DNA of 64,000 nucleotides from Candidatus Aminicenantes bacterium (GCA_037441905.1 JBBIRF010000003.1:39690-103689); one strand, 5' to 3'; positions 1-64,000 are shown, counted from the first letter of the stretch. Made by a program: numbers and translations. The notes: generated by a model not told the origin, from the letters alone.

Positions 1-926
1 CGCCCGCCTGGCCCCAAGAAGGAAAGGTTCCGGTTTCGGCTCGCAAAAGCGTGGATTTCTCGGCCTTTGCTCAGGTGAGGTATACTCATTATTCCCAGGA
101 AGGGACTGATACTTTTGCCCTGAGACGGGTCAGGCTGAGTTTCGGGGCAGCCATCCTCGATGACCTTGATTTCAAGGTTCAGTTAGAGCAAACCAAGCAA
201 GCGAGCTTGGTTGAAGCTTACTTGAGTTTTCATCTTGGCCGCTGGGCTGAAATCCGGGCAGGACAGTTCAAGATTCCCTTCAGTTATGAGAATCTAAAAT
301 CGGCCTCGGAGCAGGATTTTATCAATCGTTCGGCTGTCGTCGAGAATCTTTGCCCGGGAAGGGATATCGGGGCGCAAGGAAGAGATATCGGCGCCATAGG
401 CCAGCTTCGCTCGTCTGTTTTTGAGGCTACGTTCGGGCTGTTCAACGGTTCAGGCATCAACCGGTTGGATAATGATGACCACAAAGATAAGGCCTTTCGC
501 CTGACTTTAAGCCCGTGGCGAAGCCTGACTGTTGGCGGTTCGTGGTATGAAGGGTTATGGCCTGAAAGAGACCCCTCTGGCTCAAGACTCCGGCGCCGCC
601 GCGGGGTTGAAGGACAATGGCGGACTAATTCATTGACCTTGGCGGCCGAGTACATCGCTGCGGTCAATTATGACCAGGAAGCCGAAGGGTGGGTGGTTCA
701 GGTATCCCTCTTGTTCCGGCAGGGGCAAATCCAGCCTGTCTTCCGTTTTGAATCTCTCGACCGGGATAAAGCTCTTCCGGATGATGAAGAAAAAGTGTTG
801 ACTTACGGAATTAATATTCATTTAGCTCCCCGGACAAAGCTGCAGTTCAACCTCGAGTCACACCGTCCTCAAGGAGAAAAGAAAAGGCAAAATGTTTATT
901 TATTCCAGTTTCAAATCGGGTTTTAA
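1..926 (+). CDS. Phosphate-selective outer-membrane porin (OprO/OprP family), 5'-truncated by window edge; reading frame open to position 3
   Basis: Beta-barrel-like alternating hydrophobic pattern, C-terminal ...FQFQIGF with terminal Phe typical of OM beta-barrels; immediately upstream of pstSCAB; no stop in-frame back to window start. Confidence 0.55.
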   Translation, partial: PAWPQEGKVPVSARKSVDFSAFAQVRYTHYSQEGTDTFALRRVRLSFGAAILDDLDFKVQLEQTKQASLVEAYLSFHLGRWAEIRAGQFKIPFSYENLKSASEQDFINRSAVVENLCPGRDIGAQGRDIGAIGQLRSSVFEATFGLFNGSGINRLDNDDHKDKAFRLTLSPWRSLTVGGSWYEGLWPERDPSGSRLRRRRGVEGQWRTNSLTLAAEYIAAVNYDQEAEGWVVQVSLLFRQGQIQPVFRFESLDRDKALPDDEEKVLTYGINIHLAPRTKLQFNLESHRPQGEKKRQNVYLFQFQIGF

Positions 927-976
927 AAAAATGCAGTCGGGTAGGTCCGGCAAATGGTTATGAGGGGAAGAATAAA

Positions 977-1966
977 TTGATAAGAAAAAGACTCGTCGTC
1001 TTAACCCTTATTCTCTGTGCGGCCGGGACATGGGTTTTTCTCGTCCTGTTCTGCCCGTTTCCAGTCGCAAGTCAGGCTAATTTTCTTGAGGGGCGGATTA
1101 CCATTTCTGGTGCCTGGGCTCTTTATCCCCTGGTGGTTCGGTGGGCCGAAGAATTTAAAAAGATTCAACCAAGGGTAAGGGTGGACGTCCAGGCAGGCGG
1201 CGCTGGAAAAGGGATGGCTGATATCCTTGCCGGCGCGGCTGACTTGGCCATGGTTTCCAGGGACTTACACCCGGAGGAAATGAAGAAAGGCGCGGTAGCC
1301 TGGCCAGTGGCCAAAGACGCGGTGGTCGCCGTTGTTTCCGCTCGCAATCCCTATCTCCAGAGGCTTCTCGGCCGCGGGCTAACCCGGCAAGAGCTCAAAG
1401 CCCTCTGGGTCGACGGGACGCTAACCTCGTGGAACAGTCTGCTCGAGCTAAAGGAAAAAGCGCCAGTGCACGTTTATACCCGCTCTGACGCCTGCGGCGC
1501 GGCCGAAACCTGGGCTTCCTTCTTGGATGCCCGCCAGGAAGACCTCAAGGGAACTGGAGTCTACGGCGACCCTGGGATAGCCGAAGCTGTCCGAAGGGAC
1601 CCGCTCGGAATCGGTTATAACAACCTTAATTTTGCCTACGACCCGAAAACTTTACTTCCGGTAAAAGGGTTAATCGTCCTGCCGCTTGACCTGAATGATA
1701 ACGGGAAGGTTGACCCGGAAGAGGCTTTTGTAGCCCGGCGGTCAGACCTGACCAGGGCGATTCAACAAGGAAAATACCCTTCGCCGCCGGCAAGAGACCT
1801 TTATCTGGTTACTCGCGGAAAGCCGAGTTCGCCCCAAGTTGTCGGGTTTTTGCGTTATGTGCTTGGACCGGGCCAGGAGCTGGTAGAAGATGCCGGTTAT
1901 GTCCGGATATCCCCGGAGGTTCTGGATGAGGCTAAACGCCTTCTTGAAAGTGAGCGCAAGAATTAA
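977..1966 (+). CDS. pstS: Phosphate ABC transporter substrate-binding protein PstS
   Basis: N-terminal signal/TM segment, PBP-like motifs (AGGAGKG...SRDL), first gene of pstSCAB operon. Confidence 0.8.
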   Translation: MIRKRLVVLTLILCAAGTWVFLVLFCPFPVASQANFLEGRITISGAWALYPLVVRWAEEFKKIQPRVRVDVQAGGAGKGMADILAGAADLAMVSRDLHPEEMKKGAVAWPVAKDAVVAVVSARNPYLQRLLGRGLTRQELKALWVDGTLTSWNSLLELKEKAPVHVYTRSDACGAAETWASFLDARQEDLKGTGVYGDPGIAEAVRRDPLGIGYNNLNFAYDPKTLLPVKGLIVLPLDLNDNGKVDPEEAFVARRSDLTRAIQQGKYPSPPARDLYLVTRGKPSSPQVVGFLRYVLGPGQELVEDAGYVRISPEVLDEAKRLLESERKN

Positions 1967-2135
1967 GGGGCGAAATCGAGCCCTGGAATTTTGAATTTCT
2001 TGAGGTTGAGCTTGAACCAGAAAACAGGTCTTTTCATGAGGCTAAAAGCCTTGCCAGACCACAGGAAAAAGAAATTAGTCGGAAGAAGCAGGTTTTGAGC
2101 AAAAGCTAAAAGCAATAAAAACAAAAAGGACCTCA

Positions 2136-3035
2136 ATGCCCCTCGGTCTTAACCGCCTGAAGCGAGAGTCGCTCGCCGGAAAAATAATCAAATGGATGGC
2201 CACGTTTCCGTTGTTCTTAACAGTTTTTATGCTTTTCGGGCTTGTTTCGAGGTCGAGGGGGCTTGTTCTCTCCCGCTCGCTGACTGAGACTCTGTTGTCC
2301 ACCACCTGGGCGCCGCTCAAAGGGAATTTTGGCCTGTGGCCTTTTATCATGGGAACCGTCTGGGTTACCGCCATCGCCATTGTTTTGGCCGCTCCGCTTT
2401 CGTTGCTCGTGGCCATCTTTCTTTCGGAGTATGCGCCGGCCAAATGGCGCGAAGCCGCCAAACCGATGATCGACCTTCTGGCAGGCCTGCCTTCGGTAAT
2501 CTACGGAGTCTGGGGCGTTTTGGTAATAGTGCCGTTTGTGGGAAGGGTAATAGCCCCGGCCTTTAAATCCACCTCGACCGGTTATAGCGTTCTCGCCGGC
2601 GGAATTGTCTTGGCTATTATGATTTTTCCCACGATTGTCCATGTAATTCTCGAGGTTTTCCGGGCTATCCCGGCGGCTATGCGGGAAGCTTCGCTCTCGC
2701 TGGGAGCGACCAGGTGGGAGACGGTAAAATACGTTCTCCTCAGGAAGGGAGCTTCTGGAATATTAGCCGCTTATGTTCTCGGAGTTTCACGAGCGTTGGG
2801 CGAGACCATGGCCGTCCTCATGGTGGTGGGCAATGTCGCCAAGGTTCCCCGGTCTCTTTTTTCCGGAGGGTATCCACTCCCAGCACTGATCGCTAATAAT
2901 TACGGCGAAATGATGTCGATCCCTCTTTATGATTCCGCCTTAATGCTGGCTGCGGCTATCCTGTTTTGTCTGGTTCTTGGTTTTAACGTTCTGGCCAGGT
3001 TTATCCTGGTCCGGATGGAGAGGCGGGTGGGATGA
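2136..3035 (+). CDS. pstC: Phosphate ABC transporter permease PstC
   Basis: Multi-TM permease with ABC 'EAA'-like loop (REASLSLGATRWE), operon position. Confidence 0.85.
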   Translation: MPLGLNRLKRESLAGKIIKWMATFPLFLTVFMLFGLVSRSRGLVLSRSLTETLLSTTWAPLKGNFGLWPFIMGTVWVTAIAIVLAAPLSLLVAIFLSEYAPAKWREAAKPMIDLLAGLPSVIYGVWGVLVIVPFVGRVIAPAFKSTSTGYSVLAGGIVLAIMIFPTIVHVILEVFRAIPAAMREASLSLGATRWETVKYVLLRKGASGILAAYVLGVSRALGETMAVLMVVGNVAKVPRSLFSGGYPLPALIANNYGEMMSIPLYDSALMLAAAILFCLVLGFNVLARFILVRMERRVG

Positions 3036-3883
3036 GCTGGCGCCACGTCGAAGAAAAAATTTTCCGGCTGATGATGGCAGCCGCAACGGTCGTGGCTTGC
3101 CTTGTTCTTGTTTTTATCGTCGGCGTCGTCCTCTTTAAGGGAATCGGAGCTCTGAGCTGGGAGATGGTCTTTCGGGGGCCGAAGGGCGGCTATTATCTTG
3201 GCGGGGAAGGCGGCATCCTTAACGCCATTCTCGGCTCGCTCGAGCTCGCCGGCGGGGCAACTTTCCTGGCGTTTTTCTTGAGCTTACCCGTGGCTTTTTA
3301 TCTCAACTATTTTTCTCCGCCTCGTTCTATCTTTGCTAACGTTGCCCGTTTGGCTCTCGATGTCCTCTGGGGAGTGCCGTCTATCGTTTATGGGGCCTTC
3401 GGGTTTCTTTTGATGATGCTTGTTGGCTTACGTGCTTCCCTCCTTGCGGGGATTGGCACTTTATCCTTGCTGGAAATTCCGGTCATGACTCGGGCTATGG
3501 ATGAAGTTCTCCGGCTGGTGCCCCGAGATTTGCTCGAGGCTTCCTATTCGCTCGGCGCCACGAGGTTAGAGACAGCCTCGAAGGTAGTGTTGCGGCAGGT
3601 TTTGCCCGGAGTCGTGACGGCGGTGTTGCTTGCTTTTGGCCGGGGGGTGGGAGATGCTGCCTCGGTCTTACTCACCGCTGGCTATACTGATAACATTGCC
3701 ACTTCCCTTTTCCAGCCGGTAGCTTCCCTTCCGTTGGCCATCTTCTTTCAGCTGGGAACTCCTTATCCCGAGGTGCAGCAAAGAGCTTATGCCGCCGCTA
3801 TCCTCTTGACCTTGCTCATCCTGGCCATTAGTCTGTTGACGCGAGGGCTTACCCGTCGCTATTCGCGACATATCGTCCGCTGA
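3032..3883 (+). CDS. pstA: Phosphate ABC transporter permease PstA
   Basis: Multi-TM permease, LEASYSLGATRLE motif, 4-nt overlap with pstC. Confidence 0.85.
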   Translation: MSWRHVEEKIFRLMMAAATVVACLVLVFIVGVVLFKGIGALSWEMVFRGPKGGYYLGGEGGILNAILGSLELAGGATFLAFFLSLPVAFYLNYFSPPRSIFANVARLALDVLWGVPSIVYGAFGFLLMMLVGLRASLLAGIGTLSLLEIPVMTRAMDEVLRLVPRDLLEASYSLGATRLETASKVVLRQVLPGVVTAVLLAFGRGVGDAASVLLTAGYTDNIATSLFQPVASLPLAIFFQLGTPYPEVQQRAYAAAILLTLLILAISLLTRGLTRRYSRHIVR

Positions 3884-3890
3884 GGGTAGA

Positions 3891-4664
3891 ATGATTAAAC
3901 AAACCGACTGGCGCTATCACATCAGCTTGCGGGGTCTGAATGTTTATTATGGCTCCCAGCATGTGCTTAAAAACATTAACCTGGATATCCCGGACCGTCA
4001 GATTACGGTAATCATCGGCCCATCAGGCTGTGGCAAAACAACCTTACTCAAATCTCTTAATAGGCTACTCGATTCAGCCGAGGGAGTCAGAGTCGAAGGG
4101 CAGGTGCTGGTGGATGGTGAGGATATATATGCTCCCGGAGTTGAGGTGACCAGGATTCGCAAGAAAATGGGCCTCCTTTCGCAACGACCTCAGGTTTTGC
4201 CGATGTCGATTTATGATAACGTGGCTTATGGTCCGCGGATTCACGGGATAAGAGAAAGAAAGAAGCTCGACCGGATAGTCGAACATTACTTGCGCGTCGC
4301 CGGTTTATGGGATGAAGTTAAAGGCCGGTTGTCCGAGCCAGCTTCCCGCCTTTCGGTGGGGCAGCAGCAGCGACTTTGCCTTGCCCGGGGGCTGGCTGTC
4401 GAACCGGAGATTATTCTCGGAGACGAACCGACCTCAGCTCTCGACCCTCAGTCGAGCCAGAATGTCGAGCGTTGCCTGCTCTCGCTTAAGTCGCAATACA
4501 CCGTGCTTGTCGTCACCCACATTCTGCGGCAGGCCAAAAGAATTGCTGATTATATTGTGTTTCTTTACCTGGGAGAGATAGTCGAGCACGGCCCGGCCGA
4601 GGTCGTGTTTAATCAGCCTAAGGACCCGAGAACCCGAGCTTATCTTTCGGGCGAAATAAGCTGA
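3891..4664 (+). CDS. pstB: Phosphate ABC transporter ATP-binding protein PstB
   Basis: Walker A GPSGCGKTT, ABC signature LSVGQQQRL, Walker B ILGDEPTSALD. Confidence 0.9.
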   Translation: MIKQTDWRYHISLRGLNVYYGSQHVLKNINLDIPDRQITVIIGPSGCGKTTLLKSLNRLLDSAEGVRVEGQVLVDGEDIYAPGVEVTRIRKKMGLLSQRPQVLPMSIYDNVAYGPRIHGIRERKKLDRIVEHYLRVAGLWDEVKGRLSEPASRLSVGQQQRLCLARGLAVEPEIILGDEPTSALDPQSSQNVERCLLSLKSQYTVLVVTHILRQAKRIADYIVFLYLGEIVEHGPAEVVFNQPKDPRTRAYLSGEIS

Positions 4665-4734
4665 GTTTTTCGGCCGCCCAAGTTTTTTCAGCCGACCGGC
4701 TAACCCTGATTTCCTTAGGCCACGCGACTTACTT

Positions 4735-7635
4735 TCAGCGGAGGTTTCTGAGAAAAGAAGTGAAATTAATTTCGTTAGCCTCGAGGCCGTATTGATAGAC
4801 ATACCGGCTGGCCAGGTGCGAGGCGAAAAGTGCCCGGAGATAGTTCGGAGGTAGACGCCGCAGCAGGCGCTCAAAACCGACTTTCTTTACCAGGACGGAA
4901 GGGATGCAACAGGAAGTCACCCGGCGAAAAAGGTCTTTGTCCAGGTGGAGGTCGGAGTTGCTGATGGCATCCTTGACTTGAATGATTTTTTCGCTGATCA
5001 TATCGGACAAAACAGAACGAGGGATGCCCCGCTTTTCGTTTTCCTGCCAGATGATGGCCCATTCCTGCCGGGCGTTGGCCCTGATAACTTCGAGAATCTC
5101 GTCTATATAGGCCTTCCGGAAGGCAGAGATTTTCCCGTCGCGGACGCACATCAGTTCTTCATACTCCTTGTCGCTCAGAGCCAGGCTCGCGAGTACCTCG
5201 AGCGAGGATGAAGTTACGCCCCCTTTATTGGCCGAGGCATCTTTATAAATAATGACCCCGTGCTCTTCCAGTCGGAGCCGCGCCTGCTGGGTGAAGAAGA
5301 GGTTAGCTCCCTCGACAATAATCCGGAAGCGGGGTTTGCCTTTTTCGTCCACCAGGGCTTGCCAGTTGTTGATGTTGACCGCGGCCGGCCGGCCGCCGCA
5401 GGGAACAAAAAGGTCGGCCTTGAACTTGGGGTGAAGATGGAACGAATTGCGGAATTCCAGCCCGCTCGAGACCTTCTCGCCGTCAGGAAGAGTGACATCC
5501 CTGTCCTTAGTTGTCACTAAGAAACCTTCAGGTGAAAGGAACTGACGCCGGAAAAATTCCACTGGCTTCCGCAACCGGGCAAGACGCCGCAGCTCCTTCC
5601 GGTTAATCCCTTGAGGGTCGTAGAGGACGCCGGAGCCGTCCACAATGGCTATGATTCTGTCTTTGGAGATAAGAATTTCGTTGCTGCCTAAATCACCGTC
5701 GGGGCCGCCCGTCATCACCTTGGTTATGTTTTCTTCCTTGAGGCCGAGTTTCTCGAGGGTGGCCAAGACGTATTCATGGATGGAGTTAGTTGTCATCCCG
5801 TAAAGGTCGTGCGGGATTCCACCCATAGAGACAGGTTTGCCGGTGGAAAACGAACGCCAATACCGGTAGCCTCTTACTCTTGCCCTTTCGGCCGCCCAGG
5901 CCATGAGTCCGGCGGTGCCTTCGTCCGGGCCGATAAAAAGAATAATCGGGCGCTGGAAATGGTCGACAGTTTCCTTCGCGGGGAGCATCAGGTCGAGAAG
6001 GCCATCAATGTATTTCTTGAAGGCCACCTCTCCATAGTCCATGAACCCCCAGTTAAGGAGGATGGTTCCTTTAGACCCGCCTTCTGGAATATCCTTGTTT
6101 TTTCTCTGCTGGGTCGAGGCCAGGTTATAGTTCTCGTCGAAAATAAAATCCGAGTTATGCAAATAATTTTGCAAGGTGTTCGAGCGGACAATCCTGATTC
6201 CCCCGCGGGCAATATCGCGGAAGCGGACGTGGAAACCGCGCATTTCGGCTGAGATTACATGGATAATGGAATACGGTTTTTCCGGATAATCTATCGGGTT
6301 TAAGAACCGAGGGTCGTAAAGAAAGGAAAGCGAGGTCTTTTCGCGCCAATAAAAATTTGTCTTAAGACAAACGCTGATAAACAGGGCGGCAGCCAGGACA
6401 ATCTGACGGTCGATTTCGACGGGAACCTCCCGCTGGATTTCCTGCTTCAGGGTTTCTAAGTCAGCCTGAATATCGTGGTCCGAAAATTCGGGGTTAAACT
6501 TGCGGTCAAAAAGGACAAAAAGTTTTTTCAAGAAGGGATAATATTGGAGATAGGCGTCCCAGACTCGTTGTTCATGGTAGGTGTCTTTAACCAGCTTGGT
6601 CCTGAGATTCCGGAGAACTCCCAGGAGCTCAGGCGAGTCTTTTAAGGCCTCGGCCACCCGCAGATACTCCTCGTTGAACCCGGTCAGGAATTGGTGGGCA
6701 AAACTCCAGGCAGCCACGCCGAACACTGTTTCCTGGGCGGTCAGCTTTCCCTCCCGGAAAAGTTCGGCCAGGGGAGAGTCGGGGATGACGTAGAGAAGAG
6801 AAATGTCCTGGATGATGTCCTGGAGCAAGGCTTTATCTTCGATGGCCGGGAGGTAGAAGGAATAGGCGGTTCGGCCGTTAGCGAACTGCTCAATGTACTT
6901 GCGGGAGGATACCAACCCATGCGAGTTGAAGACGTCGGAAACATTAGAAAAGAAGCGCTGGCTGCTGTCTTTTTTAGTGACGACGGTTATTCTTGTTTCT
7001 CCGGTCCGGGCGACCGAAGAAACTTCGATATACGGGCTTTCCCAGTCCCTGGTCAGTTTCAATAATCGCTGGTATCTTTTTTTTGTTTCTTCCGGCGAAG
7101 TGGCCAGGAAATTAATGTCGCCGACCAAATTGATGTCTGTTTCCGAAGGCGAAACCTCGTTGTTTTTAAACCGCGGCCGACAGGCGACATACATCCGGAG
7201 ATAACCAAGATTGGTGGCTTTATGCTGAGTTCGGTAACATTGAAGACGGCAATGAGGGTATCTTTGCTCGATACGGCGTTCGATTTCCAGGGCCCGGCTA
7301 TGGACATCGTCAACTAAATAGACAGCGTGGTCCTCCTGCTCGGTGCTGAGGTCGATGCGGACTGATTTTTTCTCGCCGATGGTAGCGATGATTTCAGCGG
7401 CTTTAATTGCCTGGATATGGTCAGCCATTGTTTTGAGGGGGGTAGTCCGGAAGTAATATTCGTTCATCCCCAAGCGAGAGCAGAACCAATCGACCTCTTC
7501 CCGGACTGTTTCGGGAGAATACTGGCCTTTTTCCAGGATTAGTTTTTCCAGCTGAGCCAGCTGTTTTTCCGTCAAGACCGAACGGCTGGCGATTTCCGCT
7601 AAGGTTTTCATTTTATCCTCCTCCGAAAACCACAT
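4735..7635 (-). CDS. Large (~110 kDa class) NAD-specific glutamate dehydrogenase-like protein
   Basis: 966 aa; GGSKG catalytic-Lys glycine-rich motif (PEGGSKGTILL), GPDEGT and TGGPDGDLGSNEI dinucleotide-binding-like motifs; no PEP-utilising motifs. Confidence 0.45.
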   Translation of the reverse strand: MWFSEEDKMKTLAEIASRSVLTEKQLAQLEKLILEKGQYSPETVREEVDWFCSRLGMNEYYFRTTPLKTMADHIQAIKAAEIIATIGEKKSVRIDLSTEQEDHAVYLVDDVHSRALEIERRIEQRYPHCRLQCYRTQHKATNLGYLRMYVACRPRFKNNEVSPSETDINLVGDINFLATSPEETKKRYQRLLKLTRDWESPYIEVSSVARTGETRITVVTKKDSSQRFFSNVSDVFNSHGLVSSRKYIEQFANGRTAYSFYLPAIEDKALLQDIIQDISLLYVIPDSPLAELFREGKLTAQETVFGVAAWSFAHQFLTGFNEEYLRVAEALKDSPELLGVLRNLRTKLVKDTYHEQRVWDAYLQYYPFLKKLFVLFDRKFNPEFSDHDIQADLETLKQEIQREVPVEIDRQIVLAAALFISVCLKTNFYWREKTSLSFLYDPRFLNPIDYPEKPYSIIHVISAEMRGFHVRFRDIARGGIRIVRSNTLQNYLHNSDFIFDENYNLASTQQRKNKDIPEGGSKGTILLNWGFMDYGEVAFKKYIDGLLDLMLPAKETVDHFQRPIILFIGPDEGTAGLMAWAAERARVRGYRYWRSFSTGKPVSMGGIPHDLYGMTTNSIHEYVLATLEKLGLKEENITKVMTGGPDGDLGSNEILISKDRIIAIVDGSGVLYDPQGINRKELRRLARLRKPVEFFRRQFLSPEGFLVTTKDRDVTLPDGEKVSSGLEFRNSFHLHPKFKADLFVPCGGRPAAVNINNWQALVDEKGKPRFRIIVEGANLFFTQQARLRLEEHGVIIYKDASANKGGVTSSSLEVLASLALSDKEYEELMCVRDGKISAFRKAYIDEILEVIRANARQEWAIIWQENEKRGIPRSVLSDMISEKIIQVKDAISNSDLHLDKDLFRRVTSCCIPSVLVKKVGFERLLRRLPPNYLRALFASHLASRYVYQYGLEANEINFTSFLRNLR

Positions 7636-7766
7636 TTTACCACAGGAAAAACCTGATTTCTTTCTTTATTCAGATTCAGCCCTCTTTTAATCACTCCAGG
7701 GAAATTTTTTTTCCTGAATTTTCTTAGTGGCCGTTTGCTTTTTGAAGCAGTAGCTATTTAAGAATG

Positions 7767-7797
7767 GGGAGAAAATTCCCCGGGAAAGGGGAAATTT
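7767..7797 (+). promoter_or_regulatory. Candidate enhancer/UAS: GGGGAGAAAATTCCCCGGGAAAGGGGAAATTT (GAAAATTCCCC / GGGGAAATTT inverted halves)
   Basis: Imperfect palindrome about 110-135 bp upstream of sigma-54 promoter; same GGGGAA/TTCCCC motif recurs upstream of hydB sigma-54 promoter. Confidence 0.4.
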
Positions 7798-7902
7798 ACC
7801 TCATAGGGCCGTCTGATTTTTCAGGCCAAACTCCCAGGGCGTTTTGTTTATTTATTTTCAGCTATTTAGCCTAAGAAAAGACAAATCAAAAACAGAGAAA
7901 AT

Positions 7903-7917
7903 TGGCACCTTTTTTGC
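7903..7917 (+). promoter_or_regulatory. Sigma-54 (-24/-12) promoter TGGCAC-N5-TTGC upstream of hdrC copy 1
   Basis: Exact TGGCAC cttttTTGC match with canonical spacing, ~100 nt upstream of hdrC start. Confidence 0.65.
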
Positions 7918-8017
7918 TTTCTTTTAAACCCGGTTAAGACCGCATTTTTCTGTTAAGAGCGTCGGGCGGTCAGTTTCAGTCACCCTTGACCCATCGGGGT
8001 CGAGGAGGAGGTTGTCG

Positions 8018-8647
8018 ATGGCGCTAAAAAATGTTCAGGAGGCGAAGGAAGCCTCTCGTTCTCAGGAACTGCTAAAAACCTTCTGGCTCCAGCTGAGAAA
8101 CATCCCCGGAGGCTTGAAAATCAGACGGTGTTTGCAGTGCGGCACATGCACCGGTTCTTGCCCGGTCAGCCATACGATGGACATTCCGCCCCGTGAAGTT
8201 ATTGCTCTGTTCAGGGCGGGAGAACTGGAGAAGATTCTGCAGTCAAGAACTATCTGGATTTGTGCTTCCTGTTATGCGTGTACCGTTCGCTGCCCTGTTG
8301 GCATCAAGGTAACTGACGTGCTTTATGCCCTCAAGCGGTTGGCCATGGAAAATGATTTATTCCCTCCTCGCTTCCCCGTTCATGCCCTTTCTCGTTCGTT
8401 TGTTTCTTTAGTTAACAAGTTTGGCCGAAGCTATGAGCCTGGGTTGTTGGTTCTTTTTTCCTTGAGGACCAACCCGTTTCGGCTGGTTGGGCTGCTTCCC
8501 CTGGCATGGAAATTGTGGCGGCACGGCCGCATCGGCCTTCTCCCGAAGAAAGTCAAACAGCGGAAAGAATTGGCCGCCATCCTCAAGGAAGCGCAGATAA
8601 TGGAAATGATTATTCCCTGGGAACCAGAGCCGGCGAAAGGTCATTGA
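8018..8647 (+). CDS. hdrC: Heterodisulfide reductase subunit C-like (2x[4Fe-4S])
   Basis: CLQCGTCTGSCP and CASCYACTVRCP motifs; start moved to ATG 8018 behind GAGGAGGAGG RBS. Confidence 0.8.
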   Translation: MALKNVQEAKEASRSQELLKTFWLQLRNIPGGLKIRRCLQCGTCTGSCPVSHTMDIPPREVIALFRAGELEKILQSRTIWICASCYACTVRCPVGIKVTDVLYALKRLAMENDLFPPRFPVHALSRSFVSLVNKFGRSYEPGLLVLFSLRTNPFRLVGLLPLAWKLWRHGRIGLLPKKVKQRKELAAILKEAQIMEMIIPWEPEPAKGH

Positions 8648-8664
8648 GCCGAGAGGAGGAGAAG

Positions 8665-9534
8665 ATGGAATATCTTTATTATCCCGGATGCAGCCTGGAG
8701 TCTTCCGCCAAGGCATACGACCAGGCAACGCGGTGGGTGTTCAAACGACTGGGACTTAACCTCCAGGAGTTGGAGGACTGGAATTGTTGTGGCGCCACGA
8801 TGTACATGTCCATCAAAGAAACCATTTCCTTGGCCTTTTCCGCCCGCAACCTCGCCTTGGCCGAGAAGGTTAACGGCGAAATCGTCGCGCCTTGTAGCTC
8901 ATGTTATACCATCCTTAACAAAACCAACCATGTTCTTCAGGAGAACTTTATCCTTCGGGCTAAGGTTAACCAGTCGCTGAAAAGGGCTGGTTTGGAATAC
9001 AGGGGGAAAGTCAGGGTTCGGCATCCGCTCGACGTCCTGGTGAACGACGTTGGCCTGGAGGCCATCAGGCAAAAAGCCGCTTTTTCCTTAGAAGGAATCC
9101 GCCTGGCGCCCTACTACGGCTGCCAGATTGTCCGGCCGGATGGCTTTTTCGACGACCGAGAAAACCCGATGACGATGGACCGGCTTTTTGCCTCGCTCGG
9201 AGCAACCATCGTTCCCTATCCAGTTAAGCTTCGTTGCTGCGGCGGCATGTTAATGACTACTTTTCCCGAGGTGGCTTTAAGGCTAAACCGGGAGATTATT
9301 GCCGCCGCCGTCGAGGCAAGGGCTGAGGCAATCGTTACCACCTGCCCTCTTTGCCAGATAAACCTTGACGCCTATCAGGATAAAATCAATCGCCTTTTCG
9401 GGACGGAATTCAAGATGCCCGTGTTATTTTTTACCCAGCTCCTGGCTCTGAGTTTGGGAGCTGACCGGTATGTGGCGGGGTGCAAAGAAAACATCGTTCC
9501 GGTACCGGAAAAATTGATTGGAGGGCAAAGATGA
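8665..9534 (+). CDS. hdrB: Heterodisulfide reductase subunit B-like (two CCG domains)
   Basis: NCCGATMY and CCGGMLM CCG-domain motifs; ATG at 8665 with GGAGGAG RBS (ORF-track start 8506 rejected). Confidence 0.8.
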   Translation: MEYLYYPGCSLESSAKAYDQATRWVFKRLGLNLQELEDWNCCGATMYMSIKETISLAFSARNLALAEKVNGEIVAPCSSCYTILNKTNHVLQENFILRAKVNQSLKRAGLEYRGKVRVRHPLDVLVNDVGLEAIRQKAAFSLEGIRLAPYYGCQIVRPDGFFDDRENPMTMDRLFASLGATIVPYPVKLRCCGGMLMTTFPEVALRLNREIIAAAVEARAEAIVTTCPLCQINLDAYQDKINRLFGTEFKMPVLFFTQLLALSLGADRYVAGCKENIVPVPEKLIGGQR

Positions 9535-10373
9535 GCGGCAACTCAGACCGACGCATAGGTGTTTATATCTGTCACTGCGGCTCCAACATCGCGGCCACCG
9601 TGGATGTTGTCGCCGTCAGGGATTTCGCTAGCAAGTTGCCTGAAGTGGTTATCGCCCGGGAGTATAAGTTCATGTGTTCTGACCCGGGCCAGGAAATGAT
9701 TCGCCAGGATATAAAAGAGCTGGGGCTTAACCGGGTCGTCGTGGCCAGCTGTTCGCCTTTGATGCACGAGCCGACTTTCCAAAAAACCTGCGAGAGCGCC
9801 GGGCTTAATCGGTATCTTTTCCAGATGGCCAACATCCGGGAACACTGCTCCTGGGTTCATAAGGACAGGCAAGCCGCCACCGAGAAGGCCAAGTACCTGG
9901 TGGCCGCGGCTGTTCGGCGAGTTTATTACCATGAGCCGCTTGAACCGATGCGAGTGAAGATTAACCCCGCCACCTTGATTGTCGGCGGCGGCGTGGCCGG
10001 GATTCAGGCTGCTTTGGAGATTTCGGAGGCTGGTCACGAGGTTTATCTCGTCGAAAAAGAACCCTCTATCGGCGGCCGGATGGCTGCCCTTGACAAAACC
10101 TTCCCGACTCTCGATTGTGCGGCTTGCATCCTGACTCCGAAGATGGTCAGCGTGGGGAGCCGGCCAAATATTCATCTCCTTAGCTACAGCGAGGTTGAAG
10201 AAGTTACTGGCTCCCTGGGCAAGTTCAAAGTCAAGATAAGACGCAAACCTCGGTATGTAAACGAGACTAAATGCACGGGTTGCGGGCTGTGCTATTCATC
10301 CTGCCCCGCGGTCAGAATTCCCACCCGCCGAGTGGTGAAGCTCGGCGACCGCGTCCTCAAAGAAATCGCCTGA
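9531..10373 (+). CDS. HdrA-like flavoprotein, N-terminal fragment only (Cys-cluster domain + FAD Rossmann + first ferredoxin CxxCxxCxxxCP), 280 aa
   Basis: GVYICHCGSNI...SCSP, LIVGGGVAGIQAALE...VYLVEKEPSIGGRMA, CTGCGLCYSSCP; ATGA overlap with hdrB stop; lacks CVGSRD/YCSRxCC half found in the downstream fusion. Confidence 0.7.
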   Translation: MSGNSDRRIGVYICHCGSNIAATVDVVAVRDFASKLPEVVIAREYKFMCSDPGQEMIRQDIKELGLNRVVVASCSPLMHEPTFQKTCESAGLNRYLFQMANIREHCSWVHKDRQAATEKAKYLVAAAVRRVYYHEPLEPMRVKINPATLIVGGGVAGIQAALEISEAGHEVYLVEKEPSIGGRMAALDKTFPTLDCAACILTPKMVSVGSRPNIHLLSYSEVEEVTGSLGKFKVKIRRKPRYVNETKCTGCGLCYSSCPAVRIPTRRVVKLGDRVLKEIA

Positions 10374-10410
10374 AGGCGCAGTAATGAGGAAAGAAGAAGG
10401 AGGCAAGAAG

Positions 10411-10920
10411 ATGGGAGACAAACTCGAGCTCGTCCAGAAAATCTTAGAAAAATGGCAGTTCCGGAAGGATTTCTTGATCGAAATTCTCCAGGACATCCAG
10501 GATGAGTTTCGCTATCTGCCTCATCACGCCCTGGCAGAGGTGGCCCGCTGGCTTGACCTCCCGCTGAACCAGGTTTATGAGGTGGCTACTTATTATAAGG
10601 CCTTCAGCCTCGAGCCCAAGGGAAAATTTCAAATAAGCATCTGTCAGGGGACGGCCTGCCATGTCCGGGGGGCGGCGACAGTTCGCGGTGCCTTCGAGCG
10701 AGAGCTGGGGATTAAACTCGGCGAAACCGACAAGAACCTGGAGTTCAGCCTGGAAGCGGTGCGTTGTTTGGGCTGCTGCGGGTTAGCGCCTGTTGTTACT
10801 GTAAACCAGGATATCTATGGGAAGATTGAGGCGAGCGAAGTACCCAAAATAATCGAGAAATACAGAAAAAGTAGCGGCCAGGTTAAAACCACGGCAACCC
10901 CCGCCAAAGGAGGCCGATGA
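10411..10920 (+). CDS. NuoE-like thioredoxin-fold [2Fe-2S] subunit
   Basis: CQGTACHVRG ... CLGCCGLAPV motifs; RBS GAAGGAGG before ATG 10411. Confidence 0.75.
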   Translation: MGDKLELVQKILEKWQFRKDFLIEILQDIQDEFRYLPHHALAEVARWLDLPLNQVYEVATYYKAFSLEPKGKFQISICQGTACHVRGAATVRGAFERELGIKLGETDKNLEFSLEAVRCLGCCGLAPVVTVNQDIYGKIEASEVPKIIEKYRKSSGQVKTTATPAKGGR

Positions 10921-12791
10921 TGAAAAAGCTGACGGTCGAAGACTTAAGCCGGATAAAGAAGAAGCGGCTCGAGGAGACGGCTCTGGGTGAAGCCGGGCCT
11001 TATCGAGCCCGAATCATCGTCCATCTCGGCACCTGCGGGTTAAGTGCCGGCGCCGGAGCTGTTCTGGAGGCTTTTGAAGCCCAGGTGGCCGCTCACCCTC
11101 AAGCCAAGGTTCATCTGCGCAAATGCGGCTGTGGCGGGTTCTGTGCCCGGGAGCCGATGGCCCAGGTTGAGGTTTTTGGGATAGAGCCGGTGATTTATAC
11201 CGACCTTAAGCCCAAGGATGCCAAACAGATTTTCGAAGAGCATGTGTTGAAAGGGAAGGTGGTCGAAGCTAAACGTCTACCCAAGGAGGAGCCTTTCTTT
11301 TCCCGCCAGCATTTCATCGTCCTCCGGAACCGAGGCCTGGTTGACCCGGAGAACATCGAGGACTACATCGCCCAGGATGGCTACACCGCCCTGGCCAAAG
11401 TATTGACCTCGATGTCTCCCGAGCAAGTAATCGCTGAAGTCAAAGCCTCGGGGTTGCGCGGCCGGGGCGGCGGAGGGTTCCCTACCGGCGTAAAGTGGGA
11501 GACATGCCGGCATGCGGGCGAGGAGAGAGGGGAGGAGCGATTTGTTATCTGCAATGCAGACGAAGGCGACCCCGGAGCTTACATGGACCGGAGCGTGATT
11601 GAATCCGACCCTCATGCGGTGATTGAAGGAATGATTATCGGCGCTTATGCTATCGGGGCCAAACAGGGCTATGTTTATATCCGCAAAGAGTACCCGATTG
11701 CTCTCGAGAAATTGAACCTGGCCTTAGACCAGGCGAGAGAATACGGTCTTCTTGGCGAGAAAATTCTCGGGACAGAATTTAGCTTTGATATCGAGGTCCA
11801 CCGGGGGGCGGGTGCTTTTGTTTGCGGCGAGTCAACGGCTTTGATGGCTTCGCTCGAGGGCCGAGCCGGCATTCCCCGCGCTAAATATATCCACACTGTG
11901 GAGTACGGCCTCTGGAATAAGCCGAGCTGCTTGAATAACGTCGAAACCTGGGCGAACGTCCCGGTGATAATAAACAAAGGAGCCTCATGGTTTACGCAGA
12001 TTGGGACAGGAGATGTAACCAATAACCCCTGGGGAGGGAGCAAGGGGACAAAAGTGTTTAGCTTGACGGGCAAAGTAAAGAACACTGGCCTGATCGAAGT
12101 GCCGATGGGGATTACCTTGCGGGAAATAATTTTTGACATCGGCGGCGGCATCCCCAACCAGAAGAAGTTCAAGACCGTCCAGACAGGAGGGCCGTCAGGC
12201 GGGTTCCTGCCCGAGAGCCTGCTCGACCTGCCGGTAGATTTTGACAGCTTGACAGAGGCCGGGTCGATGATGGGTTCGGGCGGGATGATTGTCGGCGACG
12301 AAGATACGTGCATGGTTGACATGGCCAAGTATTTCATCAATTTCCTGCTCGAGGAATCTTGCGGCAAATGTGTTCCCTGCCGGGAAGGGTTGCGCTCGAT
12401 GCATGCTATCCTCGAGCGGATTACCCATGGTCAGGGCAAAGAGAGTGACCTCGACGCTCTGATGGACCTTTCCAAGGCAATGATTCAATCTTCCCTCTGC
12501 GCCCTCGGCCAGAGTGCTCCCAACCCGGTTTTGACTTCCATTAAGTATTTCCGGGAAGAGTATGAAGCTCATATTCGGAACCACAAATGCCCGGCTGGAG
12601 TCTGTCCCGACCTTTACGAGATGACCATCATTCCCGAGCTATGCACCGGATGTATGGTCTGCGCTCGCTACTGCCCGACGAAAGCCATTGCGGGAGAGAA
12701 GCAAAAACCGCATCAAATTGACCGCAGCAAGTGTATCAAGTGCAATGTTTGCTATTCCCTCTGTAAGTTTAACGCCATCAAAAAAATTTAG
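10917..12791 (+). CDS. NuoF-like NADH-binding FMN/[4Fe-4S] subunit with N-terminal Trx-like Fdx domain and C-terminal 2x[4Fe-4S]
   Basis: GRGGGGFPTGVKWE FMN motif, ESCGKCVPCREG, C-terminal CTGCMVCARYCP / CIKCNVCYSLC. Confidence 0.8.
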   Translation: MMKKLTVEDLSRIKKKRLEETALGEAGPYRARIIVHLGTCGLSAGAGAVLEAFEAQVAAHPQAKVHLRKCGCGGFCAREPMAQVEVFGIEPVIYTDLKPKDAKQIFEEHVLKGKVVEAKRLPKEEPFFSRQHFIVLRNRGLVDPENIEDYIAQDGYTALAKVLTSMSPEQVIAEVKASGLRGRGGGGFPTGVKWETCRHAGEERGEERFVICNADEGDPGAYMDRSVIESDPHAVIEGMIIGAYAIGAKQGYVYIRKEYPIALEKLNLALDQAREYGLLGEKILGTEFSFDIEVHRGAGAFVCGESTALMASLEGRAGIPRAKYIHTVEYGLWNKPSCLNNVETWANVPVIINKGASWFTQIGTGDVTNNPWGGSKGTKVFSLTGKVKNTGLIEVPMGITLREIIFDIGGGIPNQKKFKTVQTGGPSGGFLPESLLDLPVDFDSLTEAGSMMGSGGMIVGDEDTCMVDMAKYFINFLLEESCGKCVPCREGLRSMHAILERITHGQGKESDLDALMDLSKAMIQSSLCALGQSAPNPVLTSIKYFREEYEAHIRNHKCPAGVCPDLYEMTIIPELCTGCMVCARYCPTKAIAGEKQKPHQIDRSKCIKCNVCYSLCKFNAIKKI

Positions 12792-12800
12792 GAGGCAGCC

Positions 12801-14576
12801 ATGGATGAGAAGAAAATCGTTACCCTCAAGATAGATGGTCATGAGGTGCAGGCGGAAAGAGGGACACCCATCATCAAACTGGCCTCGAAGCTTGGCATTT
12901 ATATTCCAACCCTTTGTCATAATGATTTCGTCGAGCCTTACGGAAGCTGCCGGGTTTGCTCGGTGGAGATGCGAAGAGGGAAGCGGAAAAGGCTGGTTAC
13001 TGCCTGTAATTACCCGGCCCAGCAGGGGGAGGAAATTTATACCGATACCGAGTGGGTGAGGGAAAACAGGCGGTTAATTCTTGAGCTGTTGCTGGCTCGT
13101 TGTCCGGAAGTGCCAGTCATTAAAGAAATGGCCGCCGCCTACGGAGTGACTGACACCCGGTTTGAAAAACTGAACTCTGATTGTATCAACTGCGGGCTAT
13201 GTGTCCGCGTATGTTCCGAGGTCGTCGGAGCCAATGCCATCGGGTGGGCAGGCCGGGGCGTCAACCGAGAAGTTACCACTCCTTTCGAGCTTAAACCCGA
13301 GGCTTGCATCGGCTGTGGCGCCTGTGCCGCGGTTTGTCCAACCGGACGAATCAGGGTTGAGCCTCTGTGGCAGACCAAAGAGGGTGAAGTTAGAGAATTT
13401 ACCCTCGGGCCGACAAGCGCCATTTATATTCCCACCTATCAGGCTGTTCCGAAGGTTCCGGTTATCGACCGCAATGCCTGTATCCACTTCAAGACAGGCG
13501 GATGTCAGGTGTGTGTGCGGGTTTGCGAACCGAAAGCGATTGACCATAACCAGGAGGAGAGGCTGGAAGAGGTCGAGGTTGGCCAGGTCTTAATCACCAC
13601 CGGTTACGACATCTTCGACCCCCGGGAGATGAAACAGTACGGCTACGGAATTTTAGACGACGTCTACAGCAGCCTGGAAATGGAATATCTGTTTAATTCG
13701 AGCGGCCCGACTTACGGCCGGGTTTTGATGAAAAACGGCCAGGAGCCGCGGTCAATCGGGATTATTCATTGTGTCGGGTCAAGAGATGTCAACCATCATC
13801 CCTACTGTTCCCGCATTTGCTGCATGTATGCCCTGAAATTTGCTCATCTGATTAAAGATAGGTCGACGGCCGATGTCTATCAGTTTTACATCGACATGAG
13901 AGCCTTCGGTAAAGGCTACGAAGAATTTTTCACCCGGATTCTGGACGAAGGAGTCAACGTCATCCGGGGACGGGTAGCGGAGGTAGTAAAGGCCGGGCCG
14001 GAAAAAGCGGCTGAAGGCAAGCTCTTGATTCGTTGCGAGGATACGCTCGTGCATCAGTTCCGAGAAATTCCCGTAGATATGGTAATCCTTTGCAGCGCGG
14101 TTGAACCAAGAAAAGACGCCGACCGGGTGCAGCGGCTTTTCACCCTCAGCCGGAGTCCAGACGGGTTCTTCCTGGAGAAACATCCGAAGCTCGACCCGAC
14201 GGCGACACCCACCGACGGCGTTTACATTGCCGGCTGTTGCCAGGGGCCGAAGGATATTCCTGATACCGTAGCTCAGGCGAGTTCAGCCGCCGCCCGGATT
14301 TTGGCTACGATTGCCAAAGGCGTGGTTGAAGTCGCCCCCATTGTCGCCCATATTGACCCCGAGGTTTGTGCCGGCTGCCGCCTTTGCCTTAACCTCTGCC
14401 CGTACGGGGCCATAGAATATCTTGAATCAGAAGGCGTCAGCCGCGTTAATGAAGCCTTGTGCAAAGGATGTGGCACCTGTGTTTCTGCCTGTCCGAGCGG
14501 GGCTTCTACCCAGCGGCATTTTCGTGACGAGCAGATTTTCGCCGAGATTGAAGGCATTCTTTTCCAGCCCCGTTGA
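12801..14576 (+). CDS. Fusion: NuoG-like N-terminus (2Fe-2S + 4Fe-4S) + HdrA C-terminal half (FAD domain part 2 + C-terminal ferredoxin)
   Basis: CHNDF..CRVCSVE 2Fe-2S, CINCGLCVRVC, CIGCGACAAVCP, then HdrA motifs HCVGSRD...YCSRICCMYALKFAHLIKD and C-terminal CAGCRLCLNLCP / CKGCGTCVSACP. Confidence 0.7.
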   Translation: MDEKKIVTLKIDGHEVQAERGTPIIKLASKLGIYIPTLCHNDFVEPYGSCRVCSVEMRRGKRKRLVTACNYPAQQGEEIYTDTEWVRENRRLILELLLARCPEVPVIKEMAAAYGVTDTRFEKLNSDCINCGLCVRVCSEVVGANAIGWAGRGVNREVTTPFELKPEACIGCGACAAVCPTGRIRVEPLWQTKEGEVREFTLGPTSAIYIPTYQAVPKVPVIDRNACIHFKTGGCQVCVRVCEPKAIDHNQEERLEEVEVGQVLITTGYDIFDPREMKQYGYGILDDVYSSLEMEYLFNSSGPTYGRVLMKNGQEPRSIGIIHCVGSRDVNHHPYCSRICCMYALKFAHLIKDRSTADVYQFYIDMRAFGKGYEEFFTRILDEGVNVIRGRVAEVVKAGPEKAAEGKLLIRCEDTLVHQFREIPVDMVILCSAVEPRKDADRVQRLFTLSRSPDGFFLEKHPKLDPTATPTDGVYIAGCCQGPKDIPDTVAQASSAAARILATIAKGVVEVAPIVAHIDPEVCAGCRLCLNLCPYGAIEYLESEGVSRVNEALCKGCGTCVSACPSGASTQRHFRDEQIFAEIEGILFQPR

Positions 14577-14708
14577 AGGTCAGAAGCAAAAACGAGGATT
14601 TTCAGGCTGGCCATTGCGGTCTTAACATCGTAGCGGAAGCCGAATCATAATTTGCCCCGCCGGGAAGCATATCTCCCTATCGTTAAACGAGAGGGCAGGA
14701 AGTTTTTC

Positions 14709-15062
14709 CTATTCAGGCTGGAGCTCTGCTTCCAGGCTCACCAGGGTCAGGTCTGTTCCGTCGAGGATGGCTACGTCGGTAGACTGACAGACTGGACAAA
14801 CAAGCGGCCAATCTTCTCGGGTTGCCTCTTGGCCGCAACGCCGGCAGCGGAACTTCACCGGCACGACTTCCAGCACAAGGGTAGCCTCGGAGGCGAAAGT
14901 ACCCTTTTTGTAGACGTCAAAGGCTGTCTGCAAGCATTCCGGAACGACGCCGGCAAAAAGACCGCAGCGGAGTTTGATTTGAGTTATCCGGCTAATTTTC
15001 TCTTCGGCCACCTTGGCTTCGAGGATATCAAAAAGGCTGGCAACCAAGGAAAGTTCATGCAC
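14709..15062 (-). CDS. hypA: [NiFe] hydrogenase nickel-insertion protein HypA
   Basis: MHELSL... N-terminus and CRRCG...CPVC zinc-finger. Confidence 0.85.
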   Translation of the reverse strand: MHELSLVASLFDILEAKVAEEKISRITQIKLRCGLFAGVVPECLQTAFDVYKKGTFASEATLVLEVVPVKFRCRRCGQEATREDWPLVCPVCQSTDVAILDGTDLTLVSLEAELQPE

Positions 15063-15741
15063 GGGTTTTTCCTAACTGCTGACGGCGTTCTAAGAGAAAC
15101 CGGCTAAACTCTTCGATTCCCTCGCCCGTCACCGCGGAGGTACAGAAGATTTTCAGCCCCGGGTTTATCTCCAGCGCCTCCTTTTTCACTTTCCCCAGGT
15201 CGTAGGGAACGTAACCGAGCAAATCAAGCTTGGTGACCACAAGACACTGGGCAGTAAGGAACGCCTTGGGATATTTCTTTGGTTTGTCTTCGCCTTCGGG
15301 GACCGAAAGGAGGACGCAGCGGAGGCTCTCTCCCAGGTCGTAAGAAGCAGGGCAGACGAGGTTGCCAACATTTTCGATAAAAAGAAACTCGGTCTCGGGA
15401 GGGATTTCTTTTACCAGACGTCCGACCATCCTGGCCTCTAAGTGGCAGGCGCCGCCCGTCGTTATTTGCCACGCGGGAACTCCCTTGGCTCTGATTCTGG
15501 CAGCATCCCGGTCAGTTTCGATATCTCCCTCGATGACCGCCAGCCGATGGCGAGGGAAAAGGAGGTCGATGATTTTTTCCAGAAGAGTCGTTTTCCCCGA
15601 CCCGGGGGAGCTCATAAAATTAACCGTCAAAATGTTTTGTTCTTCGAAAAAACGACGAATTTCAGCCGCAATTTTCTTGTTTGACCCGAGAAGGTCCTCA
15701 AGAACGTCAATTTCTTTTCGACTCATGAGCGATAGGGACAA
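15055..15741 (-). CDS. hypB: [NiFe] hydrogenase accessory GTPase HypB
   Basis: GSGKTTLL P-loop, CxxC(H) region GGACHLE, 8-nt overlap with hypA. Confidence 0.85.
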   Translation of the reverse strand: MSLSLMSRKEIDVLEDLLGSNKKIAAEIRRFFEEQNILTVNFMSSPGSGKTTLLEKIIDLLFPRHRLAVIEGDIETDRDAARIRAKGVPAWQITTGGACHLEARMVGRLVKEIPPETEFLFIENVGNLVCPASYDLGESLRCVLLSVPEGEDKPKKYPKAFLTAQCLVVTKLDLLGYVPYDLGKVKKEALEINPGLKIFCTSAVTGEGIEEFSRFLLERRQQLGKTRA

Positions 15742-16204
15742 GTCCCAAAATGGATTTTATTCGGGCTAAAATTTCCGGGATTTTGGCTTTCATCTCCGGC
15801 GATAAACCTTCGCCGAGATGGTAGATGTTTTTCGCCTCCACGGCAATGATCATCAGTTCCCTGGGAACAGGAAGGCCAGCTGCCCGGCCGATGGCTAATA
15901 CCTGGGGGAAAGAGAGATAATGAGGCGAAGGTCCGGGGATAGCCCTTAAGTCTTTCTCTTCGAGAACCCGGACAGCACCCGTTTTCGGGTTTTCGAGTTT
16001 GATGGTGTCGATGATGACCAACCGGTCATACCCCAGGACGAGGTCAAGGAGGGCCAATCCGGAAGAGGTTGAGGCTAAAAAATCAATCGAGCCTGAGGAA
16101 ACTTCCTGGCCGGACATTTCTGCTTGCAAACAGTTGACGAGATGGAGGCCGACGCCGTCGTCTCCGAAAAGGTCGTTTCCGAGGCCAAGAACCAGGGTCC
16201 TCAT
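15707..16204 (-). CDS. Hydrogenase maturation endopeptidase (HybD/HycI/FrhD family)
   Basis: MRTLVLGLGNDLFGDDGVG N-terminus, Asp (VIIDTIK) and His (PHYLSF) positions conserved. Confidence 0.8.
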   Translation of the reverse strand: MRTLVLGLGNDLFGDDGVGLHLVNCLQAEMSGQEVSSGSIDFLASTSSGLALLDLVLGYDRLVIIDTIKLENPKTGAVRVLEEKDLRAIPGPSPHYLSFPQVLAIGRAAGLPVPRELMIIAVEAKNIYHLGEGLSPEMKAKIPEILARIKSILGLVPIAHESKRN

Positions 16205-17307
16205 TATTTTTCTGCTCGGACGGGAAGTATGACTGTAAAAGTGCTGCCTTTGTCGACTTCACTCTTTACCTCGATTGTTCCGTCATGCGCCTCGATTATT
16301 TTCTTGGCGATAGATAACCCGAGGCCTGTGCCTTTGGTCATCCCCCGTCCTGTCCCGGGCACTCGATAGAATTGGTCGAAAATGAACGGTAGATGTTCAG
16401 GGGGAATACCTACGCCTGTATCCTGGATGTCGACGCCAACCTTTCCGTCGACCTGTCTTATTCGCAGAATAACTGAGCCTCCCGGACGGTTGTACTTAAT
16501 CGCGTTATGGATGAGGTTGGCCAGGGCTTGTTCGAGGCTCGCTTCATCGGCCATGATTATATCGGCAGGGGCAGTTTTTTCCAGACTTAAAGAAACCTTG
16601 TTTTCGCCAGCCAGGGGTTTGAAAGTCTCCATCTGGCGCCGCAGGATTGCCTCCAATGACACAGGCTTAAACTTGGCAATTAGTTCATTCTTGTTAATCC
16701 TGGCGAGGTCAAGCCAGTCGTTGATCAGATGAAGAAGACTGTCCAGCCTCTCTCTCACCCTTAAAATCATGTCTTTTATCGTCGGCGGAATTTCGCCGGC
16801 ATACCCGCCGAGGATGGTTTCGAAGTATTGCTGGATTGAAACGAGCGGGCTGCGGAGTTGATGGGTAACAAGCGTGATAAAATTTTCCTCCAGGAGCTTT
16901 TTCTCCCGTCGGAGTTTTTCCGCCTCCCGGGCGAGCTCCCTTCTTTCCAAGGCCCGTCGGATAATTACCCGCAGCTCCTCGGGAGTGAAGGGTTTCGGAA
17001 GAAAATCATAAGCCCCTTTTTTCATCGCTTCGACGGCTGATTCCACGGTGGCATACCCGGTGATGACAATCGGGATGATTTCCGGGTCGACCTCCTTAAT
17101 CCTGTCAAGAACATCAAACCCGCTGAGGCCGGGCATTTTAAGGTCGACTAAGGCAATATCGGGCTTGATGGCGGCGGCTTTATCCAGGCCGGTCTGTCCG
17201 TCAGCCGCCAGTTCCACCTGGAAACCATGCCGGGTTAGAATTTGCGAACACGAATCGCGCATCGATTCTTCATCGTCGATAACCAGGACCAAAGGCTTTT
17301 TTTCCAT
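16204..17307 (-). CDS. Hybrid two-component protein: N-terminal receiver + HisKA + HATPase_c
   Basis: Receiver DDEESMRD...DLKMPG, H-box LVTHQLRSPL, G-boxes DTGVGIP / GTGLGLSIAKKI. Confidence 0.75.
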   Translation of the reverse strand: MEKKPLVLVIDDEESMRDSCSQILTRHGFQVELAADGQTGLDKAAAIKPDIALVDLKMPGLSGFDVLDRIKEVDPEIIPIVITGYATVESAVEAMKKGAYDFLPKPFTPEELRVIIRRALERRELAREAEKLRREKKLLEENFITLVTHQLRSPLVSIQQYFETILGGYAGEIPPTIKDMILRVRERLDSLLHLINDWLDLARINKNELIAKFKPVSLEAILRRQMETFKPLAGENKVSLSLEKTAPADIIMADEASLEQALANLIHNAIKYNRPGGSVILRIRQVDGKVGVDIQDTGVGIPPEHLPFIFDQFYRVPGTGRGMTKGTGLGLSIAKKIIEAHDGTIEVKSEVDKGSTFTVILPVRAEK

Positions 17308-17779
17308 CGGGGCTTCCTCCGGTGTTCTTCCTCCGTTATTTTAGCCTAAAACTCACGGTTCGGGTAGCTTATTTTTTGGGCGCCGTTCCCTCTTGATAAA
17401 GTCTTCCCTTTGCCATTAGCCATCTCTTTTGGTCTTTACGAGGGTCTTATGATTGCCCGGTTAGGGTTACGCTAAATAAAGCAAGGGATGAATTATTCAA
17501 CGAGATTGCAGCTTATTTCCTATTCTCTTTTTCTTCTAACCAAGAAGCGGGTTTGACCTGCCCTCAAGACAAGTTTTGTTGCTAATCAACCAACGGAAGC
17601 AGCCTGGTTTTCGTTCACAATATCAGGGCGCTTCGGATAATGAGTCATTTTTTTGAAGCCAATAAGGCTCTTTTGGCTGGCTAAAGAAGCTTTGAAACCC
17701 GAAATTTATAAAGAGCAATACCTCCTAATTTCAGCTCTTTTTATCAAAATTTCCCTGTCAATCGTCCGGTTGTTCTTCT

Positions 17780-18184
17780 TTATTTTTTCAGGAGCTTTTC
17801 GATGCGCGCCAAGAGGTCGGCAGCCACCACCGGCTTGTCGATGTAATCATCCGGACCAACCATGCCCTGCTCTTCGCCCTTGAATTGAAAACGGGTTCCC
17901 GCAATTTCTTTAACGGCCGAGACAAAGATAATCGGCGTCTCTTTGAATTCTTTGAACTCTTTCGAGGTTTTAATCGCGTGGCAGAGGGAGAAACCATCGA
18001 ACAGGCTGTCCATCATAATGTCAAGCAGAATCAAGTCTGGCTTTTCGCTGAAGATTTTTTCCTTGGCTTCCTTCGGGTTAGCCGCTGTCGCTACCTCATA
18101 AAGAGCTGATTTCAGGATGGGAGTAACGGCAGCGATAAAATCAGGGTCGTCATCGATGACCAGGATTTTTTTGGGAGTAGCCAT
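17780..18184 (-). CDS. Single-domain CheY-like response regulator receiver
   Basis: KKILVIDDDPDF ... LILLDIMM receiver motifs, 134 aa. Confidence 0.7.
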   Translation of the reverse strand: MATPKKILVIDDDPDFIAAVTPILKSALYEVATAANPKEAKEKIFSEKPDLILLDIMMDSLFDGFSLCHAIKTSKEFKEFKETPIIFVSAVKEIAGTRFQFKGEEQGMVGPDDYIDKPVVAADLLARIEKLLKK

Positions 18185-18573
18185 TAATTATTCCTCCTTT
18201 CTTCTTGAATAAAGGCATTTTTTATTGCCAGTTTTAACTCTTCCAGACCGAATGACTTGATAAAATAAAAAAAGATATCTTGTTCCCGCACCTTGGCTTC
18301 GAGCTTTTTCGAGTTTTTCTTGGTCATCATTATTACCTTAAGCTTTGGGTCAAGACTTTTCAAGATAGAAACAGCTTCGTATCCTTTCATCTCGGGAAGG
18401 TCGACCTCCAGCAGAAGGCAGTCGTAGCTGCCCTCGCTTATTTTCTTGATCGCCTCGGAAAGGTTTTTCCCTGTATCGACGCTGTAGCCATCATTTTCAA
18501 CCTGAGCTGCCAGGTCTTTTCTTTCCCGCGGGTCCGGGTCGATTATAAGGATTTTTTTCTCCGCCGACGTCAT
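18184..18573 (-). CDS. Single-domain response regulator receiver (start at MTSAEKKILIID, ATG 18573)
   Basis: Receiver motifs ILIIDPDPRERKDL ... LLLEVDLPEMKG; GGAG RBS before internal ATG; upstream part of ORF-track ORF lacks homology. Confidence 0.6.
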   Translation of the reverse strand: MTSAEKKILIIDPDPRERKDLAAQVENDGYSVDTGKNLSEAIKKISEGSYDCLLLEVDLPEMKGYEAVSILKSLDPKLKVIMMTKKNSKKLEAKVREQDIFFYFIKSFGLEELKLAIKNAFIQEERRNN

Positions 18574-18904
18574 GGCCAGCTCCCTACACTCAGGGATAGA
18601 GCAATTAACGTGCCAATTTAGCACCCGCCGCAGGGGCAGTAGCCATGCTAAATTATTGAAAATAAAGGATTTATTTTGGAGGAAAGACTGGCCGGAAGTG
18701 ATTCCTGGGAATAAATTATACCCTGAGGTATTTCTCCCCATCCTTATTCCAGAATTGCCACCTTATCGAAAGAAGAATAGAATCTTATCAAAATAAGTAT
18801 TTTCCGACAATAAAAAAAGCTTGCTTTTTTTCATTTTTTCGTATTAGGAATAGAAAGCAGGCAGACGTCCAGTGGCCTGGGGATTGATGCAGGATTAAAA
18901 GGCA

Positions 18905-18995
18905 GGCAGAGCAGCCTCCGGGCTGCTCTGTGGTCTTTTTGACCACTGGACGGGTGGGGCCAACCCCGAAAAGCGGGGCTGGCCCCATCTTTTTA
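18905..18995. terminator. Cluster of three stem-loops (CAGAGCAGCC-tccg-GGCTGCTCTG; TGGTC-ttttt-GACCA; GGGGCCAACCCCG-aaaa-GCGGGGCTGGCCCC followed by ATCTTTTTATTTC)
   Basis: Perfect/near-perfect GC-rich inverted repeats read directly; directly downstream of minus-strand hydrogenase operon stop (18993); T-tract on plus side, weaker U-tract on minus side. Confidence 0.5.
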
Positions 18996-19373
18996 TTTCA
19001 GGACATCGCTGATTTTAGCGATGGCCTCAAGCACTGGTTCGGAAATGTCCTTAGATGTCAAGCTTTGTGGTTGAATCCCGAGAAGGTATGATTTTTTCAC
19101 GTGACCGGGGCTGAGCAGGCTGAGGAACGAAGGCAGAAGCCGGTGGCTGAGGGAGGAACTCCAGAGGGCCTGAGCGAGCGGCATTAAGGTAATCCTGCCC
19201 GGGGCGGCACCGAAGTTAAGCGCGTCAATCAGGATGAAAGGCCGATTCTGGTTAGTTTCCCAGAAAACTTCGTCCTCCTCGATTTCCGACTCAAGGTAGG
19301 CGTTTTGATAACCGCTGGCTTTCAGGGTTTCAGCCACCACCAGGCCGGCCCCGTCGTCGCCCTTATCAACGCA
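18993..19373 (-). CDS. Hydrogenase maturation endopeptidase-like segment in the same frame as the hydrogenase large subunit, separated from it only by TGA (19374-19376); first canonical start (GTG 19340) would delete the conserved N-terminal strand and Ni-binding acidic motif
   Basis: ...KPLRPIIVGI-TGA-CVDKGDDGAGLVVAETLK aligns to MRTLVLGLGNDLFGDDGVGLHLV of the standalone protease; downstream Asp (ILIDAL) and His (SHRLLPSF) conserved. Confidence 0.5.
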   Translation of the reverse strand, partial: CVDKGDDGAGLVVAETLKASGYQNAYLESEIEEDEVFWETNQNRPFILIDALNFGAAPGRITLMPLAQALWSSSLSHRLLPSFLSLLSPGHVKKSYLLGIQPQSLTSKDISEPVLEAIAKISDVLK

Positions 19374-20732
19374 TCAGATGCCGACGATTATGGGGCGAAG
19401 CGGCTTCAACTCGGCTAACTTCTGTTGCCAATCAACTTCTTCTGTCGTCCGGACCTCGACAAGATGGGCTGAACAGCTGATACAGGGGTCAAACGCCCGG
19501 ACGACCATTTCCAGCCGGTCGCGGATTTGGTCTTCCTTTCCCTCGTTCAGGAGTTTTTGGGCCGCCAGGAAGCAGTAGCGCTCGATTTCCTCCGCATTCT
19601 GGGCCGTGGGCGTGATGATGTCGGCAAAGACGATGCGGCCGTCTTTGATTTCATAATGGTGGATGAGTAGACCTCGCGGCGCCTCGACCAGGCCAGTTCC
19701 TTTGCCCTCCCGGCTCGAATAGGCCGTAATCCCGGGGTCTTCAGGGTATTTAAGAATTTCGTCAACGAGAGCGGGAATTTTTTCAAAACAATACATAATC
19801 TCGATAGCTTGGGCGGCATTCTGGAAAAGCGGGTTTCTCTTCCACCTTTCGTTATAGAAACGGCGGAGAATTTTCTTGGCTTCGCCGGACAGCCTTTCAC
19901 CCAGCAGGTTCACCCTTGCCTGGGCGCCAACCGTATAGCTTTTTCCCTGCTACCGGCTCCGCTTGGCCGTCGAATGAGGAACGAAAAACTCGTTGGTCAG
20001 ACGACGGTAATCATCACGATGGATTTTTTCGCCCGTCGAAACCAGAATCTCATCTCCCCAGAGGCCATACTTTCCGTCGCCGGGTTCACAACAAGCGAAG
20101 ATAGCCTCGTCTTCCGGAATATCAGGATAGGGTAGGCTGCAGAAAAGCTCGGTGGTTTTATGGACAAACGGCATGAATTGAATAGCCCTGGCTTTAATCA
20201 GCAAGAGCTCTTCCCTGGTGGGGTAGCGGCCGAAACCGCCGATGACGGGGTTTTCCCCGTGGATGAACCGGCCGCTCAAGACCTTCATGATGTTATTCCC
20301 GAACTGCTTCATTTCCAGGGCAATCTTGACCTCGAAGGGAAACCGGGTTGCCATGGCGATGGCGTTCGGGAACCCGACAAAATCGGGCAGAGCAAGGTAG
20401 TAGAGGTGGAGAGAATGACTTTCGATATATTCACCGAGATGCATCAGTTCGCGAAGCAGGGTAACCTTTGGCGGCACCTTGACACCGAGGGCGTTTTCCA
20501 TCGCCCTGATAACGGCGTTTTTATGAGAAAGAGTGCAAATGGCGCAGACCCGGGGAGTTATGCTGACGTCTTCCTCCGGTGTTTTACCCACGGCTAATCT
20601 TTCGACGAGTCTCGGGCCTTCATTTATCAGAAACTTAACTTCGGTGACGACTTTCCCGTCTACAGTTACGGTTACTCCACCGTTACCTTCAACTCGAGCC
20701 AGATGGTCGATAGTTATCTTTTTCATCGTCAA
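19374..20732 (-). pseudogene. Group 3b (sulfhydrogenase alpha-like) [NiFe]-hydrogenase large subunit, single frame interrupted by in-frame TAG at 19950-19952 (pseudogene, sequencing error or recoded)
   Basis: N-terminal RVCAICTLSH (RxCGxCxxxH variant) and C-terminal DPCISCSAH Ni-Fe ligand motifs; 260-aa ORF and 179-aa ORF are in the same frame, conserved ...HSTAKRSR*QGKSYTVGAQAR.. spans the stop. Confidence 0.65.
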
Positions 20733-21511
20733 CGCCTCCCTGTTTTCAATTGGTGAAAGAATTCAGTAATCGTTGTCCCGGCATAAATCGACATGCGTTG
20801 TTTGATGCTTTCTAAATCAAACCCTTTGTCGAGGAGAAGCTGAAATTCAGCCACCCGGTTAGCCTCTTCCGTCGGCCCCCAGCACCCAACACAAGCCAGG
20901 TTGTGCGAGGGACAGACTGCTCCGCAGCCAGCTTTAGTCAGCGGCCCGAGACAGGGGATGTTCTTGTTGAGCAAGCAATCGTTCTCATGCCATTTACATT
21001 CGAGACACACCGGAAAGCGATAAAGCTCTGGCGGATGGCCGGCCAGGAGCCGGGTAAAAGTTGCCAGGAACTGTTCCTGGCCAATCGGGCAGCCAGGCAA
21101 ATAATAATCAACTTTGATAAAAGCATCGATGGGCTGAGAAGGGATAGGATGAACGTTTGTATGTTTGAGGTCCTGATAGACCTGACGAAATTCCTTCTCC
21201 CATGTGCCCGCGGCCGTAAGGGCTGCCTGGATTCCTCCTTCACAAGCACAATTACCAATAGCAATGACCACGCCTGCCCGTTCGCGGATGCTCAATAGTT
21301 CGGTTTTTTCCTCCTCGGTAGTGACCGACCCCTCGACTAAAGCCACGTCTACAGGACCGTGACTGTTGTCACTCTTGGCCATCAGAAAAGCTTCAATATC
21401 AGCGGCCTGGAAAATATTAACCAGCTCGGATTCACAATCGAGGATGAGGAGGGCATCGCCCGCACAGCCGGTCAGCTCAAAGACGCCGATTTTCACGCGG
21501 GTTTTTTCCAT
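20729..21511 (-). CDS. Group 3 [NiFe]-hydrogenase small subunit (delta-like)
   Basis: ELTGCAGD, GNCACEGG, YYLPGCP, CLGPLTKAGCGAVCPSHNLACVGCWGP cluster motifs. Confidence 0.8.
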   Translation of the reverse strand: MEKTRVKIGVFELTGCAGDALLILDCESELVNIFQAADIEAFLMAKSDNSHGPVDVALVEGSVTTEEEKTELLSIRERAGVVIAIGNCACEGGIQAALTAAGTWEKEFRQVYQDLKHTNVHPIPSQPIDAFIKVDYYLPGCPIGQEQFLATFTRLLAGHPPELYRFPVCLECKWHENDCLLNKNIPCLGPLTKAGCGAVCPSHNLACVGCWGPTEEANRVAEFQLLLDKGFDLESIKQRMSIYAGTTITEFFHQLKTGRR

Positions 21512-21524
21512 CGGGGTTTCCTCC

Positions 21525-22382
21525 TTAAATTAACTCTCTCATGTGGAGCACATCCCAGTAAGTAAAAACAGGACCGTCCAAACAGGTATAAATATAATCA
21601 ATCGCGCAGTGGCCGCATTTGCCGACACCGCATTTCATCCTTCTTTCGAGAGTCATTAAAATCTGATGTTTCGGAATGTTAAGCTTGATTAACTCTCTGA
21701 TGACGAACTTGTACATCACTGGCGGGCCGCAAACGAGAGCAAAGGTGTTCGCCGGGTCGACATTTTTTAACTTGGGAAAGAGAGTCGTGACGACACCGAT
21801 GTTTTCGGTCCAGGTTCCGGTATCATCAGCGTCAACGGTCAGATGGCATTCCAGGTCTCCCCGCTTCTTTAAATCAAAATATTCCTCCCTGAAAATCATC
21901 TCGGCCGGTCTTTTCGCGCCGTAGAGCACGCTCACCCGGCCAAACTGGTCCCGGTTATCCAGGCAGTAGAGAAGCACAGACCGGAGGGGTGCGGCCCCAA
22001 GGCCGCCGACGACGATGATGATATCTTTTCCGGTCATAGCTTCAACGGGAAATCCATTGCCGTAGGGTCCCCTCAGACCGATTAAAGAATTTTCCTTAAG
22101 ACGGAACAGGGCGTTCGTGACCGTCCCCACTCGCCGAATGCAAAACTCGAGTAAACCCGGCCTGGAAGGAGGGGAAGAAATGGAAAAAGGCGCTTCCCCT
22201 GCTCCGAGGACGGAAAGCATGGCAAACTGTCCAGCCCGGTAACGAAAGCTGAGCGCTTTTTCCATATCGGTCAGGCGGACCTGGAAGAATTTCACGTCAG
22301 CCGTCAAATTATAAGCCCTGACAATCCGGGCTGGTTCGGGTAGGAGAGGGTTGGGGAGAGTGTTTTTTAATTCCGTGTTCAT
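21525..22382 (-). CDS. Sulfhydrogenase gamma-like FAD/NAD(P)-binding subunit (HydG/AsrB-like) with C-terminal [2Fe-2S] CxxxxCxxC
   Basis: RAGQFAMLSV...PFSISS FAD motif, VGGLGAAPL NAD(P) motif, CGVGKCGHC. Confidence 0.7.
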   Translation of the reverse strand: MNTELKNTLPNPLLPEPARIVRAYNLTADVKFFQVRLTDMEKALSFRYRAGQFAMLSVLGAGEAPFSISSPPSRPGLLEFCIRRVGTVTNALFRLKENSLIGLRGPYGNGFPVEAMTGKDIIIVVGGLGAAPLRSVLLYCLDNRDQFGRVSVLYGAKRPAEMIFREEYFDLKKRGDLECHLTVDADDTGTWTENIGVVTTLFPKLKNVDPANTFALVCGPPVMYKFVIRELIKLNIPKHQILMTLERRMKCGVGKCGHCAIDYIYTCLDGPVFTYWDVLHMRELI

Positions 22383-23443
22383 GGAGTCACCTCAGAAGAA
22401 AGCCGAGCCCAAAAGGCGTTGACGGGCTTGCCTTCCAGGGCATCGGCCACTGATTTTACGTTAATTCCCACCGGGCAGGTAACCAGGCAGCGGCCGCAGC
22501 CGACACAGCTTGGTTTTCCGTATTTCGAGCCATACGCCTGGAGTTTATGAGTATACCAGAGCTTGAGCCGCGAGGATTTTTTCTCCCGGAAGTTCTCGCC
22601 GCCGGCCACCTGAGAATATTCGGGCAAGGTGCAAGAATCCCATTCCCGGACGCGCAACCCCGGCTTCCCGGCCAGCCGGATTTCGTCGCGGACGTTATAA
22701 CAATTGCAGGTGGGACAGACCATCGAGCACGACCCGCAGGCTAAACAGGATGTGCCTAATTTTTCCCAGAGCGAATCACGGTACTTGAGCTCCATCAGGT
22801 CAGGCATAAACACATAGTTTATCGAGGTCTTAAATGCCCTGGCCCTGTTCTCTCGCCAGTCGATGTACTTCTGGATGTCGGCTGTCGCCAGAGTCTCCTC
22901 GAAAAACTCGGGGACAAGGCGGACGAGGTCGTCTCCCTGGCTGGAACCTATCCAGGCGAGGTAATTGTCTCCCAGGTCGGTGAAAAAGAGGTCATAGCCT
23001 TCTTCGATGATGTCGGTATGGGTAGACTGGCAGAGGCAATTTTCGTCAGGCCAGCAGGAAAGACCGAGAATAAGGGTCCGCTGCCTGGCCTTAAGATAAT
23101 AAGAATCAGGGAAAACCTGGCTAAAAATGCGGTCGAGAATGAGAAGACCGTGAATGTCGCAAGGATGAATCCCGAACAGAATCCGGTCCTTGACCCAGGA
23201 AAAATCCTCTTCATAGCCGCGGGAGGTGAATTGGAACATGGTGAAACTCGGGGGGACGAAAAGCTTCTTGGGCGGCAGAAGAGTCCGGGTCGCCTTGAGG
23301 TCGATTTTGGGAATCTCGGACGACGCTACCGGGGCAAAGCTTGTTTTGTTTTCCCTGGTCAAAGGAGCCCACAGCTCCGCTCCGTCGGAAATGGCTCCGA
23401 GGAAGGGATACAGATTTTCCTTCTTAAGCTTTAGGATTCTCAT
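22379..23443 (-). CDS. Sulfhydrogenase beta-like subunit (HydB/AsrA-like, multiple [4Fe-4S])
   Basis: CLACGSCSMVCPTCNC and CVGCGRCLVTCP motifs; operon position upstream of gamma, small, large subunits. Confidence 0.7.
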   Translation of the reverse strand: MRILKLKKENLYPFLGAISDGAELWAPLTRENKTSFAPVASSEIPKIDLKATRTLLPPKKLFVPPSFTMFQFTSRGYEEDFSWVKDRILFGIHPCDIHGLLILDRIFSQVFPDSYYLKARQRTLILGLSCWPDENCLCQSTHTDIIEEGYDLFFTDLGDNYLAWIGSSQGDDLVRLVPEFFEETLATADIQKYIDWRENRARAFKTSINYVFMPDLMELKYRDSLWEKLGTSCLACGSCSMVCPTCNCYNVRDEIRLAGKPGLRVREWDSCTLPEYSQVAGGENFREKKSSRLKLWYTHKLQAYGSKYGKPSCVGCGRCLVTCPVGINVKSVADALEGKPVNAFWARLSSEVTP

Positions 23444-23525
23444 GGTTTCGACCCTCTGAATTCATATAATTTATACCTCCTGTTTGAGACACTCGAGCGT
23501 GCATTCCTGCATCGCTCTAAATATA

Positions 23526-23541
23526 TGCAAGATTTATGCCT
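23526..23541 (-). promoter_or_regulatory. Sigma-54 promoter (minus strand: AGGCAT-aaatc-TTGCA) ~80 nt upstream of hydB
   Basis: Reverse complement of 23526-23541 reads GGCATAAATCTTGCA with GG/GC spacing of the -24/-12 consensus; followed by AGGAGGT RBS and ATG. Confidence 0.55.
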
Positions 23542-23651
23542 AAATATCTAAGTTTTCCCCTTTTTGGATGCTTCTAACTATATATAAAGTCTATGGTTAG
23601 AGCAATCTCTTTTAATAATTTTTTCCCTGGGATAAAGAACTTAAACAAAAA

Positions 23652-23678
23652 GGGGAATTTTTCCCCACGACTGGGGAA
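23652..23678. promoter_or_regulatory. Candidate activator-binding palindrome GGGGAATTTTTCCCC plus adjacent GGGGAA half-site (also TTCCCC at 23555-23560)
   Basis: 6-bp arms GGGGAA/TTCCCC with TTT centre, ~115-135 bp upstream of the minus-strand sigma-54 promoter; same motif family upstream of hdrC copy 1. Confidence 0.45.
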
Positions 23679-23702
23679 TAAAGAAAGCCTGAGCCTGATT
23701 GT

Positions 23703-25070
23703 TCAGAGGGAGTCGAGGTTGATCCCGTATTTCTTAATCTTGGCCCACAAGGTCTTCCGGTCGATACCGAGGATTTGAGCGGCGGCGCTTCTATTTCCTT
23801 TTTGATCCTTGAGAACAGCCGTGATGTAATCTTTTTCAACTTCTGCCAGAGTCCGTCGGGGGCTCATCCAGCTGGGTTCGGAGGCAACCCGGCCGCTTAT
23901 TCCGTGGGTAATTAGGTCTTCGAGGTTAATCGAGTCTACCCTGGCGAGGACAACAGCCCGCTCGATTGTATTCTCTAATTCTCTGATATTTCCCGGCCAA
24001 TCATACTCCATTAGAGCCTTCATCGCTTGGGGCGTAATGCCTTTGATAGCCTTTTTGGCCTTTCGGTTATATTTCTGGAGGAAGTGCTCGGCTAAGAGGG
24101 TAATATCTTCTTTTCTTTCCCGCAGCGGGGGTAAATGAAGCGGGACGACATTAAGCCGGTAGAAAAGGTCTTCCCGAAACTTTCCCGCCTTGACAAGCTC
24201 AGCCAGGTTTTCGTTAGTCGCCGCCAGGATACGGACATCTACTTTGATCGGCCGGTTGCTGCCAATCCGGGTAACTTCTCTTTCCTGGATTACCCGCAGG
24301 AGCTTCGCTTGAATATTAGGGCTGATGTTGGACACTTCGTCAAAAAAAATAGTCCCGCCGTCAGCCACCTCGAACCGGCCGTGCTTGGTCTCGTGGGCAC
24401 CGGTGAAAGAGCCCTTGACATGGCCAAAAAGTTCGCTTTCAAAAAGAGTCTCGACCAGGGCGCCACAATCGACGACGACAAAAGGAGCGTTGCGTCGGCT
24501 GCTATGCCGGTGAATCTCGCGAGCAATAAGCTCCTTTCCTGTGCCGCTTTCTCCCGTGATCAGGACAGTCGATTCCGTCGGGCTCACCCTTCTGACGACG
24601 TCGAGCACTTTTTGCATGGCCGGACTCTTGCCAATGACCAGCTCGAATTCTATCTTGGCTTCGAGTTCCTGCCGCAAGTACATGTTTTCATAAAAAATCC
24701 GCCTGTTTTCCAGCGCTTTCCGGGTGACGACGCGGAGCTCCTCAGGGGTAAAAGGCTTGGGCATGTAATCGAAGGCGCCTCGTTTCATTGCTTCGACCGC
24801 TGATTCGATTGAACTGTAACCCGTGATGATGATAACCGGGGTTTCCGGGCTGACCTCTTTTATCCTTGAGAGAACATCCATACCCCTAATTCCAGGGAGT
24901 TTGAGGTCGAGAAAAACCAGGTGAAAAGTGTCTTTTTGAAAAATCTCCAGCCCTTCTTTTCCTTCCCTGGCTTGCTTGACTTCGTAGCCTTCCCGCGAGA
25001 GCACCTGATTCATCGCGTCGCGGATGGCTTCCTCGTCGTCAATGATTAGAATCTGAGCTCTTTCGGTCAT
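23703..25070 (-). CDS. Sigma-54-dependent response regulator (NtrC family: receiver + AAA+ + Fis-type HTH)
   Basis: Receiver ILIIDDEEAIRD, Walker A GESGTGKE, GAFTGA-like GSFTGA, C-terminal HTH. Confidence 0.85.
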   Translation of the reverse strand: MTERAQILIIDDEEAIRDAMNQVLSREGYEVKQAREGKEGLEIFQKDTFHLVFLDLKLPGIRGMDVLSRIKEVSPETPVIIITGYSSIESAVEAMKRGAFDYMPKPFTPEELRVVTRKALENRRIFYENMYLRQELEAKIEFELVIGKSPAMQKVLDVVRRVSPTESTVLITGESGTGKELIAREIHRHSSRRNAPFVVVDCGALVETLFESELFGHVKGSFTGAHETKHGRFEVADGGTIFFDEVSNISPNIQAKLLRVIQEREVTRIGSNRPIKVDVRILAATNENLAELVKAGKFREDLFYRLNVVPLHLPPLRERKEDITLLAEHFLQKYNRKAKKAIKGITPQAMKALMEYDWPGNIRELENTIERAVVLARVDSINLEDLITHGISGRVASEPSWMSPRRTLAEVEKDYITAVLKDQKGNRSAAAQILGIDRKTLWAKIKKYGINLDSL

Positions 25071-27045
25071 TGTCTGATTCCTTTTGCAGGGGCAGAACCA
25101 CGGTAAAGGTTGAACCTTTCCCGGGTTCGCTCGAAACTTCTATCGTCCCTTGATGTTTCTGGATGATGCTGTAGCTGATGGCTAAGCCAAGACCGGTACC
25201 TTTGCCGACTTCTTTGGTGGTGAAAAATGGTTCGAACAGCCGTGACATATCCTCTGGCCTGATCCCGTGGCCGTTGTCCGCAAAAGCGATTCTTATTTGC
25301 TTTTTCTCCAGGTCCATCGAAGTGCTTATGGTTAGCGTTCCTCGGCCGTCCATGGCTTCGGCGGCGTTAAGGATAATATTCATGAAGACCTGCTGTAACT
25401 GGGAAGCATCGGCAATCACACGGGGCAGCGCGCTATATTGCTTATTAATGGCGATGTTCTGGAATAGAGCCTGTTTTTCCATGATGGCCAGAGCCCGCTC
25501 GACAACTTCGTTGACGTCAGTGGCTACCATTTCCGGTTCTTTCGGCCGGGCAAACTCGAGCAACCCTTTAACGATATCCTTACACCGGCTGGTCTCTTTA
25601 ACTATCTTTCTTAAATTTTCGTAAGCTGGAGTATTCTTAGGCGTATCTTCGAGCAGCAGATGGCTGTAGATGAGAATGGCTCCCAGGGGGTTATTAATTT
25701 CATGAGCCACGCCCGCGGCCAGTTTGCCCAGGGAAGCAAGCTTTTCCGACTGAATTAGTTTCGTCTGCATCTCGGTCAGCTCTCTGGTTCTTGCTTCCAC
25801 TTTTTTCTCCAAGGTCCTCCCCCATTCCATCAGCGCTTCGTTCGCCTGACGGAGCTGGTCAATCATTTCGTTGAAGGAGGAAGCCAAATGGCCGAGTTCA
25901 TCCTTTGACCTGATATCAACCTTATGCGAGAGGTCACCCCTGGCTATTTCCTCCGTAGCCATGACCATTCTTTGCAGCGGTCGGATGATCTGCGTTGTCG
26001 AGAAATAGAGGATGACAAGCAGGAAGACGACGCAGAGCGAGGCCATAAAGGTAAAAGTTAGCATTAGTTTATTGGCCGTATCGATGTAAGGCTTTTCGAG
26101 CATGCCGACATAAAGGATGCCGATGATTTTGCCCTCGACATTTCTAATGGGTTCATAAGCGGTAATGTACCAGTCGGTCACGACAAAGGCCCGGTCGACC
26201 CAGGCCTTACCTTCGTCCAGGACTGCCTTTTTTACCTGGGCTGAAAGCAGGGTTCCGATGGCTCTTTCGCCCTTTTCGTTCCGGACGTTGGTCGAGACCC
26301 GGAGGTCGTTGAGAAAAATAGTGGCCGTGCCAACGTCCCGGCCTTTATATTTTTCGCCCTTAAAAACGGTTTCCTTAATCCGGTCGACGATTTCGTAATT
26401 CCGGTTGAGGAGAATTCCTCCATAAAGCACCCCCCGGGTGCGATGGCTTTCATCCTGAATGCTGGCCGCCGCCTTGAGGACAAGCCCGCGGTCTTCGAAG
26501 CTCTTGGGCTTCGGCTCTGCCCGGGGAGTGGGGATGAATTCAAGATAAGCTTGCGCCGCCAGGTCTTCGCCCTCAAGCCTGAGCTGCTCGCCCGGGACAA
26601 CCTGAGGGCCGGCTACTACCCCGCCTTTCAGGGCTAAGCGGACGAGTTCATCTTCGGCTTGAGAATCACCCACGACCCCTGGATTTCTTGTCCGGATGAT
26701 AACTTTTCCAGCTCCGTCCGTAAGCGTGAGAAAATCCAGCCCGAAATCTGTCCTTACCCGGGATAAATACCGGAGCAAAAGGTCGGTATTTCCCGATTTG
26801 AGGGCTTCTTGAATGCTTTCTCTTGAAGCCGTGAGAGTGACGATCTGCTGAATATCGTTAAGTTTTTCGTTGAAAACCATCCAGGCAGCGGCCAGGTCGT
26901 GCTTGACTTTCAGCTGGGCCTGGCCGATGAGAGTGCGCCTAACCAGGCGCGAGCCGATGACGAGCGAAATCAGCCCGCCGACAACAATAACTGCCAGGAA
27001 GCTCAGAATGAGCTTCGTCCGGAGGGAAAGAGCCCTTTCTTTCAT
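25039..27045 (-). CDS. Sensor histidine kinase with periplasmic sensing domain, HAMP, HisKA, HATPase_c
   Basis: Two TM segments flanking ~280-aa extracytoplasmic region, H-box AHEINNPL, G-boxes DNGHGI / GTGLGLAIS. Confidence 0.8.
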   Translation of the reverse strand: MKERALSLRTKLILSFLAVIVVGGLISLVIGSRLVRRTLIGQAQLKVKHDLAAAWMVFNEKLNDIQQIVTLTASRESIQEALKSGNTDLLLRYLSRVRTDFGLDFLTLTDGAGKVIIRTRNPGVVGDSQAEDELVRLALKGGVVAGPQVVPGEQLRLEGEDLAAQAYLEFIPTPRAEPKPKSFEDRGLVLKAAASIQDESHRTRGVLYGGILLNRNYEIVDRIKETVFKGEKYKGRDVGTATIFLNDLRVSTNVRNEKGERAIGTLLSAQVKKAVLDEGKAWVDRAFVVTDWYITAYEPIRNVEGKIIGILYVGMLEKPYIDTANKLMLTFTFMASLCVVFLLVILYFSTTQIIRPLQRMVMATEEIARGDLSHKVDIRSKDELGHLASSFNEMIDQLRQANEALMEWGRTLEKKVEARTRELTEMQTKLIQSEKLASLGKLAAGVAHEINNPLGAILIYSHLLLEDTPKNTPAYENLRKIVKETSRCKDIVKGLLEFARPKEPEMVATDVNEVVERALAIMEKQALFQNIAINKQYSALPRVIADASQLQQVFMNIILNAAEAMDGRGTLTISTSMDLEKKQIRIAFADNGHGIRPEDMSRLFEPFFTTKEVGKGTGLGLAISYSIIQKHQGTIEVSSEPGKGSTFTVVLPLQKESDNDRKSSDSNH

Positions 27046-27132
27046 CGAAGATTTGCTTTGAAGCAGGCGTCATCTTGGCGGTTCGTCTGCTCTCAAAGCG
27101 AAAACAAACCTTTTTCTTTGTCCTGGACTGGG

Positions 27133-28596
27133 TTAATCTCTTTTTATCTGTTCCACCAACTCGCGACGGCTGTTGTAAATGTTGATGATTAGAGGCATGT
27201 CACCCGGAAGGGCATGAGTGCCGCATGCATGGCAGGGGTCATACGGACGAAAAGCCATCTCCGCTAAATTGAGTAGTCCGTCGGAAACCTTGCCTTCCTT
27301 GATAAAAGCCTTGGCTGCTTTTTCGATCGACATCGTAATGGCGGCTGAATTATTCATCGTGGCGACAATCAGGTTGGCTTCAGTCACAATGCCTTTTTCG
27401 TCGGTTTTATAATGGTGGAATAACGTTCCCCGGGGAGCTTCGACTACCCCCACTCCCTCGGTGGGCGTTTCTGTCGGCACCCGCCGGATGTCCGGGCTGG
27501 TAATTTCTTTGTCTTCCAGCAGGGCTACCATAGCCTCAGCTGCCTGGAGGGCTTCGATCAGACGAGCCCAGTGGAATGCCAGGGTGTTATGAGCCGGTTT
27601 TCCTCCGAGGACCTGGTACATCCTTTCGTATTCCTGTTGCGCTAAGGGAGTGGCCATGCCGTCAGCCGCGTTTAAGCGGGCGAGAGGCGCCACTCGGTAA
27701 ATACTGGTTTCTCTTCCCTCTACGAAGCCCTTCCAGCCAATTTTTTTCAGGTAAGGAAACTTAATGTAAGTCCAGGGCTCGACGTGTTCAGCCACGTGTT
27801 CGAGATAATCAGCGGCCTTAAACTTGGCGAACTCCTTGCCTTCGGGGTCGACCACCCGGATCAGGCCGTCATAAAAATTAACCCTGTTCTTCTCATCAAC
27901 CAGCCCCATGTAATAAGTGACGAGTTTATAAGCGTCGCCGACTACCAGGTCGACGTACTCTTTGTTTTTCAAGACGACGTCGTCGAAGATTTTCAGGGCA
28001 AACTTGGCGAATTCAACCGCATACCGGGCTGTCTCTAAGAATTTTAAGCGATGTTCCTCATCCAGCCCTTTGGAAACGCCGCCCGGAAGTCCGCAGACAG
28101 GGTGAATAACCTTGCCGCCGAGGTAGTTGATGATATCGCGACATTCCCGGCGGACCCTGATTACCTGGCCGCCGATTTCCAGCCCTACTTTACCCAGGAC
28201 ACCCAGAATATTTCTCTCCGCCGCCGGCGCCTGGGGGCCGACGACAAAATCAGGACCGCCCAGGAAAAAGAAATGAAGCGAATGGTCCTCCATCATAAAG
28301 GTGTTGTAAATTAACTCTCTTATCTTGCGGGCGGTTGGGGTTGGCTCGACATGAAAAACGGCGTCAACGCATTTTGTCGAGGCCATATGATGGGCGGTGG
28401 GGCAGACACCGCAGATGCGAGGGGTAATCCGGGGCATCTCTTCCACCGGACGGCCGACCGCGAACTGCTCAAAACCGCGCAGCTCCGGCACTTGAAGAAA
28501 AGCCCTTTCGACATCCCCGGCATCATTGAGGAAAATCTCTATCTTTCCGTGACCTTCAAGCCTGGTTATCGGGTCGATGGTTATTCGCTGACTCAT
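27133..28596 (-). CDS. mvhA: Mvh/Vhu-type (group 3c) [NiFe]-hydrogenase large subunit
   Basis: PRICGVCPTAHH and DPCHACGTHA motifs, 25-aa C-terminal extension. Confidence 0.85.
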   Translation of the reverse strand: MSQRITIDPITRLEGHGKIEIFLNDAGDVERAFLQVPELRGFEQFAVGRPVEEMPRITPRICGVCPTAHHMASTKCVDAVFHVEPTPTARKIRELIYNTFMMEDHSLHFFFLGGPDFVVGPQAPAAERNILGVLGKVGLEIGGQVIRVRRECRDIINYLGGKVIHPVCGLPGGVSKGLDEEHRLKFLETARYAVEFAKFALKIFDDVVLKNKEYVDLVVGDAYKLVTYYMGLVDEKNRVNFYDGLIRVVDPEGKEFAKFKAADYLEHVAEHVEPWTYIKFPYLKKIGWKGFVEGRETSIYRVAPLARLNAADGMATPLAQQEYERMYQVLGGKPAHNTLAFHWARLIEALQAAEAMVALLEDKEITSPDIRRVPTETPTEGVGVVEAPRGTLFHHYKTDEKGIVTEANLIVATMNNSAAITMSIEKAAKAFIKEGKVSDGLLNLAEMAFRPYDPCHACGTHALPGDMPLIINIYNSRRELVEQIKRD

Positions 28597-29567
28597 TTTA
28601 TTGCCTCCAGTTTCCTGCGGCCAAGAATTGACTTGGGCAGGCTAAAACGATAGAAGGTGCCGGCGGGGTCGGCGATAGTCTGGACAACCTTTTCTATTTC
28701 CTTTTCGTCCTTAAAATCGATAAGCGAAGCTAAGGCGGAAAGGAATTTGGCGCCCTGGTCGTAGACCTGGTCGGTTGGCCCGAAGCAACCCCGGCAGGGC
28801 ATGTTGGCCGTGATGCATCTTTCTTCGCAACCAGTTCTCGTAGCCGGTCCCATGCAGATAACCCCCTGGGCCAAAAAGCACTTTTCCGGGTCAAGAAGGA
28901 CTTCCCACGGCCGCTTAAACTCTTTAATCGTTAATTTCTCCGGCTTGGTCTTATTCCGGTCGCAATCGTCGCACAGAGATTTGTTGGGAGAAAGCACAGC
29001 TCCCTTCGGAGGGAGCTTACCCTCTAAAATAGCCCCGACAGCGTTGAGGATGAGGTGGCGGGGAGGAGCACAGCCGGGGAGATAATAGTCAACATCGATA
29101 ACCTGGTCGAGGGCCCTCACGGTGTCATAAAAAGCGGGCAGGGTTAATTCTTTGCCCTCGACAACGACTTTTTCCTGAGGAACAACGCCATCAGGGTTAA
29201 CCGTGGACGGGGTGGTGAAATAGGCCCGGCGGAAAATGGCCTCTTTGTTCCAGAAATTCGCCAGCCCGGGTATTCCGCCAAGATGCGAGCAGCTTCCGAA
29301 GGCAACGACGAGCTGCGATTTCCGGCGGAGCAGATGAACCATTTCTTCCTGTTCCGATAACCTGACCGACCCGTTAATAAAGCTAACCGCGATCGAGCCG
29401 TCAGCCATGGCCTCGACATCTTTTTTCTTAAAATCGAGGGCTACAGGCCAGAAAACGATGTCAACCGCTTCGACTACCTTAAGGATGTCTTCGGCCAGGT
29501 CGACAACCGCTTCCTCGCAGCCGCCGCAAGATGCACACCAGTAAAAAGCAACTTTGGGCTTACTCAT
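28593..29567 (-). CDS. mvhG: Mvh-type [NiFe]-hydrogenase small subunit
   Basis: [12 protein letters not shown]-terminus, multiple Cys cluster motifs ([21 protein letters not shown]). Confidence 0.8.
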
Positions 29568-29994
29568 GGGAACCTCCGTTGAACTTGAAGTTTAGCGGCC
29601 CGAGGCGCCGGACCTGTTCGGTAAACTCATTAACCACCTGCTGAAACCTGGCCCCTTCTGAGGCCGAAACCCATTCGAGCCTGAACCTTTCTTTTTCGAT
29701 GCCCAGCTGTTCGAGCAACCGCGAAAGAAGTTTATAACGGCGCAAGGCTTTATAATTACCTTCTTGATAATGGCAATCTCCAGGATGGCAGCCGGAAATC
29801 AGCACGCCGTCAGCCCCCTCGCGGAATGCCTTGAGGACAAACTGGGGGTCAACCCGGCCGCTGCACATAACCCGGATGATCCTTATGTTAGGGGCATAAG
29901 TCATCCTGGCCGTGCCTGCGAGGTCGGCCCCGGTATAAGAACACCAATTACAAAGGAACCCCACTAAGCGGGGTTCAAACCCAGCTTGACTCAT
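29560..29994 (-). CDS. mvhD: MvhD-like [2Fe-2S] electron-transfer subunit
   Basis: [18 protein letters not shown]...MCSGRVD...[11 protein letters not shown] motif pattern typical of MvhD. Confidence 0.8.
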
Positions 29995-30090
29995 TATTGC
30001 CTCCTCACCAGCTAAAATCGGATGACATGTTTTTAAAATAAAGCTTTACATTATATCTAAAACGGAAACAGGTTGCTACCTCCCGTGCGA

Positions 30091-31848
30091 TTATACAAGT
30101 AATAACCCTTCGATTTCGGCCATGATTTGCCGGTCGCGAAAGTGTTTCTGCTGAGCCGCACCCGACGGACAGGCGGCGACGCATGTCCCGCATCCTTTAC
30201 ACAGGGCGTCGTTTATGACGGATATTTCCTTTTCTCGGTCAAATGTTATGGCCGTAAATGGACAGAGGCCGACACAAATCTGACAGCCGGAGCAAAGGTT
30301 TTCGTCTATCTCCGCGGTTACTGGCTCAAGGCTGAAACTGGCTTTATCAGCCAGGGCTAAAGCTTCCGCCGCCGCCCCGCCTGCCTGAGCTACCGTATCG
30401 GGAATATCCCGGGGAGCCTGGCAACATCCCGCGAGAAAGATGCCGTCGGAGAAGGTCGAGACCGGAGCTAATTTCGGGTGTCTTTCTAAGAAGAAAGTAT
30501 CCTGACTGCAGGAAATGTTGAAGGTTTTGGCCAGCTGGTTATGGTCGACTGACGGCTCAAGCCCTGTTGCCAGAATCACCATATCGACGGGAATTCGCCG
30601 GACGACGCCCAGGAGCGTATCTTCCACCCGGATGATAAGCTTCCCTTCCTCTTCCTTGGTCACGGCCAGGTCGGTAATTTCCGAAACCCGACCGCGGATA
30701 AATTTTGTTCCTTCCTCGAGCAGACGATGATAAAACTCTTCATAGCCCTTACCGAAACAACGCATGTCGATATAAAAGTCATAAATGTCAGCTTCGGTTT
30801 TTTCTTTAATCAAATGGGCGAACTTGAGGGAGTACATGCAGCAGACCCGGGAGCAATATTCGTTGTAATTTTCATCTCTTGAGCCGACACAGTGAACTAT
30901 CCCGACTGATTTCGGTTCTTCTCCGCTAGCCAGCAAGATTTTGCCGCCGGTAGGACCAGAAGCATTCACCAGATGCTCAAACTCCAGGGCTGTAATCACG
31001 TTCGGCAACCTGCCGTAGCCGTAGGCCGGGATGCGGCGGGCGTCAAACGGCTTAAAACCGGTGGCCAGGATTATCGACCCGACTTCGACCTCCACCTCCT
31101 CTTCTTTCATTTCATGGTTAACGGCCTGTCGGTCGCAAACCTTGACGCAGAGCTGGCATTTGCCCGTCTTAAAATGGATGCAGGCGGATTCATCGATAAA
31201 AGGAACCATCGGAACAGCTTGGCGGATGGGAACCCGGATGGCGGTCGATGGCCCAAGATATAGCTCGGAATGGATAACCTGGCGGCCGTACTTATCTTCA
31301 TAGGTGATTGCTCCTGTCGGGCAGAAATGGGCGCAGGCGGTACAGCCGATGCAAGCTTCTGAAGGTTCGCCAAAAGGAGGCATTACTTTCCTCTCTGTAC
31401 CGCGGTCGATAAAACTAATCGCACAGGCGCCCACCACTTGTTCGCAAGCGCGGACGCACAGACCGCAGAGGATGCATTTTTCATTTGGGTCCTTTATCGG
31501 GAAACGCGGCTTATCAATGCCCATTTCCCTGGCAAGCCTCTGGACAGGTTCAGCGGCCGGCGCCCGGGCTAGAAGCATTTCCACGTTAAGCCGCCGGCTT
31601 CTGAGGACCCGCGGGGAGGCGGTTTCAACCTCCATCCCGTCTTGAACCTTATTGTTACATGACGTAATAAGGTCTTTCCGGCCCCGCACGCTTACTTCAA
31701 CCAAACAGACGCGGCAGGCGGCATAAGGCTCGATTAATGGATGATAGCAAAGAGTCGGGATGGAAATATCTAATTTCTTGGCCGCCTGGAGGATGGTTGT
31801 CCCCTCTTCTACCTGAATTTTCTTGCCATCAATCGTAACGGTAACCAT
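30091..31848 (-). CDS. Fusion: NuoG-like N-terminus + HdrA C-terminal half (paralog of 12801-14576)
   Basis: CYHPLIEPYAACRVC 2Fe-2S, CILCGLCVRAC, CIGCTACAHFCP, HCVGSRD...YCSRVCCMYSLKFAHLIKE, C-terminal CSGCQICVGLCP / CKGCGTCVAACP. Confidence 0.7.
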   Translation of the reverse strand: MVTVTIDGKKIQVEEGTTILQAAKKLDISIPTLCYHPLIEPYAACRVCLVEVSVRGRKDLITSCNNKVQDGMEVETASPRVLRSRRLNVEMLLARAPAAEPVQRLAREMGIDKPRFPIKDPNEKCILCGLCVRACEQVVGACAISFIDRGTERKVMPPFGEPSEACIGCTACAHFCPTGAITYEDKYGRQVIHSELYLGPSTAIRVPIRQAVPMVPFIDESACIHFKTGKCQLCVKVCDRQAVNHEMKEEEVEVEVGSIILATGFKPFDARRIPAYGYGRLPNVITALEFEHLVNASGPTGGKILLASGEEPKSVGIVHCVGSRDENYNEYCSRVCCMYSLKFAHLIKEKTEADIYDFYIDMRCFGKGYEEFYHRLLEEGTKFIRGRVSEITDLAVTKEEEGKLIIRVEDTLLGVVRRIPVDMVILATGLEPSVDHNQLAKTFNISCSQDTFFLERHPKLAPVSTFSDGIFLAGCCQAPRDIPDTVAQAGGAAAEALALADKASFSLEPVTAEIDENLCSGCQICVGLCPFTAITFDREKEISVINDALCKGCGTCVAACPSGAAQQKHFRDRQIMAEIEGLLLV

Positions 31849-31859
31849 TTCTTACCTCC

Positions 31860-33686
31860 TCACTCAACTCTTACGGCGCCAAAATTGCATACGTCAAAAC
31901 AGACGCCGCACTTAATACACTTGGCCTGGTCTATCTTATGAGATTCGCCCTTAGCCCCGGTTATGGCTTCAGAGGCGCAGTTCCGCCGGCAGACGTCGCA
32001 GCCATGACCCTTTTCCAGACAGATTTGCGGGTCAATGGTGTAAACGTTAAGTTGCCGGCAGACATGAGCCGGGCATTTTTTATCACGGATATGGGTGATA
32101 TATTCATCGCGGAAGTAGCGAAGCGTCGTGAGAACCGGGTTAGGAGCGGTTTTTCCTAAACCGCAGAGCGACGCTTCTTTGACGGTCTGGGCGAGTTCTT
32201 CGAGCAAAACCAGGTCTTCTTCTGTCCCTTTGCCTTCAGTGATTCGGGTGAGGATATCGAGCATGGCCTTTGTTCCCTCCCGGCAAGGAGTGCATTTGCC
32301 GCAGCTTTCATCCTGGGTGAAAGACAGGAAGTAACGAGCGACATCCACCATGCAGGTATCTTCGTCCATGACGACCATGCCGCCCGAGCCCATCATGCTT
32401 CCCGCCTCAGTCAAGCTTTCATAATCAATCGGGAGGTCGATCTTTTCCGCCGGGATGCATCCTCCGGAAGGGCCGCCAGTTTGGACAGCTTTGAATTTTT
32501 TCCCGCCAGGAATACCGCCGCCGATGTCATAAATAATTTCGCGCAGGGTTATTCCCATCGGGACCTCAACCAGGCCGGTGTTGTTAATTTTGCCGACAAG
32601 AGAAAAAACCTTGGTACCCTTTGAGGTCGGTGTCCCGATCGAGGCGAACCATTTTCCTCCCCGGTCGATGATAACAGGGACATTAGCCCAGGTTTCAACG
32701 TTATTGATGCAGGTAGGTTTACCCCAGAGTCCCTTTTCCGCCGGATAAGGCGGCCTCGGTCTTGGTTCGCCCAAACGGCCCTCGATTGAGGCCAGCAGGG
32801 CGGTTTCCTCGCCGCAAACAAAGGCGCCGGCTCCCCGGACAACTCTGATGTCGAAGTCAAAACCGGTCCCTAAGATATCATGACCGAGCAGGCCAAGACT
32901 GCGGGCCCGGTCGAGTGCGATATAGATTCTTTTTACGGCCAGGGGATATTCATTCCGGACATAAATGAAGCCCTGGGTCGCCCCGATGGCCTTGGCCCCG
33001 ATGAGCATTCCCTCGATAACCGAATGCGGGTCGGCTTCGAGGATGCTTCGGTCCATGAAAGCGCCCGGGTCGCCTTCGTCGCCGTTGCAGACGAGATATT
33101 TTTCTCCGTTGGGCGAAGGTGAATTCCGGACGAGTTGCCACTTTAGGCCCGTGGGAAAACCGGCACCGCCCCGGCCCCGCAGCCCGGAAACGGTGATTTC
33201 CTGGATTATTTCTTCCGGCGTCATCTGGGTCAGAGCCTTAACCAGGGCTTTATACCCGTCACGGGCTATGTAATCTTCGATTTTTTCCGGGTCGATGAGG
33301 CCGCGGTTGCGCAGGGCGACGAGCACCTGTTTCTTGAAAAAGTTGATTTCGCTCAAAACCGGCACGGGTGTTTTTTCTTCGGGCGGCTGGTACATGAACT
33401 TCTTCACCGGCCGGCCTTTAAGGAGATGTTCTTCCACCAGCAGCGGCACATCTTTCACGCTCAGGGTTTGGTAAAAGATGTTGCCGGGCTGGACGACAAG
33501 CAGCGGGCCTCGTTCACAGAACCCGTTGCAACCGGTAGTCACCACTTTAACTTCGTTTTCCAGCCCCTGGCGCTTAATTTCTTTTTCCAGAGCTTCTTTA
33601 ATTTCGAAGGCGTGGTTGGAGACACACCCCGTCCCGGCGCAGACCATTAAGTGGGTCCGGTATAGCTTTTCTTTTGCTTCCGCCAT
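31860..33686 (-). CDS. NuoF-like NADH-binding FMN/[4Fe-4S] subunit with N-terminal Trx-like Fdx domain
   Basis: GRGGAGFPTGLKWQ, ESCGKCTPCREG, C-terminal Cys clusters. Confidence 0.8.
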   Translation of the reverse strand: MAEAKEKLYRTHLMVCAGTGCVSNHAFEIKEALEKEIKRQGLENEVKVVTTGCNGFCERGPLLVVQPGNIFYQTLSVKDVPLLVEEHLLKGRPVKKFMYQPPEEKTPVPVLSEINFFKKQVLVALRNRGLIDPEKIEDYIARDGYKALVKALTQMTPEEIIQEITVSGLRGRGGAGFPTGLKWQLVRNSPSPNGEKYLVCNGDEGDPGAFMDRSILEADPHSVIEGMLIGAKAIGATQGFIYVRNEYPLAVKRIYIALDRARSLGLLGHDILGTGFDFDIRVVRGAGAFVCGEETALLASIEGRLGEPRPRPPYPAEKGLWGKPTCINNVETWANVPVIIDRGGKWFASIGTPTSKGTKVFSLVGKINNTGLVEVPMGITLREIIYDIGGGIPGGKKFKAVQTGGPSGGCIPAEKIDLPIDYESLTEAGSMMGSGGMVVMDEDTCMVDVARYFLSFTQDESCGKCTPCREGTKAMLDILTRITEGKGTEEDLVLLEELAQTVKEASLCGLGKTAPNPVLTTLRYFRDEYITHIRDKKCPAHVCRQLNVYTIDPQICLEKGHGCDVCRRNCASEAITGAKGESHKIDQAKCIKCGVCFDVCNFGAVRVE

Positions 33687-33699
33687 TTTTCACTCCTTC

Positions 33700-34089
33700 C
33701 TACAGGTCGGTCTTTTCGCTGCCAATACCCAGGGCATAGGCAGTGACGATTTGTCCCCCGAGGACATGCTTCTCGAAGATCTCCTGGGCCTTTTTCTCAG
33801 TCAGGTCGACGTACTTAACCGGAGCCTGGCCGGCCAGCTCGACCGTTGCCATCGGCTCGCGGCTGCAGAGGCCGGCACATCCGGATGTCGTCAGAAGAAC
33901 GTCCGTCGTTCCTCGCTTTTCCACTTCCCGGAGAAAAGCATTCATGATATTTCTGGCGCCGGCCGCAATCCCGCAAGTGCCCATATGGACAATGATTTTG
34001 GCCTTGAATTGGCCCTGCTCGCGGATAAAAATCGACTTTCTGGCCTCTTGCCTTATTTTTTCGAGGTCTTCAAGCGTGAGCTTTGGCAT
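33700..34089 (-). CDS. Stand-alone thioredoxin-like [2Fe-2S] ferredoxin (homolog of the N-terminal domain of the NuoF-like protein)
   Basis: IIVHMGTCGIAAGA...SGCAGLCSREP, aligns to residues 1-120 of 10917-12791 product. Confidence 0.6.
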   Translation of the reverse strand: MPKLTLEDLEKIRQEARKSIFIREQGQFKAKIIVHMGTCGIAAGARNIMNAFLREVEKRGTTDVLLTTSGCAGLCSREPMATVELAGQAPVKYVDLTEKKAQEIFEKHVLGGQIVTAYALGIGSEKTDL

Positions 34090-34101
34090 GGCTTCCTCTC
34101 C

Positions 34102-34557
34102 TCATTTCTTGTATTTTTTGATGATGCCCGGGACCTTCGTTTGAGTAACTTTTCCGTGGACTTCCTCGCCAACCATAACTACGGGCGCAAGGCCACAGCA
34201 CCCCAGGCAACGGACAGCATCCAGGCTGAAAAGCCGGTCTTCGCTCGTCTCGCCCGCCTTTATGCCGAGTTCCCGCTCGAATTTCTCCAGAACCAGCTGG
34301 GCTCCGCGGACATGACAGGCGGTCCCGAGACACACATGGATGGGATGTTTGCCCTTAGGTTTGAGGCTAAAAGCCCGGAAAAAAGTAGCTAAGCTAAGAA
34401 TGCGACTAAGGGGGACATCCATCTCCCGGGAAATTTGCTCCAGGGCTTCCCGCGGCAGGTAGGAATATTCTTCCTGCAGGTCCTGGAGCATGGCGATGAG
34501 GGAACTCTCATCGCGAGCGTATTTTTCCAGGATTTCAGAGACTTTGGCTTCGACCAT
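34102..34557 (-). CDS. NuoE-like [2Fe-2S] subunit
   Basis: CLGTACHVRGA...CLGCCGLAPV. Confidence 0.75.
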   Translation of the reverse strand: MVEAKVSEILEKYARDESSLIAMLQDLQEEYSYLPREALEQISREMDVPLSRILSLATFFRAFSLKPKGKHPIHVCLGTACHVRGAQLVLEKFERELGIKAGETSEDRLFSLDAVRCLGCCGLAPVVMVGEEVHGKVTQTKVPGIIKKYKK

Positions 34558-35101
34558 GTTCCCTCCTTAAAAAAGATAACCTATGGTCAATATAATTCCT
34601 GATGGCGTTTAAAACCTCAGGATGATTGAGTGCTATTCCGGGGTAAGTTTCTTTAAACTGCCGCGTGTTGAACTCAAATTCTGCCCCGTCGCGGCGATGA
34701 TAATAGACCCATTCTATTTCCGGATGCCCGGCTATCAAGGTAACCAGGGTTAAGGCCAAGTCACCCATCGGCTTGAGGTCGATGTGGCTCAAACGAAACG
34801 ACGCCCGTACTTTTGTTCCTTTTTGCGGGGCTGAAGTCAGCGTCAGGTCGCCGCCCGCCGCTCGACAGGCTTCTTGAAGGAAGGGCAAACCGAGCCCGAT
34901 TCTTCTTGTCTGGCGCGTGGAATAAAAAGGGTCGAGGGCGCGACGGCATTCTTCTTCGCTCATCCCTCGCCCGTTATCCTCCACCTCGAGAAGAAGAAGG
35001 TCGGCAGCGGCGTCTTCGATAATAGTAATCTTTATGCGTGAGGCGCCTGCATTCACCGAATTCTCGGCGATGTCCAGAAGGTGAAGCGATAAGTCTTCCA
35101 T
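34535..35101 (-). CDS. Histidine-kinase-like ATPase (HATPase_c only; start likely ATG 35101 MEDLSL...)
   Basis: LLEVEDNGRGM and GLGLPF G1/G2-box-like motifs, no HisKA/receiver. Confidence 0.55.
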   Translation of the reverse strand: MEDLSLHLLDIAENSVNAGASRIKITIIEDAAADLLLLEVEDNGRGMSEEECRRALDPFYSTRQTRRIGLGLPFLQEACRAAGGDLTLTSAPQKGTKVRASFRLSHIDLKPMGDLALTLVTLIAGHPEIEWVYYHRRDGAEFEFNTRQFKETYPGIALNHPEVLNAIRNYIDHRLSFLRREHGRSQSL

Positions 35102-35108
35102 GGCTATC

Positions 35109-35840
35109 TCAATTGAGAATCCTTCTGCCTTCTTGTTGCCGCAGGCTGAGAACGATTTCTTCAAAGGTTAAGTCAGTCATCAAGAAAGAAGTGGTGGCGG
35201 CGCCGATTTCTTTGAGGTCATGGGCGTCGGAAAAAGTTACCAGGGGATATGGTTCAGGGAATTTTTTTCTGGCCTCCGCCAGCGATAGACGGGATGAGAT
35301 TTCCAGCCCGTCCAGGGCGAGAGAAGCAGGAATAAACCCAAGCTGGCTGATGAGCGAAAACGCTTCCCGGTCGACATGGGAGGCTATGGCCAGACCCCCG
35401 AGCTGATGGATGAGATTGACTGTTTCTTCCAGGCTGAGGGTCGTCGCGCCGATCAGCAGGCGGTCGTTGAAGCGGAGGACTTCGCCTTCCTCGTTCACCA
35501 CTACCTGGAGTCCGTAAAGTTCCGGGTTGTTTTCTCCCGGAAGATGTTCGTAGATTTTCTCCTGGAGCTCGAAAGCGGCCTCAACCCGGCCAAAAAGGGC
35601 TAACAGGTGCACTTCTTCCTTCGTCGTCACTTCGATTCCCGGGATCACCGGAAGCGAGAATTTCTCGCCCGCCGCGACCAGGGCTGGAATGTTTTCAGCC
35701 GAGTTGTGGTCGCAGATGCCGATTATTTCGATATCCTTATCCCTGGCCATTTTAACAATGCCCCGGGGGGACAGGTTCAGCTCGCCGCAGGGCGAAAGGC
35801 AAGTGTGGATGTGAAGGTCAGTTTTCACCGCTCGCAGCAT
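35109..35840 (-). CDS. PHP-domain (polymerase/histidinol phosphatase) metal-dependent phosphoesterase
   Basis: DLHIHTCLSPCG...ICDHNS PHP His/Asp motifs. Confidence 0.65.
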   Translation of the reverse strand: MLRAVKTDLHIHTCLSPCGELNLSPRGIVKMARDKDIEIIGICDHNSAENIPALVAAGEKFSLPVIPGIEVTTKEEVHLLALFGRVEAAFELQEKIYEHLPGENNPELYGLQVVVNEEGEVLRFNDRLLIGATTLSLEETVNLIHQLGGLAIASHVDREAFSLISQLGFIPASLALDGLEISSRLSLAEARKKFPEPYPLVTFSDAHDLKEIGAATTSFLMTDLTFEEIVLSLRQQEGRRILN

Positions 35841-35843
35841 CTC

Positions 35844-36185
35844 CTATTCTTTTTCCATGAGCAATTGATACAACCGGCCCGAGATAACGAAGGAGTTATC
35901 CAGGGTTCCTAAAAGGGGAATTTTTTCTTCTTCGGCCTTGCGTTTTGTTTCCGCTTCCGGCTGGCGGTCATGAACAATGATGATGCCTGCCAGGTCTTTA
36001 AGCCGCGCCACGGCAATAATATTGGGATGCGTCTGGAGAGTTATCCAGAGATTGCCCTCCCGGGCATGGGCGATCACATCGCTCAAGAGGTCGGAGGTAT
36101 AACCGCCGGTCACTTCTGTTTCCAGCTGGCCGGCTTCAGTCAAGACTTTGAGGCCGAGATGAGAAATTATTTCTTTTAAAATCAT
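35844..36185 (-). CDS. DRTGG-domain protein
   Basis: Short ~113 aa; LLSDVIAHAREGNLWITLQTH pattern resembling DRTGG fold; paralog of 38016-38378. Confidence 0.5.
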   Translation of the reverse strand: MILKEIISHLGLKVLTEAGQLETEVTGGYTSDLLSDVIAHAREGNLWITLQTHPNIIAVARLKDLAGIIIVHDRQPEAETKRKAEEEKIPLLGTLDNSFVISGRLYQLLMEKE

Positions 36186-37558
36186 GCTTCCTCTTCCTTT
36201 TTGTTTTTGGCCGAACTGATTTCAGCCTGACCCCTCCGGCAACCGGTTTTTTCCACGAGCTCGATGATTTCTTTGGCCAGAGCGGTTATTTTTTGCGGCC
36301 AGAGAAAAACGCAATCAGCCAGCTCGACCTCGCCTTGAATCAGGTCCTCAGCGAATGCCTGGCAGGAGGGTGAACCGCAGGCGCCGCAGTCAATCTGAGG
36401 CAGCTTTTCATAGATGGCCTCTTTTTGTTTTTTCTTCTGGATTGCTTTGCCGATGTCTTCATCCAGAGGGGCAAGAGGTCGGGGCTCAAGCTGGCCCTCG
36501 ATGAAATAATATTTTTGTTCGTAGCGTCGCCTCACATCCCGGATGTCCGGGCAGGCTTTAATTTTTTCGTATTCGAGAGTTTCAATTAGCTTTATTATTT
36601 TGTTATATGAGCTGTATGTATTTTCGACGGTTAACGAACCGCCGACACATCCGTGGGTACAAGAATAGGCCTCGATAAAGTCGATGTTGCGGATTTTGCC
36701 TTTTTCGATGTCGTCGAACACTTTGATCAATTCAGCCAGGGCAGAAACAGCGATCGAATTCCGCAGCCGGAGTGTCCGGCTCATCCCACCGACGACCGCC
36801 CACCCGATACCGAGAATGCAAATGCTTTCGAGAGCTCGGCGCTCAGGCTCGGTTTCTTCCAGACTCTCCATGGCGGAAAGGAGCGGGCCATAAACATCGG
36901 CGATCGAAAGAGCCCCGTCAAGATGGCTCCGGCCTTTTTCTGCCGGCTGTTTGATCGAGATCATCTTTACAGGGCAGGGAGTTATGTAGAAAGTGCCGAT
37001 ATCCTTTTCCGGGATTTCCAGTTGCTTCGACTTTTTCCTTTTTATTTCCCTGGCAGCGATTTCTCGCGGGGTGTCGATCGGAATGATGTGGTCGATGAGG
37101 TCAGGGTATTTGACCTGAATGAGGCGAACCACCGTGGGGCAGGCGTTCGAAATCAGGGGCCTTGCGCCGTTATAGTTACGCAGAAATTCTTGAATCGCAA
37201 AACTTACTTCTCCGCAGGTGTTTGCCAGGTCGACGGCCTCGTCGAACCCGAGTTTTTTTAAACCGGCTAATATCTTGGCCGGGAGGATTTCGCGGCCAAA
37301 CTGGGCATAGAGCGCGGGAGAAGGGACGGCGATGGTGTAGCGGAACCGGCTGAGCTCGCCGAACGGGTCGGTAAGGGGGATGATAGCCCCGTTGGGGCAG
37401 ACATTAATGCACTCGCCGCAGTCGATGCACCTTTCCTCGATCATCCGGGCTTTGCCTTTACGGACGCGAATTGCCTGGGTTGGACAAACGCGCAGACAAC
37501 GCATCCGTCCCTCGCAGCGCTCCTGGTCGAAGCGAATCGAATGATAATACTGGTTCAT
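36182..37558 (-). CDS. [FeFe]-hydrogenase-like Fe-S protein (H-cluster-domain homolog with altered L1 motif) + C-terminal CxxCxxxxC Fe-S motif; putative sensory/regulatory
   Basis: N-terminal 2x[4Fe-4S] (CLRVCPTQAI, CIDCGECINVCP); SNACPTV (vs TSCCP), TPCPVKM (vs MPCxxK), EAYSCTHGCVGGS (vs ExMACxxGCxxGG); C-terminal CGACGSPSCQAF..ADCVF. Confidence 0.6.
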   Translation of the reverse strand: MNQYYHSIRFDQERCEGRMRCLRVCPTQAIRVRKGKARMIEERCIDCGECINVCPNGAIIPLTDPFGELSRFRYTIAVPSPALYAQFGREILPAKILAGLKKLGFDEAVDLANTCGEVSFAIQEFLRNYNGARPLISNACPTVVRLIQVKYPDLIDHIIPIDTPREIAAREIKRKKSKQLEIPEKDIGTFYITPCPVKMISIKQPAEKGRSHLDGALSIADVYGPLLSAMESLEETEPERRALESICILGIGWAVVGGMSRTLRLRNSIAVSALAELIKVFDDIEKGKIRNIDFIEAYSCTHGCVGGSLTVENTYSSYNKIIKLIETLEYEKIKACPDIRDVRRRYEQKYYFIEGQLEPRPLAPLDEDIGKAIQKKKQKEAIYEKLPQIDCGACGSPSCQAFAEDLIQGEVELADCVFLWPQKITALAKEIIELVEKTGCRRGQAEISSAKNKKEEEA

Positions 37559-38019
37559 CGCACCTTCTTCTGGTTAAGAAAAATCGTGATTCTGAGGAGG
37601 GTGCCTTTGCCCACTTCGGAGGTTATCTCAAACCGGTCGGCGTTTTTCTTGATGTTGGGCAAACCCATCCCGGCGCCAAACCCCATTTCGCGCATCTCTG
37701 GAGTGGCGGTCGAATAACCCTCCTGCATGGCCAGTTCGATATCAGGAATCCCCTCGCCTTCGTCTTCCACCCAAAAATTTACTTCGCCCGGGGTCACCTC
37801 TAAAATAAAAGTCCCGTGCCGGGCATACATCACAACGTTCATTTCAGCCTCGTATGCCGCGATTGCCGCCCGGCGAACTACGGCTGGTTCTATCCCCAGC
37901 TCCTTAAGGATTTCTTTAATCTGGGTTGAAACATGGCCGGCATGATGGAAATCGCCGCCCTGAATAGGAAAGGATTCGACAAAGCAGCTTTCTCGTCCGT
38001 TTGCCGGCAGGTTAGTCAT
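37555..38019 (-). CDS. Histidine-kinase-like ATPase / anti-sigma-factor-type Ser kinase fold (RsbW/SpoIIAB-like)
   Basis: EDEGEGIP and GFGAGMGLP nucleotide-binding box-like motifs, 154 aa, no HisKA. Confidence 0.55.
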   Translation of the reverse strand: MTNLPANGRESCFVESFPIQGGDFHHAGHVSTQIKEILKELGIEPAVVRRAAIAAYEAEMNVVMYARHGTFILEVTPGEVNFWVEDEGEGIPDIELAMQEGYSTATPEMREMGFGAGMGLPNIKKNADRFEITSEVGKGTLLRITIFLNQKKVR

Positions 38020-38378
38020 CGGTCGACTTCTTCATCCTTGACGCTTTTCAGACCCCGGCCGAAGAGAAGGCCGCAAGCCTGATACATCAGAAATTCGGTG
38101 GATAAAAGCGGGATGCCCTTTTTCTTGGCCAGGGCAATTCCTTCCTGGTCGGGTATTTTGCCCCGGACATAAAGAATTGCTTTGGCTTCGATGATATCGG
38201 CTGTCCTGACGCTCTGAACGTTGGCTAAGCCAGTGATCAGGAGCATGCCTGGTTTACCAAGAGCTAAGACGTCGCTCATCAGGTCAGAGGCTCCCGCCCT
38301 TTCTACCTCATGGTCGAGGTATTCTTCTCCGCAGATAACTCTGGACCGGAGCAACTCCTTTATTTCGCTGAGTTTCAT
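38016..38378 (-). CDS. DRTGG-domain protein
   Basis: LLITGLANVQSVRTADIIEA motif (DRTGG-like), ~120 aa. Confidence 0.55.
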   Translation of the reverse strand: MKLSEIKELLRSRVICGEEYLDHEVERAGASDLMSDVLALGKPGMLLITGLANVQSVRTADIIEAKAILYVRGKIPDQEGIALAKKKGIPLLSTEFLMYQACGLLFGRGLKSVKDEEVDR

Positions 38379-38379
38379 T

Positions 38380-39231
38380 TCAGTGTTCTTTTTCCACGAC
38401 TTTTATAATCATATCTCCTTTGCGGATAACCCTCTCGGAAGGCGTGATAGTTGCGGGACAATTTTCCCAGCAAGCACCACACCCGCTGCATTTGCTGATG
38501 TCGACATACCGCGGTTTTTTTCTTATTTTTACCTTGAAGTTGCCGACAAACCCGGAGACTTCAGCCACTTCGCTCCAGGTCATCAGGACGATATTCGGGT
38601 GTTTACCCACCTCGCTCATCTTGGGCGTAAGAATGCAGGCGGCGCAATCGAGCGTCGGAAAAGTCTTATCGAGATGGGACATATGACCGCCTATCGAGGG
38701 TTCCTTCTCCACCAGGTAGACCTTTTTGCCAGAATTAGCGTAAGTAAGGGCGGCGTGGATGCCGGCAATGCCGCCGCCAACGATGAGGACTTCTGGCCTT
38801 ACGGGTACTTCTTTCTTGAGCAGCGGGTCATGCAGCGCCACTCGCCGGACAGCCGCCGAAACCATAGCTTTGGCCTTTTTGGTGGCTTTTTCCGGGTCTT
38901 CCGTCACCCAGGAGACTTGCTCCCGAATGTTGGCCATCTGGAAAAAGAAGGGGTTTAAGCCACCTTCGTTTGTCACCGTGCGAAAAGTTGGTTCGTGCAT
39001 TAAGGGAGAACAGGAGGCGACGACAACTCGATTGAGGTTATAGTCCTTGATCGCCTGGCGGATGAGCTCCTGACCAGGGTCTGAGCACATGAACTTATAT
39101 TCCTTGGCCACCGCCACGTTATCGAGCTGGGCGGCAAAAGCCACTACTTCGCTCACGTTGACTTTGCCCGCAATGTTAGTGCCGCAATGGCAAATAAAAA
39201 CGCCGATTCTTGGCTCACCATTCTGGTTCAT
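38380..39231 (-). CDS. HdrA-like flavoprotein N-terminal fragment (paralog of 9531-10373)
   Basis: IGVFICHCGTNI..SCSP, LIVGGGIAGIHAAL..VYLVEKEPSIGGHM, CSGCGACWENCP; ATGA overlap with hdrB. Confidence 0.7.
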   Translation of the reverse strand: MNQNGEPRIGVFICHCGTNIAGKVNVSEVVAFAAQLDNVAVAKEYKFMCSDPGQELIRQAIKDYNLNRVVVASCSPLMHEPTFRTVTNEGGLNPFFFQMANIREQVSWVTEDPEKATKKAKAMVSAAVRRVALHDPLLKKEVPVRPEVLIVGGGIAGIHAALTYANSGKKVYLVEKEPSIGGHMSHLDKTFPTLDCAACILTPKMSEVGKHPNIVLMTWSEVAEVSGFVGNFKVKIRKKPRYVDISKCSGCGACWENCPATITPSERVIRKGDMIIKVVEKEH

Positions 39232-40115
39232 CTGGCTCCTCCCATGCTAATTTTTTGCCAGAAAGGCTTAAGGTCGATAATTGACCGGCTAAAGCCCAGG
39301 TCTTCCTTAGGCAGACCAAACGCCAGGCCCATCAACTGACTGAAGTACAAGACTGGCATCATTACGTCCTCACCGTAAGCTTTAACGATCTTGTCTTGAA
39401 GAATTTCCAGGTTGAACTGACAGAGAGGACATATGGTGACAATAGCGTCAGCTCCTCGACGCCTGGCTTCTTTAAGCAGGATAAAATTAAGCCTTTTGCC
39501 TACTTCTTCGATTGTTCCTGTCAGCGACCCACCACAGCAGCGAGTCTTAGCTGAATAAGGAACCGGTTCAGCCCCGATGGCTTCCATCAGGCTGTCGAGC
39601 GTCGTCGGATAATCCGGGTCGTCGAAGTCTGTAAAAGGCCGGACCAGCTGACACCCGTAATAGCAGGCCACTTTCAACCCCGTAAGCTTATTGCGAACCT
39701 TCTCCCGCACCCGGTCGAGGCCGATGTCTTTCACCAGAACTTCGAGCGGATGTTTAACTTCAACGCCACCGTGGTAGGCGCAGCCGGCTTGTTCCAAGGC
39801 ATGATTGATCTTTTTTGCTTTCTCGGTCTCAGCCTTCAAGACTTTATTTGCCTTTTTCAGGGTAAGATAGCATCCGGCGCAGGGGGCTACGATGTCGCTG
39901 GCTTTCTTTTCGGCCAGGCTAAGGTTGCGACCACAGATGGCCGTTGCCAGCGTCTCGTCGACCGAAAAATAGGCGGTCGCCCCGCAGCAGTTCCAGTCCT
40001 CTAGCTCGTCGAGCGGCAGACCCACCTCTTTAAAGACCGGAAGGATTGATTCTTCATATTGCTTGGAGTTACCTTTAAGAGAGCACCCGGGATAATAAAT
40101 ATAATTATTATTCAT
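39228..40115 (-). CDS. hdrB: HdrB-like (two CCG domains)
   Basis: NCCGATAY and CCGGSLT motifs. Confidence 0.8.
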   Translation of the reverse strand: MNNNYIYYPGCSLKGNSKQYEESILPVFKEVGLPLDELEDWNCCGATAYFSVDETLATAICGRNLSLAEKKASDIVAPCAGCYLTLKKANKVLKAETEKAKKINHALEQAGCAYHGGVEVKHPLEVLVKDIGLDRVREKVRNKLTGLKVACYYGCQLVRPFTDFDDPDYPTTLDSLMEAIGAEPVPYSAKTRCCGGSLTGTIEEVGKRLNFILLKEARRRGADAIVTICPLCQFNLEILQDKIVKAYGEDVMMPVLYFSQLMGLAFGLPKEDLGFSRSIIDLKPFWQKISMGGAR

Positions 40116-40693
40116 CAGGCCGCCTCCTTGATTGCCTTCAACAGGGCCTTTAATTGCTTCCTGTCCTTAATGGCTTCTCGCTTAAAACTCATCCGGCCGG
40201 TCTTGAGCAGCTTCAACCCGAGAGGAGTCATTCTTAGCAGGCCCATCGGGTTGCGTGATTTCAGGTAAAGCCGCAGGATAAGCCAGAGTTCGGAATTACG
40301 GCCGTAGTTCCGGATAAGCTGGCTCATTTCCTTATCCAGGACAGGGATGGCCAGGCCCTGAGGGTATACCTTTTCCTCGATAGCTTTTCTCTTGAGAGCA
40401 TACATTACTTCCGTAATCTCGATTTTCGCCGGGCAACGTACCTGGCAGGTGTAACAGGAGGAACAGAGCCAGATGGTGAAGCTCCGTAATGCCTCGTCCT
40501 TGAACCCGTTCTTAACCAGGCCGATAATTTTCCGCGGGGGGTAATCCATATAAACCGACATCGGGCACGAGGAGCTGCAGGTGCCGCACTGGATACAACG
40601 GTCAAGGTCTTCAGCCCCCGACATTTCCTTAATTTCTTCGAGGAAGGTCTTATCTAACTCTTCCTCGTATTTAACTTTGCGCTGGATATCCAT
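40115..40693 (-). CDS. hdrC: HdrC-like (2x[4Fe-4S])
   Basis: CIQCGTCSSSCP, CSSCYTCQVRCP. Confidence 0.8.
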   Translation of the reverse strand: MDIQRKVKYEEELDKTFLEEIKEMSGAEDLDRCIQCGTCSSSCPMSVYMDYPPRKIIGLVKNGFKDEALRSFTIWLCSSCYTCQVRCPAKIEITEVMYALKRKAIEEKVYPQGLAIPVLDKEMSQLIRNYGRNSELWLILRLYLKSRNPMGLLRMTPLGLKLLKTGRMSFKREAIKDRKQLKALLKAIKEAA

Positions 40694-40934
40694 GAATCCT
40701 CCTTAGGTCAAAATGGGAGATTTATGAAAAAAAGACCTTTTTTGAAAGCCGACGGGAAAAAGGCAAAACAGAGCAAAAAAAGCTGGTCTAAACCTTCCCC
40801 CAAGAAGGTCTGGCGCCTGCCTTGTTTAATGAATGCCATAAAAATAAAAATTAGTATTATGCCGCCCGTGTTTTATAAAAAACCGGGTTACGAAAGAGGC
40901 ATTCAACCAAAATTAACTCCTGCATCAATCCAGC

Positions 40935-40970
40935 CTGAAAATGCCTGAACCCCGTTTTCGGCATTTTCAG
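40935..40970. repeat. Perfect 11-bp inverted repeat CTGAAAATGCC-N14-GGCATTTTCAG in divergent intergenic region
   Basis: Read directly; lies between hdrC copy 2 start (40693) and gatC (41072). Confidence 0.5.
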
Positions 40971-41071
40971 AAATGGAATTTTAGTTGTAAGTTAATTGTC
41001 TTGTCAACAGAAAAAATGAAAATATTTCATTCGTTGATTTTTCGGGCGAATCTTAACTATAATGGCGCCGC

Positions 41072-41356
41072 ATGCGTGACCGATTTGACCTTGAACATCT
41101 ATGCCGGCTGGCCCATCTCCATTTGGACTCAGAGGAGATGGCCGAGCTTCGCCCTCAACTCGAGCAGATTGTCGCCTGGGTAAGCCAGCTCGGCGAATTA
41201 ACTATCGAGAAGGAAGCCGGGTTAACCGGAGAAACGCGTCTTCCTTTCCGTCCCGATGAGGTCGAGGCCTCTCTTCCCCGGGAGGAAGTTCTCGCGGCCG
41301 CGGCAGAAAAGGACGAAGCTTTTATCAAAGTTCCCAAGGTGATAGAAGAAAGATGA
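41072..41356 (+). CDS. gatC: Asp/Glu-tRNA(Asn/Gln) amidotransferase subunit C
   Basis: ~94 aa, GatC-like sequence, immediately upstream and overlapping gatA. Confidence 0.75.
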   Translation: MRDRFDLEHLCRLAHLHLDSEEMAELRPQLEQIVAWVSQLGELTIEKEAGLTGETRLPFRPDEVEASLPREEVLAAAAEKDEAFIKVPKVIEER

Positions 41357-42783
41357 GCCGCCCCTTGACCGACTTGCCGGTGCATGAGCTGAGCCAGCTC
41401 GTCCGGCGGGGAGAGGTTAAAGCTCAGGAGGTGGTCGAAGCTTATTTAAATAATATTAAGGAAAAAGAGCCCAAGCTTAAGGCCTTTATTACCGTTACCG
41501 AGGAGTTAGCCCGGCGACAAGCCCGCTCGGTGGATGAGAAAAAGGCAAAGGGCAAGTTGGCCGGCGTTCCGTTGGCGATAAAAGATAACATTTTGACGGC
41601 CGGAGTAAGGACGACCTGCGCCTCCCGCATCCTCGAGCACTATATCCCTCCTTATAATGCCACTGTTATCGATAAACTTCTCGCGGCCGACGCCGTCATA
41701 ATTGGTAAGACTAACATGGACGAGTTCGCGATGGGGTCGTCGACTGAAAATTCGGCTTTTTACCCCACCCACAACCCTTACGACGAAAAGCGGGTGCCCG
41801 GGGGGTCGAGCGGGGGTTCAGCCGCGGCTGTGGCTGCTGGTGAGGCTGCCGCCGCCTTAGGGTCGGATACCGGTGGTTCGATTCGCCAGCCGGCCGCCTT
41901 CTGTGGACTGGTGGGGTTAAAACCGACTTATGGCAGGGTTTCCCGGTATGGGCTGGTAGCGTTTGCTTCTTCCTTGGACCAGATTGGGCCGCTGACAAGG
42001 TCAGTCGTTGATGCTGCCTTGATTTTAGAAGTGATCTCAGGTTATGACCCTAAGGACTCAACTTCAGCCAAAGAGCCGGTCGCTGCTTACAGCCAGGAGC
42101 TTGAACTCACTCCTGGAAGTCTGAGAGTTGGCTATCTTGAAGAATCAAGAGCCAAAGACGCATCTGCCGAAGTCAGGGAAGCCTATCGTCGTGTTCTCGA
42201 GGTTGTGGAATCCGAGGGGTTTGAGTTAGTCCCGGTAGATTTTGCCCTACTCGACTACGCGCTCGCCTGTTATTATGTTATTGCCCCTTCTGAAGCGAGT
42301 TCCAACCTCGCCCGGTATGATGGAGTCCGCTACGGCTTCAGGTATCCAGGAGAACATACCCTTCGAGAAATGTACAGCCTTACGAGGACAGCTGGTTTCG
42401 GTCGTGAGGTTAAACGCCGGATTCTTTTAGGAACTTTTGCCCTTAGCGCCGGCTATTATGAGGCTTATTATGGACGGGCCAGGGTGGTCAGGCAAAAGAT
42501 AGGTGAGGAATTCAGGCAGGCTTTTAAGAAAGCCGATGTGATAATTACGCCAACGACGCCTGAGCCTGCTTTTCTCCTTGGGGCTAAGGTTGACCCGATA
42601 GCTATGTATCTTTCTGATTATTTCACCGTAGCAGTCAACCTCGCAGGTTTGCCCGCCATTTCGCTTCCCGCAGGGTTTACCCCCGAGGGACTGCCTTTAG
42701 GAGTGCAGCTTATCGGCGATGCTTTTAAAGAACAAAGCATATTTCAGCTTGCTTTTTTCCTTGAAAAAAAAGTAAAATCTTAA
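41353..42783 (+). CDS. gatA: Asp/Glu-tRNA amidotransferase subunit A (amidase signature)
   Basis: Amidase signature GGSSGGSAAAVAAG, K...S...S catalytic context. Confidence 0.85.
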   Translation: MSRPLTDLPVHELSQLVRRGEVKAQEVVEAYLNNIKEKEPKLKAFITVTEELARRQARSVDEKKAKGKLAGVPLAIKDNILTAGVRTTCASRILEHYIPPYNATVIDKLLAADAVIIGKTNMDEFAMGSSTENSAFYPTHNPYDEKRVPGGSSGGSAAAVAAGEAAAALGSDTGGSIRQPAAFCGLVGLKPTYGRVSRYGLVAFASSLDQIGPLTRSVVDAALILEVISGYDPKDSTSAKEPVAAYSQELELTPGSLRVGYLEESRAKDASAEVREAYRRVLEVVESEGFELVPVDFALLDYALACYYVIAPSEASSNLARYDGVRYGFRYPGEHTLREMYSLTRTAGFGREVKRRILLGTFALSAGYYEAYYGRARVVRQKIGEEFRQAFKKADVIITPTTPEPAFLLGAKVDPIAMYLSDYFTVAVNLAGLPAISLPAGFTPEGLPLGVQLIGDAFKEQSIFQLAFFLEKKVKS

Positions 42784-42812
42784 CGAAAGTAATTTTAATG
42801 GAAGGAGGAAAC

Positions 42813-43505
42813 ATGACCAGGAAGGGGCTTATGGCCTTTGCCGTGGTAGTGGTCTTTTTAGCTTTGGCGAGCTGTGCTTCCAAGCCAGAAGAAGCTCTCT
42901 TAAAAAGATACTTCAACGCTCTTCAATTGAGGGATGTGACGACGCTTTCGACGATGGCTCTTGAACCGGTTGAAATCGAGGTGGCCGGATGGCAGATTAT
43001 GGCAGTAACTCCGGAGACCGTGGCTCCGGCATCGCTCCCTGAACTCAACAAGAAGGAGCTGGAGCTCAAGAAAAAGGTCGAAGACCACATTGGCCCCACG
43101 ATGGACGCTAAGGATGCCCTGGATGCAGCCCAGGCTGACCTGGAGGCTGCCCGGACAGGCGGGGCGAGGGCTGCGGCCAAAAAGAAAGTGGAGGAACTCC
43201 AGGCAAAGTATGACCAGGAATATAATCTCCATAAAGAACTGCAAAAAAACTATAACGACGCGAAGGCCGCGGCTGCCAAAGAAGAAGAAATGACCCTTTT
43301 TTCGCTGGGGATGACCCAGCTTCCTTCGGTCCGGGACCTTACAGGAACGGTTCATTCGAAAGAGGTCGACGTCAAAATCACTGACCGGGCGGGTAACGAA
43401 AAAACTTACCGGTTATATTTGCGTCGTTATGAACTAAAAGACGAAGCGACGAACATGAACTACCGGGGCCGCTGGGTCATCATCAAGTTCGAACCTCTCA
43501 GTTGA
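42813..43505 (+). CDS. Hypothetical lipoprotein with coiled-coil/Ala-Lys-rich middle
   Basis: Signal + lipobox LALASC; RBS GGAGGAA before ATG 42813. Confidence 0.5.
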   Translation: MTRKGLMAFAVVVVFLALASCASKPEEALLKRYFNALQLRDVTTLSTMALEPVEIEVAGWQIMAVTPETVAPASLPELNKKELELKKKVEDHIGPTMDAKDALDAAQADLEAARTGGARAAAKKKVEELQAKYDQEYNLHKELQKNYNDAKAAAAKEEEMTLFSLGMTQLPSVRDLTGTVHSKEVDVKITDRAGNEKTYRLYLRRYELKDEATNMNYRGRWVIIKFEPLS

Positions 43506-43551
43506 GCTTGACTCATTCCGTTTATAAGCTAAAATATACGGGTTCTCCTGC

Positions 43552-43626
43552 GGGCCGTTAGCTCAGAGGGAGAGCACCGGCCTTTTAAGCCGGGTGTCGC
43601 TGGTTCGAGTCCAGCACGGCTCACCA
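43552..43626 (+). tRNA. tRNA-Lys (anticodon UUU) with encoded CCA
   Basis: Cloverleaf folded by hand: acceptor GGGCCGT/ACGGCTC, anticodon loop CTTTTAA, T-loop GGTTCGAGTCC. Confidence 0.8.
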
Positions 43627-43635
43627 CTCTAAGGC

Positions 43636-43713
43636 GCCCCTGTCGTCTAGCTCGGTCTAGGACATCGCCCTTTCAAGGCGGCAACACGGGTTCAAATCCC
43701 GTCGGGGGCGCCA
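43636..43713 (+). tRNA. tRNA-Glu (anticodon UUC) with encoded CCA
   Basis: Acceptor GCCCCTG/CGGGGGC, anticodon loop CTTTCAA, T-arm ACGGGTTCAAATCCCGT; resembles bacterial tRNA-Glu. Confidence 0.75.
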
Positions 43714-43759
43714 AACTTCTTTTGCTGATTATCCCCGAAGTAGATTCCTCCGGAGAGGG

Positions 43760-45106
43760 CTATGACCACTGGAAATGTTCTTTCCGGAAAAGATGGAGAC
43801 AGGCGTCCACGGCCTCGGAGTCAAAAAGAATCCCCTTGAACCGGAGGATTTCCACTAAGGCTTTTTCGACTCCGAGAGCCGGTCGGTAGGGGCGGTGGGA
43901 GGCCATGGCTTCGACAGTATCGGCCACGGCGATAATTCTGGCTTCGGGCAGGATTTCCTCGCTTCTCAGCCCTGCGGGATAACCCGAGCCGTCGTTTCTC
44001 TCATGATGCTGGAGAACAATTTGGGCCACCGGCCAAGGGAAACGGACGTTCTTCAGGATATCGTAACCAACCTGCGGATGGGTTTTTATTATGTCAAACT
44101 CGACCTTGTTAAGCTTTGACGGTCGGCTGAGAATTTCCGCCGGCACGGAGATTTTGCCGATATCGTGGATATCTCCGGCGACCCGAACCGCCTGAACCTG
44201 GTCCTCGGTTAACCCCATTTTCTTGGCTATGGCCGCGGCGAGCTGGCTCACCCGCCGCTGGTGGCCGGCCGTGTAAGGGTCGCGAATTTCGATCGTCAGA
44301 GCCAGAGCTTGAATCGTTCCTTCGAGAGCTTGCTGGAGCTTATGCCAGCTTTCGACGGCTTCCTTTTCGGCTTGAACGCGGTCGCTAATATCCCGGACGA
44401 CAACGAGCTCGCCCGCGGGTACACGAGGAGAGCCCAATCTCAGCGGCGAAATCGAATATTCTACCGAGACGAGGTTTTTACTCTTCGACCGGAGATAGGT
44501 CAACGACCGATTTTCCTCCACGAGGGGAATCAGCTCGAGAACCTCATCCAGAGGCTTGTTCAGCGCCTCGGCAGCTTTCCACCCGGTGAGCCTTTCCGCG
44601 GATGGATTAAAATAGGTTATCCTCTTCTCGCCGTCCGTGGCGATAACGGCATCGCCGATTGTCCGGAGAATAGTCGTCAGCCAGTTTTCTCTTTCCCGGA
44701 GTTTGATTTCCATCCGGCTCTTAAAAAGAGCCATTTCAATGTTAACCCGCAGCTCTCTTTCATCAAACGGTTTGAGGATATAACCGAAAGGCGTGGTCTC
44801 TTTTGCCCGGAGAAGAGTGAACTCGTCGGCATAAGCTGTGACATAAATAGAGGGAATATCCATTTCCTCCCAGAGTTTTTTGGCTGCCTCGATTCCGTCG
44901 ACCGAACCGCGAAGAATGATGTCAACCAGAGCCAGGTCTGGTTTAAGAGTCGCGGCTAAGTCGAGGGCTTGTTCGCCAGTGGTAGCTACCCCGCAAACTT
45001 CATAGCCAGCCCTTTCAGCCATGTTTTCGATATCGCGGGCGACCAGCCCTTCGTCTTCGACAATAAGCAAGCGAATTTTTGGCTTCATCCCGTTAATAAT
45101 TGCCAA
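43760..45106 (-). CDS. Response regulator with receiver + PAS + HD-GYP phosphodiesterase domain
   Basis: Receiver IRLLIVEDEG...DLALVDI, HDIGK and HHERNDGSGYP HD-GYP motifs. Confidence 0.75.
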   Translation of the reverse strand: MAIINGMKPKIRLLIVEDEGLVARDIENMAERAGYEVCGVATTGEQALDLAATLKPDLALVDIILRGSVDGIEAAKKLWEEMDIPSIYVTAYADEFTLLRAKETTPFGYILKPFDERELRVNIEMALFKSRMEIKLRERENWLTTILRTIGDAVIATDGEKRITYFNPSAERLTGWKAAEALNKPLDEVLELIPLVEENRSLTYLRSKSKNLVSVEYSISPLRLGSPRVPAGELVVVRDISDRVQAEKEAVESWHKLQQALEGTIQALALTIEIRDPYTAGHQRRVSQLAAAIAKKMGLTEDQVQAVRVAGDIHDIGKISVPAEILSRPSKLNKVEFDIIKTHPQVGYDILKNVRFPWPVAQIVLQHHERNDGSGYPAGLRSEEILPEARIIAVADTVEAMASHRPYRPALGVEKALVEILRFKGILFDSEAVDACLHLFRKEHFQWS

Positions 45107-45194
45107 TTATTATATTTATTTAGAGCCTCAGGAAACAAGTTTTTTTTTAGATAACCCGAGAAGCCGACGAGGCGGTTATCGGGAGGAGTAAAAT

Positions 45195-47663
45195 TCAGGT
45201 GTCAGTATTGTAAGGGAAGATAATCCGGAAAGAAGTCCCTGGCCCGGGCTCAAGCTCGATCTCTGCTCGAATCTGGTTCGTCAGGGTATGGACAATTTGA
45301 AGCCCGAGGGTAGCTGAGTTTTCCAGGGAAAAGTCGGCGGGCAAGCCTATCCCGTTATCCGCCACCGCAAGCAAAGCCTTTGAGGCCTCAACCCGGCGCA
45401 AAATTACTTTTATTTCGCCGCTTCTTTCATGAGGAAAGCCATGCTTGAGAGAGTTGGTCAGGAGCTCGTTAAAAATCATCCCTAAAGGAATGGCGGTGTT
45501 GACTTCAAGCTCCAGTTCTTCAGTTTCAAGCTCGAGATGGACCCGATGGGTGCTGACCCCGCACGACTGGAAGAGGTGGCTCGAGAGATGCTTGAGGTAG
45601 GAAGCAAAGTTGATTCGGGAGAGGTTGGCCGATTGATAAAGTTGTTCATGCACCAGAGCCATCGACCGGATGCGGCGCTGGGCATCGCGAAACATTTCCT
45701 TGGCCGCAGGGTCGGTTACATGATTAGCTTGCAGGTTAAGAAGAGAGGAGATTACCTGCATGTTGTTTTTTACCCGGTGATGGAGTTCGCGCAACAGGAT
45801 ATCCTTTTCTTTTAAGCTCTCCCTGAGCCGGTCTTCGGCGTTTTTCCGGGCGGTTATATCACGCACATATTCGATCACGCCGGAGACGGCGCCGGTTTCC
45901 CTGTCGATGAGCGGCGAGGTAAAAACTTCCAGCCAGCCATCTACTTTCCCTTCCGTTGGGTGATAGGGAATTATCTCCATGGCGGGAAGTCCGGTCTCCA
46001 AGGAGCGGCGGGTCGGGCAGGTTTCGCATGGGTGCTGGCGACCATGATAAGCTTCGTAGCATTTTTTTCCTTCGAGCGGCATGGATTGCCGGTACCATCG
46101 TTCCATAGCCTGGTTAACGCTGATTATGTTGTATTCCCGGTCGAGGACGCACAGCCCGTCCTGAAGGCTGGAAAAAATATTGCTCAAGAAATGTTCTTTT
46201 TCGGCCAGTTCAGCTTCCTTGCGTTTTCTCTCAATCGCCAGAGCCACATCTTCTGAGATTAGCTGGAGCATCGCTTTATCTTCTTCTGAGTAAGTAATTC
46301 TTTCATCGTAGCTTTGAAGGGCCATAACCCCTATGGTCCTTTCGTTAATGCGAAGCGGCACCCCCAGCCATACCTGGGGGATGGTTCCGATGAGTTCCAC
46401 TTCTTGCTGGCTGATGAGTTCTTCAATAACCTTTTGGGTTGCCAGAAGAGGCTGGCCCGTGTGCAAGACGTACTCGGTCAGCCCCCGACGAAGTGACCTC
46501 GGCCGCGGTCGGGGGTCTTTTTCGTCCACAAAGTAGGGAAAAGAGACCTCTTTTTTCTCGGCGTCATAAAGAGCCAGGTAGAAATTGAATGCTGGAATCA
46601 GCTCGCTGATAGTGTTATGAATGATTTCGAGAAAAGCCTCCAGGCTCTGGGTTTTTCCCGCCGCCTCGCCGATTTGGATAAGGGCGGCCAGGGTTTTTGC
46701 CCTTTGATAACGGTTGAGTGCGCTGCTAAATATTCCGGCTGCCAGGCTGAGAAAATTCGAAGTCTCATCTGGCCAATCTTTTGGTTGCTGGGAGGAAACC
46801 CCCAGAAGGCCGATGACTCGTTTTTCCTGGAAAATAGGTACCATGAGGAGGCTCTGAATTCCATAATCAGCCAAAAGCTTCTTTTCCGCGCCATCGGGTA
46901 GTTCGGCCGTATCCGAGACTCGAATCATCCTCCCCTTTAAAAGGTCTTCATACCAGGAAGGAAAAGACTTGGGGTTAAAATCCCGGAGTTTTTCCTCGAG
47001 AGAAGGTCGGCCCTCCTGGCGCCATTCAGCCGCCATCGTCCCGCCAATGCCACCTCTTCTTTCCAGGATTATCGAAGCTCGGTCAGCCTGGGCATAATTC
47101 CCGATAGGCGCCAGAGATTCACGCATTATAGCCTCGATTTTATCTGCCGGACAATTAAGAAGCGAAGACGCCAGCTCGAGAAGGAATCGCTGTTTGTCGA
47201 ACTCCAGGCTGGTCTCCTTCTGCCTTTCCCTGTTTTCAGTGACATCTGCCAGGAAAATAGCCGCTATGGCCGGCGGCCACGAAGAAACCCGGGGGAGCGG
47301 CAACAAGGAACACTCAAGAATTCTTGAGCCAATTTTTGCTTCCCAGGATAGCAGTTGCTTCTCTGGTGAGGCTTCCTGAAAGAAGCCGGCAGGAAGACCC
47401 GGGACCAAGGCTTCAGCCTGGACGCCTATCAGTTCTTCCGAATTCCTGCCTAAGAGGCTGGCGGCTGTCGGGTTAATTGCTTTTACCCGGCCGCGGTGGT
47501 CGAGAATCAGGCAAGGATGCGGGATAGCCTGGAAAAAAACCTCAAAAGGGTTGGAAACAGAAGGTGAAGAAGTTTTCTCCTTGGTCGAAGTCGATTTCTT
47601 CCTGGTCGATCCCTTTGCCTTCCGGCCAGAACTCGGGCGCTGGTTATTTTGCTTTGCGGCCAT
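45195..47663 (-). CDS. Multi-PAS/GAF sensor histidine kinase (HisKA_2-type H-box) with K/S-rich N-terminus
   Basis: ELHHRVKNNMQVISSLLNLQ H-box, C-terminal HATPase (DNGIGLP), several PAS/GAF-like segments, Cys motif HPCETCP. Confidence 0.7.
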   Translation of the reverse strand: MAAKQNNQRPSSGRKAKGSTRKKSTSTKEKTSSPSVSNPFEVFFQAIPHPCLILDHRGRVKAINPTAASLLGRNSEELIGVQAEALVPGLPAGFFQEASPEKQLLSWEAKIGSRILECSLLPLPRVSSWPPAIAAIFLADVTENRERQKETSLEFDKQRFLLELASSLLNCPADKIEAIMRESLAPIGNYAQADRASIILERRGGIGGTMAAEWRQEGRPSLEEKLRDFNPKSFPSWYEDLLKGRMIRVSDTAELPDGAEKKLLADYGIQSLLMVPIFQEKRVIGLLGVSSQQPKDWPDETSNFLSLAAGIFSSALNRYQRAKTLAALIQIGEAAGKTQSLEAFLEIIHNTISELIPAFNFYLALYDAEKKEVSFPYFVDEKDPRPRPRSLRRGLTEYVLHTGQPLLATQKVIEELISQQEVELIGTIPQVWLGVPLRINERTIGVMALQSYDERITYSEEDKAMLQLISEDVALAIERKRKEAELAEKEHFLSNIFSSLQDGLCVLDREYNIISVNQAMERWYRQSMPLEGKKCYEAYHGRQHPCETCPTRRSLETGLPAMEIIPYHPTEGKVDGWLEVFTSPLIDRETGAVSGVIEYVRDITARKNAEDRLRESLKEKDILLRELHHRVKNNMQVISSLLNLQANHVTDPAAKEMFRDAQRRIRSMALVHEQLYQSANLSRINFASYLKHLSSHLFQSCGVSTHRVHLELETEELELEVNTAIPLGMIFNELLTNSLKHGFPHERSGEIKVILRRVEASKALLAVADNGIGLPADFSLENSATLGLQIVHTLTNQIRAEIELEPGPGTSFRIIFPYNTDT

Positions 47664-47705
47664 TATTAAGCCTTTCGCGGTTGGAATGAATAATAAACAA
47701 AAAAA

Positions 47706-47780
47706 TGGTGGGCGGTACTGGGTTCGAACCAGTGACCCCCGGTTTGTAAGACCGATACTCTACCACTGAGCTAACCGCCC
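47706..47780 (-). tRNA. tRNA-Val (anticodon UAC) with encoded CCA
   Basis: Reverse complement reads GGGCGGTTAGCTCAGTGGTAGAGT...CTTACAA...GGTTCGAACCCAGTACCGCCCACCA. Confidence 0.8.
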
Positions 47781-48086
47781 ATCTTTCTTCTAATAGATAA
47801 TATCTTTTCTTTATATCTGTCAAGAAGACCTCCCTGTCCCCATTGGGCGCTGAAACTAAAAACGCCATAAGAGTATTATGTCCAATGGAAGAAAAATCTT
47901 AAACCCAAGGTGTCACTAATGTCCTGACCCGATACAACGCCTTGTAATGACAAAAAATTAAGGATAAAATTTCGGAGCGTCATTGTGGTAGGTTAACTCC
48001 TTTCTTAACTTCTTCATTTTGAAGGAGTTCCTACCACATCTCTATCTAAAAATCACCACACTTTTTACGGATGAGCCTCCAGGGAT

Positions 48087-48115
48087 TTGACAGGGAGGGG
48101 CGCGTATGATAGATT
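48087..48115 (+). promoter_or_regulatory. Sigma-70-like promoter TTGACA-N17-TAGATT upstream of rplU
   Basis: Exact -35 hexamer, 17-nt spacer, 4/6 -10 match, ~35 nt before rplU start. Confidence 0.4.
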
Positions 48116-48147
48116 TATTTTTCCCTTTAAAGCGAGGTTAAAATTTC

Positions 48148-48693
48148 ATGTTTGCCATTATTAAAACAGGCGGAAAGCAATACTGGGTCAAGCCGGGTGA
48201 TGTTATTGAAATAGAAAGACTCAAGGGCCAGGAAGGGCCAGCGGTCGAGTTCAGAGAAGTGTTACTGGTCGACGACGGAACTCAGACACTCGTCGGAATG
48301 CCCTATCTTGAGAAGGCGGTAGTCAGGGCAGAAATAATCGAAGAGTTCAAAGACGACAAAGTCGTGGTGTTTAAAAAAAAGAGGCGCAAGCAGTATAAGA
48401 AGAAAAGAGGCCATCGGCAGGTGAAGACAAGGGTTAAAATCCTGGAAGTGATTCCAGAGGCGTTCGAAGAAAAAGAGCCTGTCTCGGCCGAGAAGCCGGC
48501 AGTCGAAAGGCCACCCGTTACAGAAGTTGCCGCCGAAGAAGTTGTTGCCGTTTCCCCTCAGGCGGAAGTTGTGGAGACGAAGAAACCGGCAAGAGCCGGA
48601 CGGCGGACGCGAGAAAAAGCGCCTGAGGAAGGAGAAGCAAAACAAGAGCCCTCAGGCCCGAAAAGGTCGAGAGGCGCTAAAAAAGAGGGTTAA
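48148..48693 (+). CDS. rplU: Ribosomal protein bL21 with ~80-aa charged C-terminal extension
   Basis: MFAIIKTGGKQYWVKPGDVIEIERL canonical L21 N-terminus; long E/K/P/A-rich tail. Confidence 0.85.
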   Translation: MFAIIKTGGKQYWVKPGDVIEIERLKGQEGPAVEFREVLLVDDGTQTLVGMPYLEKAVVRAEIIEEFKDDKVVVFKKKRRKQYKKKRGHRQVKTRVKILEVIPEAFEEKEPVSAEKPAVERPPVTEVAAEEVVAVSPQAEVVETKKPARAGRRTREKAPEEGEAKQEPSGPKRSRGAKKEG

Positions 48694-48713
48694 GATTATT
48701 CGGGAGTTGACCT

Positions 48714-48968
48714 GTGGCCCATAAAAAATCAGGCGGTAGCGCCCGCAACGGAAGGGACAGCCGCGGCAAGAGATTAGGGGTTAAGCGTTTTGGGGGGCAG
48801 TTTGTTCTTGCCGGAAGCATCTTAGTCAGGCAGAGAGGGACGCCTTTTAAGCCAGGATTGAATGTCGGCCGCGGAAGCGATGACACCCTTTACGCTAAGG
48901 TCAGCGGCCGAGTCGTTTTTCATGATAAAGGGACCAGGGGAAAATTTGTTTCTGTCCTGCCGGCCTGA
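48714..48968 (+). CDS. rpmA: Ribosomal protein bL27
   Basis: [24 protein letters not shown] canonical L27 N-terminus. Confidence 0.9.
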
Positions 48969-49061
48969 ATTTAGTTTGCCCCGTTCTATGGCTTCGAGAG
49001 AGTGACCAGCGAAAATCTGCCGATAATTCCCGTCTCGAGGCTGGTTTATTAAGCTATCCGT

Positions 49062-50144
49062 ATGTTTATCGACCAGGTTAAGATATTAGTAAGGGCTGGC
49101 AAGGGGGGCAATGGCTGCGTCAGCTTCCGGCGGGAATGGGGTGTCCCCCGGGGAGGCCCGGACGGCGGAAACGGGGGCCGGGGAGGAAACATAATAATTA
49201 TCGCCGACGAAAGAGTCAAATCTTTGGCCTACTATCGTTTCCATCCGATAAACAGGGCTAAAAATGGCGGCCACGGTCGGGGGAGTAACTGTCATGGAAA
49301 ATCGGGTGAAGATTTGACCCTGAGAGTTCCGGTAGGCACCGTGGTCAAGGACGAGCTAACGGGCGAGGTGCTGTATGATTTTGTTAAGCCAGGCGAGAGA
49401 TTTATTGTCGCTCGCGGGGGCAGGGGAGGTCGGGGCAATGCCGCTTTTGCCACTCCGACTCACCAGGCCCCCCGGGAAGCTGAGCCAGGAGCGCCGGGCG
49501 AAGAAAGACAGCTAATCCTGGAGCTGAAGCTGATTGCTGATGTCGGCCTGATAGGGTTTCCTAACACTGGTAAATCAACCCTGATTTCGAGGATTTCAGC
49601 GGCCCGGCCAAAAATAGCAGATTATCCGTTCACCACGCTTTCCCCCAACTTAGGAGTTGTGGATGTCGATGAGAATCAAAGCTTTGTCGTCGCTGATATT
49701 CCCGGGATAATCGAAGGAGCTCATGAGGGGCATGGGCTGGGAATAAAGTTCCTCCGTCATATAGAAAGGACCAAGCTGCTTGTCCATCTCATCGATATTT
49801 CTCCCTTTACCGGTCGTGAACCAACCGAGGACTACTACGTTGTCCTCAAAGAACTAAAGGCTTATAATCCCGAGCTCGGAGAGAGGAGGCAGATTATCGT
49901 CGCCAATAAAATTGACCTTATCGGAAAGGACCGGACTCGGCTGAAAGCTGTCGAGGCCCTTGCCCGGAAGGAGGGGTTCCCGTTCGCAGCTATCTCGGCC
50001 CTCAAGGGTGTTGGCTTGAGAAGACTAATCTTCTTAATGGCCAGGGAACTCGAGAGAGCCAGGGAGAGCGCTCCGAAAAAAGAAGAAGATTTGTTTTCTG
50101 GCCGGGATTCGGCTTCAGGAAGGCAAGGAACTCAGGAGAGATGA
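49062..50144 (+). CDS. obg: GTPase Obg/CgtA
   Basis: Gly-rich Obg fold N-terminus (GGNGGRGG), G1 GFPNTGKST, classic rplU-rpmA-obg synteny. Confidence 0.9.
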   Translation: MFIDQVKILVRAGKGGNGCVSFRREWGVPRGGPDGGNGGRGGNIIIIADERVKSLAYYRFHPINRAKNGGHGRGSNCHGKSGEDLTLRVPVGTVVKDELTGEVLYDFVKPGERFIVARGGRGGRGNAAFATPTHQAPREAEPGAPGEERQLILELKLIADVGLIGFPNTGKSTLISRISAARPKIADYPFTTLSPNLGVVDVDENQSFVVADIPGIIEGAHEGHGLGIKFLRHIERTKLLVHLIDISPFTGREPTEDYYVVLKELKAYNPELGERRQIIVANKIDLIGKDRTRLKAVEALARKEGFPFAAISALKGVGLRRLIFLMARELERARESAPKKEEDLFSGRDSASGRQGTQER

Positions 50145-50815
50145 ACGGCTCAGGCGTTAGCCGGTTAGGTCTTTTTGGCGGCACTTTTAACCCCATTCAT
50201 AACGGGCATCTTAAGGTAGCCAGGGAGGCGAGCCGCTTTTTCTCTCTGGATAAAGTCCTCTTTATCCCCTCCCATCTTCCCCCCCATAAACCAGCCTGGG
50301 AGGTCGTTTCAGGCGAAGACCGTTTGCGGATGGTGGAGTTAGCTATTGCTGGCTATCCTCAGTTCGAAGCGAGCGCGGTCGAGGTGGAAAGGCCCGGCCC
50401 TTCTTATTCTATCGTAACCATCAAAGAGATAAAGAAGGAGTATCCGGCGGCCGAAATTTTCTTCCTCGTGGGAATAGATGCCTTCCTGGAAATAAAAACC
50501 TGGAGGGATTATGACCAGGTTCTCAGGTCATGTTCCTTTATCGTGGTCAGTCGACCAGGGTATGACCTAAATCAAGCGGCTGCGGTTTTAGGAAAAGAAT
50601 GGAAAGACAGGGTGATTGAAGTAAACAAGACGGCATTCATCCACCAGCCGGCCAAGGCAGGTCCGTTAATCTTCCTTTTTCCGATGGCTTCCCTGGAGAT
50701 ATCATCGAGTGAAATCAGGCGTCGCTTGCATGAGCGGGAACCTGTATCCGGAATGCTGCCCGAAGCGGTTGAAAAATATATCCAGCAAAATAAACTTTAC
50801 CGGGAAATTCCATGA
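50141..50815 (+). CDS. nadD: Nicotinate-nucleotide adenylyltransferase
   Basis: GGTFNPIHNGH motif. Confidence 0.85.
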   Translation: MNGSGVSRLGLFGGTFNPIHNGHLKVAREASRFFSLDKVLFIPSHLPPHKPAWEVVSGEDRLRMVELAIAGYPQFEASAVEVERPGPSYSIVTIKEIKKEYPAAEIFFLVGIDAFLEIKTWRDYDQVLRSCSFIVVSRPGYDLNQAAAVLGKEWKDRVIEVNKTAFIHQPAKAGPLIFLFPMASLEISSSEIRRRLHEREPVSGMLPEAVEKYIQQNKLYREIP

Positions 50816-51189
50816 AGAACGTCCAAGGGAAAAAACTCACTCGAAGAGGGCTCCCTTCTGAGGTTCGTTTATCCTTAAAGGTGAGCCAGGCCAAGAAGGC
50901 GGAGGAGATTGTGGTCCTCGACTTAAGAGGCATAGCCTCGTTTACAGACTATTTTGTCATCATGCACGGCAATTCTACTAGGCAAAACATCGCCATTTAT
51001 CAGGCTATCGAAGAGAGCCTCGCAAAAGAGGGCATATTCCCCTTAGGCGTGGAGGGAGAGGTTAACGGCGAATGGGTCTTGATGGATTATGGGCATTTCG
51101 TTATCCATATTTTTTCCCGGCGGGCGAGAGATTATTATGCTCTGGAGAAACTCTGGCAGGATGCCCCATCCCTTAGCCTTAAGCCCTGA
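50812..51189 (+). CDS. rsfS: Ribosomal silencing factor RsfS (Iojap)
   Basis: VVLDLRGIASFTDYFVIMHGNSTRQ motif, synteny after nadD. Confidence 0.8.
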   Translation: MKNVQGKKLTRRGLPSEVRLSLKVSQAKKAEEIVVLDLRGIASFTDYFVIMHGNSTRQNIAIYQAIEESLAKEGIFPLGVEGEVNGEWVLMDYGHFVIHIFSRRARDYYALEKLWQDAPSLSLKP

Positions 51190-51297
51190 TATATATTTTT
51201 AAGCAAGAAAAAAGCTATTGACTTTTAGCGGCCGGGTCGCTATTTATTATTGGCCCAAATAAGGAGCCAGGGGGTTTTGGGCTAACCTGGAAGACCG

Positions 51298-51762
51298 ATG
51301 ATTCGAGTTCTTTGGCCGGGTAAAACCAAGAACCCAGAGCTCCGGCGCCTGGTCGAGGAATATGTAAACCGACTCAAGAAATTAACAGCTATTGAGGTAA
51401 TTGAGACTAAGGAAGGGATTGCCGGGAAAGCCGGGTCGGTTGAAAAAATTAAGACCCAGGAGGCGCGTTATTTGAAAAAAAGGGCCGGGACAGGGTATCT
51501 TGTTTGTCTTAGCGACCGGGGCAGGGAGATGACGTCGGAGGAATTCGGCCAATGGCTGAGAAAAAGGATTGAAACCGACTCCCGGCCGCTGACGTTTATT
51601 ATAGGAGGCTACGCGGGAATAGACGACAAGCTTGCCGCTGAGGCGGACGAGCTCCTGGCTTTGTCGCGGATGACCTTAAGCCATGAGTTAAGTCGTCTGG
51701 TCCTGCTGGAACAAATTTACCGCGGTTTAACCCAGATGAAAGGATGGCCCTATGCCAAGTAA
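51298..51762 (+). CDS. rlmH: 23S rRNA (pseudouridine1915-N3)-methyltransferase RlmH (SPOUT)
   Basis: ~155 aa SPOUT fold, synteny after rsfS. Confidence 0.75.
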   Translation: MIRVLWPGKTKNPELRRLVEEYVNRLKKLTAIEVIETKEGIAGKAGSVEKIKTQEARYLKKRAGTGYLVCLSDRGREMTSEEFGQWLRKRIETDSRPLTFIIGGYAGIDDKLAAEADELLALSRMTLSHELSRLVLLEQIYRGLTQMKGWPYAK

Positions 51763-52162
51763 AACTGAAAATCTAAGCAAGAAAGACTTGCAAGAACTGA
51801 AAAAAAGGCTTCTCGAGAGGAAAGAAGCTATCCTGAAGAAAATGCGGCAGTATTATGAAGAAAGCCAGGAAGTAGAAGCCAACATTGCCCAGGATGCCGT
51901 TGACCGAGCCGAGAGTTCTTACACCAAGGAATTCTTATTATCATTAACCGATGCCGAGAGAGAACAACTCTCTTTAATCAACGAAGCGCTCCGCCGACTC
52001 GCCCGCGGGAATTACGGGCTTTGTCAGAGTTGCGGCCAGCCGATTAGCAAGAAAAGGTTAGAGATCGTGCCCTGGGCCCCTCTCTGCGTTGCCTGCCAGC
52101 AGAAAAAAGAGAAGGAAGAGCAGGAAGAGAAAGAGATTGAACGCGAAAAAGAAATCCTGTGA
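51752..52162 (+). CDS. DksA/TraR-family C4 zinc-finger protein
   Basis: Coiled-coil N-terminus, CQSCGQPI...CVAC zinc finger. Confidence 0.65.
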   Translation: MPSKTENLSKKDLQELKKRLLERKEAILKKMRQYYEESQEVEANIAQDAVDRAESSYTKEFLLSLTDAEREQLSLINEALRRLARGNYGLCQSCGQPISKKRLEIVPWAPLCVACQQKKEKEEQEEKEIEREKEIL

Positions 52163-52899
52163 AGCAAGGAAGAGAGCTGCTCTGGAAAAAAGGGGCTCGA
52201 CTGTTCGAATTGCTAATTTTTCCCTCTTTTTGTCGGATTTGTTCGCGTCTGCTTGACGGGCCGGACGAGAGAATAATCTGCCGTAGCTGCTGGGAAAAAA
52301 TTCCTTTTCCGCCGGCGGGGTACTGTCCTGGCTGTGGCCGCTTCCTGAGCGACGGCGACCAGCCAGGTTATTGTTTCTCTTGCCAGCAGGAGAGAAAGGT
52401 TTTTTCCCTTCACCGCTCGTGCACTCGGTATGAAGGTATGGCCAAAGAAATTATCTGGCTGTTCAAGTACGGCAAGATAAGGGTTCTGGGTAAAAGGCTG
52501 GCCCGGTTGGCCGTCGAGCGCTTAGGAGGAGAAGGTATTTTTGCCGGAGTGGAGGTTATCGTTCCTGTCCCTCTCCACCCGAAAAAACAGAAGAGGCGCG
52601 GGTTTAACCAGGCAGCGGAAATAGCCTTGGGCCTCGGCCAGGAGCTCAGAATAAGAGTCGCCCCGAAGGCTCTGGCGAAAAGAAGGGATAATCCCGCCCA
52701 GGCTTCGCTCGAAGCTGAAGCCAGGAGAGAGAATGTCAAGGGAGTTTATGAAATCAAGGAGCAGGGAAAGGTAGGGGGGAAGGTGGTGTTATTAGTCGAC
52801 GACGTTTATACTACCGGGTCGACCATTGCCGAATGCAGCCTGATTTTGAAAAAAGCTGGAGCTAAAGAAATCAGGGCGCTGACAATTGCCCAGGCCTGA
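52159..52899 (+). CDS. comF: ComF-family phosphoribosyltransferase-like protein
   Basis: N-terminal Cys4 zinc fingers, C-terminal PRTase motif VLLVDDVYTTGST. Confidence 0.75.
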   Translation: MKQGRELLWKKGARLFELLIFPSFCRICSRLLDGPDERIICRSCWEKIPFPPAGYCPGCGRFLSDGDQPGYCFSCQQERKVFSLHRSCTRYEGMAKEIIWLFKYGKIRVLGKRLARLAVERLGGEGIFAGVEVIVPVPLHPKKQKRRGFNQAAEIALGLGQELRIRVAPKALAKRRDNPAQASLEAEARRENVKGVYEIKEQGKVGGKVVLLVDDVYTTGSTIAECSLILKKAGAKEIRALTIAQA

Positions 52900-52958
52900 G
52901 GGGGGCTGGAAATAAAAAAGCCCGGCCGGATGGCCGGGCTTTTTAGCTCAACCGCTGA

Positions 52959-53432
52959 TTACTTTTTGTTAGCTTTTTCCGGGGAAGAAGGCTTAAGAAC
53001 TTTGACCCTCCGGGGTTTTAACTCTTCTCTCTTGGGCATAACCACCTTGAGGACTCCGTTATCGTATTCGGCCCGGATTTTGTCCTGGTCGATATAATCA
53101 GGTAGAGTGAAGGACCGGTAGAAGGTGCCGTACGACCTCTCTATCCGGTGGTAGTTTTCTTCCTTGGTTTCCTTTTCGAATTTCCTTTCGCCTTTCAGGA
53201 CGAGGGTGTTGTCTTCGATCTTAATCTCAACATCGTCTTCCTTTACGCCCGGAATTTCCGCAGTGAGGACGAGTTCGTTATCCTTCTCGTAGATGTCAAC
53301 AGCGGGAACCCAGGTGCTGCCGATGAACTCTTTTTCCTCGGTCCGGAAGGGGAAGGCTTCTTCGAAAAGGCGGTTCATCCTTTCCCGGAGAGTCAAAAGG
53401 TCTTTGAAGGGGTCCCATCTGATAATCGCCAT
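52959..53432 (-). CDS. Hsp20/alpha-crystallin small heat-shock protein
   Basis: ACD-type sequence (VDIYEKDNELVLTAEIPGV...). Confidence 0.85.
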   Translation of the reverse strand: MAIIRWDPFKDLLTLRERMNRLFEEAFPFRTEEKEFIGSTWVPAVDIYEKDNELVLTAEIPGVKEDDVEIKIEDNTLVLKGERKFEKETKEENYHRIERSYGTFYRSFTLPDYIDQDKIRAEYDNGVLKVVMPKREELKPRRVKVLKPSSPEKANKK

Positions 53433-53464
53433 TTTATCACCTCCTTTTTAGTTTTTCCAATTAA

Positions 53465-53493
53465 AATATAATCCTTTAGCATGATTTTGTCAA
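53465..53493 (-). promoter_or_regulatory. Sigma-70-like promoter TTGACA-N17-TATATT for hsp20 (minus strand)
   Basis: Reverse complement reads TTGACAaaatcatgctaaaggatTATATT, ~30 nt upstream of AGGAGGTG RBS. Confidence 0.45.
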
Positions 53494-53635
53494 GTATTTT
53501 TGATTAAATTATAATTAATTTTTGCCGCGCTTCGTTTGCCTTCCCTTAGCCCTATTTTTTAAGGGAAGGCTAGTCTAATCATTTGGTGCTTTTTCTTGAG
53601 CGCCAATCAAAAGAGAAGGGAAAATGCGGGTTGAT

Positions 53636-54331
53636 TTAGGTTTTTTTGCCCTCGATTAACATGGTAATTTCCCCCAGGATCTGTTTCCCCTGAATCATTC
53701 TGATTACCTCTTCCACCCTCCCCCGGATAAACTCTTCATGTACCTTTGTCAGCTCCCGGGCGATTACGACTTGCCTGTTCCCGAGGACCTCAGCTATCAA
53801 TTCTAAAAAACCCATTAGCCTCCGGCCAGGGAGGTAGAAAGCTATTATTCCTTCTTCTTCGGCCAGCGAGCTAACCAGCCTGCGCAAGCGCTCCTTCTTG
53901 GCCGTCGGGAATCCGAGGAATAACACTCTATTCAGTGGCAAACCGGCGGCGCTGAGCGCGGCTGTGAGGGCTGATGGCCCCGGGACGGGCACGACCTTGA
54001 TATTCTCGGCTATGGCCGCCTGAAGCAGCCGGTATCCCGGGTCAGAAATCCCTGGAGTTCCTGAATCAGATACCAGCGCCACCTTCTTACCCTCCCGGAG
54101 ATAATTGATAATCCGGGGAACGCGGCTCGCCTCCTTAGGCTGGTAATAGCTGATTAATTTTTTCCTCAGCCCGTATTTGTTGAGCAATTTTATGGTTACT
54201 CTCGTATCCTCACAGGCAATTATATCCGCCTCTGAAAGCACGCGAAGAGCCCGAAGGGTGATATCTTCCAGGTTTCCGATGGGAGTGGCGACAACGAAAA
54301 GAACACCCCTGGTCAGTTGAGACCCAGCCAT
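53636..54331 (-). CDS. rsmI: 16S rRNA 2'-O-methyltransferase RsmI (tetrapyrrole-methylase fold)
   Basis: LFVVATPIGNLEDITLRA N-terminus typical of RsmI. Confidence 0.8.
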   Translation of the reverse strand: MAGSQLTRGVLFVVATPIGNLEDITLRALRVLSEADIIACEDTRVTIKLLNKYGLRKKLISYYQPKEASRVPRIINYLREGKKVALVSDSGTPGISDPGYRLLQAAIAENIKVVPVPGPSALTAALSAAGLPLNRVLFLGFPTAKKERLRRLVSSLAEEEGIIAFYLPGRRLMGFLELIAEVLGNRQVVIARELTKVHEEFIRGRVEEVIRMIQGKQILGEITMLIEGKKT

Positions 54332-54339
54332 TGCCCGTT

Positions 54340-55152
54340 TCAGCGCTCCCAGTCGTAGGGATAAAGGAAATCATGCCCTACGGTGCGGGAAGAGAGTTTG
54401 ACTATCGGAGGCGTCCGGCGCTTAAACTCATTCCGCCGGACCATTTCCCAGACTCTTTCGACCTTCGACCGGTCAAAACCTCCAGCTATGAGCTCCTGTC
54501 TGGTTCGCCTGAGGTCGACGAGCTCGTACAGGATTCGGTCAAGCTCCTCGTAGGCAAGCCCGATTTCGGCCTCGTCGGTTTGTCCTGGCCACAGGCCAGC
54601 CGTCGGCTTTTTCTTCAGGATTTTTTCCGGCACCCCTAACCAGGATCCCAGAGCCCGAATCTGGGTCTTGTAGAGGTCTCCGAGGGGGTTGAGGCCGCAG
54701 GCCATATCCCCGTGGATAGTCCCGTAGCCTATCAATAATTCTGTTTTATTGCTTGTCCCTAAAATGAGGGCCTTTTCGCGGACCGAATAGTCGTAGAGAA
54801 TTGACATCCTCTCGCGGGCCATCTTGTTGCCTTTCTGGACATGGTTAGTGGTCGAATGGAGGTTGAAGTAAGCGTCAATCATCGGTTTTATGTCGATTGT
54901 GATTGACCGGCAGCCAACTATCGCCGCAACCTCCCGGGCGTCTTCTACCTCTTCGGGGAAGGTTTCTCCGTAAGGCATGACCAGGCCGACAACATGCTCC
55001 GGGCCGAGGGCTCTGGTGGCCAAGAAAGCGCAAACAGAAGAATCAAGGCCACCGGAAAGCCCGATAATTGCCCGTTCAAACCCGAACTTGGCTAACTCTT
55101 CGCGGATAAAAGAAACAATTATCCTGGTGACAAACTCAGGGTTAATCTTCAT
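54340..55152 (-). CDS. nadE: NH3-dependent NAD+ synthetase
   Basis: PP-loop LSGGLDSS. Confidence 0.85.
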   Translation of the reverse strand: MKINPEFVTRIIVSFIREELAKFGFERAIIGLSGGLDSSVCAFLATRALGPEHVVGLVMPYGETFPEEVEDAREVAAIVGCRSITIDIKPMIDAYFNLHSTTNHVQKGNKMARERMSILYDYSVREKALILGTSNKTELLIGYGTIHGDMACGLNPLGDLYKTQIRALGSWLGVPEKILKKKPTAGLWPGQTDEAEIGLAYEELDRILYELVDLRRTRQELIAGGFDRSKVERVWEMVRRNEFKRRTPPIVKLSSRTVGHDFLYPYDWER

Positions 55153-55990
55153 TTTTGGCGAGTAAGCGGCTCAAGCTCTGGAAAATAACCTCGGGCTTAT
55201 CATCCCGCAGGAATGACCAGGTGCGACGAGCCCGGTTGAGCTCGTCAAAGTCAAGGTCGACAACGAGGAAAGCCTCCTCAAGGTCAGGCGCCCTTTTGAC
55301 CAGCGTGCCCCAGGGGTCGAAAGCGAAAGAACCGCCGGCGAAAGCCACCCCGTCTTCGAAGCCAACGCGGTTGCAATAAATCACGAAGGCGGTGGAGAAA
55401 CGCGAGATTGCTTTCGCCATCAGCTCCCACATCTCGCTGGAGGCAAAACCGACTTGTTCAGACATGCCGCGGCCGGGAGCAGCGCTGATAACGATAATCA
55501 GGTCAGCCTTGTCAGCCATTAAGAGATAGCTGGCCCCGTAGTGGAGAAAATCCCGGCAGATAAGCAGGCCAACCCGACCGAATGAGGCGGGAAAAACCTG
55601 GAAGGCCCGGCCAGTAGCAAAAAACTTTCCTTCTTCAAACAGGCCGAAGGTCGGCAGAAAAACTTTCCGATGGACATGGAGGATTTTCCCGTCGGCAAAA
55701 TAAACCGCGCTGTTGTAAAAAAGTCCTTTCTCCTTTTCTTCAACCAGCCCGCAGACAACATCAATTTTTTTACTCAGCTTCTTTATATCTTCAAGCCGAG
55801 GGTCGCGACCGGGGTTTAAAGCCACTTCGGCCACCAGGTCCTTCAGGGTGTAGCCGGTTAAACTGAGCTCGGGGAAAACAATCAGCCGGGCTTCAGCCTT
55901 AATTGCTTTTTCGATATAAGCCTGATGGGCTTCGAGGTTTTGCTCGACCAGCCCTAACCGGGGGGCGAATTGAACTAAGGCGCATTTCAT
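55142..55990 (-). CDS. Carbon-nitrogen hydrolase (nitrilase superfamily), likely glutaminase partner of NadE
   Basis: FPEL..E, K, C (CRD) catalytic triad context; adjacent to nadE. Confidence 0.7.
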   Translation of the reverse strand: MKCALVQFAPRLGLVEQNLEAHQAYIEKAIKAEARLIVFPELSLTGYTLKDLVAEVALNPGRDPRLEDIKKLSKKIDVVCGLVEEKEKGLFYNSAVYFADGKILHVHRKVFLPTFGLFEEGKFFATGRAFQVFPASFGRVGLLICRDFLHYGASYLLMADKADLIIVISAAPGRGMSEQVGFASSEMWELMAKAISRFSTAFVIYCNRVGFEDGVAFAGGSFAFDPWGTLVKRAPDLEEAFLVVDLDFDELNRARRTWSFLRDDKPEVIFQSLSRLLAKNED

Positions 55991-56088
55991 GGTAAATAAC
56001 TTATCATAATCTGCCCGGAAAAAAAAGCTTCGACTGGAGGGGGAGTTGCTAAATATGAATAATTATTTTATAAAATGTAGGTGGTGGG

Positions 56089-57501
56089 ATGGACCATATA
56101 GGGCTTCACCTGCGGAAAATTTACTTTAACCGGCTTTCGGGAGAGCTGGCGGTTGTCTTTGGCCGGATTGAAAAACACCTGTATTTCGATAAAGGTGACC
56201 TGATTTTTGCCAAGACCAATCAACCCGGCGAGAGGCTGGGGGAAATTTTGTTTAAATTAGGAAAGATTTCCGAGAGCACCTTCTTAAAAATTGAGAGCTA
56301 CATCGAGCCCCAGCAGAACATCGGGAAAATTCTCCTCCGCCGCGGTTTATTATCAGAAAGGAACCTCAAAGAAAGCTTGATATACCAGATGAAAGAGATA
56401 ACCCTGAACCTCTTTAACATTTTTGAGGCCGCGAGCAATTTTGCCGAGAAGAAAACGGTCGTGAGTCCGGTTGCCGAGGAAACCAGAATCGCCACCCCGC
56501 AGCTGATTGAGGACGGGGTCAGGTTGATGAAGCTCCATCCTAAGTTGAGTGCTTTCTTGGAAGACAAAATTCCCTATATTAAAAGTAAATCTTTTCTCCA
56601 CGTTTTGACGGAGGAAGAAAGGGATTTATTAACCCGAATTTCCGGCCGGGCCAGCGCCAAAGCCCTGCTGAAAGCGGCCAACATCGAACCGGATTTCTTC
56701 TGGCGGACGCTGTATCTTTTCTATTGCCTTGACCTGGTTGATTTTCAGGGTGAAGCTGAGTCCTGGAAGGCGGAGTCAAAGGAGACAGAGGTTGATTGGG
56801 CCGGCGAGCTCAGCGAAGTTCTTGATTTTTACTCTCGACTGGGAGGCCTTAATTATTATGAGATATTGGGGGTAGCTAAAACTGCCTCGGAGGAAGAGAT
56901 AAAAAAAGCTTATTTCCATCTCGCCCGCCGCTACCATCCTGACCGCTTCGGCCGGGAGATGCCAACTGCTTACCGGGACAAAGTTAACCACGTATTCGAC
57001 CAGGTGACCAAAGCCTACCGAACTTTATCCAATGTTGAAGCTCGAAGGGCTTATGACGTAGCGCTCGCGGCCGAAGGCAAAGTTGATGAAAGAAGTGCCG
57101 CGGCCCAGGCTGAGCACAGGTTCCGGCAGGGAAGGACGCTTTTCAACCAGGGGCGGTATGAGGAGGCCGTGATTTATCTCGAGGAGTGTGTCCGTTTGAA
57201 CCGTCATAAAGCCGATTACCTGTTGCTTTTAGCCATGGCCGAGGCCAAGATTCCAGCTCTCAAACGGAAGGCCGAGCTTGATTTCCTCCGAGTTCAAGAA
57301 TTCGAGCCGTGGAATGCCGAGGGATATGTTGGCTTAGGGCTTCTTTACAAGCAAGAAGGGCTGGCCGTGAAGGCCTCCCGCCAGTTCGAGAAAGCCCTCC
57401 AGGTTGACCCCGAGCACAAGATGGCCCGGCAGGAGCTCGAGGCTCTTAGCGGCAAATCAAAAGGAACCAAAAGCATTTTCTCTTTTTTCAAGAAAAAATA
57501 A
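56089..57501 (+). CDS. DnaJ (J-domain) protein with TPR repeats and ~230-aa N-terminal domain of unknown function
   Basis: J-domain YYEILGVAKTASEEEIKKAYFHLARRYHPDRF; C-terminal TPR-like repeats. Confidence 0.7.
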   Translation: MDHIGLHLRKIYFNRLSGELAVVFGRIEKHLYFDKGDLIFAKTNQPGERLGEILFKLGKISESTFLKIESYIEPQQNIGKILLRRGLLSERNLKESLIYQMKEITLNLFNIFEAASNFAEKKTVVSPVAEETRIATPQLIEDGVRLMKLHPKLSAFLEDKIPYIKSKSFLHVLTEEERDLLTRISGRASAKALLKAANIEPDFFWRTLYLFYCLDLVDFQGEAESWKAESKETEVDWAGELSEVLDFYSRLGGLNYYEILGVAKTASEEEIKKAYFHLARRYHPDRFGREMPTAYRDKVNHVFDQVTKAYRTLSNVEARRAYDVALAAEGKVDERSAAAQAEHRFRQGRTLFNQGRYEEAVIYLEECVRLNRHKADYLLLLAMAEAKIPALKRKAELDFLRVQEFEPWNAEGYVGLGLLYKQEGLAVKASRQFEKALQVDPEHKMARQELEALSGKSKGTKSIFSFFKKK

Positions 57502-57530
57502 ATGAAGAAATAACTTGAGGAAAGAATAGT

Positions 57531-58733
57531 TTATTTTATTCCGAGCTTTTTTCTGGTTTCTTCAACTAATTTGTTAAACTGAGCAATCGCGGTATTCTGT
57601 TCAGCTTGTAACTTTTCGATTGATTTTTTAACTTCATCAATCTGGGCAAGAAGCGTTTTCATTTCTTTCTTTTCAGCCTCGCTCAGGTCTTCTTCGTCCT
57701 TATTCCCGAACTTGGAATTATAGGTATTGGTTAAATCTTCAATCTTTTTTCCGAGCTCCTGGAGTTTCTGAACGGTTTCATTATATTTTAAACTAGGGTT
57801 GGCGGTGAAAAAGAGACTTTCGGCCATGCTCATAGCCTGTTGAGCCTGGGCCGGATAAGTTGAGCTGGCTTCGATCAAATAGGTGACTGCCTCCATTACC
57901 AGGGCCGGGTTAGTTTGAGCCTGTTTGGCCAGAATCAAACCGATATTGTAGGCAATTTCGCCATTTCGTTGTTTGGCGTATGCTTCTTTGAAAAGCTTTA
58001 AAGCCTCCTCATTCCGGCCATTCCGGTAAAGACACTTGGCCAGGAAAACCGTGCTTTCAAAATCCTTCGTCAGGTTATAAATCGACCGGCCGACTTTCTC
58101 GGCTTCGGCATAATGCTTATTATCGTATTGAGTCTTGGCGAGTTTTTTCAAAGTCTGGATGATCTGAGGGTTTTTGAGCAGGTTGTAAGAAGCCACATAA
58201 GAATCAACGGCCGCGCTTATTTCTCTATTTTTTTCTTGAGCCTGACCGAGGGCAAAATAACCGGCGCCGATAATTTTGTTCCACTCGGCGCCCGACTCGG
58301 TCGCTGATTCTTTGTCTTTATTAGTCTTGCCTATCTCAATCGCCTGGCTGGCGCAAGTTTTAGCCCGGTCGAGGTTCTGACCGAGCTTGCTGTATAGACC
58401 TGAGAGGACTAATAAAACCTGGGTCTTAGTCAGGTCATCCAGCCCGCCCGCAGCCAGGGCTTTTTCGCCGTAATCCAGGGTTTCTTTTTCAGTTTTTCCG
58501 GGATAGGCTAAGAGGCAAAGGTTAGCGTAAGCAAAATTTTCGTATTTTGTCCCTTTCCCTGCGTACTTAGCAATGTAATCTTTTAAAAGTTGCGCCCGCT
58601 GGGCCGGAGATTGAGCCGTCATCGCTTTAATGTAAGCTTCATCCGCCTCTGTCGTCTGGCCGGCAATCGAAAGCGGGCTAAGAAATAGGAGGAAAAGGGT
58701 AACAGCCAGAATCAGGGTTGTCTTCATTTCCAT
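57531..58733 (-). CDS. Secreted TPR-repeat protein with C-terminal coiled-coil
   Basis: Signal peptide, TPR-like 34-residue periodicity, coiled-coil tail. Confidence 0.55.
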   Translation of the reverse strand: MEMKTTLILAVTLFLLFLSPLSIAGQTTEADEAYIKAMTAQSPAQRAQLLKDYIAKYAGKGTKYENFAYANLCLLAYPGKTEKETLDYGEKALAAGGLDDLTKTQVLLVLSGLYSKLGQNLDRAKTCASQAIEIGKTNKDKESATESGAEWNKIIGAGYFALGQAQEKNREISAAVDSYVASYNLLKNPQIIQTLKKLAKTQYDNKHYAEAEKVGRSIYNLTKDFESTVFLAKCLYRNGRNEEALKLFKEAYAKQRNGEIAYNIGLILAKQAQTNPALVMEAVTYLIEASSTYPAQAQQAMSMAESLFFTANPSLKYNETVQKLQELGKKIEDLTNTYNSKFGNKDEEDLSEAEKKEMKTLLAQIDEVKKSIEKLQAEQNTAIAQFNKLVEETRKKLGIK

Positions 58734-58941
58734 ACCTCACAATCAAATTTCCTGAATGATAGCCAGGTTGTTGCCTCTTGTCAACTAAAATACATATCCT
58801 CTTTTTATATAAAAGCACCCATTCTAAAAAGCAATTTTAAATTTTTTCTCCAAATAGATTATACCAGAAACGTGGCTGAAGCCAAAAATGCCCGCTTTTA
58901 TCTTCCTTTTCTTTCCCTTCTCCCTTAAAATAGAGCTACCG

Positions 58942-59886
58942 ATGTCGAGGATACCTCAGGAATTGGCCCAGCTTTTCGAGGCAGCCGTCGGCCGGCGCTG
59001 GAAAGAAGGGGTGTCTCTGAAGGAGTATTCAACCTTCAAAATCGGCGGGGAGGCCGACCTTTTTTTCGAAGCCCGGAGTTTGGAAGACCTCGAGAGAGCG
59101 GCTGATTTTGCCCGAACCCAGGGTATTTCCTTCTATGTTATCGGTGCCGGCAGTAACCTTCTTTTTGCCGACGAAGGGTATCGTGGCCTCATAATCAAGA
59201 ATTCAGCTGAAGGCGTTTCCGTTTCCCATGAGCCGCCCGGGCTGGAAGCGGTTTCAGGGACCATGCTTCGCGAGGTGGTCAGGAAGGCTCAGGATGCGGG
59301 TTTAAGCGGGCTGGAATTCCTGGCGGGGATTCCGGGAACCGTCGGCGGCGCCGTGTGGGGCAATGCCGGAGCTTTTGGGTTGAGTATCGCCGACGCCTTC
59401 CAATCGGGTATTATCTGGGGAAAGGATGGGAGGCAAGAAGTCAACCGAGATTTTTTTTCTTTCGGCTATCGTCACTCGAGCCTCCGGGAGAAAAAAACCC
59501 TGCTTTTTTCAGCCCGTTTTTGTCTGCAAAAAGAGAAAAGGGAGATTATTGCCAAAAGGGTGGCCGAGATTATCGCCCTCCGCCGGGTTAAGCACCCTCC
59601 TGAAAACACGGCCTGTGCCGGAAGCTTTTTTAAGAACGTCGTCATGCCGGACGGTCAGAAAATTGCGGCCGGCTTGCTGCTCGACCAGGCTGGAGTTAAA
59701 GGCCTGAGACGCGGGGATGCCGTCGTTTATTCCGGCCATGCGAACTTTATCCTTAACTTGGGCCGAGCCACGGCGCGGGATGTCCTGGAGCTCGCCCAGG
59801 AAATGAAGCGAAGGGTTAAAGACAAGTTCGGGATAGACCTCGAGGAAGAAGTCGTTTATCTTGAAGCAACCGCTTCAATGCTTTAA
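58942..59886 (+). CDS. murB: UDP-N-acetylenolpyruvoylglucosamine reductase
   Basis: FAD-binding PCMH motifs, start moved to MSRIPQ... (ATG 58942). Confidence 0.8.
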   Translation: MSRIPQELAQLFEAAVGRRWKEGVSLKEYSTFKIGGEADLFFEARSLEDLERAADFARTQGISFYVIGAGSNLLFADEGYRGLIIKNSAEGVSVSHEPPGLEAVSGTMLREVVRKAQDAGLSGLEFLAGIPGTVGGAVWGNAGAFGLSIADAFQSGIIWGKDGRQEVNRDFFSFGYRHSSLREKKTLLFSARFCLQKEKREIIAKRVAEIIALRRVKHPPENTACAGSFFKNVVMPDGQKIAAGLLLDQAGVKGLRRGDAVVYSGHANFILNLGRATARDVLELAQEMKRRVKDKFGIDLEEEVVYLEATASML

Positions 59887-60742
59887 CCTCAGACGAGCTT
59901 AGCCCTGTTTTTTCCACCAACCTGACTGCCTCCAGGCCAAGCTGGCGGTAAATTATCGACGCCCGGGGATACGGTTTCAGGACTTCCAGATGCCGCCTGA
60001 CTGTTTCCACGTCGGCTCGAGCTACCGGTCCAGTTAAAGCTCGAGCCGGGTCGACTGAAACGAGATTGCGGCAAGTTCCGGAAACGAGCGGTCTTAGAGC
60101 GGCCAGAGCCTCCTTTTCCTTCACCCCGGATTCCCGAAGAAGGGAGATGGCCAGGGAAAAAAGCGCCACCAGATGGTTTGAAGCCAGGCTGCAAGCTGCA
60201 TGATACAGAGGTTTCTTGTTTTTTTTAACCGATAGCGGCCTTGCGCCCAGGCGGAGGCTAATTTTTTTGGCCAGGGCCAACGCCCTCCGACCTCCTTCTA
60301 TCCCGATAAAAATATCTTGCCAATGGGAAGGAGGCATTCCTTTTACCGGGAATGACTGGATAGGATGGAAAGAACCAGTTATCGCCCCCTTTTTCTCCAA
60401 AGGCTTCAGGATTTCTGAGTCTATGAGCCCCGACAGATGAAAAACAAACTTTCCCCGCCAGGCAACACGACTATGGGAAAGCCTGTTGACCAACCGGCCG
60501 AGCTGGTCGTCGGGAACACTCAGGAAAATTAGCTCGGCTTTTTCGACGGCTTCTTCGGGTTGGAAGATAATTTTTTTCTTTCCCAGAATGGCTTGACTTT
60601 CTAAGGCCGAATTCTTTCGCCGGCAAGAAATCGCCCGAATCAAGAACCCCTTTTTCTCGAGGGCAAGACCGAGGGAAGTGCCTGCCCGGCCAGCGCCGAT
60701 GATGGCTACAGATTTTATTTCTTGCTCAGCGTTTCTAACCAC
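59816..60742 (-). CDS. Rossmann-fold NAD(P)-binding protein (ProC-like / DUF2520-like)
   Basis: VAIIGAGRAG dinucleotide motif; 71-nt convergent overlap with murB. Confidence 0.45.
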   Translation of the reverse strand: MVRNAEQEIKSVAIIGAGRAGTSLGLALEKKGFLIRAISCRRKNSALESQAILGKKKIIFQPEEAVEKAELIFLSVPDDQLGRLVNRLSHSRVAWRGKFVFHLSGLIDSEILKPLEKKGAITGSFHPIQSFPVKGMPPSHWQDIFIGIEGGRRALALAKKISLRLGARPLSVKKNKKPLYHAACSLASNHLVALFSLAISLLRESGVKEKEALAALRPLVSGTCRNLVSVDPARALTGPVARADVETVRRHLEVLKPYPRASIIYRQLGLEAVRLVEKTGLSSSEVKALKRLLQDKRLLPRGLSRTCL

Positions 60743-61191
60743 AGCTCTGTTTCCAGAGGCGAAGTTCGAAAACCCGGTTTCTTGAGCTCCGCTTCCTTTT
60801 TTCTTTCCCTGGCCACTTTTTTCAACTGGCGGTCAAATTCGGGGGAACTCAGAGTCTTCACTCCCATGGCCTTTGCCTTCAACCGCAGGTCGCGGTCTGA
60901 AGTGACTAAAATAATCGTGCGCGGCTGCCGGTTTTGGTTGATGACCCGGGTGATTACGTCGTCAGCCCTCTGCCCCTCCTCCGGAAAAAGAACCTGGAAT
61001 TTTTTCCATCGGCTGCATTCGGCAGACAGGCCAGGGTCTGCCGGGCCGTCGAAGACCACCCACACCCGGGCTCTTGTGGCCTGCTGGAAGGTCCAGAGCC
61101 GGCCGAGTAGTTCCAACCGGCTGCGCTTATCTTTCAGACCAAAGCTGCCAGTTTGCCCGATGAGGTTGTTGCCATCGATGAGGTAGGGCAT
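60715..61191 (-). CDS. NYN/PIN-like domain protein (YacP-like)
   Basis: MPYLIDGNNLIG...VFDG pattern. Confidence 0.5.
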   Translation of the reverse strand: MPYLIDGNNLIGQTGSFGLKDKRSRLELLGRLWTFQQATRARVWVVFDGPADPGLSAECSRWKKFQVLFPEEGQRADDVITRVINQNRQPRTIILVTSDRDLRLKAKAMGVKTLSSPEFDRQLKKVARERKKEAELKKPGFRTSPLETELWLETLSKK

Positions 61192-61200
61192 TGAACCCGC

Positions 61201-61854
61201 TTAAAGGCGGTAGGTTTCTCCAGGGCTAAGGATAATGACCTCGGCGAGCGAGCTTACCCGACGCCGCAACTCTTCCGGGTCAGCATTGACTATAGGGAAA
61301 GTGCCATAATGAATCGGGATTACGCGTTTGGTCTGGAGAAATTCTACCGCTTTGGCGGCTGAAGGAACGCCCATGGTGTAGCGGTCGCCGATAGGCAAAA
61401 AGGTCAGGTCCGGAGCGAAGAATTCGCCAATAATTTTCATGTCGTATGTCAACCCCGTATCGCCCGCATGATAAAGCTTTCGTCCGTCCATTTCGACGAC
61501 AACGCCGGCGGCAGCTCCCTTTTCGGCTGAATGAAGGGCGGGAACCATGTGAATTTTGACCCCTTTAACCTCGACTGTTCCGCCGATGTTCATACCCTCG
61601 GCCGGGATGCCGAGCCCTTGTGCTTCCACGGCTATCTCATGGATGGCCACGACCGTAGCCCCCGTCTTCTGAGCTATGTGGAAAGCATCGCCTTTATGGT
61701 CTCCGTGGTCGTGCGTTACGATAATGATGTCAGCCTTCTTGATTTCCTCGGGTTTGACGGCTGCAGCCGGGTTACCTGTAAGAAAAGGGTCGATAATCAC
61801 AGTCTTGGTGCCTTCAATCTTGACAGCCGCGTGGCCAAGCCAGGTTATTTCCAT
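61201..61854 (-). CDS. MBL-fold metal-dependent hydrolase (UPF0173-like)
   Basis: THDHGDH motif. Confidence 0.75.
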   Translation of the reverse strand: MEITWLGHAAVKIEGTKTVIIDPFLTGNPAAAVKPEEIKKADIIIVTHDHGDHKGDAFHIAQKTGATVVAIHEIAVEAQGLGIPAEGMNIGGTVEVKGVKIHMVPALHSAEKGAAAGVVVEMDGRKLYHAGDTGLTYDMKIIGEFFAPDLTFLPIGDRYTMGVPSAAKAVEFLQTKRVIPIHYGTFPIVNADPEELRRRVSSLAEVIILSPGETYRL

Positions 61855-61884
61855 GTTCGCCTCCCTTTTTATAGATTACCAGCC

Positions 61885-62232
61885 CTATCCTGGAGGCCAG
61901 GAAAGACGACGGCCGCCGAGCAGATGAACATGCAGATGGAAAACGGCCTGCCCGGAATCGGGGCCGGTGTTGATTACTATCCGGTAGCCGGTACGGGCCA
62001 GCCCTTTTTCCTGACCTATTTTTGTCGCCACCCGAAGCATGTGTCCGAGGAGGCTTTCCTTCCCGGCCGGCACCTCGTTAAGAGAAGTAAAATGTTCCTT
62101 AGGAATCACCAGAATATGAACAGGAGCCTTTGGGTTTATGTCTTTAAACCCCAGAACCTCCTCATCTTCATAAACCACTTCAACCGGGAGTTTGCGGTCG
62201 CGCAAGCGGCAAAAAAGGCAAGCCTCGCTCAT
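61885..62232 (-). CDS. HIT-family (histidine triad) protein
   Basis: HLHVHLLGG HIT motif. Confidence 0.85.
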   Translation of the reverse strand: MSEACLFCRLRDRKLPVEVVYEDEEVLGFKDINPKAPVHILVIPKEHFTSLNEVPAGKESLLGHMLRVATKIGQEKGLARTGYRIVINTGPDSGQAVFHLHVHLLGGRRLSWPPG

Positions 62233-63509
62233 TTGCCCCTGATTTTTTCTCCCGCGATTCTTTCGATGGCCGCTCCCAGGAGTTTTAGTTTTGCCTCGAT
62301 GCCTTCATACCCGCGGTCGAGATGTTCGACTTCATTAATAATAGTTTCGCCCTGGGCGATTAGCCCCGCCAGGACCAGGCAAGCCGAGGCCCGAAGGTCA
62401 GTGGCCGTGGTTTCTGCTCCAGAAAGGGGCGTCTTCCCCTTGATGATAGCTTTATCCCCGTGGACTTCGATATTGGCTCCGAGACGGAGCAATTCGTTGA
62501 CGTGGAGAAAACGGCGGTCGAAGATGGTTTCGGTAATGATGGATGTGCCGTTGGCCTGGGTCATCAACACCATGAATTGAGCCTGAATGTCGGTCGGGAA
62601 CCCGGGATAAGGCGAGGTGATGATGTCCTGAGGTCTGATTTCCTCGCTCCCTTGAACTCGCAGGCAATCAGGGGCGATTTTTTCCACTGTCGCCCCGGAA
62701 TAACGGAGTTTCTCGATCGTGGTCGTCAAGTGCTCAGGCCTTACTTGACGCAAGCAGATATCACCCCGGGTAAGAGCCCCGGCGACAAGAAAAGTTCCAG
62801 CTTCTATCCGGTCGGGGATGATGTCGTGGGTCGTTCCGCCTAACTCTTCAACACCCTTAACCCGAATCGTCTCCTCGCCTATGCCGTCGATCTTCGCCCC
62901 CATTTTGACCAGGAGTTCACAGAGATTGCTAACCTCTGGCTCCTGGGCGCAGTTCTTGAGGACTGTTTCTCCCTCGGCTAAGCAGGCCGCCATGACGAGG
63001 TTTTCGGTCCCGCCAACGGTTTTTTTCTCGAATTCAATCGCCGCCCCCCGGAGTTTCTTGGCTTCGGCCTTAATATAGCCATGTTCAAGGGTGATATGAG
63101 CCCCGAGTTTTTCTAACCCGTGAATGTGCAGGTCGATTGGCCGGGAACCGATGGCGCATCCGCCCGGCAGGGCGACGACGGCCCGTCCGTGCCGGGCCAA
63201 CAGGGGTCCAAGGACAAGAATCGACGCCCGCATCGACCGGACTAAATCGTAAGAGGCCTCATGCGAGGTTACCGCTTCGGTCATGATTTCCAGGCTGTTT
63301 CCCTGGAGTTTATATTCCGAACCGAGTTCCGACATCAAAGTAAGGATGGTGAAAACATCTTTGACCAGCGGAATGTTGTTCAGCCGGAGCTTTTCTCGGG
63401 TTAGGAGCGAGGCCGCGATGGCGGGTAAGACGGCGTTCTTGGCGCCGCTGATCTTAACTTCCCCGCGCAATGATTTATCCGGGGCGCCGATTATCCTGAT
63501 CTTTTCCAT
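62229..63509 (-). CDS. murA: UDP-N-acetylglucosamine 1-carboxyvinyltransferase
   Basis: MurA-typical sequence (KISGAKNAVLP, catalytic-loop Cys region LPGGCAIGSRPIDLH). Confidence 0.9.
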   Translation of the reverse strand: MEKIRIIGAPDKSLRGEVKISGAKNAVLPAIAASLLTREKLRLNNIPLVKDVFTILTLMSELGSEYKLQGNSLEIMTEAVTSHEASYDLVRSMRASILVLGPLLARHGRAVVALPGGCAIGSRPIDLHIHGLEKLGAHITLEHGYIKAEAKKLRGAAIEFEKKTVGGTENLVMAACLAEGETVLKNCAQEPEVSNLCELLVKMGAKIDGIGEETIRVKGVEELGGTTHDIIPDRIEAGTFLVAGALTRGDICLRQVRPEHLTTTIEKLRYSGATVEKIAPDCLRVQGSEEIRPQDIITSPYPGFPTDIQAQFMVLMTQANGTSIITETIFDRRFLHVNELLRLGANIEVHGDKAIIKGKTPLSGAETTATDLRASACLVLAGLIAQGETIINEVEHLDRGYEGIEAKLKLLGAAIERIAGEKIRGK

Positions 63510-63704
63510 CTGACTTCATTTTAAACCAGGCTAAACCTGAATTCAAGAAAGCTTCAGGAAGCCACCGGACTAAATTGTCTGCGGAAAATTTACTAATAAT
63601 AAGAGACGAAATCGGGCTGGGGCGATAAGAGGAGCGCTTGTTTCTTCAGCCTGAGAAAACCCCGCCGATTTCTCGCCCGGTTCCTCCCAGGGCGAGGAAA
63701 AGGC

Positions 63705-64000
63705 TCAGATTCCCTTTAGAGCTTGGTCGAGGTCGTTGATTATGTCTGCCGGGTCCTCGGCGCCGACGCACAGCCGGATGAGTTGGGGAGGGATATCAGC
63801 CATCCGCCTGGCTTCTTCTCCCTGCTGCTGGTGCGTCGAGATGGCCGGAATGGTGGCGACACTCTTGAGCCGGCCGAGGTCAGTCGCCCGAAAGATTATT
63901 TTTAGCCTGTCAAAAACCTTCCGGGCATTTTCTGGAGGCCCGTCAACGCGGAAGCTCATCAAATGGCCGTAACGGTTGACCTCTTCGCCCTGGCCGTTGT
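63705..64000 (-). CDS. PLP-dependent Cys/Met-metabolism enzyme (cystathionine lyase/synthase family), 3' end only; 5' end beyond window
   Basis: C-terminal ...IPAISTHQQ...LIRLCVGAEDPADIINDL motif typical of this family; frame open to window edge. Confidence 0.55.
   Translation of the reverse strand, partial: NGQGEEVNRYGHLMSFRVDGPPENARKVFDRLKIIFRATDLGRLKSVATIPAISTHQQQGEEARRMADIPPQLIRLCVGAEDPADIINDLDQALKGI

Follow-up and report, generated by a model that had tools for sequence, protein, structure and literature searches.

A divergent Group D putative sensory [FeFe]-hydrogenase cassette between the halves of a split HdrA in a Candidatus Aminicenantes bacterium

What is a gene for an [FeFe]-hydrogenase-like protein, accompanied by genes for ATPases and DRTGG proteins, doing in the middle of a [NiFe]-hydrogenase operon? 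The question is raised by six genes in a window of 64,000 nucleotides (64 kb, the whole stretch of DNA analysed) from a Candidatus Aminicenantes bacterium. They are a signalling cassette of a known, poorly understood type, that of the putative sensory [FeFe]-hydrogenase HydS (Group D/M2e), here in a divergent form. We propose, with about even confidence, that the cassette is an accessory of the NuoEF-type (Bfu) bifurcating core, in which an H2 input would pass through a DRTGG/ATPase module to control a Bfu-type enzyme.

The cassette and its operon

The six ORFs occupy 38378–34535 on the minus strand and are translationally coupled, with 4-nt start/stop codon overlaps running through DRTa–HAT1–HydS–DRTb (Table 1). 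The order predicted from the sequence (DRTGG, HATPase, [FeFe]-hydrogenase-like protein, DRTGG, PHP, HATPase) was borne out by Pfam for all six. For HAT2 the ATG at 35101, the start called in relatives, is more likely than the TTG at 35164.

Table 1 Features of the cassette and its surroundings, in the direction of transcription.
Feature	Position	Strand	Basis or remark
Sigma-70-like promoter TTGACA-18-TAAAAT	40978–41007	-	11/12 consensus match only; ~285 nt upstream of hdrC
HdrC	40115–40693	-	Pfam Fer4_8/Fer4_17
HdrB	39228–40115	-	Pfam CCG x2
HdrA(N), N-terminal third of HdrA as separate protein, 283 aa	38380–39231	-	HdrA2 model positions 1–258
DRTa, DRTGG single-domain, 120 aa	38016–38378	-	Weak Pfam DRTGG/PucR match and AF2 fold
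HAT1, SpoIIAB/RsbW-like GHKL ATPase, 154 aa	37555–38019	-	Pfam HATPase_c_2 / HATPase_c
HydS, Group D (M2e) [FeFe]-hydrogenase-like, 458 aa	36182–37558	-	Pfam Fe_hyd_lg_C and PDB alignment
DRTb, DRTGG single-domain, 113 aa	35844–36185	-	Pfam DRTGG, 25.7 bits
PHP-family metal-dependent phosphoesterase, 243 aa	35109–35840	-	Pfam PHP and PHP_C
HAT2, GHKL ATPase with extra C-terminal domain, without DHp, 188 aa	34535–35101	-	Pfam HATPase_c (E = 4e-17)
NuoE/HydC (BfuC), [2Fe-2S] subunit	34102–34557	-	Pfam 2Fe-2S_thioredx (E = 6e-50); NCBIfam HoxE/NuoE
HydD-like small thioredoxin-like [2Fe-2S] protein	33700–34089	-	Pfam, NCBIfam
NuoF/HydB (BfuB)	31860–33686	-	N-terminal 2Fe-2S, FMN/NADH site, 4Fe-4S site, C-terminal 2x[4Fe-4S]
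BfuA::HdrA(C) chimera: BfuA/HydA-type N-terminus (2Fe-2S and 2x[4Fe-4S]) and C-terminal two thirds of HdrA	30091–31848	-	
MvhD	29560–29994	-	Pfam FlpD
MvhG	28593–29567	-	Pfam Oxidored_q6
MvhA	27133–28596	-	Pfam NiFeSe_Hases
Cache-HAMP histidine kinase	25039–27045	-	Downstream, same strand
Sigma-54 response regulator	23703–25070	-	Downstream, same strand
Terminator-like hairpin	23652–23666	-	Downstream, same strand

The operon reads HdrCB–HdrA(N)–cassette–NuoE–HydD–NuoF–[BfuA::HdrA(C)]–MvhDGA, with the cassette between the halves of a split HdrA. From hdrC to BfuA::HdrA(C) neighbouring genes overlap or lie ≤13 nt apart, and these genes are therefore very probably one transcription unit. The C-terminal end of HdrA(N) is the inserted ferredoxin domain's first CxxCxxCxxxCP motif. 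In the chimera, residues 2–187 resemble the [FeFe] A6/HoxU/NuoG N-terminus, and residues 197–581 correspond to HdrA2 model positions 264–639 (NCBIfam). MvhADG is a group 3c [NiFe]-hydrogenase (NCBIfam VhuA, E = 9e-128), with the RxCGxC and DPCxxC motifs in the translation.

As in methanogen HdrABC-MvhADG, a system of flavin-based bifurcation, we found HdrB with two CCG domains, HdrC, MvhD and MvhG, an MvhA whose [NiFe] motifs are intact, and the HdrA sequence over its full length. Here, in contrast, the host is bacterial and HdrA is made as two polypeptides, with ~8.5 kb (cassette, NuoE, HydD, NuoF and BfuA N-terminus) between them. BfuB (N-terminal 2Fe-2S, C-terminal 2x[4Fe-4S]), BfuC (NuoE) and a BfuA-type N-terminus are shared with the Bfu family, whose BfuABC is the HydABC core and which includes Bam-Bfu (Bfu and HdrA modules) and NiFe-HydABCSL (Schut et al. 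2022, PMC9304861). Like Bam-Bfu, the cluster encodes a second bifurcating flavoprotein, of HdrA type; its partners are HdrBC and MvhADG, whereas Bam-Bfu has a tungsten benzoyl-CoA reductase. Unlike in the Bfu family, an in-frame fusion joins BfuA to the C-terminal two thirds of HdrA, whose split falls within the inserted ferredoxin domain. The Hdr-Bfu-Mvh type is absent from the Bfu survey PMC9304861, which was made without metagenomic data. As a new observation, the split-HdrA/cassette/Bfu/Mvh order is kept in records titled Aminicenantes, Vicinamibacterales, Bryobacteraceae and Ignavibacteria.

Ligands and proton relays of HydS

HydS has two Fer4 motifs, an Fe_hyd_lg_C domain (E = 5e-27) and a C-terminal “FeS” domain (PF04060, E = 1e-13). 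The motifs recognized were, by position, NACP at 138, TPCPVK at 193, EAYSCTHGCVGGS at 296 and Cx2Cx4Cx16C at 391–416; the first three, with NACP for TSCCP, had been named in the original prediction. In phmmer alignments with solved [FeFe]-hydrogenases, A139 takes the position of the relay Cys, while C140, C195, C300 and C304 align with the H-cluster ligands, so that all four are kept. These four do not vary, nor do the C-terminal Cys 391/394/399/416. Across 121 close homologues (68–99% identical overall), C304 (the bridging Cys), K198 (CpI K358) and the GG of the L3 motif show no variation.

The altered H-cluster motif is real, but it is not a peculiarity of this locus: the C299 (relay) position was Cys in 0 of 131 HydS family representatives, and loss of the relay Cys is the already published norm and a defining trait of Group D/M2e. 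The sensory rather than catalytic role that had been predicted is likewise the current literature view for the family (PMC8163306, PMC3561251).

The type member of Group D is TamHydS of Thermoanaerobacter mathranii, characterized biochemically since 2019–2020 (PMC8163306, PMC10407848, PMC11803613, PMC13104023). It turns H2 over slowly, with catalytic electrons carried by its N-terminal F-cluster domain, and its C-terminal cluster is not reduced by H2. HydS shares with it the N-terminal ferredoxin domain, the four-Cys H-domain, the C-terminal Cx2Cx4Cx16C, the absence of PAS, the Ala at the CpI-C299 position and E289. A Thermoanaerobacterium orthologue matches the TamHydS numbering, and published mutagenic primers bear out the GGE252 and DFFE289GLAC motifs.

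Identity with the TamHydS orthologue is only ~38%, and several substitutions set the present HydS apart. M259 takes the place of E252, the Group D-specific relay Glu (Met/Ile here); Tam K58 is replaced by Ile, Tyr is found at the CpI M497 (Tam L291) position, and in the N-terminal cluster the first ferredoxin motif (CxGRMxC) has R18 where its second Cys would be. The E252 position is M, I, V, L or Q in 121/121 close homologues and in every Hdr/Mvh-linked locus, and Glu in 30/30 [FeFe]-linked loci. In the E252V and E252D variants of TamHydS, H2 oxidation was no longer detectable. HydS retains all H-cluster and accessory-cluster ligands except one N-terminal Cys, and both known proton-relay residues are gone. 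A HydS clade without the relay Glu and without one N-terminal-cluster Cys, beside the relay-Cys loss, is new.

No hydE, hydF or hydG maturase gene was detected in the 64 kb window, nor up to 10 kb away from any of 14 related loci, and H-cluster assembly is therefore only putative for this lineage. HydS might here lack the [2Fe] subcluster and either be an Fe-S redox sensor, reading the state of ferredoxin or of NAD(H), or scaffold the DRTGG proteins and ATPase; we consider this unlikely. Such a role would fit the lack of maturase and catalytic [FeFe] genes in the window and in related Hdr/Mvh-type flanks, the loss of both proton relays and one N-terminal Cys, and a module that elsewhere works without HydS. 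However, the invariance of C304, K198 and the L3 GG in the 121 homologues fits continued selection on the H-cluster pocket, and maturase genes are commonly unlinked, the span covered in related loci being ≤21 kb per genome compared with 64 kb here.

Gene neighborhoods of related cassettes

Our comparison set had ~90 related loci; the neighbor-joining tree carries no support values. The constant neighbor over this set is the NuoEF (Bfu) bifurcating core, a new observation: NuoF was present in 50 of the 66 loci having enough flank. Because the survey was seeded with the window’s own proteins, all its context frequencies are biased. The original prediction, that the cassette is attached to a [NiFe] (Mvh) system and not to an [FeFe] enzyme, holds for this locus, but the conserved partner is the NuoE/HydD/NuoF/BfuA core and neither hydrogenase. 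As third modules on the Bfu core we found [FeFe], Hdr/Mvh, [NiFe], Sec-Fdh and Nfn/GltD-like ones. The cassette had no nearby Bfu core in 16/66 loci, only one of which had HAT2; this ATPase co-occurs with NuoE/NuoF, and in Bacillota its gene lies between nuoE and hydD. The five accessory genes were also found without HydS, which is new: DRT-HAT1-DRT-PHP-HAT2 sets of the same order adjoin Bfu cores in three loci (L085–L087).

The Group D gene clusters TTE0887, Cthe_0335 and Athe_1292 are located upstream of A1 TR(M3) HydABC (PMC3561251), and in 30 Bacillota loci we found the same flanking genes (DRTGG, HATPase, DRTGG, PHP, NuoE, HATPase, HydD, NuoF). The order there is PHP-NuoE-HAT2, whereas here it is PHP-HAT2-NuoE, and the downstream “HydA”, a fusion with HdrA(C), is without an H-domain. 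Thermotogae had been given as an example of this cassette; the literature instead assigns Thermotoga the PAS-containing M2f/Group C type. The latter (Thermotoga maritima TmHydS; Hfs-type clusters) likewise has lost the relay Cys, carries a C-terminal four-Cys cluster and has kinase-like genes and those of a bifurcating enzyme of NuoEF type as neighbors, but it has a fused PAS and PP2C/RsbW-type partners, whereas here a separate DRTGG, fused in some relatives, follows the C-terminal cluster.

Natural fusions, also new, suggest at the sequence level that the products form a single signaling complex. Among 150 representative clusters, HydS–DRTGG (DRTb on the HydS C-terminus) occurred in 10 and DRTGG–HydS in 2, with one ATPase–HydS cluster (HATPase_c_2, HAT1-type; P0152). 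DRTGG–ATPase (DRTa with HAT1) was seen in eight related loci and PHP–ATPase (PHP with HAT2) in two (L018 and L047). A HATPase-fused “C1” hydrogenase has been reported from Hydrogenedentota.

HydS could instead be a structural, electron-delivering subunit of Hdr-Bfu-Mvh, acting as a valve or as an additional, slow H2 site in a hybrid [FeFe]/[NiFe] enzyme. Its gene sits among structural genes and is translationally coupled, the N-terminal F-cluster domain, of the kind carrying catalytic electrons in the slowly H2-converting TamHydS, is kept, and archaeal hybrid [FeFe]/[NiFe] complexes exist. Still, we regard this as decidedly unlikely, with neither proton-relay residue present and no H2 oxidation in the TamHydS E252 variants. 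Also against it are the ATPase and DRTGG fusions, the stand-alone cassettes without any redox partner, the occurrence of HydS beside non-H2 enzymes (Fdh, Nfn-like), and the persistence of the accessory genes without HydS.

It is very improbable that the two ATPases, PHP and DRTGG proteins serve to assemble or mature the Bfu flavin/Fe-S core and have no part in signaling. Their tight co-occurrence with Bfu genes does not depend on the type of third module and holds without HydS too; HAT2 resembles MutL/Hsp90-class GHKL ATPases, and PHP nucleotide-processing enzymes. On the other side, the cassette is absent from many characterized Bfu operons and from a paralogous Hdr-Bfu operon in the same window (8012–14576), it can stand alone without a Bfu core, and a hydrogenase-like input fused to DRTGG or ATPase is hard to square with an assembly factor.

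Putative signaling proteins and their possible output

DRTa had a weak Pfam DRTGG match (19 bits), and its AF2 model (pLDDT 95) matched by Foldseek AF1212 (2IOJ, TM 0.79) and the CBS-PPase DRTGG domain (3L2B). The best solved relative of HAT1 was the anti-sigma F factor SpoIIAB (E = 2e-11), with an NCBIfam spIIAB score of 46 bits, under the cutoff, and invariant N, G1 and G2 boxes. The metal-binding residues of PHP (H10, H12, D44, H45, E70, H78, H155, D205, H207) are all invariant. Its closest solved relatives are pAp phosphatase, RNase AM and EndoQ-type enzymes, not protein phosphatases, and by similarity PHP is of the nucleotidase/nuclease type. HAT2 matches histidine-kinase CA domains over residues 1–105 only, and the best full-length matches of its AF2 model (pLDDT 86.5) are MutL/PMS2/TopoVI-B N-terminal fragments; in this model its resemblance to a MutL-type ATPase is as strong as that to a kinase.

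The RsbW/SpoIIAB likeness predicted for both ATPases applies to HAT1 and not to HAT2, a histidine-kinase-type GHKL protein without DHp and with an extra C-terminal domain. The cassette resembles the SpoIIAB/SpoIIAA/SpoIIE and RsbW/RsbV/RsbU modules in combining a small Ser-kinase/anti-sigma-like ATPase of the GHKL type with small partner proteins and a phosphoesterase. The partner, however, is DRTGG, a fold distinct from STAS, the phosphoesterase is PHP and not PP2C, and no sigma gene adjoins. With three of four defining features missing (STAS, PP2C, sigma), the cassette is not a canonical RsbW partner switch.

A transcriptional output has a rather small chance: HAT1, as anti-sigma factor or kinase, would on H2 free a sigma or transcription factor whose gene lies elsewhere, in classical partner switching of the operon and other hydrogen-metabolism genes. 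Its closeness to SpoIIAB/RsbW, the literature proposal of kinase-mediated regulation of the neighboring hydrogenase, the annotation of DRTGG proteins by some sources as “predicted transcriptional regulator”, and an ECF-type sigma gene downstream in one related locus (L089) speak for it. Yet Pfam and fold comparison show no DNA-binding domain in the DRTGG proteins, the presence of HAT2 follows that of the Bfu genes, and no STAS partner, PP2C, sigma gene or other regulator is conserved next to the cassette across the related loci.

In the Bfu-accessory model that we prefer, HydS would bind and split H2 at a non-turnover H-cluster and change conformation. DRTb would take the place of the PAS domain of Group C sensors and pair with DRTa, as proposed because DRTGG is a dimerization and ligand-binding fold, and this pairing would switch the SpoIIAB-like ATPase/kinase HAT1. 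The route of the signal to the C-terminal partner is hard to place, because the C-terminal cluster of TamHydS is not H2-reduced. PHP and HAT2 may make up another arm, linked to Bfu, by which the signal is reset or passed on; phospho-relay steps are guesses, given the nucleotidase and nuclease kin of PHP and the MutL likeness of HAT2. The likeliest output would be post-translational control of the Hdr-Bfu-Mvh complex (activity, assembly or electron-flow direction), and a dedicated transcription factor is less likely.

The Cache-HAMP kinase gene following mvhA was also found in three related loci (L001, L004 and L088).

Operon architecture and the split HdrA

The window carried 16 tightly packed minus-strand genes, running from 40693 to 27133 and assigned by Pfam and NCBIfam. 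Within this run, the same models confirmed the six-gene cassette of the original prediction at 38378–34535, with one adjustment: the ATG at 35101 is the most likely start of its last gene. Adjacent genes overlapped or were at most 13 nt apart all the way from hdrC to the gene of the chimera. Larger gaps occurred only ahead of mvhD (96 nt) and ahead of a gene for a Cache-HAMP histidine kinase (87 nt), which lies downstream of mvhA and is followed by a sigma-54 response regulator.

Genes of the operon that carries the HydS cassette
Product	Coordinates	Strand	Assignment
HdrC	40115-40693	-	Pfam/NCBIfam
HdrB	39228-40115	-	Pfam/NCBIfam
HdrA(N), 283 aa	38380-39231	-	matches HdrA2 model positions 1-258 only
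DRTGG protein DRTa	38016-38378	-	Pfam/NCBIfam
HATPase_c_2 ATPase HAT1	37555-38019	-	Pfam/NCBIfam
HydS, 458 aa	36182-37558	-	two ferredoxin motifs, Fe_hyd_lg_C and C-terminal "FeS" domain
DRTGG protein DRTb	35844-36185	-	Pfam/NCBIfam
PHP/PHP_C phosphoesterase	35109-35840	-	Pfam/NCBIfam
HATPase_c ATPase HAT2	34535-35101	-	Pfam/NCBIfam
NuoE	34102-34557	-	Pfam/NCBIfam
HydD-like small thioredoxin-like [2Fe-2S] protein	33700-34089	-	Pfam/NCBIfam
NuoF with the additional Fe-S domains of HydB/BfuB at both termini	31860-33686	-	Pfam/NCBIfam
BfuA::HdrA(C) chimera, 585 aa	30091-31848	-	Pfam/NCBIfam
MvhD	29560-29994	-	Pfam/NCBIfam
MvhG	28593-29567	-	Pfam/NCBIfam
MvhA	27133-28596	-	Pfam/NCBIfam

The Bfu core (NuoE/HydD/NuoF/BfuA) had the predicted cofactor sites of its family. 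In BfuB (NuoF) the putative FMN/NADH site was accompanied by a [2Fe-2S] domain at the N-terminus and a 2x[4Fe-4S] domain at the C-terminus, BfuC was a NuoE-like [2Fe-2S] protein, and the probable 2Fe-2S/4Fe-4S clusters of BfuA lay in residues 1–190 of the chimera. HdrB, HdrC, MvhA, MvhD and MvhG were all present. In HdrABC-MvhADG complexes HdrA is a single FAD/Fe-S polypeptide, whereas here it was in two pieces, with the C-terminal part fused to a BfuA N-terminus.

The break fell between HdrA2 model positions 258 and 264, mid-way in the inserted 2x[4Fe-4S] ferredoxin domain, leaving one Cys motif per half. HdrA(N) ends with one CxxCxxCxxxCP motif, and the second motif opens the HdrA part of the chimera. 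Residues 2–187 of the chimera resembled the N-terminus of HydA/HoxU/NuoG and residues 197–581 matched HdrA2 model positions 264–639 (NCBIfam); the BfuA-type N-terminus is joined exactly at the split point of HdrA. This fusion point would put the NuoEF module on the HdrA branch thought to lead to ferredoxin. The operon suggests a bacterial enzyme coupling two different bifurcation sites, which bears on the balance of H2, NADH and ferredoxin in uncultured Aminicenantales.

The same 16-gene architecture was found in contigs with 93% and 76% identical HydS, in 14 of the 80 loci that a family alignment retrieved from species-representative genomes, and in two further loci seeded on HAT2. HydS identity went down to ~44%. 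The record titles included Candidatus Aminicenantes, Vicinamibacterales, Bryobacteraceae and Ignavibacteria, with the caution that such titles may not be reliable, e.g., where some MAGs of the Hdr/Mvh type are labeled "Eubacteriales". Proteins with 90% or higher identity to MvhA and the chimera of the window bear the name Candidatus Aminicenantales. Neither an Hdr-Bfu-Mvh operon nor Group D hydrogenases beside non-[FeFe] enzymes were found described in the literature searched. The types recognized in a survey of the Bfu family are [FeFe], [NiFe], Fdh, Nfn, Bam (with HdrA), Codh, Por and Mbh; an Hdr-Mvh type is not among them, and the survey contains no discussion of the cassette (PMC9304861).

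HydS as a divergent Group D protein

HydS had a recognizable H-domain (Fe_hyd_lg_C, E = 5e-27, Pfam). The possibility raised with the original prediction, of a generic Fe-S protein stripped of H-cluster ligands, did not hold: on alignment with solved [FeFe]-hydrogenases, C140, C195, C300 and C304 fell opposite the four ligands of CpI (C300, C355, C499 and C503). For the family, we collected 358 clusters at E <= 1e-30 (50%-identity representatives) and aligned 131 full-length representatives. In these, the four ligands and the cysteines of the C-terminal Cx2Cx4Cx16C motif (C391, C394, C399 and C416 in the window, Pfam FeS PF04060) were invariant or nearly so. The four H-cluster cysteines were invariant in 121 close homologues, too.

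Opposite the proton-relay cysteine (CpI C299) stood A139, and TamHydS, the studied family member from Thermoanaerobacter mathranii, has A137 at this position. Among the 131 representatives the column never held Cys (A42, S26, F16, T13, H6). The relay cysteine is lost family-wide, so NACP is no idiosyncrasy of the window locus; this and the other motifs quoted in the original prediction are present, only not peculiar to it. Judged by sequence, the features of HydS are exactly those by which the "putative sensory" hydrogenases (M2e/Group D) have been defined in print, and the cassette with its altered motif belongs to this known kind. The NCBIfam models for group A and B1 [FeFe]-hydrogenases scored below their cutoffs on the window HydS. 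The order DRTGG-HATPase-HydS-DRTGG-PHP was common to 80 loci, Thermoanaerobacterium included. In a neighbor-joining tree of 80 family members, drawn with no support values and no Group A, B or C sequences, the window HydS was placed among the non-Bacillota members.

Group D [FeFe]-hydrogenases are intensively studied models of H-cluster tuning by the protein scaffold. For the mapping we used HydS of Thermoanaerobacterium butyriciformans, which follows TamHydS numbering with an offset of one; published TamHydS mutagenic primers confirmed the underlying GGE252 and DFFE289GLAC motifs. E252 of TamHydS is the proposed Group D stand-in for the relay cysteine, and its V and D variants are without detectable H2 oxidation. 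The corresponding residue in the window is M259; of the two Group D-specific proton-pathway residues, E252 and E289, the first is thus missing. The 121 homologues (68–99% identity) had I98, M16, V5, L1 and T1 at this position. Glutamate occupied it in 30/30 [FeFe]-linked HydS and never in Hdr/Mvh-linked loci. TamHydS E289 was kept as E296; it was invariant in the 121 close homologues, as were the bridging Cys and the Lys that corresponds to CpI K358. The conserved Lys58 of TamHydS was replaced by Ile.

The second N-terminal [4Fe-4S] motif was complete. The first read C15-x5-C21-x3-C25, with Arg in place of its second Cys (CxGRMxC); R was found in 119 of the 121 close homologues, while 113 of 132 family representatives had Cys. 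With its three cysteines, this site may accommodate a [3Fe-4S] cluster or recruit a ligand other than Cys. Taken by its residues, the window-type HydS represents a divergent subgroup that should be even less catalytic than TamHydS. In such a natural E252-less subgroup catalysis should be minimal and sensing, if real, should be cleanest.

Cassette partners and a possible control module

The genes next to the cassette differed between the related loci surveyed (~90). Thirty Bacillota loci had the order DRT-HAT1-HydS-DRT-PHP-NuoE-HAT2-HydD-NuoF-HydA([FeFe]), which matches the literature for TTE0887 and Cthe_0335. Five loci (L019, L020, L022, L056, L071) combined a full or reduced cassette, the latter being DRT / DRT-HAT1 / HydS, with NuoE, NuoF, a BfuA with a molybdopterin-like domain, and NfnA-like and GltD-like genes. 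Selenocysteine-containing FdhA::BfuA and FocA accompanied the full cassette in L046 and L063, FocA being seen in L046; a TGA inside the HCARLUH motif of the BfuA::FdhA genes (L046:15686-18418 and L063:13191-15899) indicates selenocysteine, as read from the sequence. In L034 the cassette adjoined [NiFe] small and large subunit genes and a BfuA lacking the H-domain.

Of the 66 loci whose downstream flank reached at least 8 kb, 50 had NuoF, in surveys whose context frequencies are biased because they were seeded on window proteins. HAT2 was missing from 15 of the 16 stand-alone cassettes, i.e., those in loci without NuoF. Seeding on HAT2 rather than HydS turned up three loci (L085, L086, L087) in which DRT-HAT1-DRT-PHP-HAT2 kept this order next to a Bfu core and a HydS gene was absent. 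GltD-like or molybdopterin modules accompanied their NuoE-HydD-NuoF genes, either as fusions or as linked genes, and in L085 and L087 NuoE was fused to a response-regulator receiver domain. The constant partner of the cassette is the Bfu core. The five accessory genes thus form an autonomous Bfu-linked module, into which HydS is optionally inserted, after HAT1 and before the second DRTGG gene. The loci also indicate that the module serves the NuoEF/Bfu core, not [FeFe]-hydrogenases in themselves.

Several variants were observed along the way. L022 had tandem HydS cassettes (8736-15556), a reduced DRT / DRT-HAT1 / HydS set with NuoE being followed by a full DRT-HAT1-HydS-DRT-PHP-HAT2 set. A Cys-rich protein of ~200 aa, not assigned to any family, was conserved directly upstream of the reduced cassette in L015, L020, L022, L056 and L071, its gene lying ~600 nt upstream of the first DRTGG gene. 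The reduced cassette was followed by an Nfn/GltD-like Bfu cluster in L020, L022, L056 and L071; the sequence of L015 stops shortly past HydS. The Hdr-Bfu theme took yet another form in L007 (7869-14748, minus strand, opposite to the adjoining cassette), with a 1110-aa protein made of a BfuA N-terminus, an HdrA(C)-like and a full HdrA-like part, and a 1194-aa NuoF-containing protein. The textbook HydA motif is TSCCPxW. The catalytic HydA next to Group D cassettes had TSCSPGW in 35/35 (~35 Bacillota loci, e.g., L062:15910-17661), as does Acetobacterium woodii HydA1 (7Q4V); Thermoanaerobacter kivui HydA1 (8A6T) has TSCCPSW.

Natural fusions pointed to candidate HydS partners. HydS carried a C-terminal DRTGG domain in 10 of 150 representative clusters, an N-terminal one (DRTGG+HydS) in two, and an N-terminal HATPase_c_2 domain in one. 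DRTGG+HAT1 fusions occurred in eight loci and PHP+HAT2 fusions in two. Four of the HydS fusion proteins (P0135, P0158, P0126, P0152) and the DRTGG+HAT1 protein of L020 were checked by Pfam. A HATPase-fused "C1" hydrogenase has been noted in the Hydrogenedentota literature. In Group C sensors, a PAS domain sits where the C-terminal DRTGG is found in HydS fusions; no PAS domain was matched by Pfam in the window HydS. Both DRTGG proteins and the SpoIIAB-like ATPase are testable candidates, and the latest Group D paper explicitly calls for identifying interaction partners (PMC13104023).

No curated NCBIfam model reached its cutoff for any cassette protein. The original prediction had called both ATPases RsbW/SpoIIAB-like and had taken them, together with the PHP phosphoesterase, to suggest a partner switch or phospho-relay. 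For HAT1 this was borne out: SpoIIAB is its closest solved relative (best PDB match, E = 2e-11), Pfam assigned HATPase_c_2, and the ATP-binding boxes are intact, in line with a GHKL serine-kinase/anti-sigma type. HAT2 did not fit, having a histidine-kinase-type ATP-binding domain without a DHp domain. Its extra 80 residues were modeled as an alpha/beta domain, not a helical hairpin, and the best full-length structural matches were N-terminal fragments of MutL, PMS2 and TopoVI-B, with a modest TM of ~0.5. A two-component histidine kinase was rejected, as HAT1 and HAT2 consist of the ATPase domain only (Pfam) and have no DHp/HisKA domain with a phospho-accepting His.

The remaining components of a partner switch were not recognized. 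RsbW/SpoIIAB modules have a PP2C phosphatase and a sigma factor, whereas the cassette has a PHP-family phosphoesterase and no conserved sigma gene; in 80 loci no conserved sigma or regulator gene adjoined it, and clustering of upstream ORFs gave only lineage-specific synteny. The predicted model of DRTa (pLDDT 95) matched AF1212 and the DRTGG domain of the Clostridium perfringens CBS-pyrophosphatase (2IOJ, 3L2B), followed by HPr kinase and MurE with their N-terminal domains. A STAS-like antagonist role of DRTGG was rejected, with no STAS structure among the fold matches of the model and no Pfam STAS match. PHP kept all metal ligands, and its nearest relatives were pAp phosphatase, RNase AM and EndoQ-type enzymes, not protein phosphatases; a PDB profile search gave no match supporting a CpsB/YwqE-type protein-tyrosine phosphatase. 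Of the partner switch, only the SpoIIAB-type kinase was retained, the STAS antagonist, PP2C and cognate sigma factor being missing.

As a working mechanism, HydS would report H2 to HAT1 via a DRTGG-DRTGG link, PHP and HAT2 would form a Bfu-proximal arm, and the output would most likely be exerted on the Bfu-type complex itself. In TamHydS, H2 does not reduce the C-terminal cluster. A broader and rather doubtful reading is that the DRTGG-ATPase-DRTGG-PHP-ATPase set could be a general, unrecognized post-translational control module of Bfu-type bifurcating enzymes, with Group D HydS as a plug-in H2 sensor that acts through a DRTGG heterodimer in the role of the Group C PAS domain. In Aminicenantales and related Acidobacteriota and Ignavibacteria, the same reading would have it govern a new "double-bifurcating" supercomplex, in which the BfuA::HdrA chimera wires the Bfu core into the low-potential HdrA branch of an HdrABC-MvhADG hydrogenase, linking H2, NAD(H), ferredoxin and disulfide.

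Literature searches combining DRTGG, PHP and hydrogenase found nothing, DRTGG plus hydrogenase gave unrelated matches only, and locus tags of the accessory genes of model organisms appeared only in omics tables. Further points not found in the literature searched were the E252-less three-Cys HydS variant, the split-HdrA/Bfu/Mvh operon that surrounds it and is conserved in several phyla, cassettes that lack HydS, the partners suggested by fusions, and the generalization "beside any Bfu core", as opposed to "beside [FeFe] hydrogenases". With these points, the question of which partners Group D hydrogenases have can be put to specific experiments.

Paralogous operon, promoters and maturation genes

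A second, paralogous Hdr-Bfu operon was found at 8012-14576 on the plus strand, encoding HdrC', HdrB', HdrA(N)', NuoE', a HydD-fused NuoF' and BfuA::HdrA(C)'. It was 41–62% identical to the cassette operon and had neither cassette nor Mvh genes. The HdrA(N)|NuoE junction of a pre-existing Hdr-Bfu design is thus precisely where the cassette lies.

Two perfect sigma-54 promoter consensus matches were observed in the 64 kb, versus ~0.06 expected by chance (rough estimate). The first, TGGCACCTTTTTTGCT at 7903-7918 (+), was ~95 nt upstream of the paralogous operon, and the second, TGGCACGTTAATTGCT at 18600-18615 (-), a short way upstream of where ORF 18184-18741 encodes its receiver domain. Neither lay upstream of hdrC, where a strong sigma-70-like match at ~285 nt was the sole promoter match of the cassette operon. 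The Cache-HAMP kinase and sigma-54 regulator after mvhA may control the paralogous operon. A hairpin with a T-run followed the regulator gene, in a terminator scan with matches no more numerous than in shuffled sequence. The 282-nt leader of the hdrC operon matched no Rfam family and its structure was not unusual (z = -1.6); the only Rfam matches in the window were three tRNA genes, at 43552-43710 (+) and 47709-47780 (-).

An NCBIfam scan of all plausible ORFs detected no HydE, HydF or HydG in the window. In a motif scan of 84 loci, HydE/F/G-like genes were found in the flanks of only two, L033 and L073, both Bacillota. The window also carried a group 3b (sulfhydrogenase-like) [NiFe]-hydrogenase operon at 19374-23443 (-), with a Fer4_22 protein and gamma, delta and alpha subunits. 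Its large subunit gene had one in-frame TAG at 19950-19952 (KRSR*QGKSY), which could reflect a pseudogene, a sequencing error or recoding. HypA, HypB and hydrogenase maturation protease serve [NiFe] maturation; a HypA-like gene (recognized by eye), a putative HypB and a putative hydrogenase maturation protease were found at 14709-16204 (-), between two hydrogenase-related regions.
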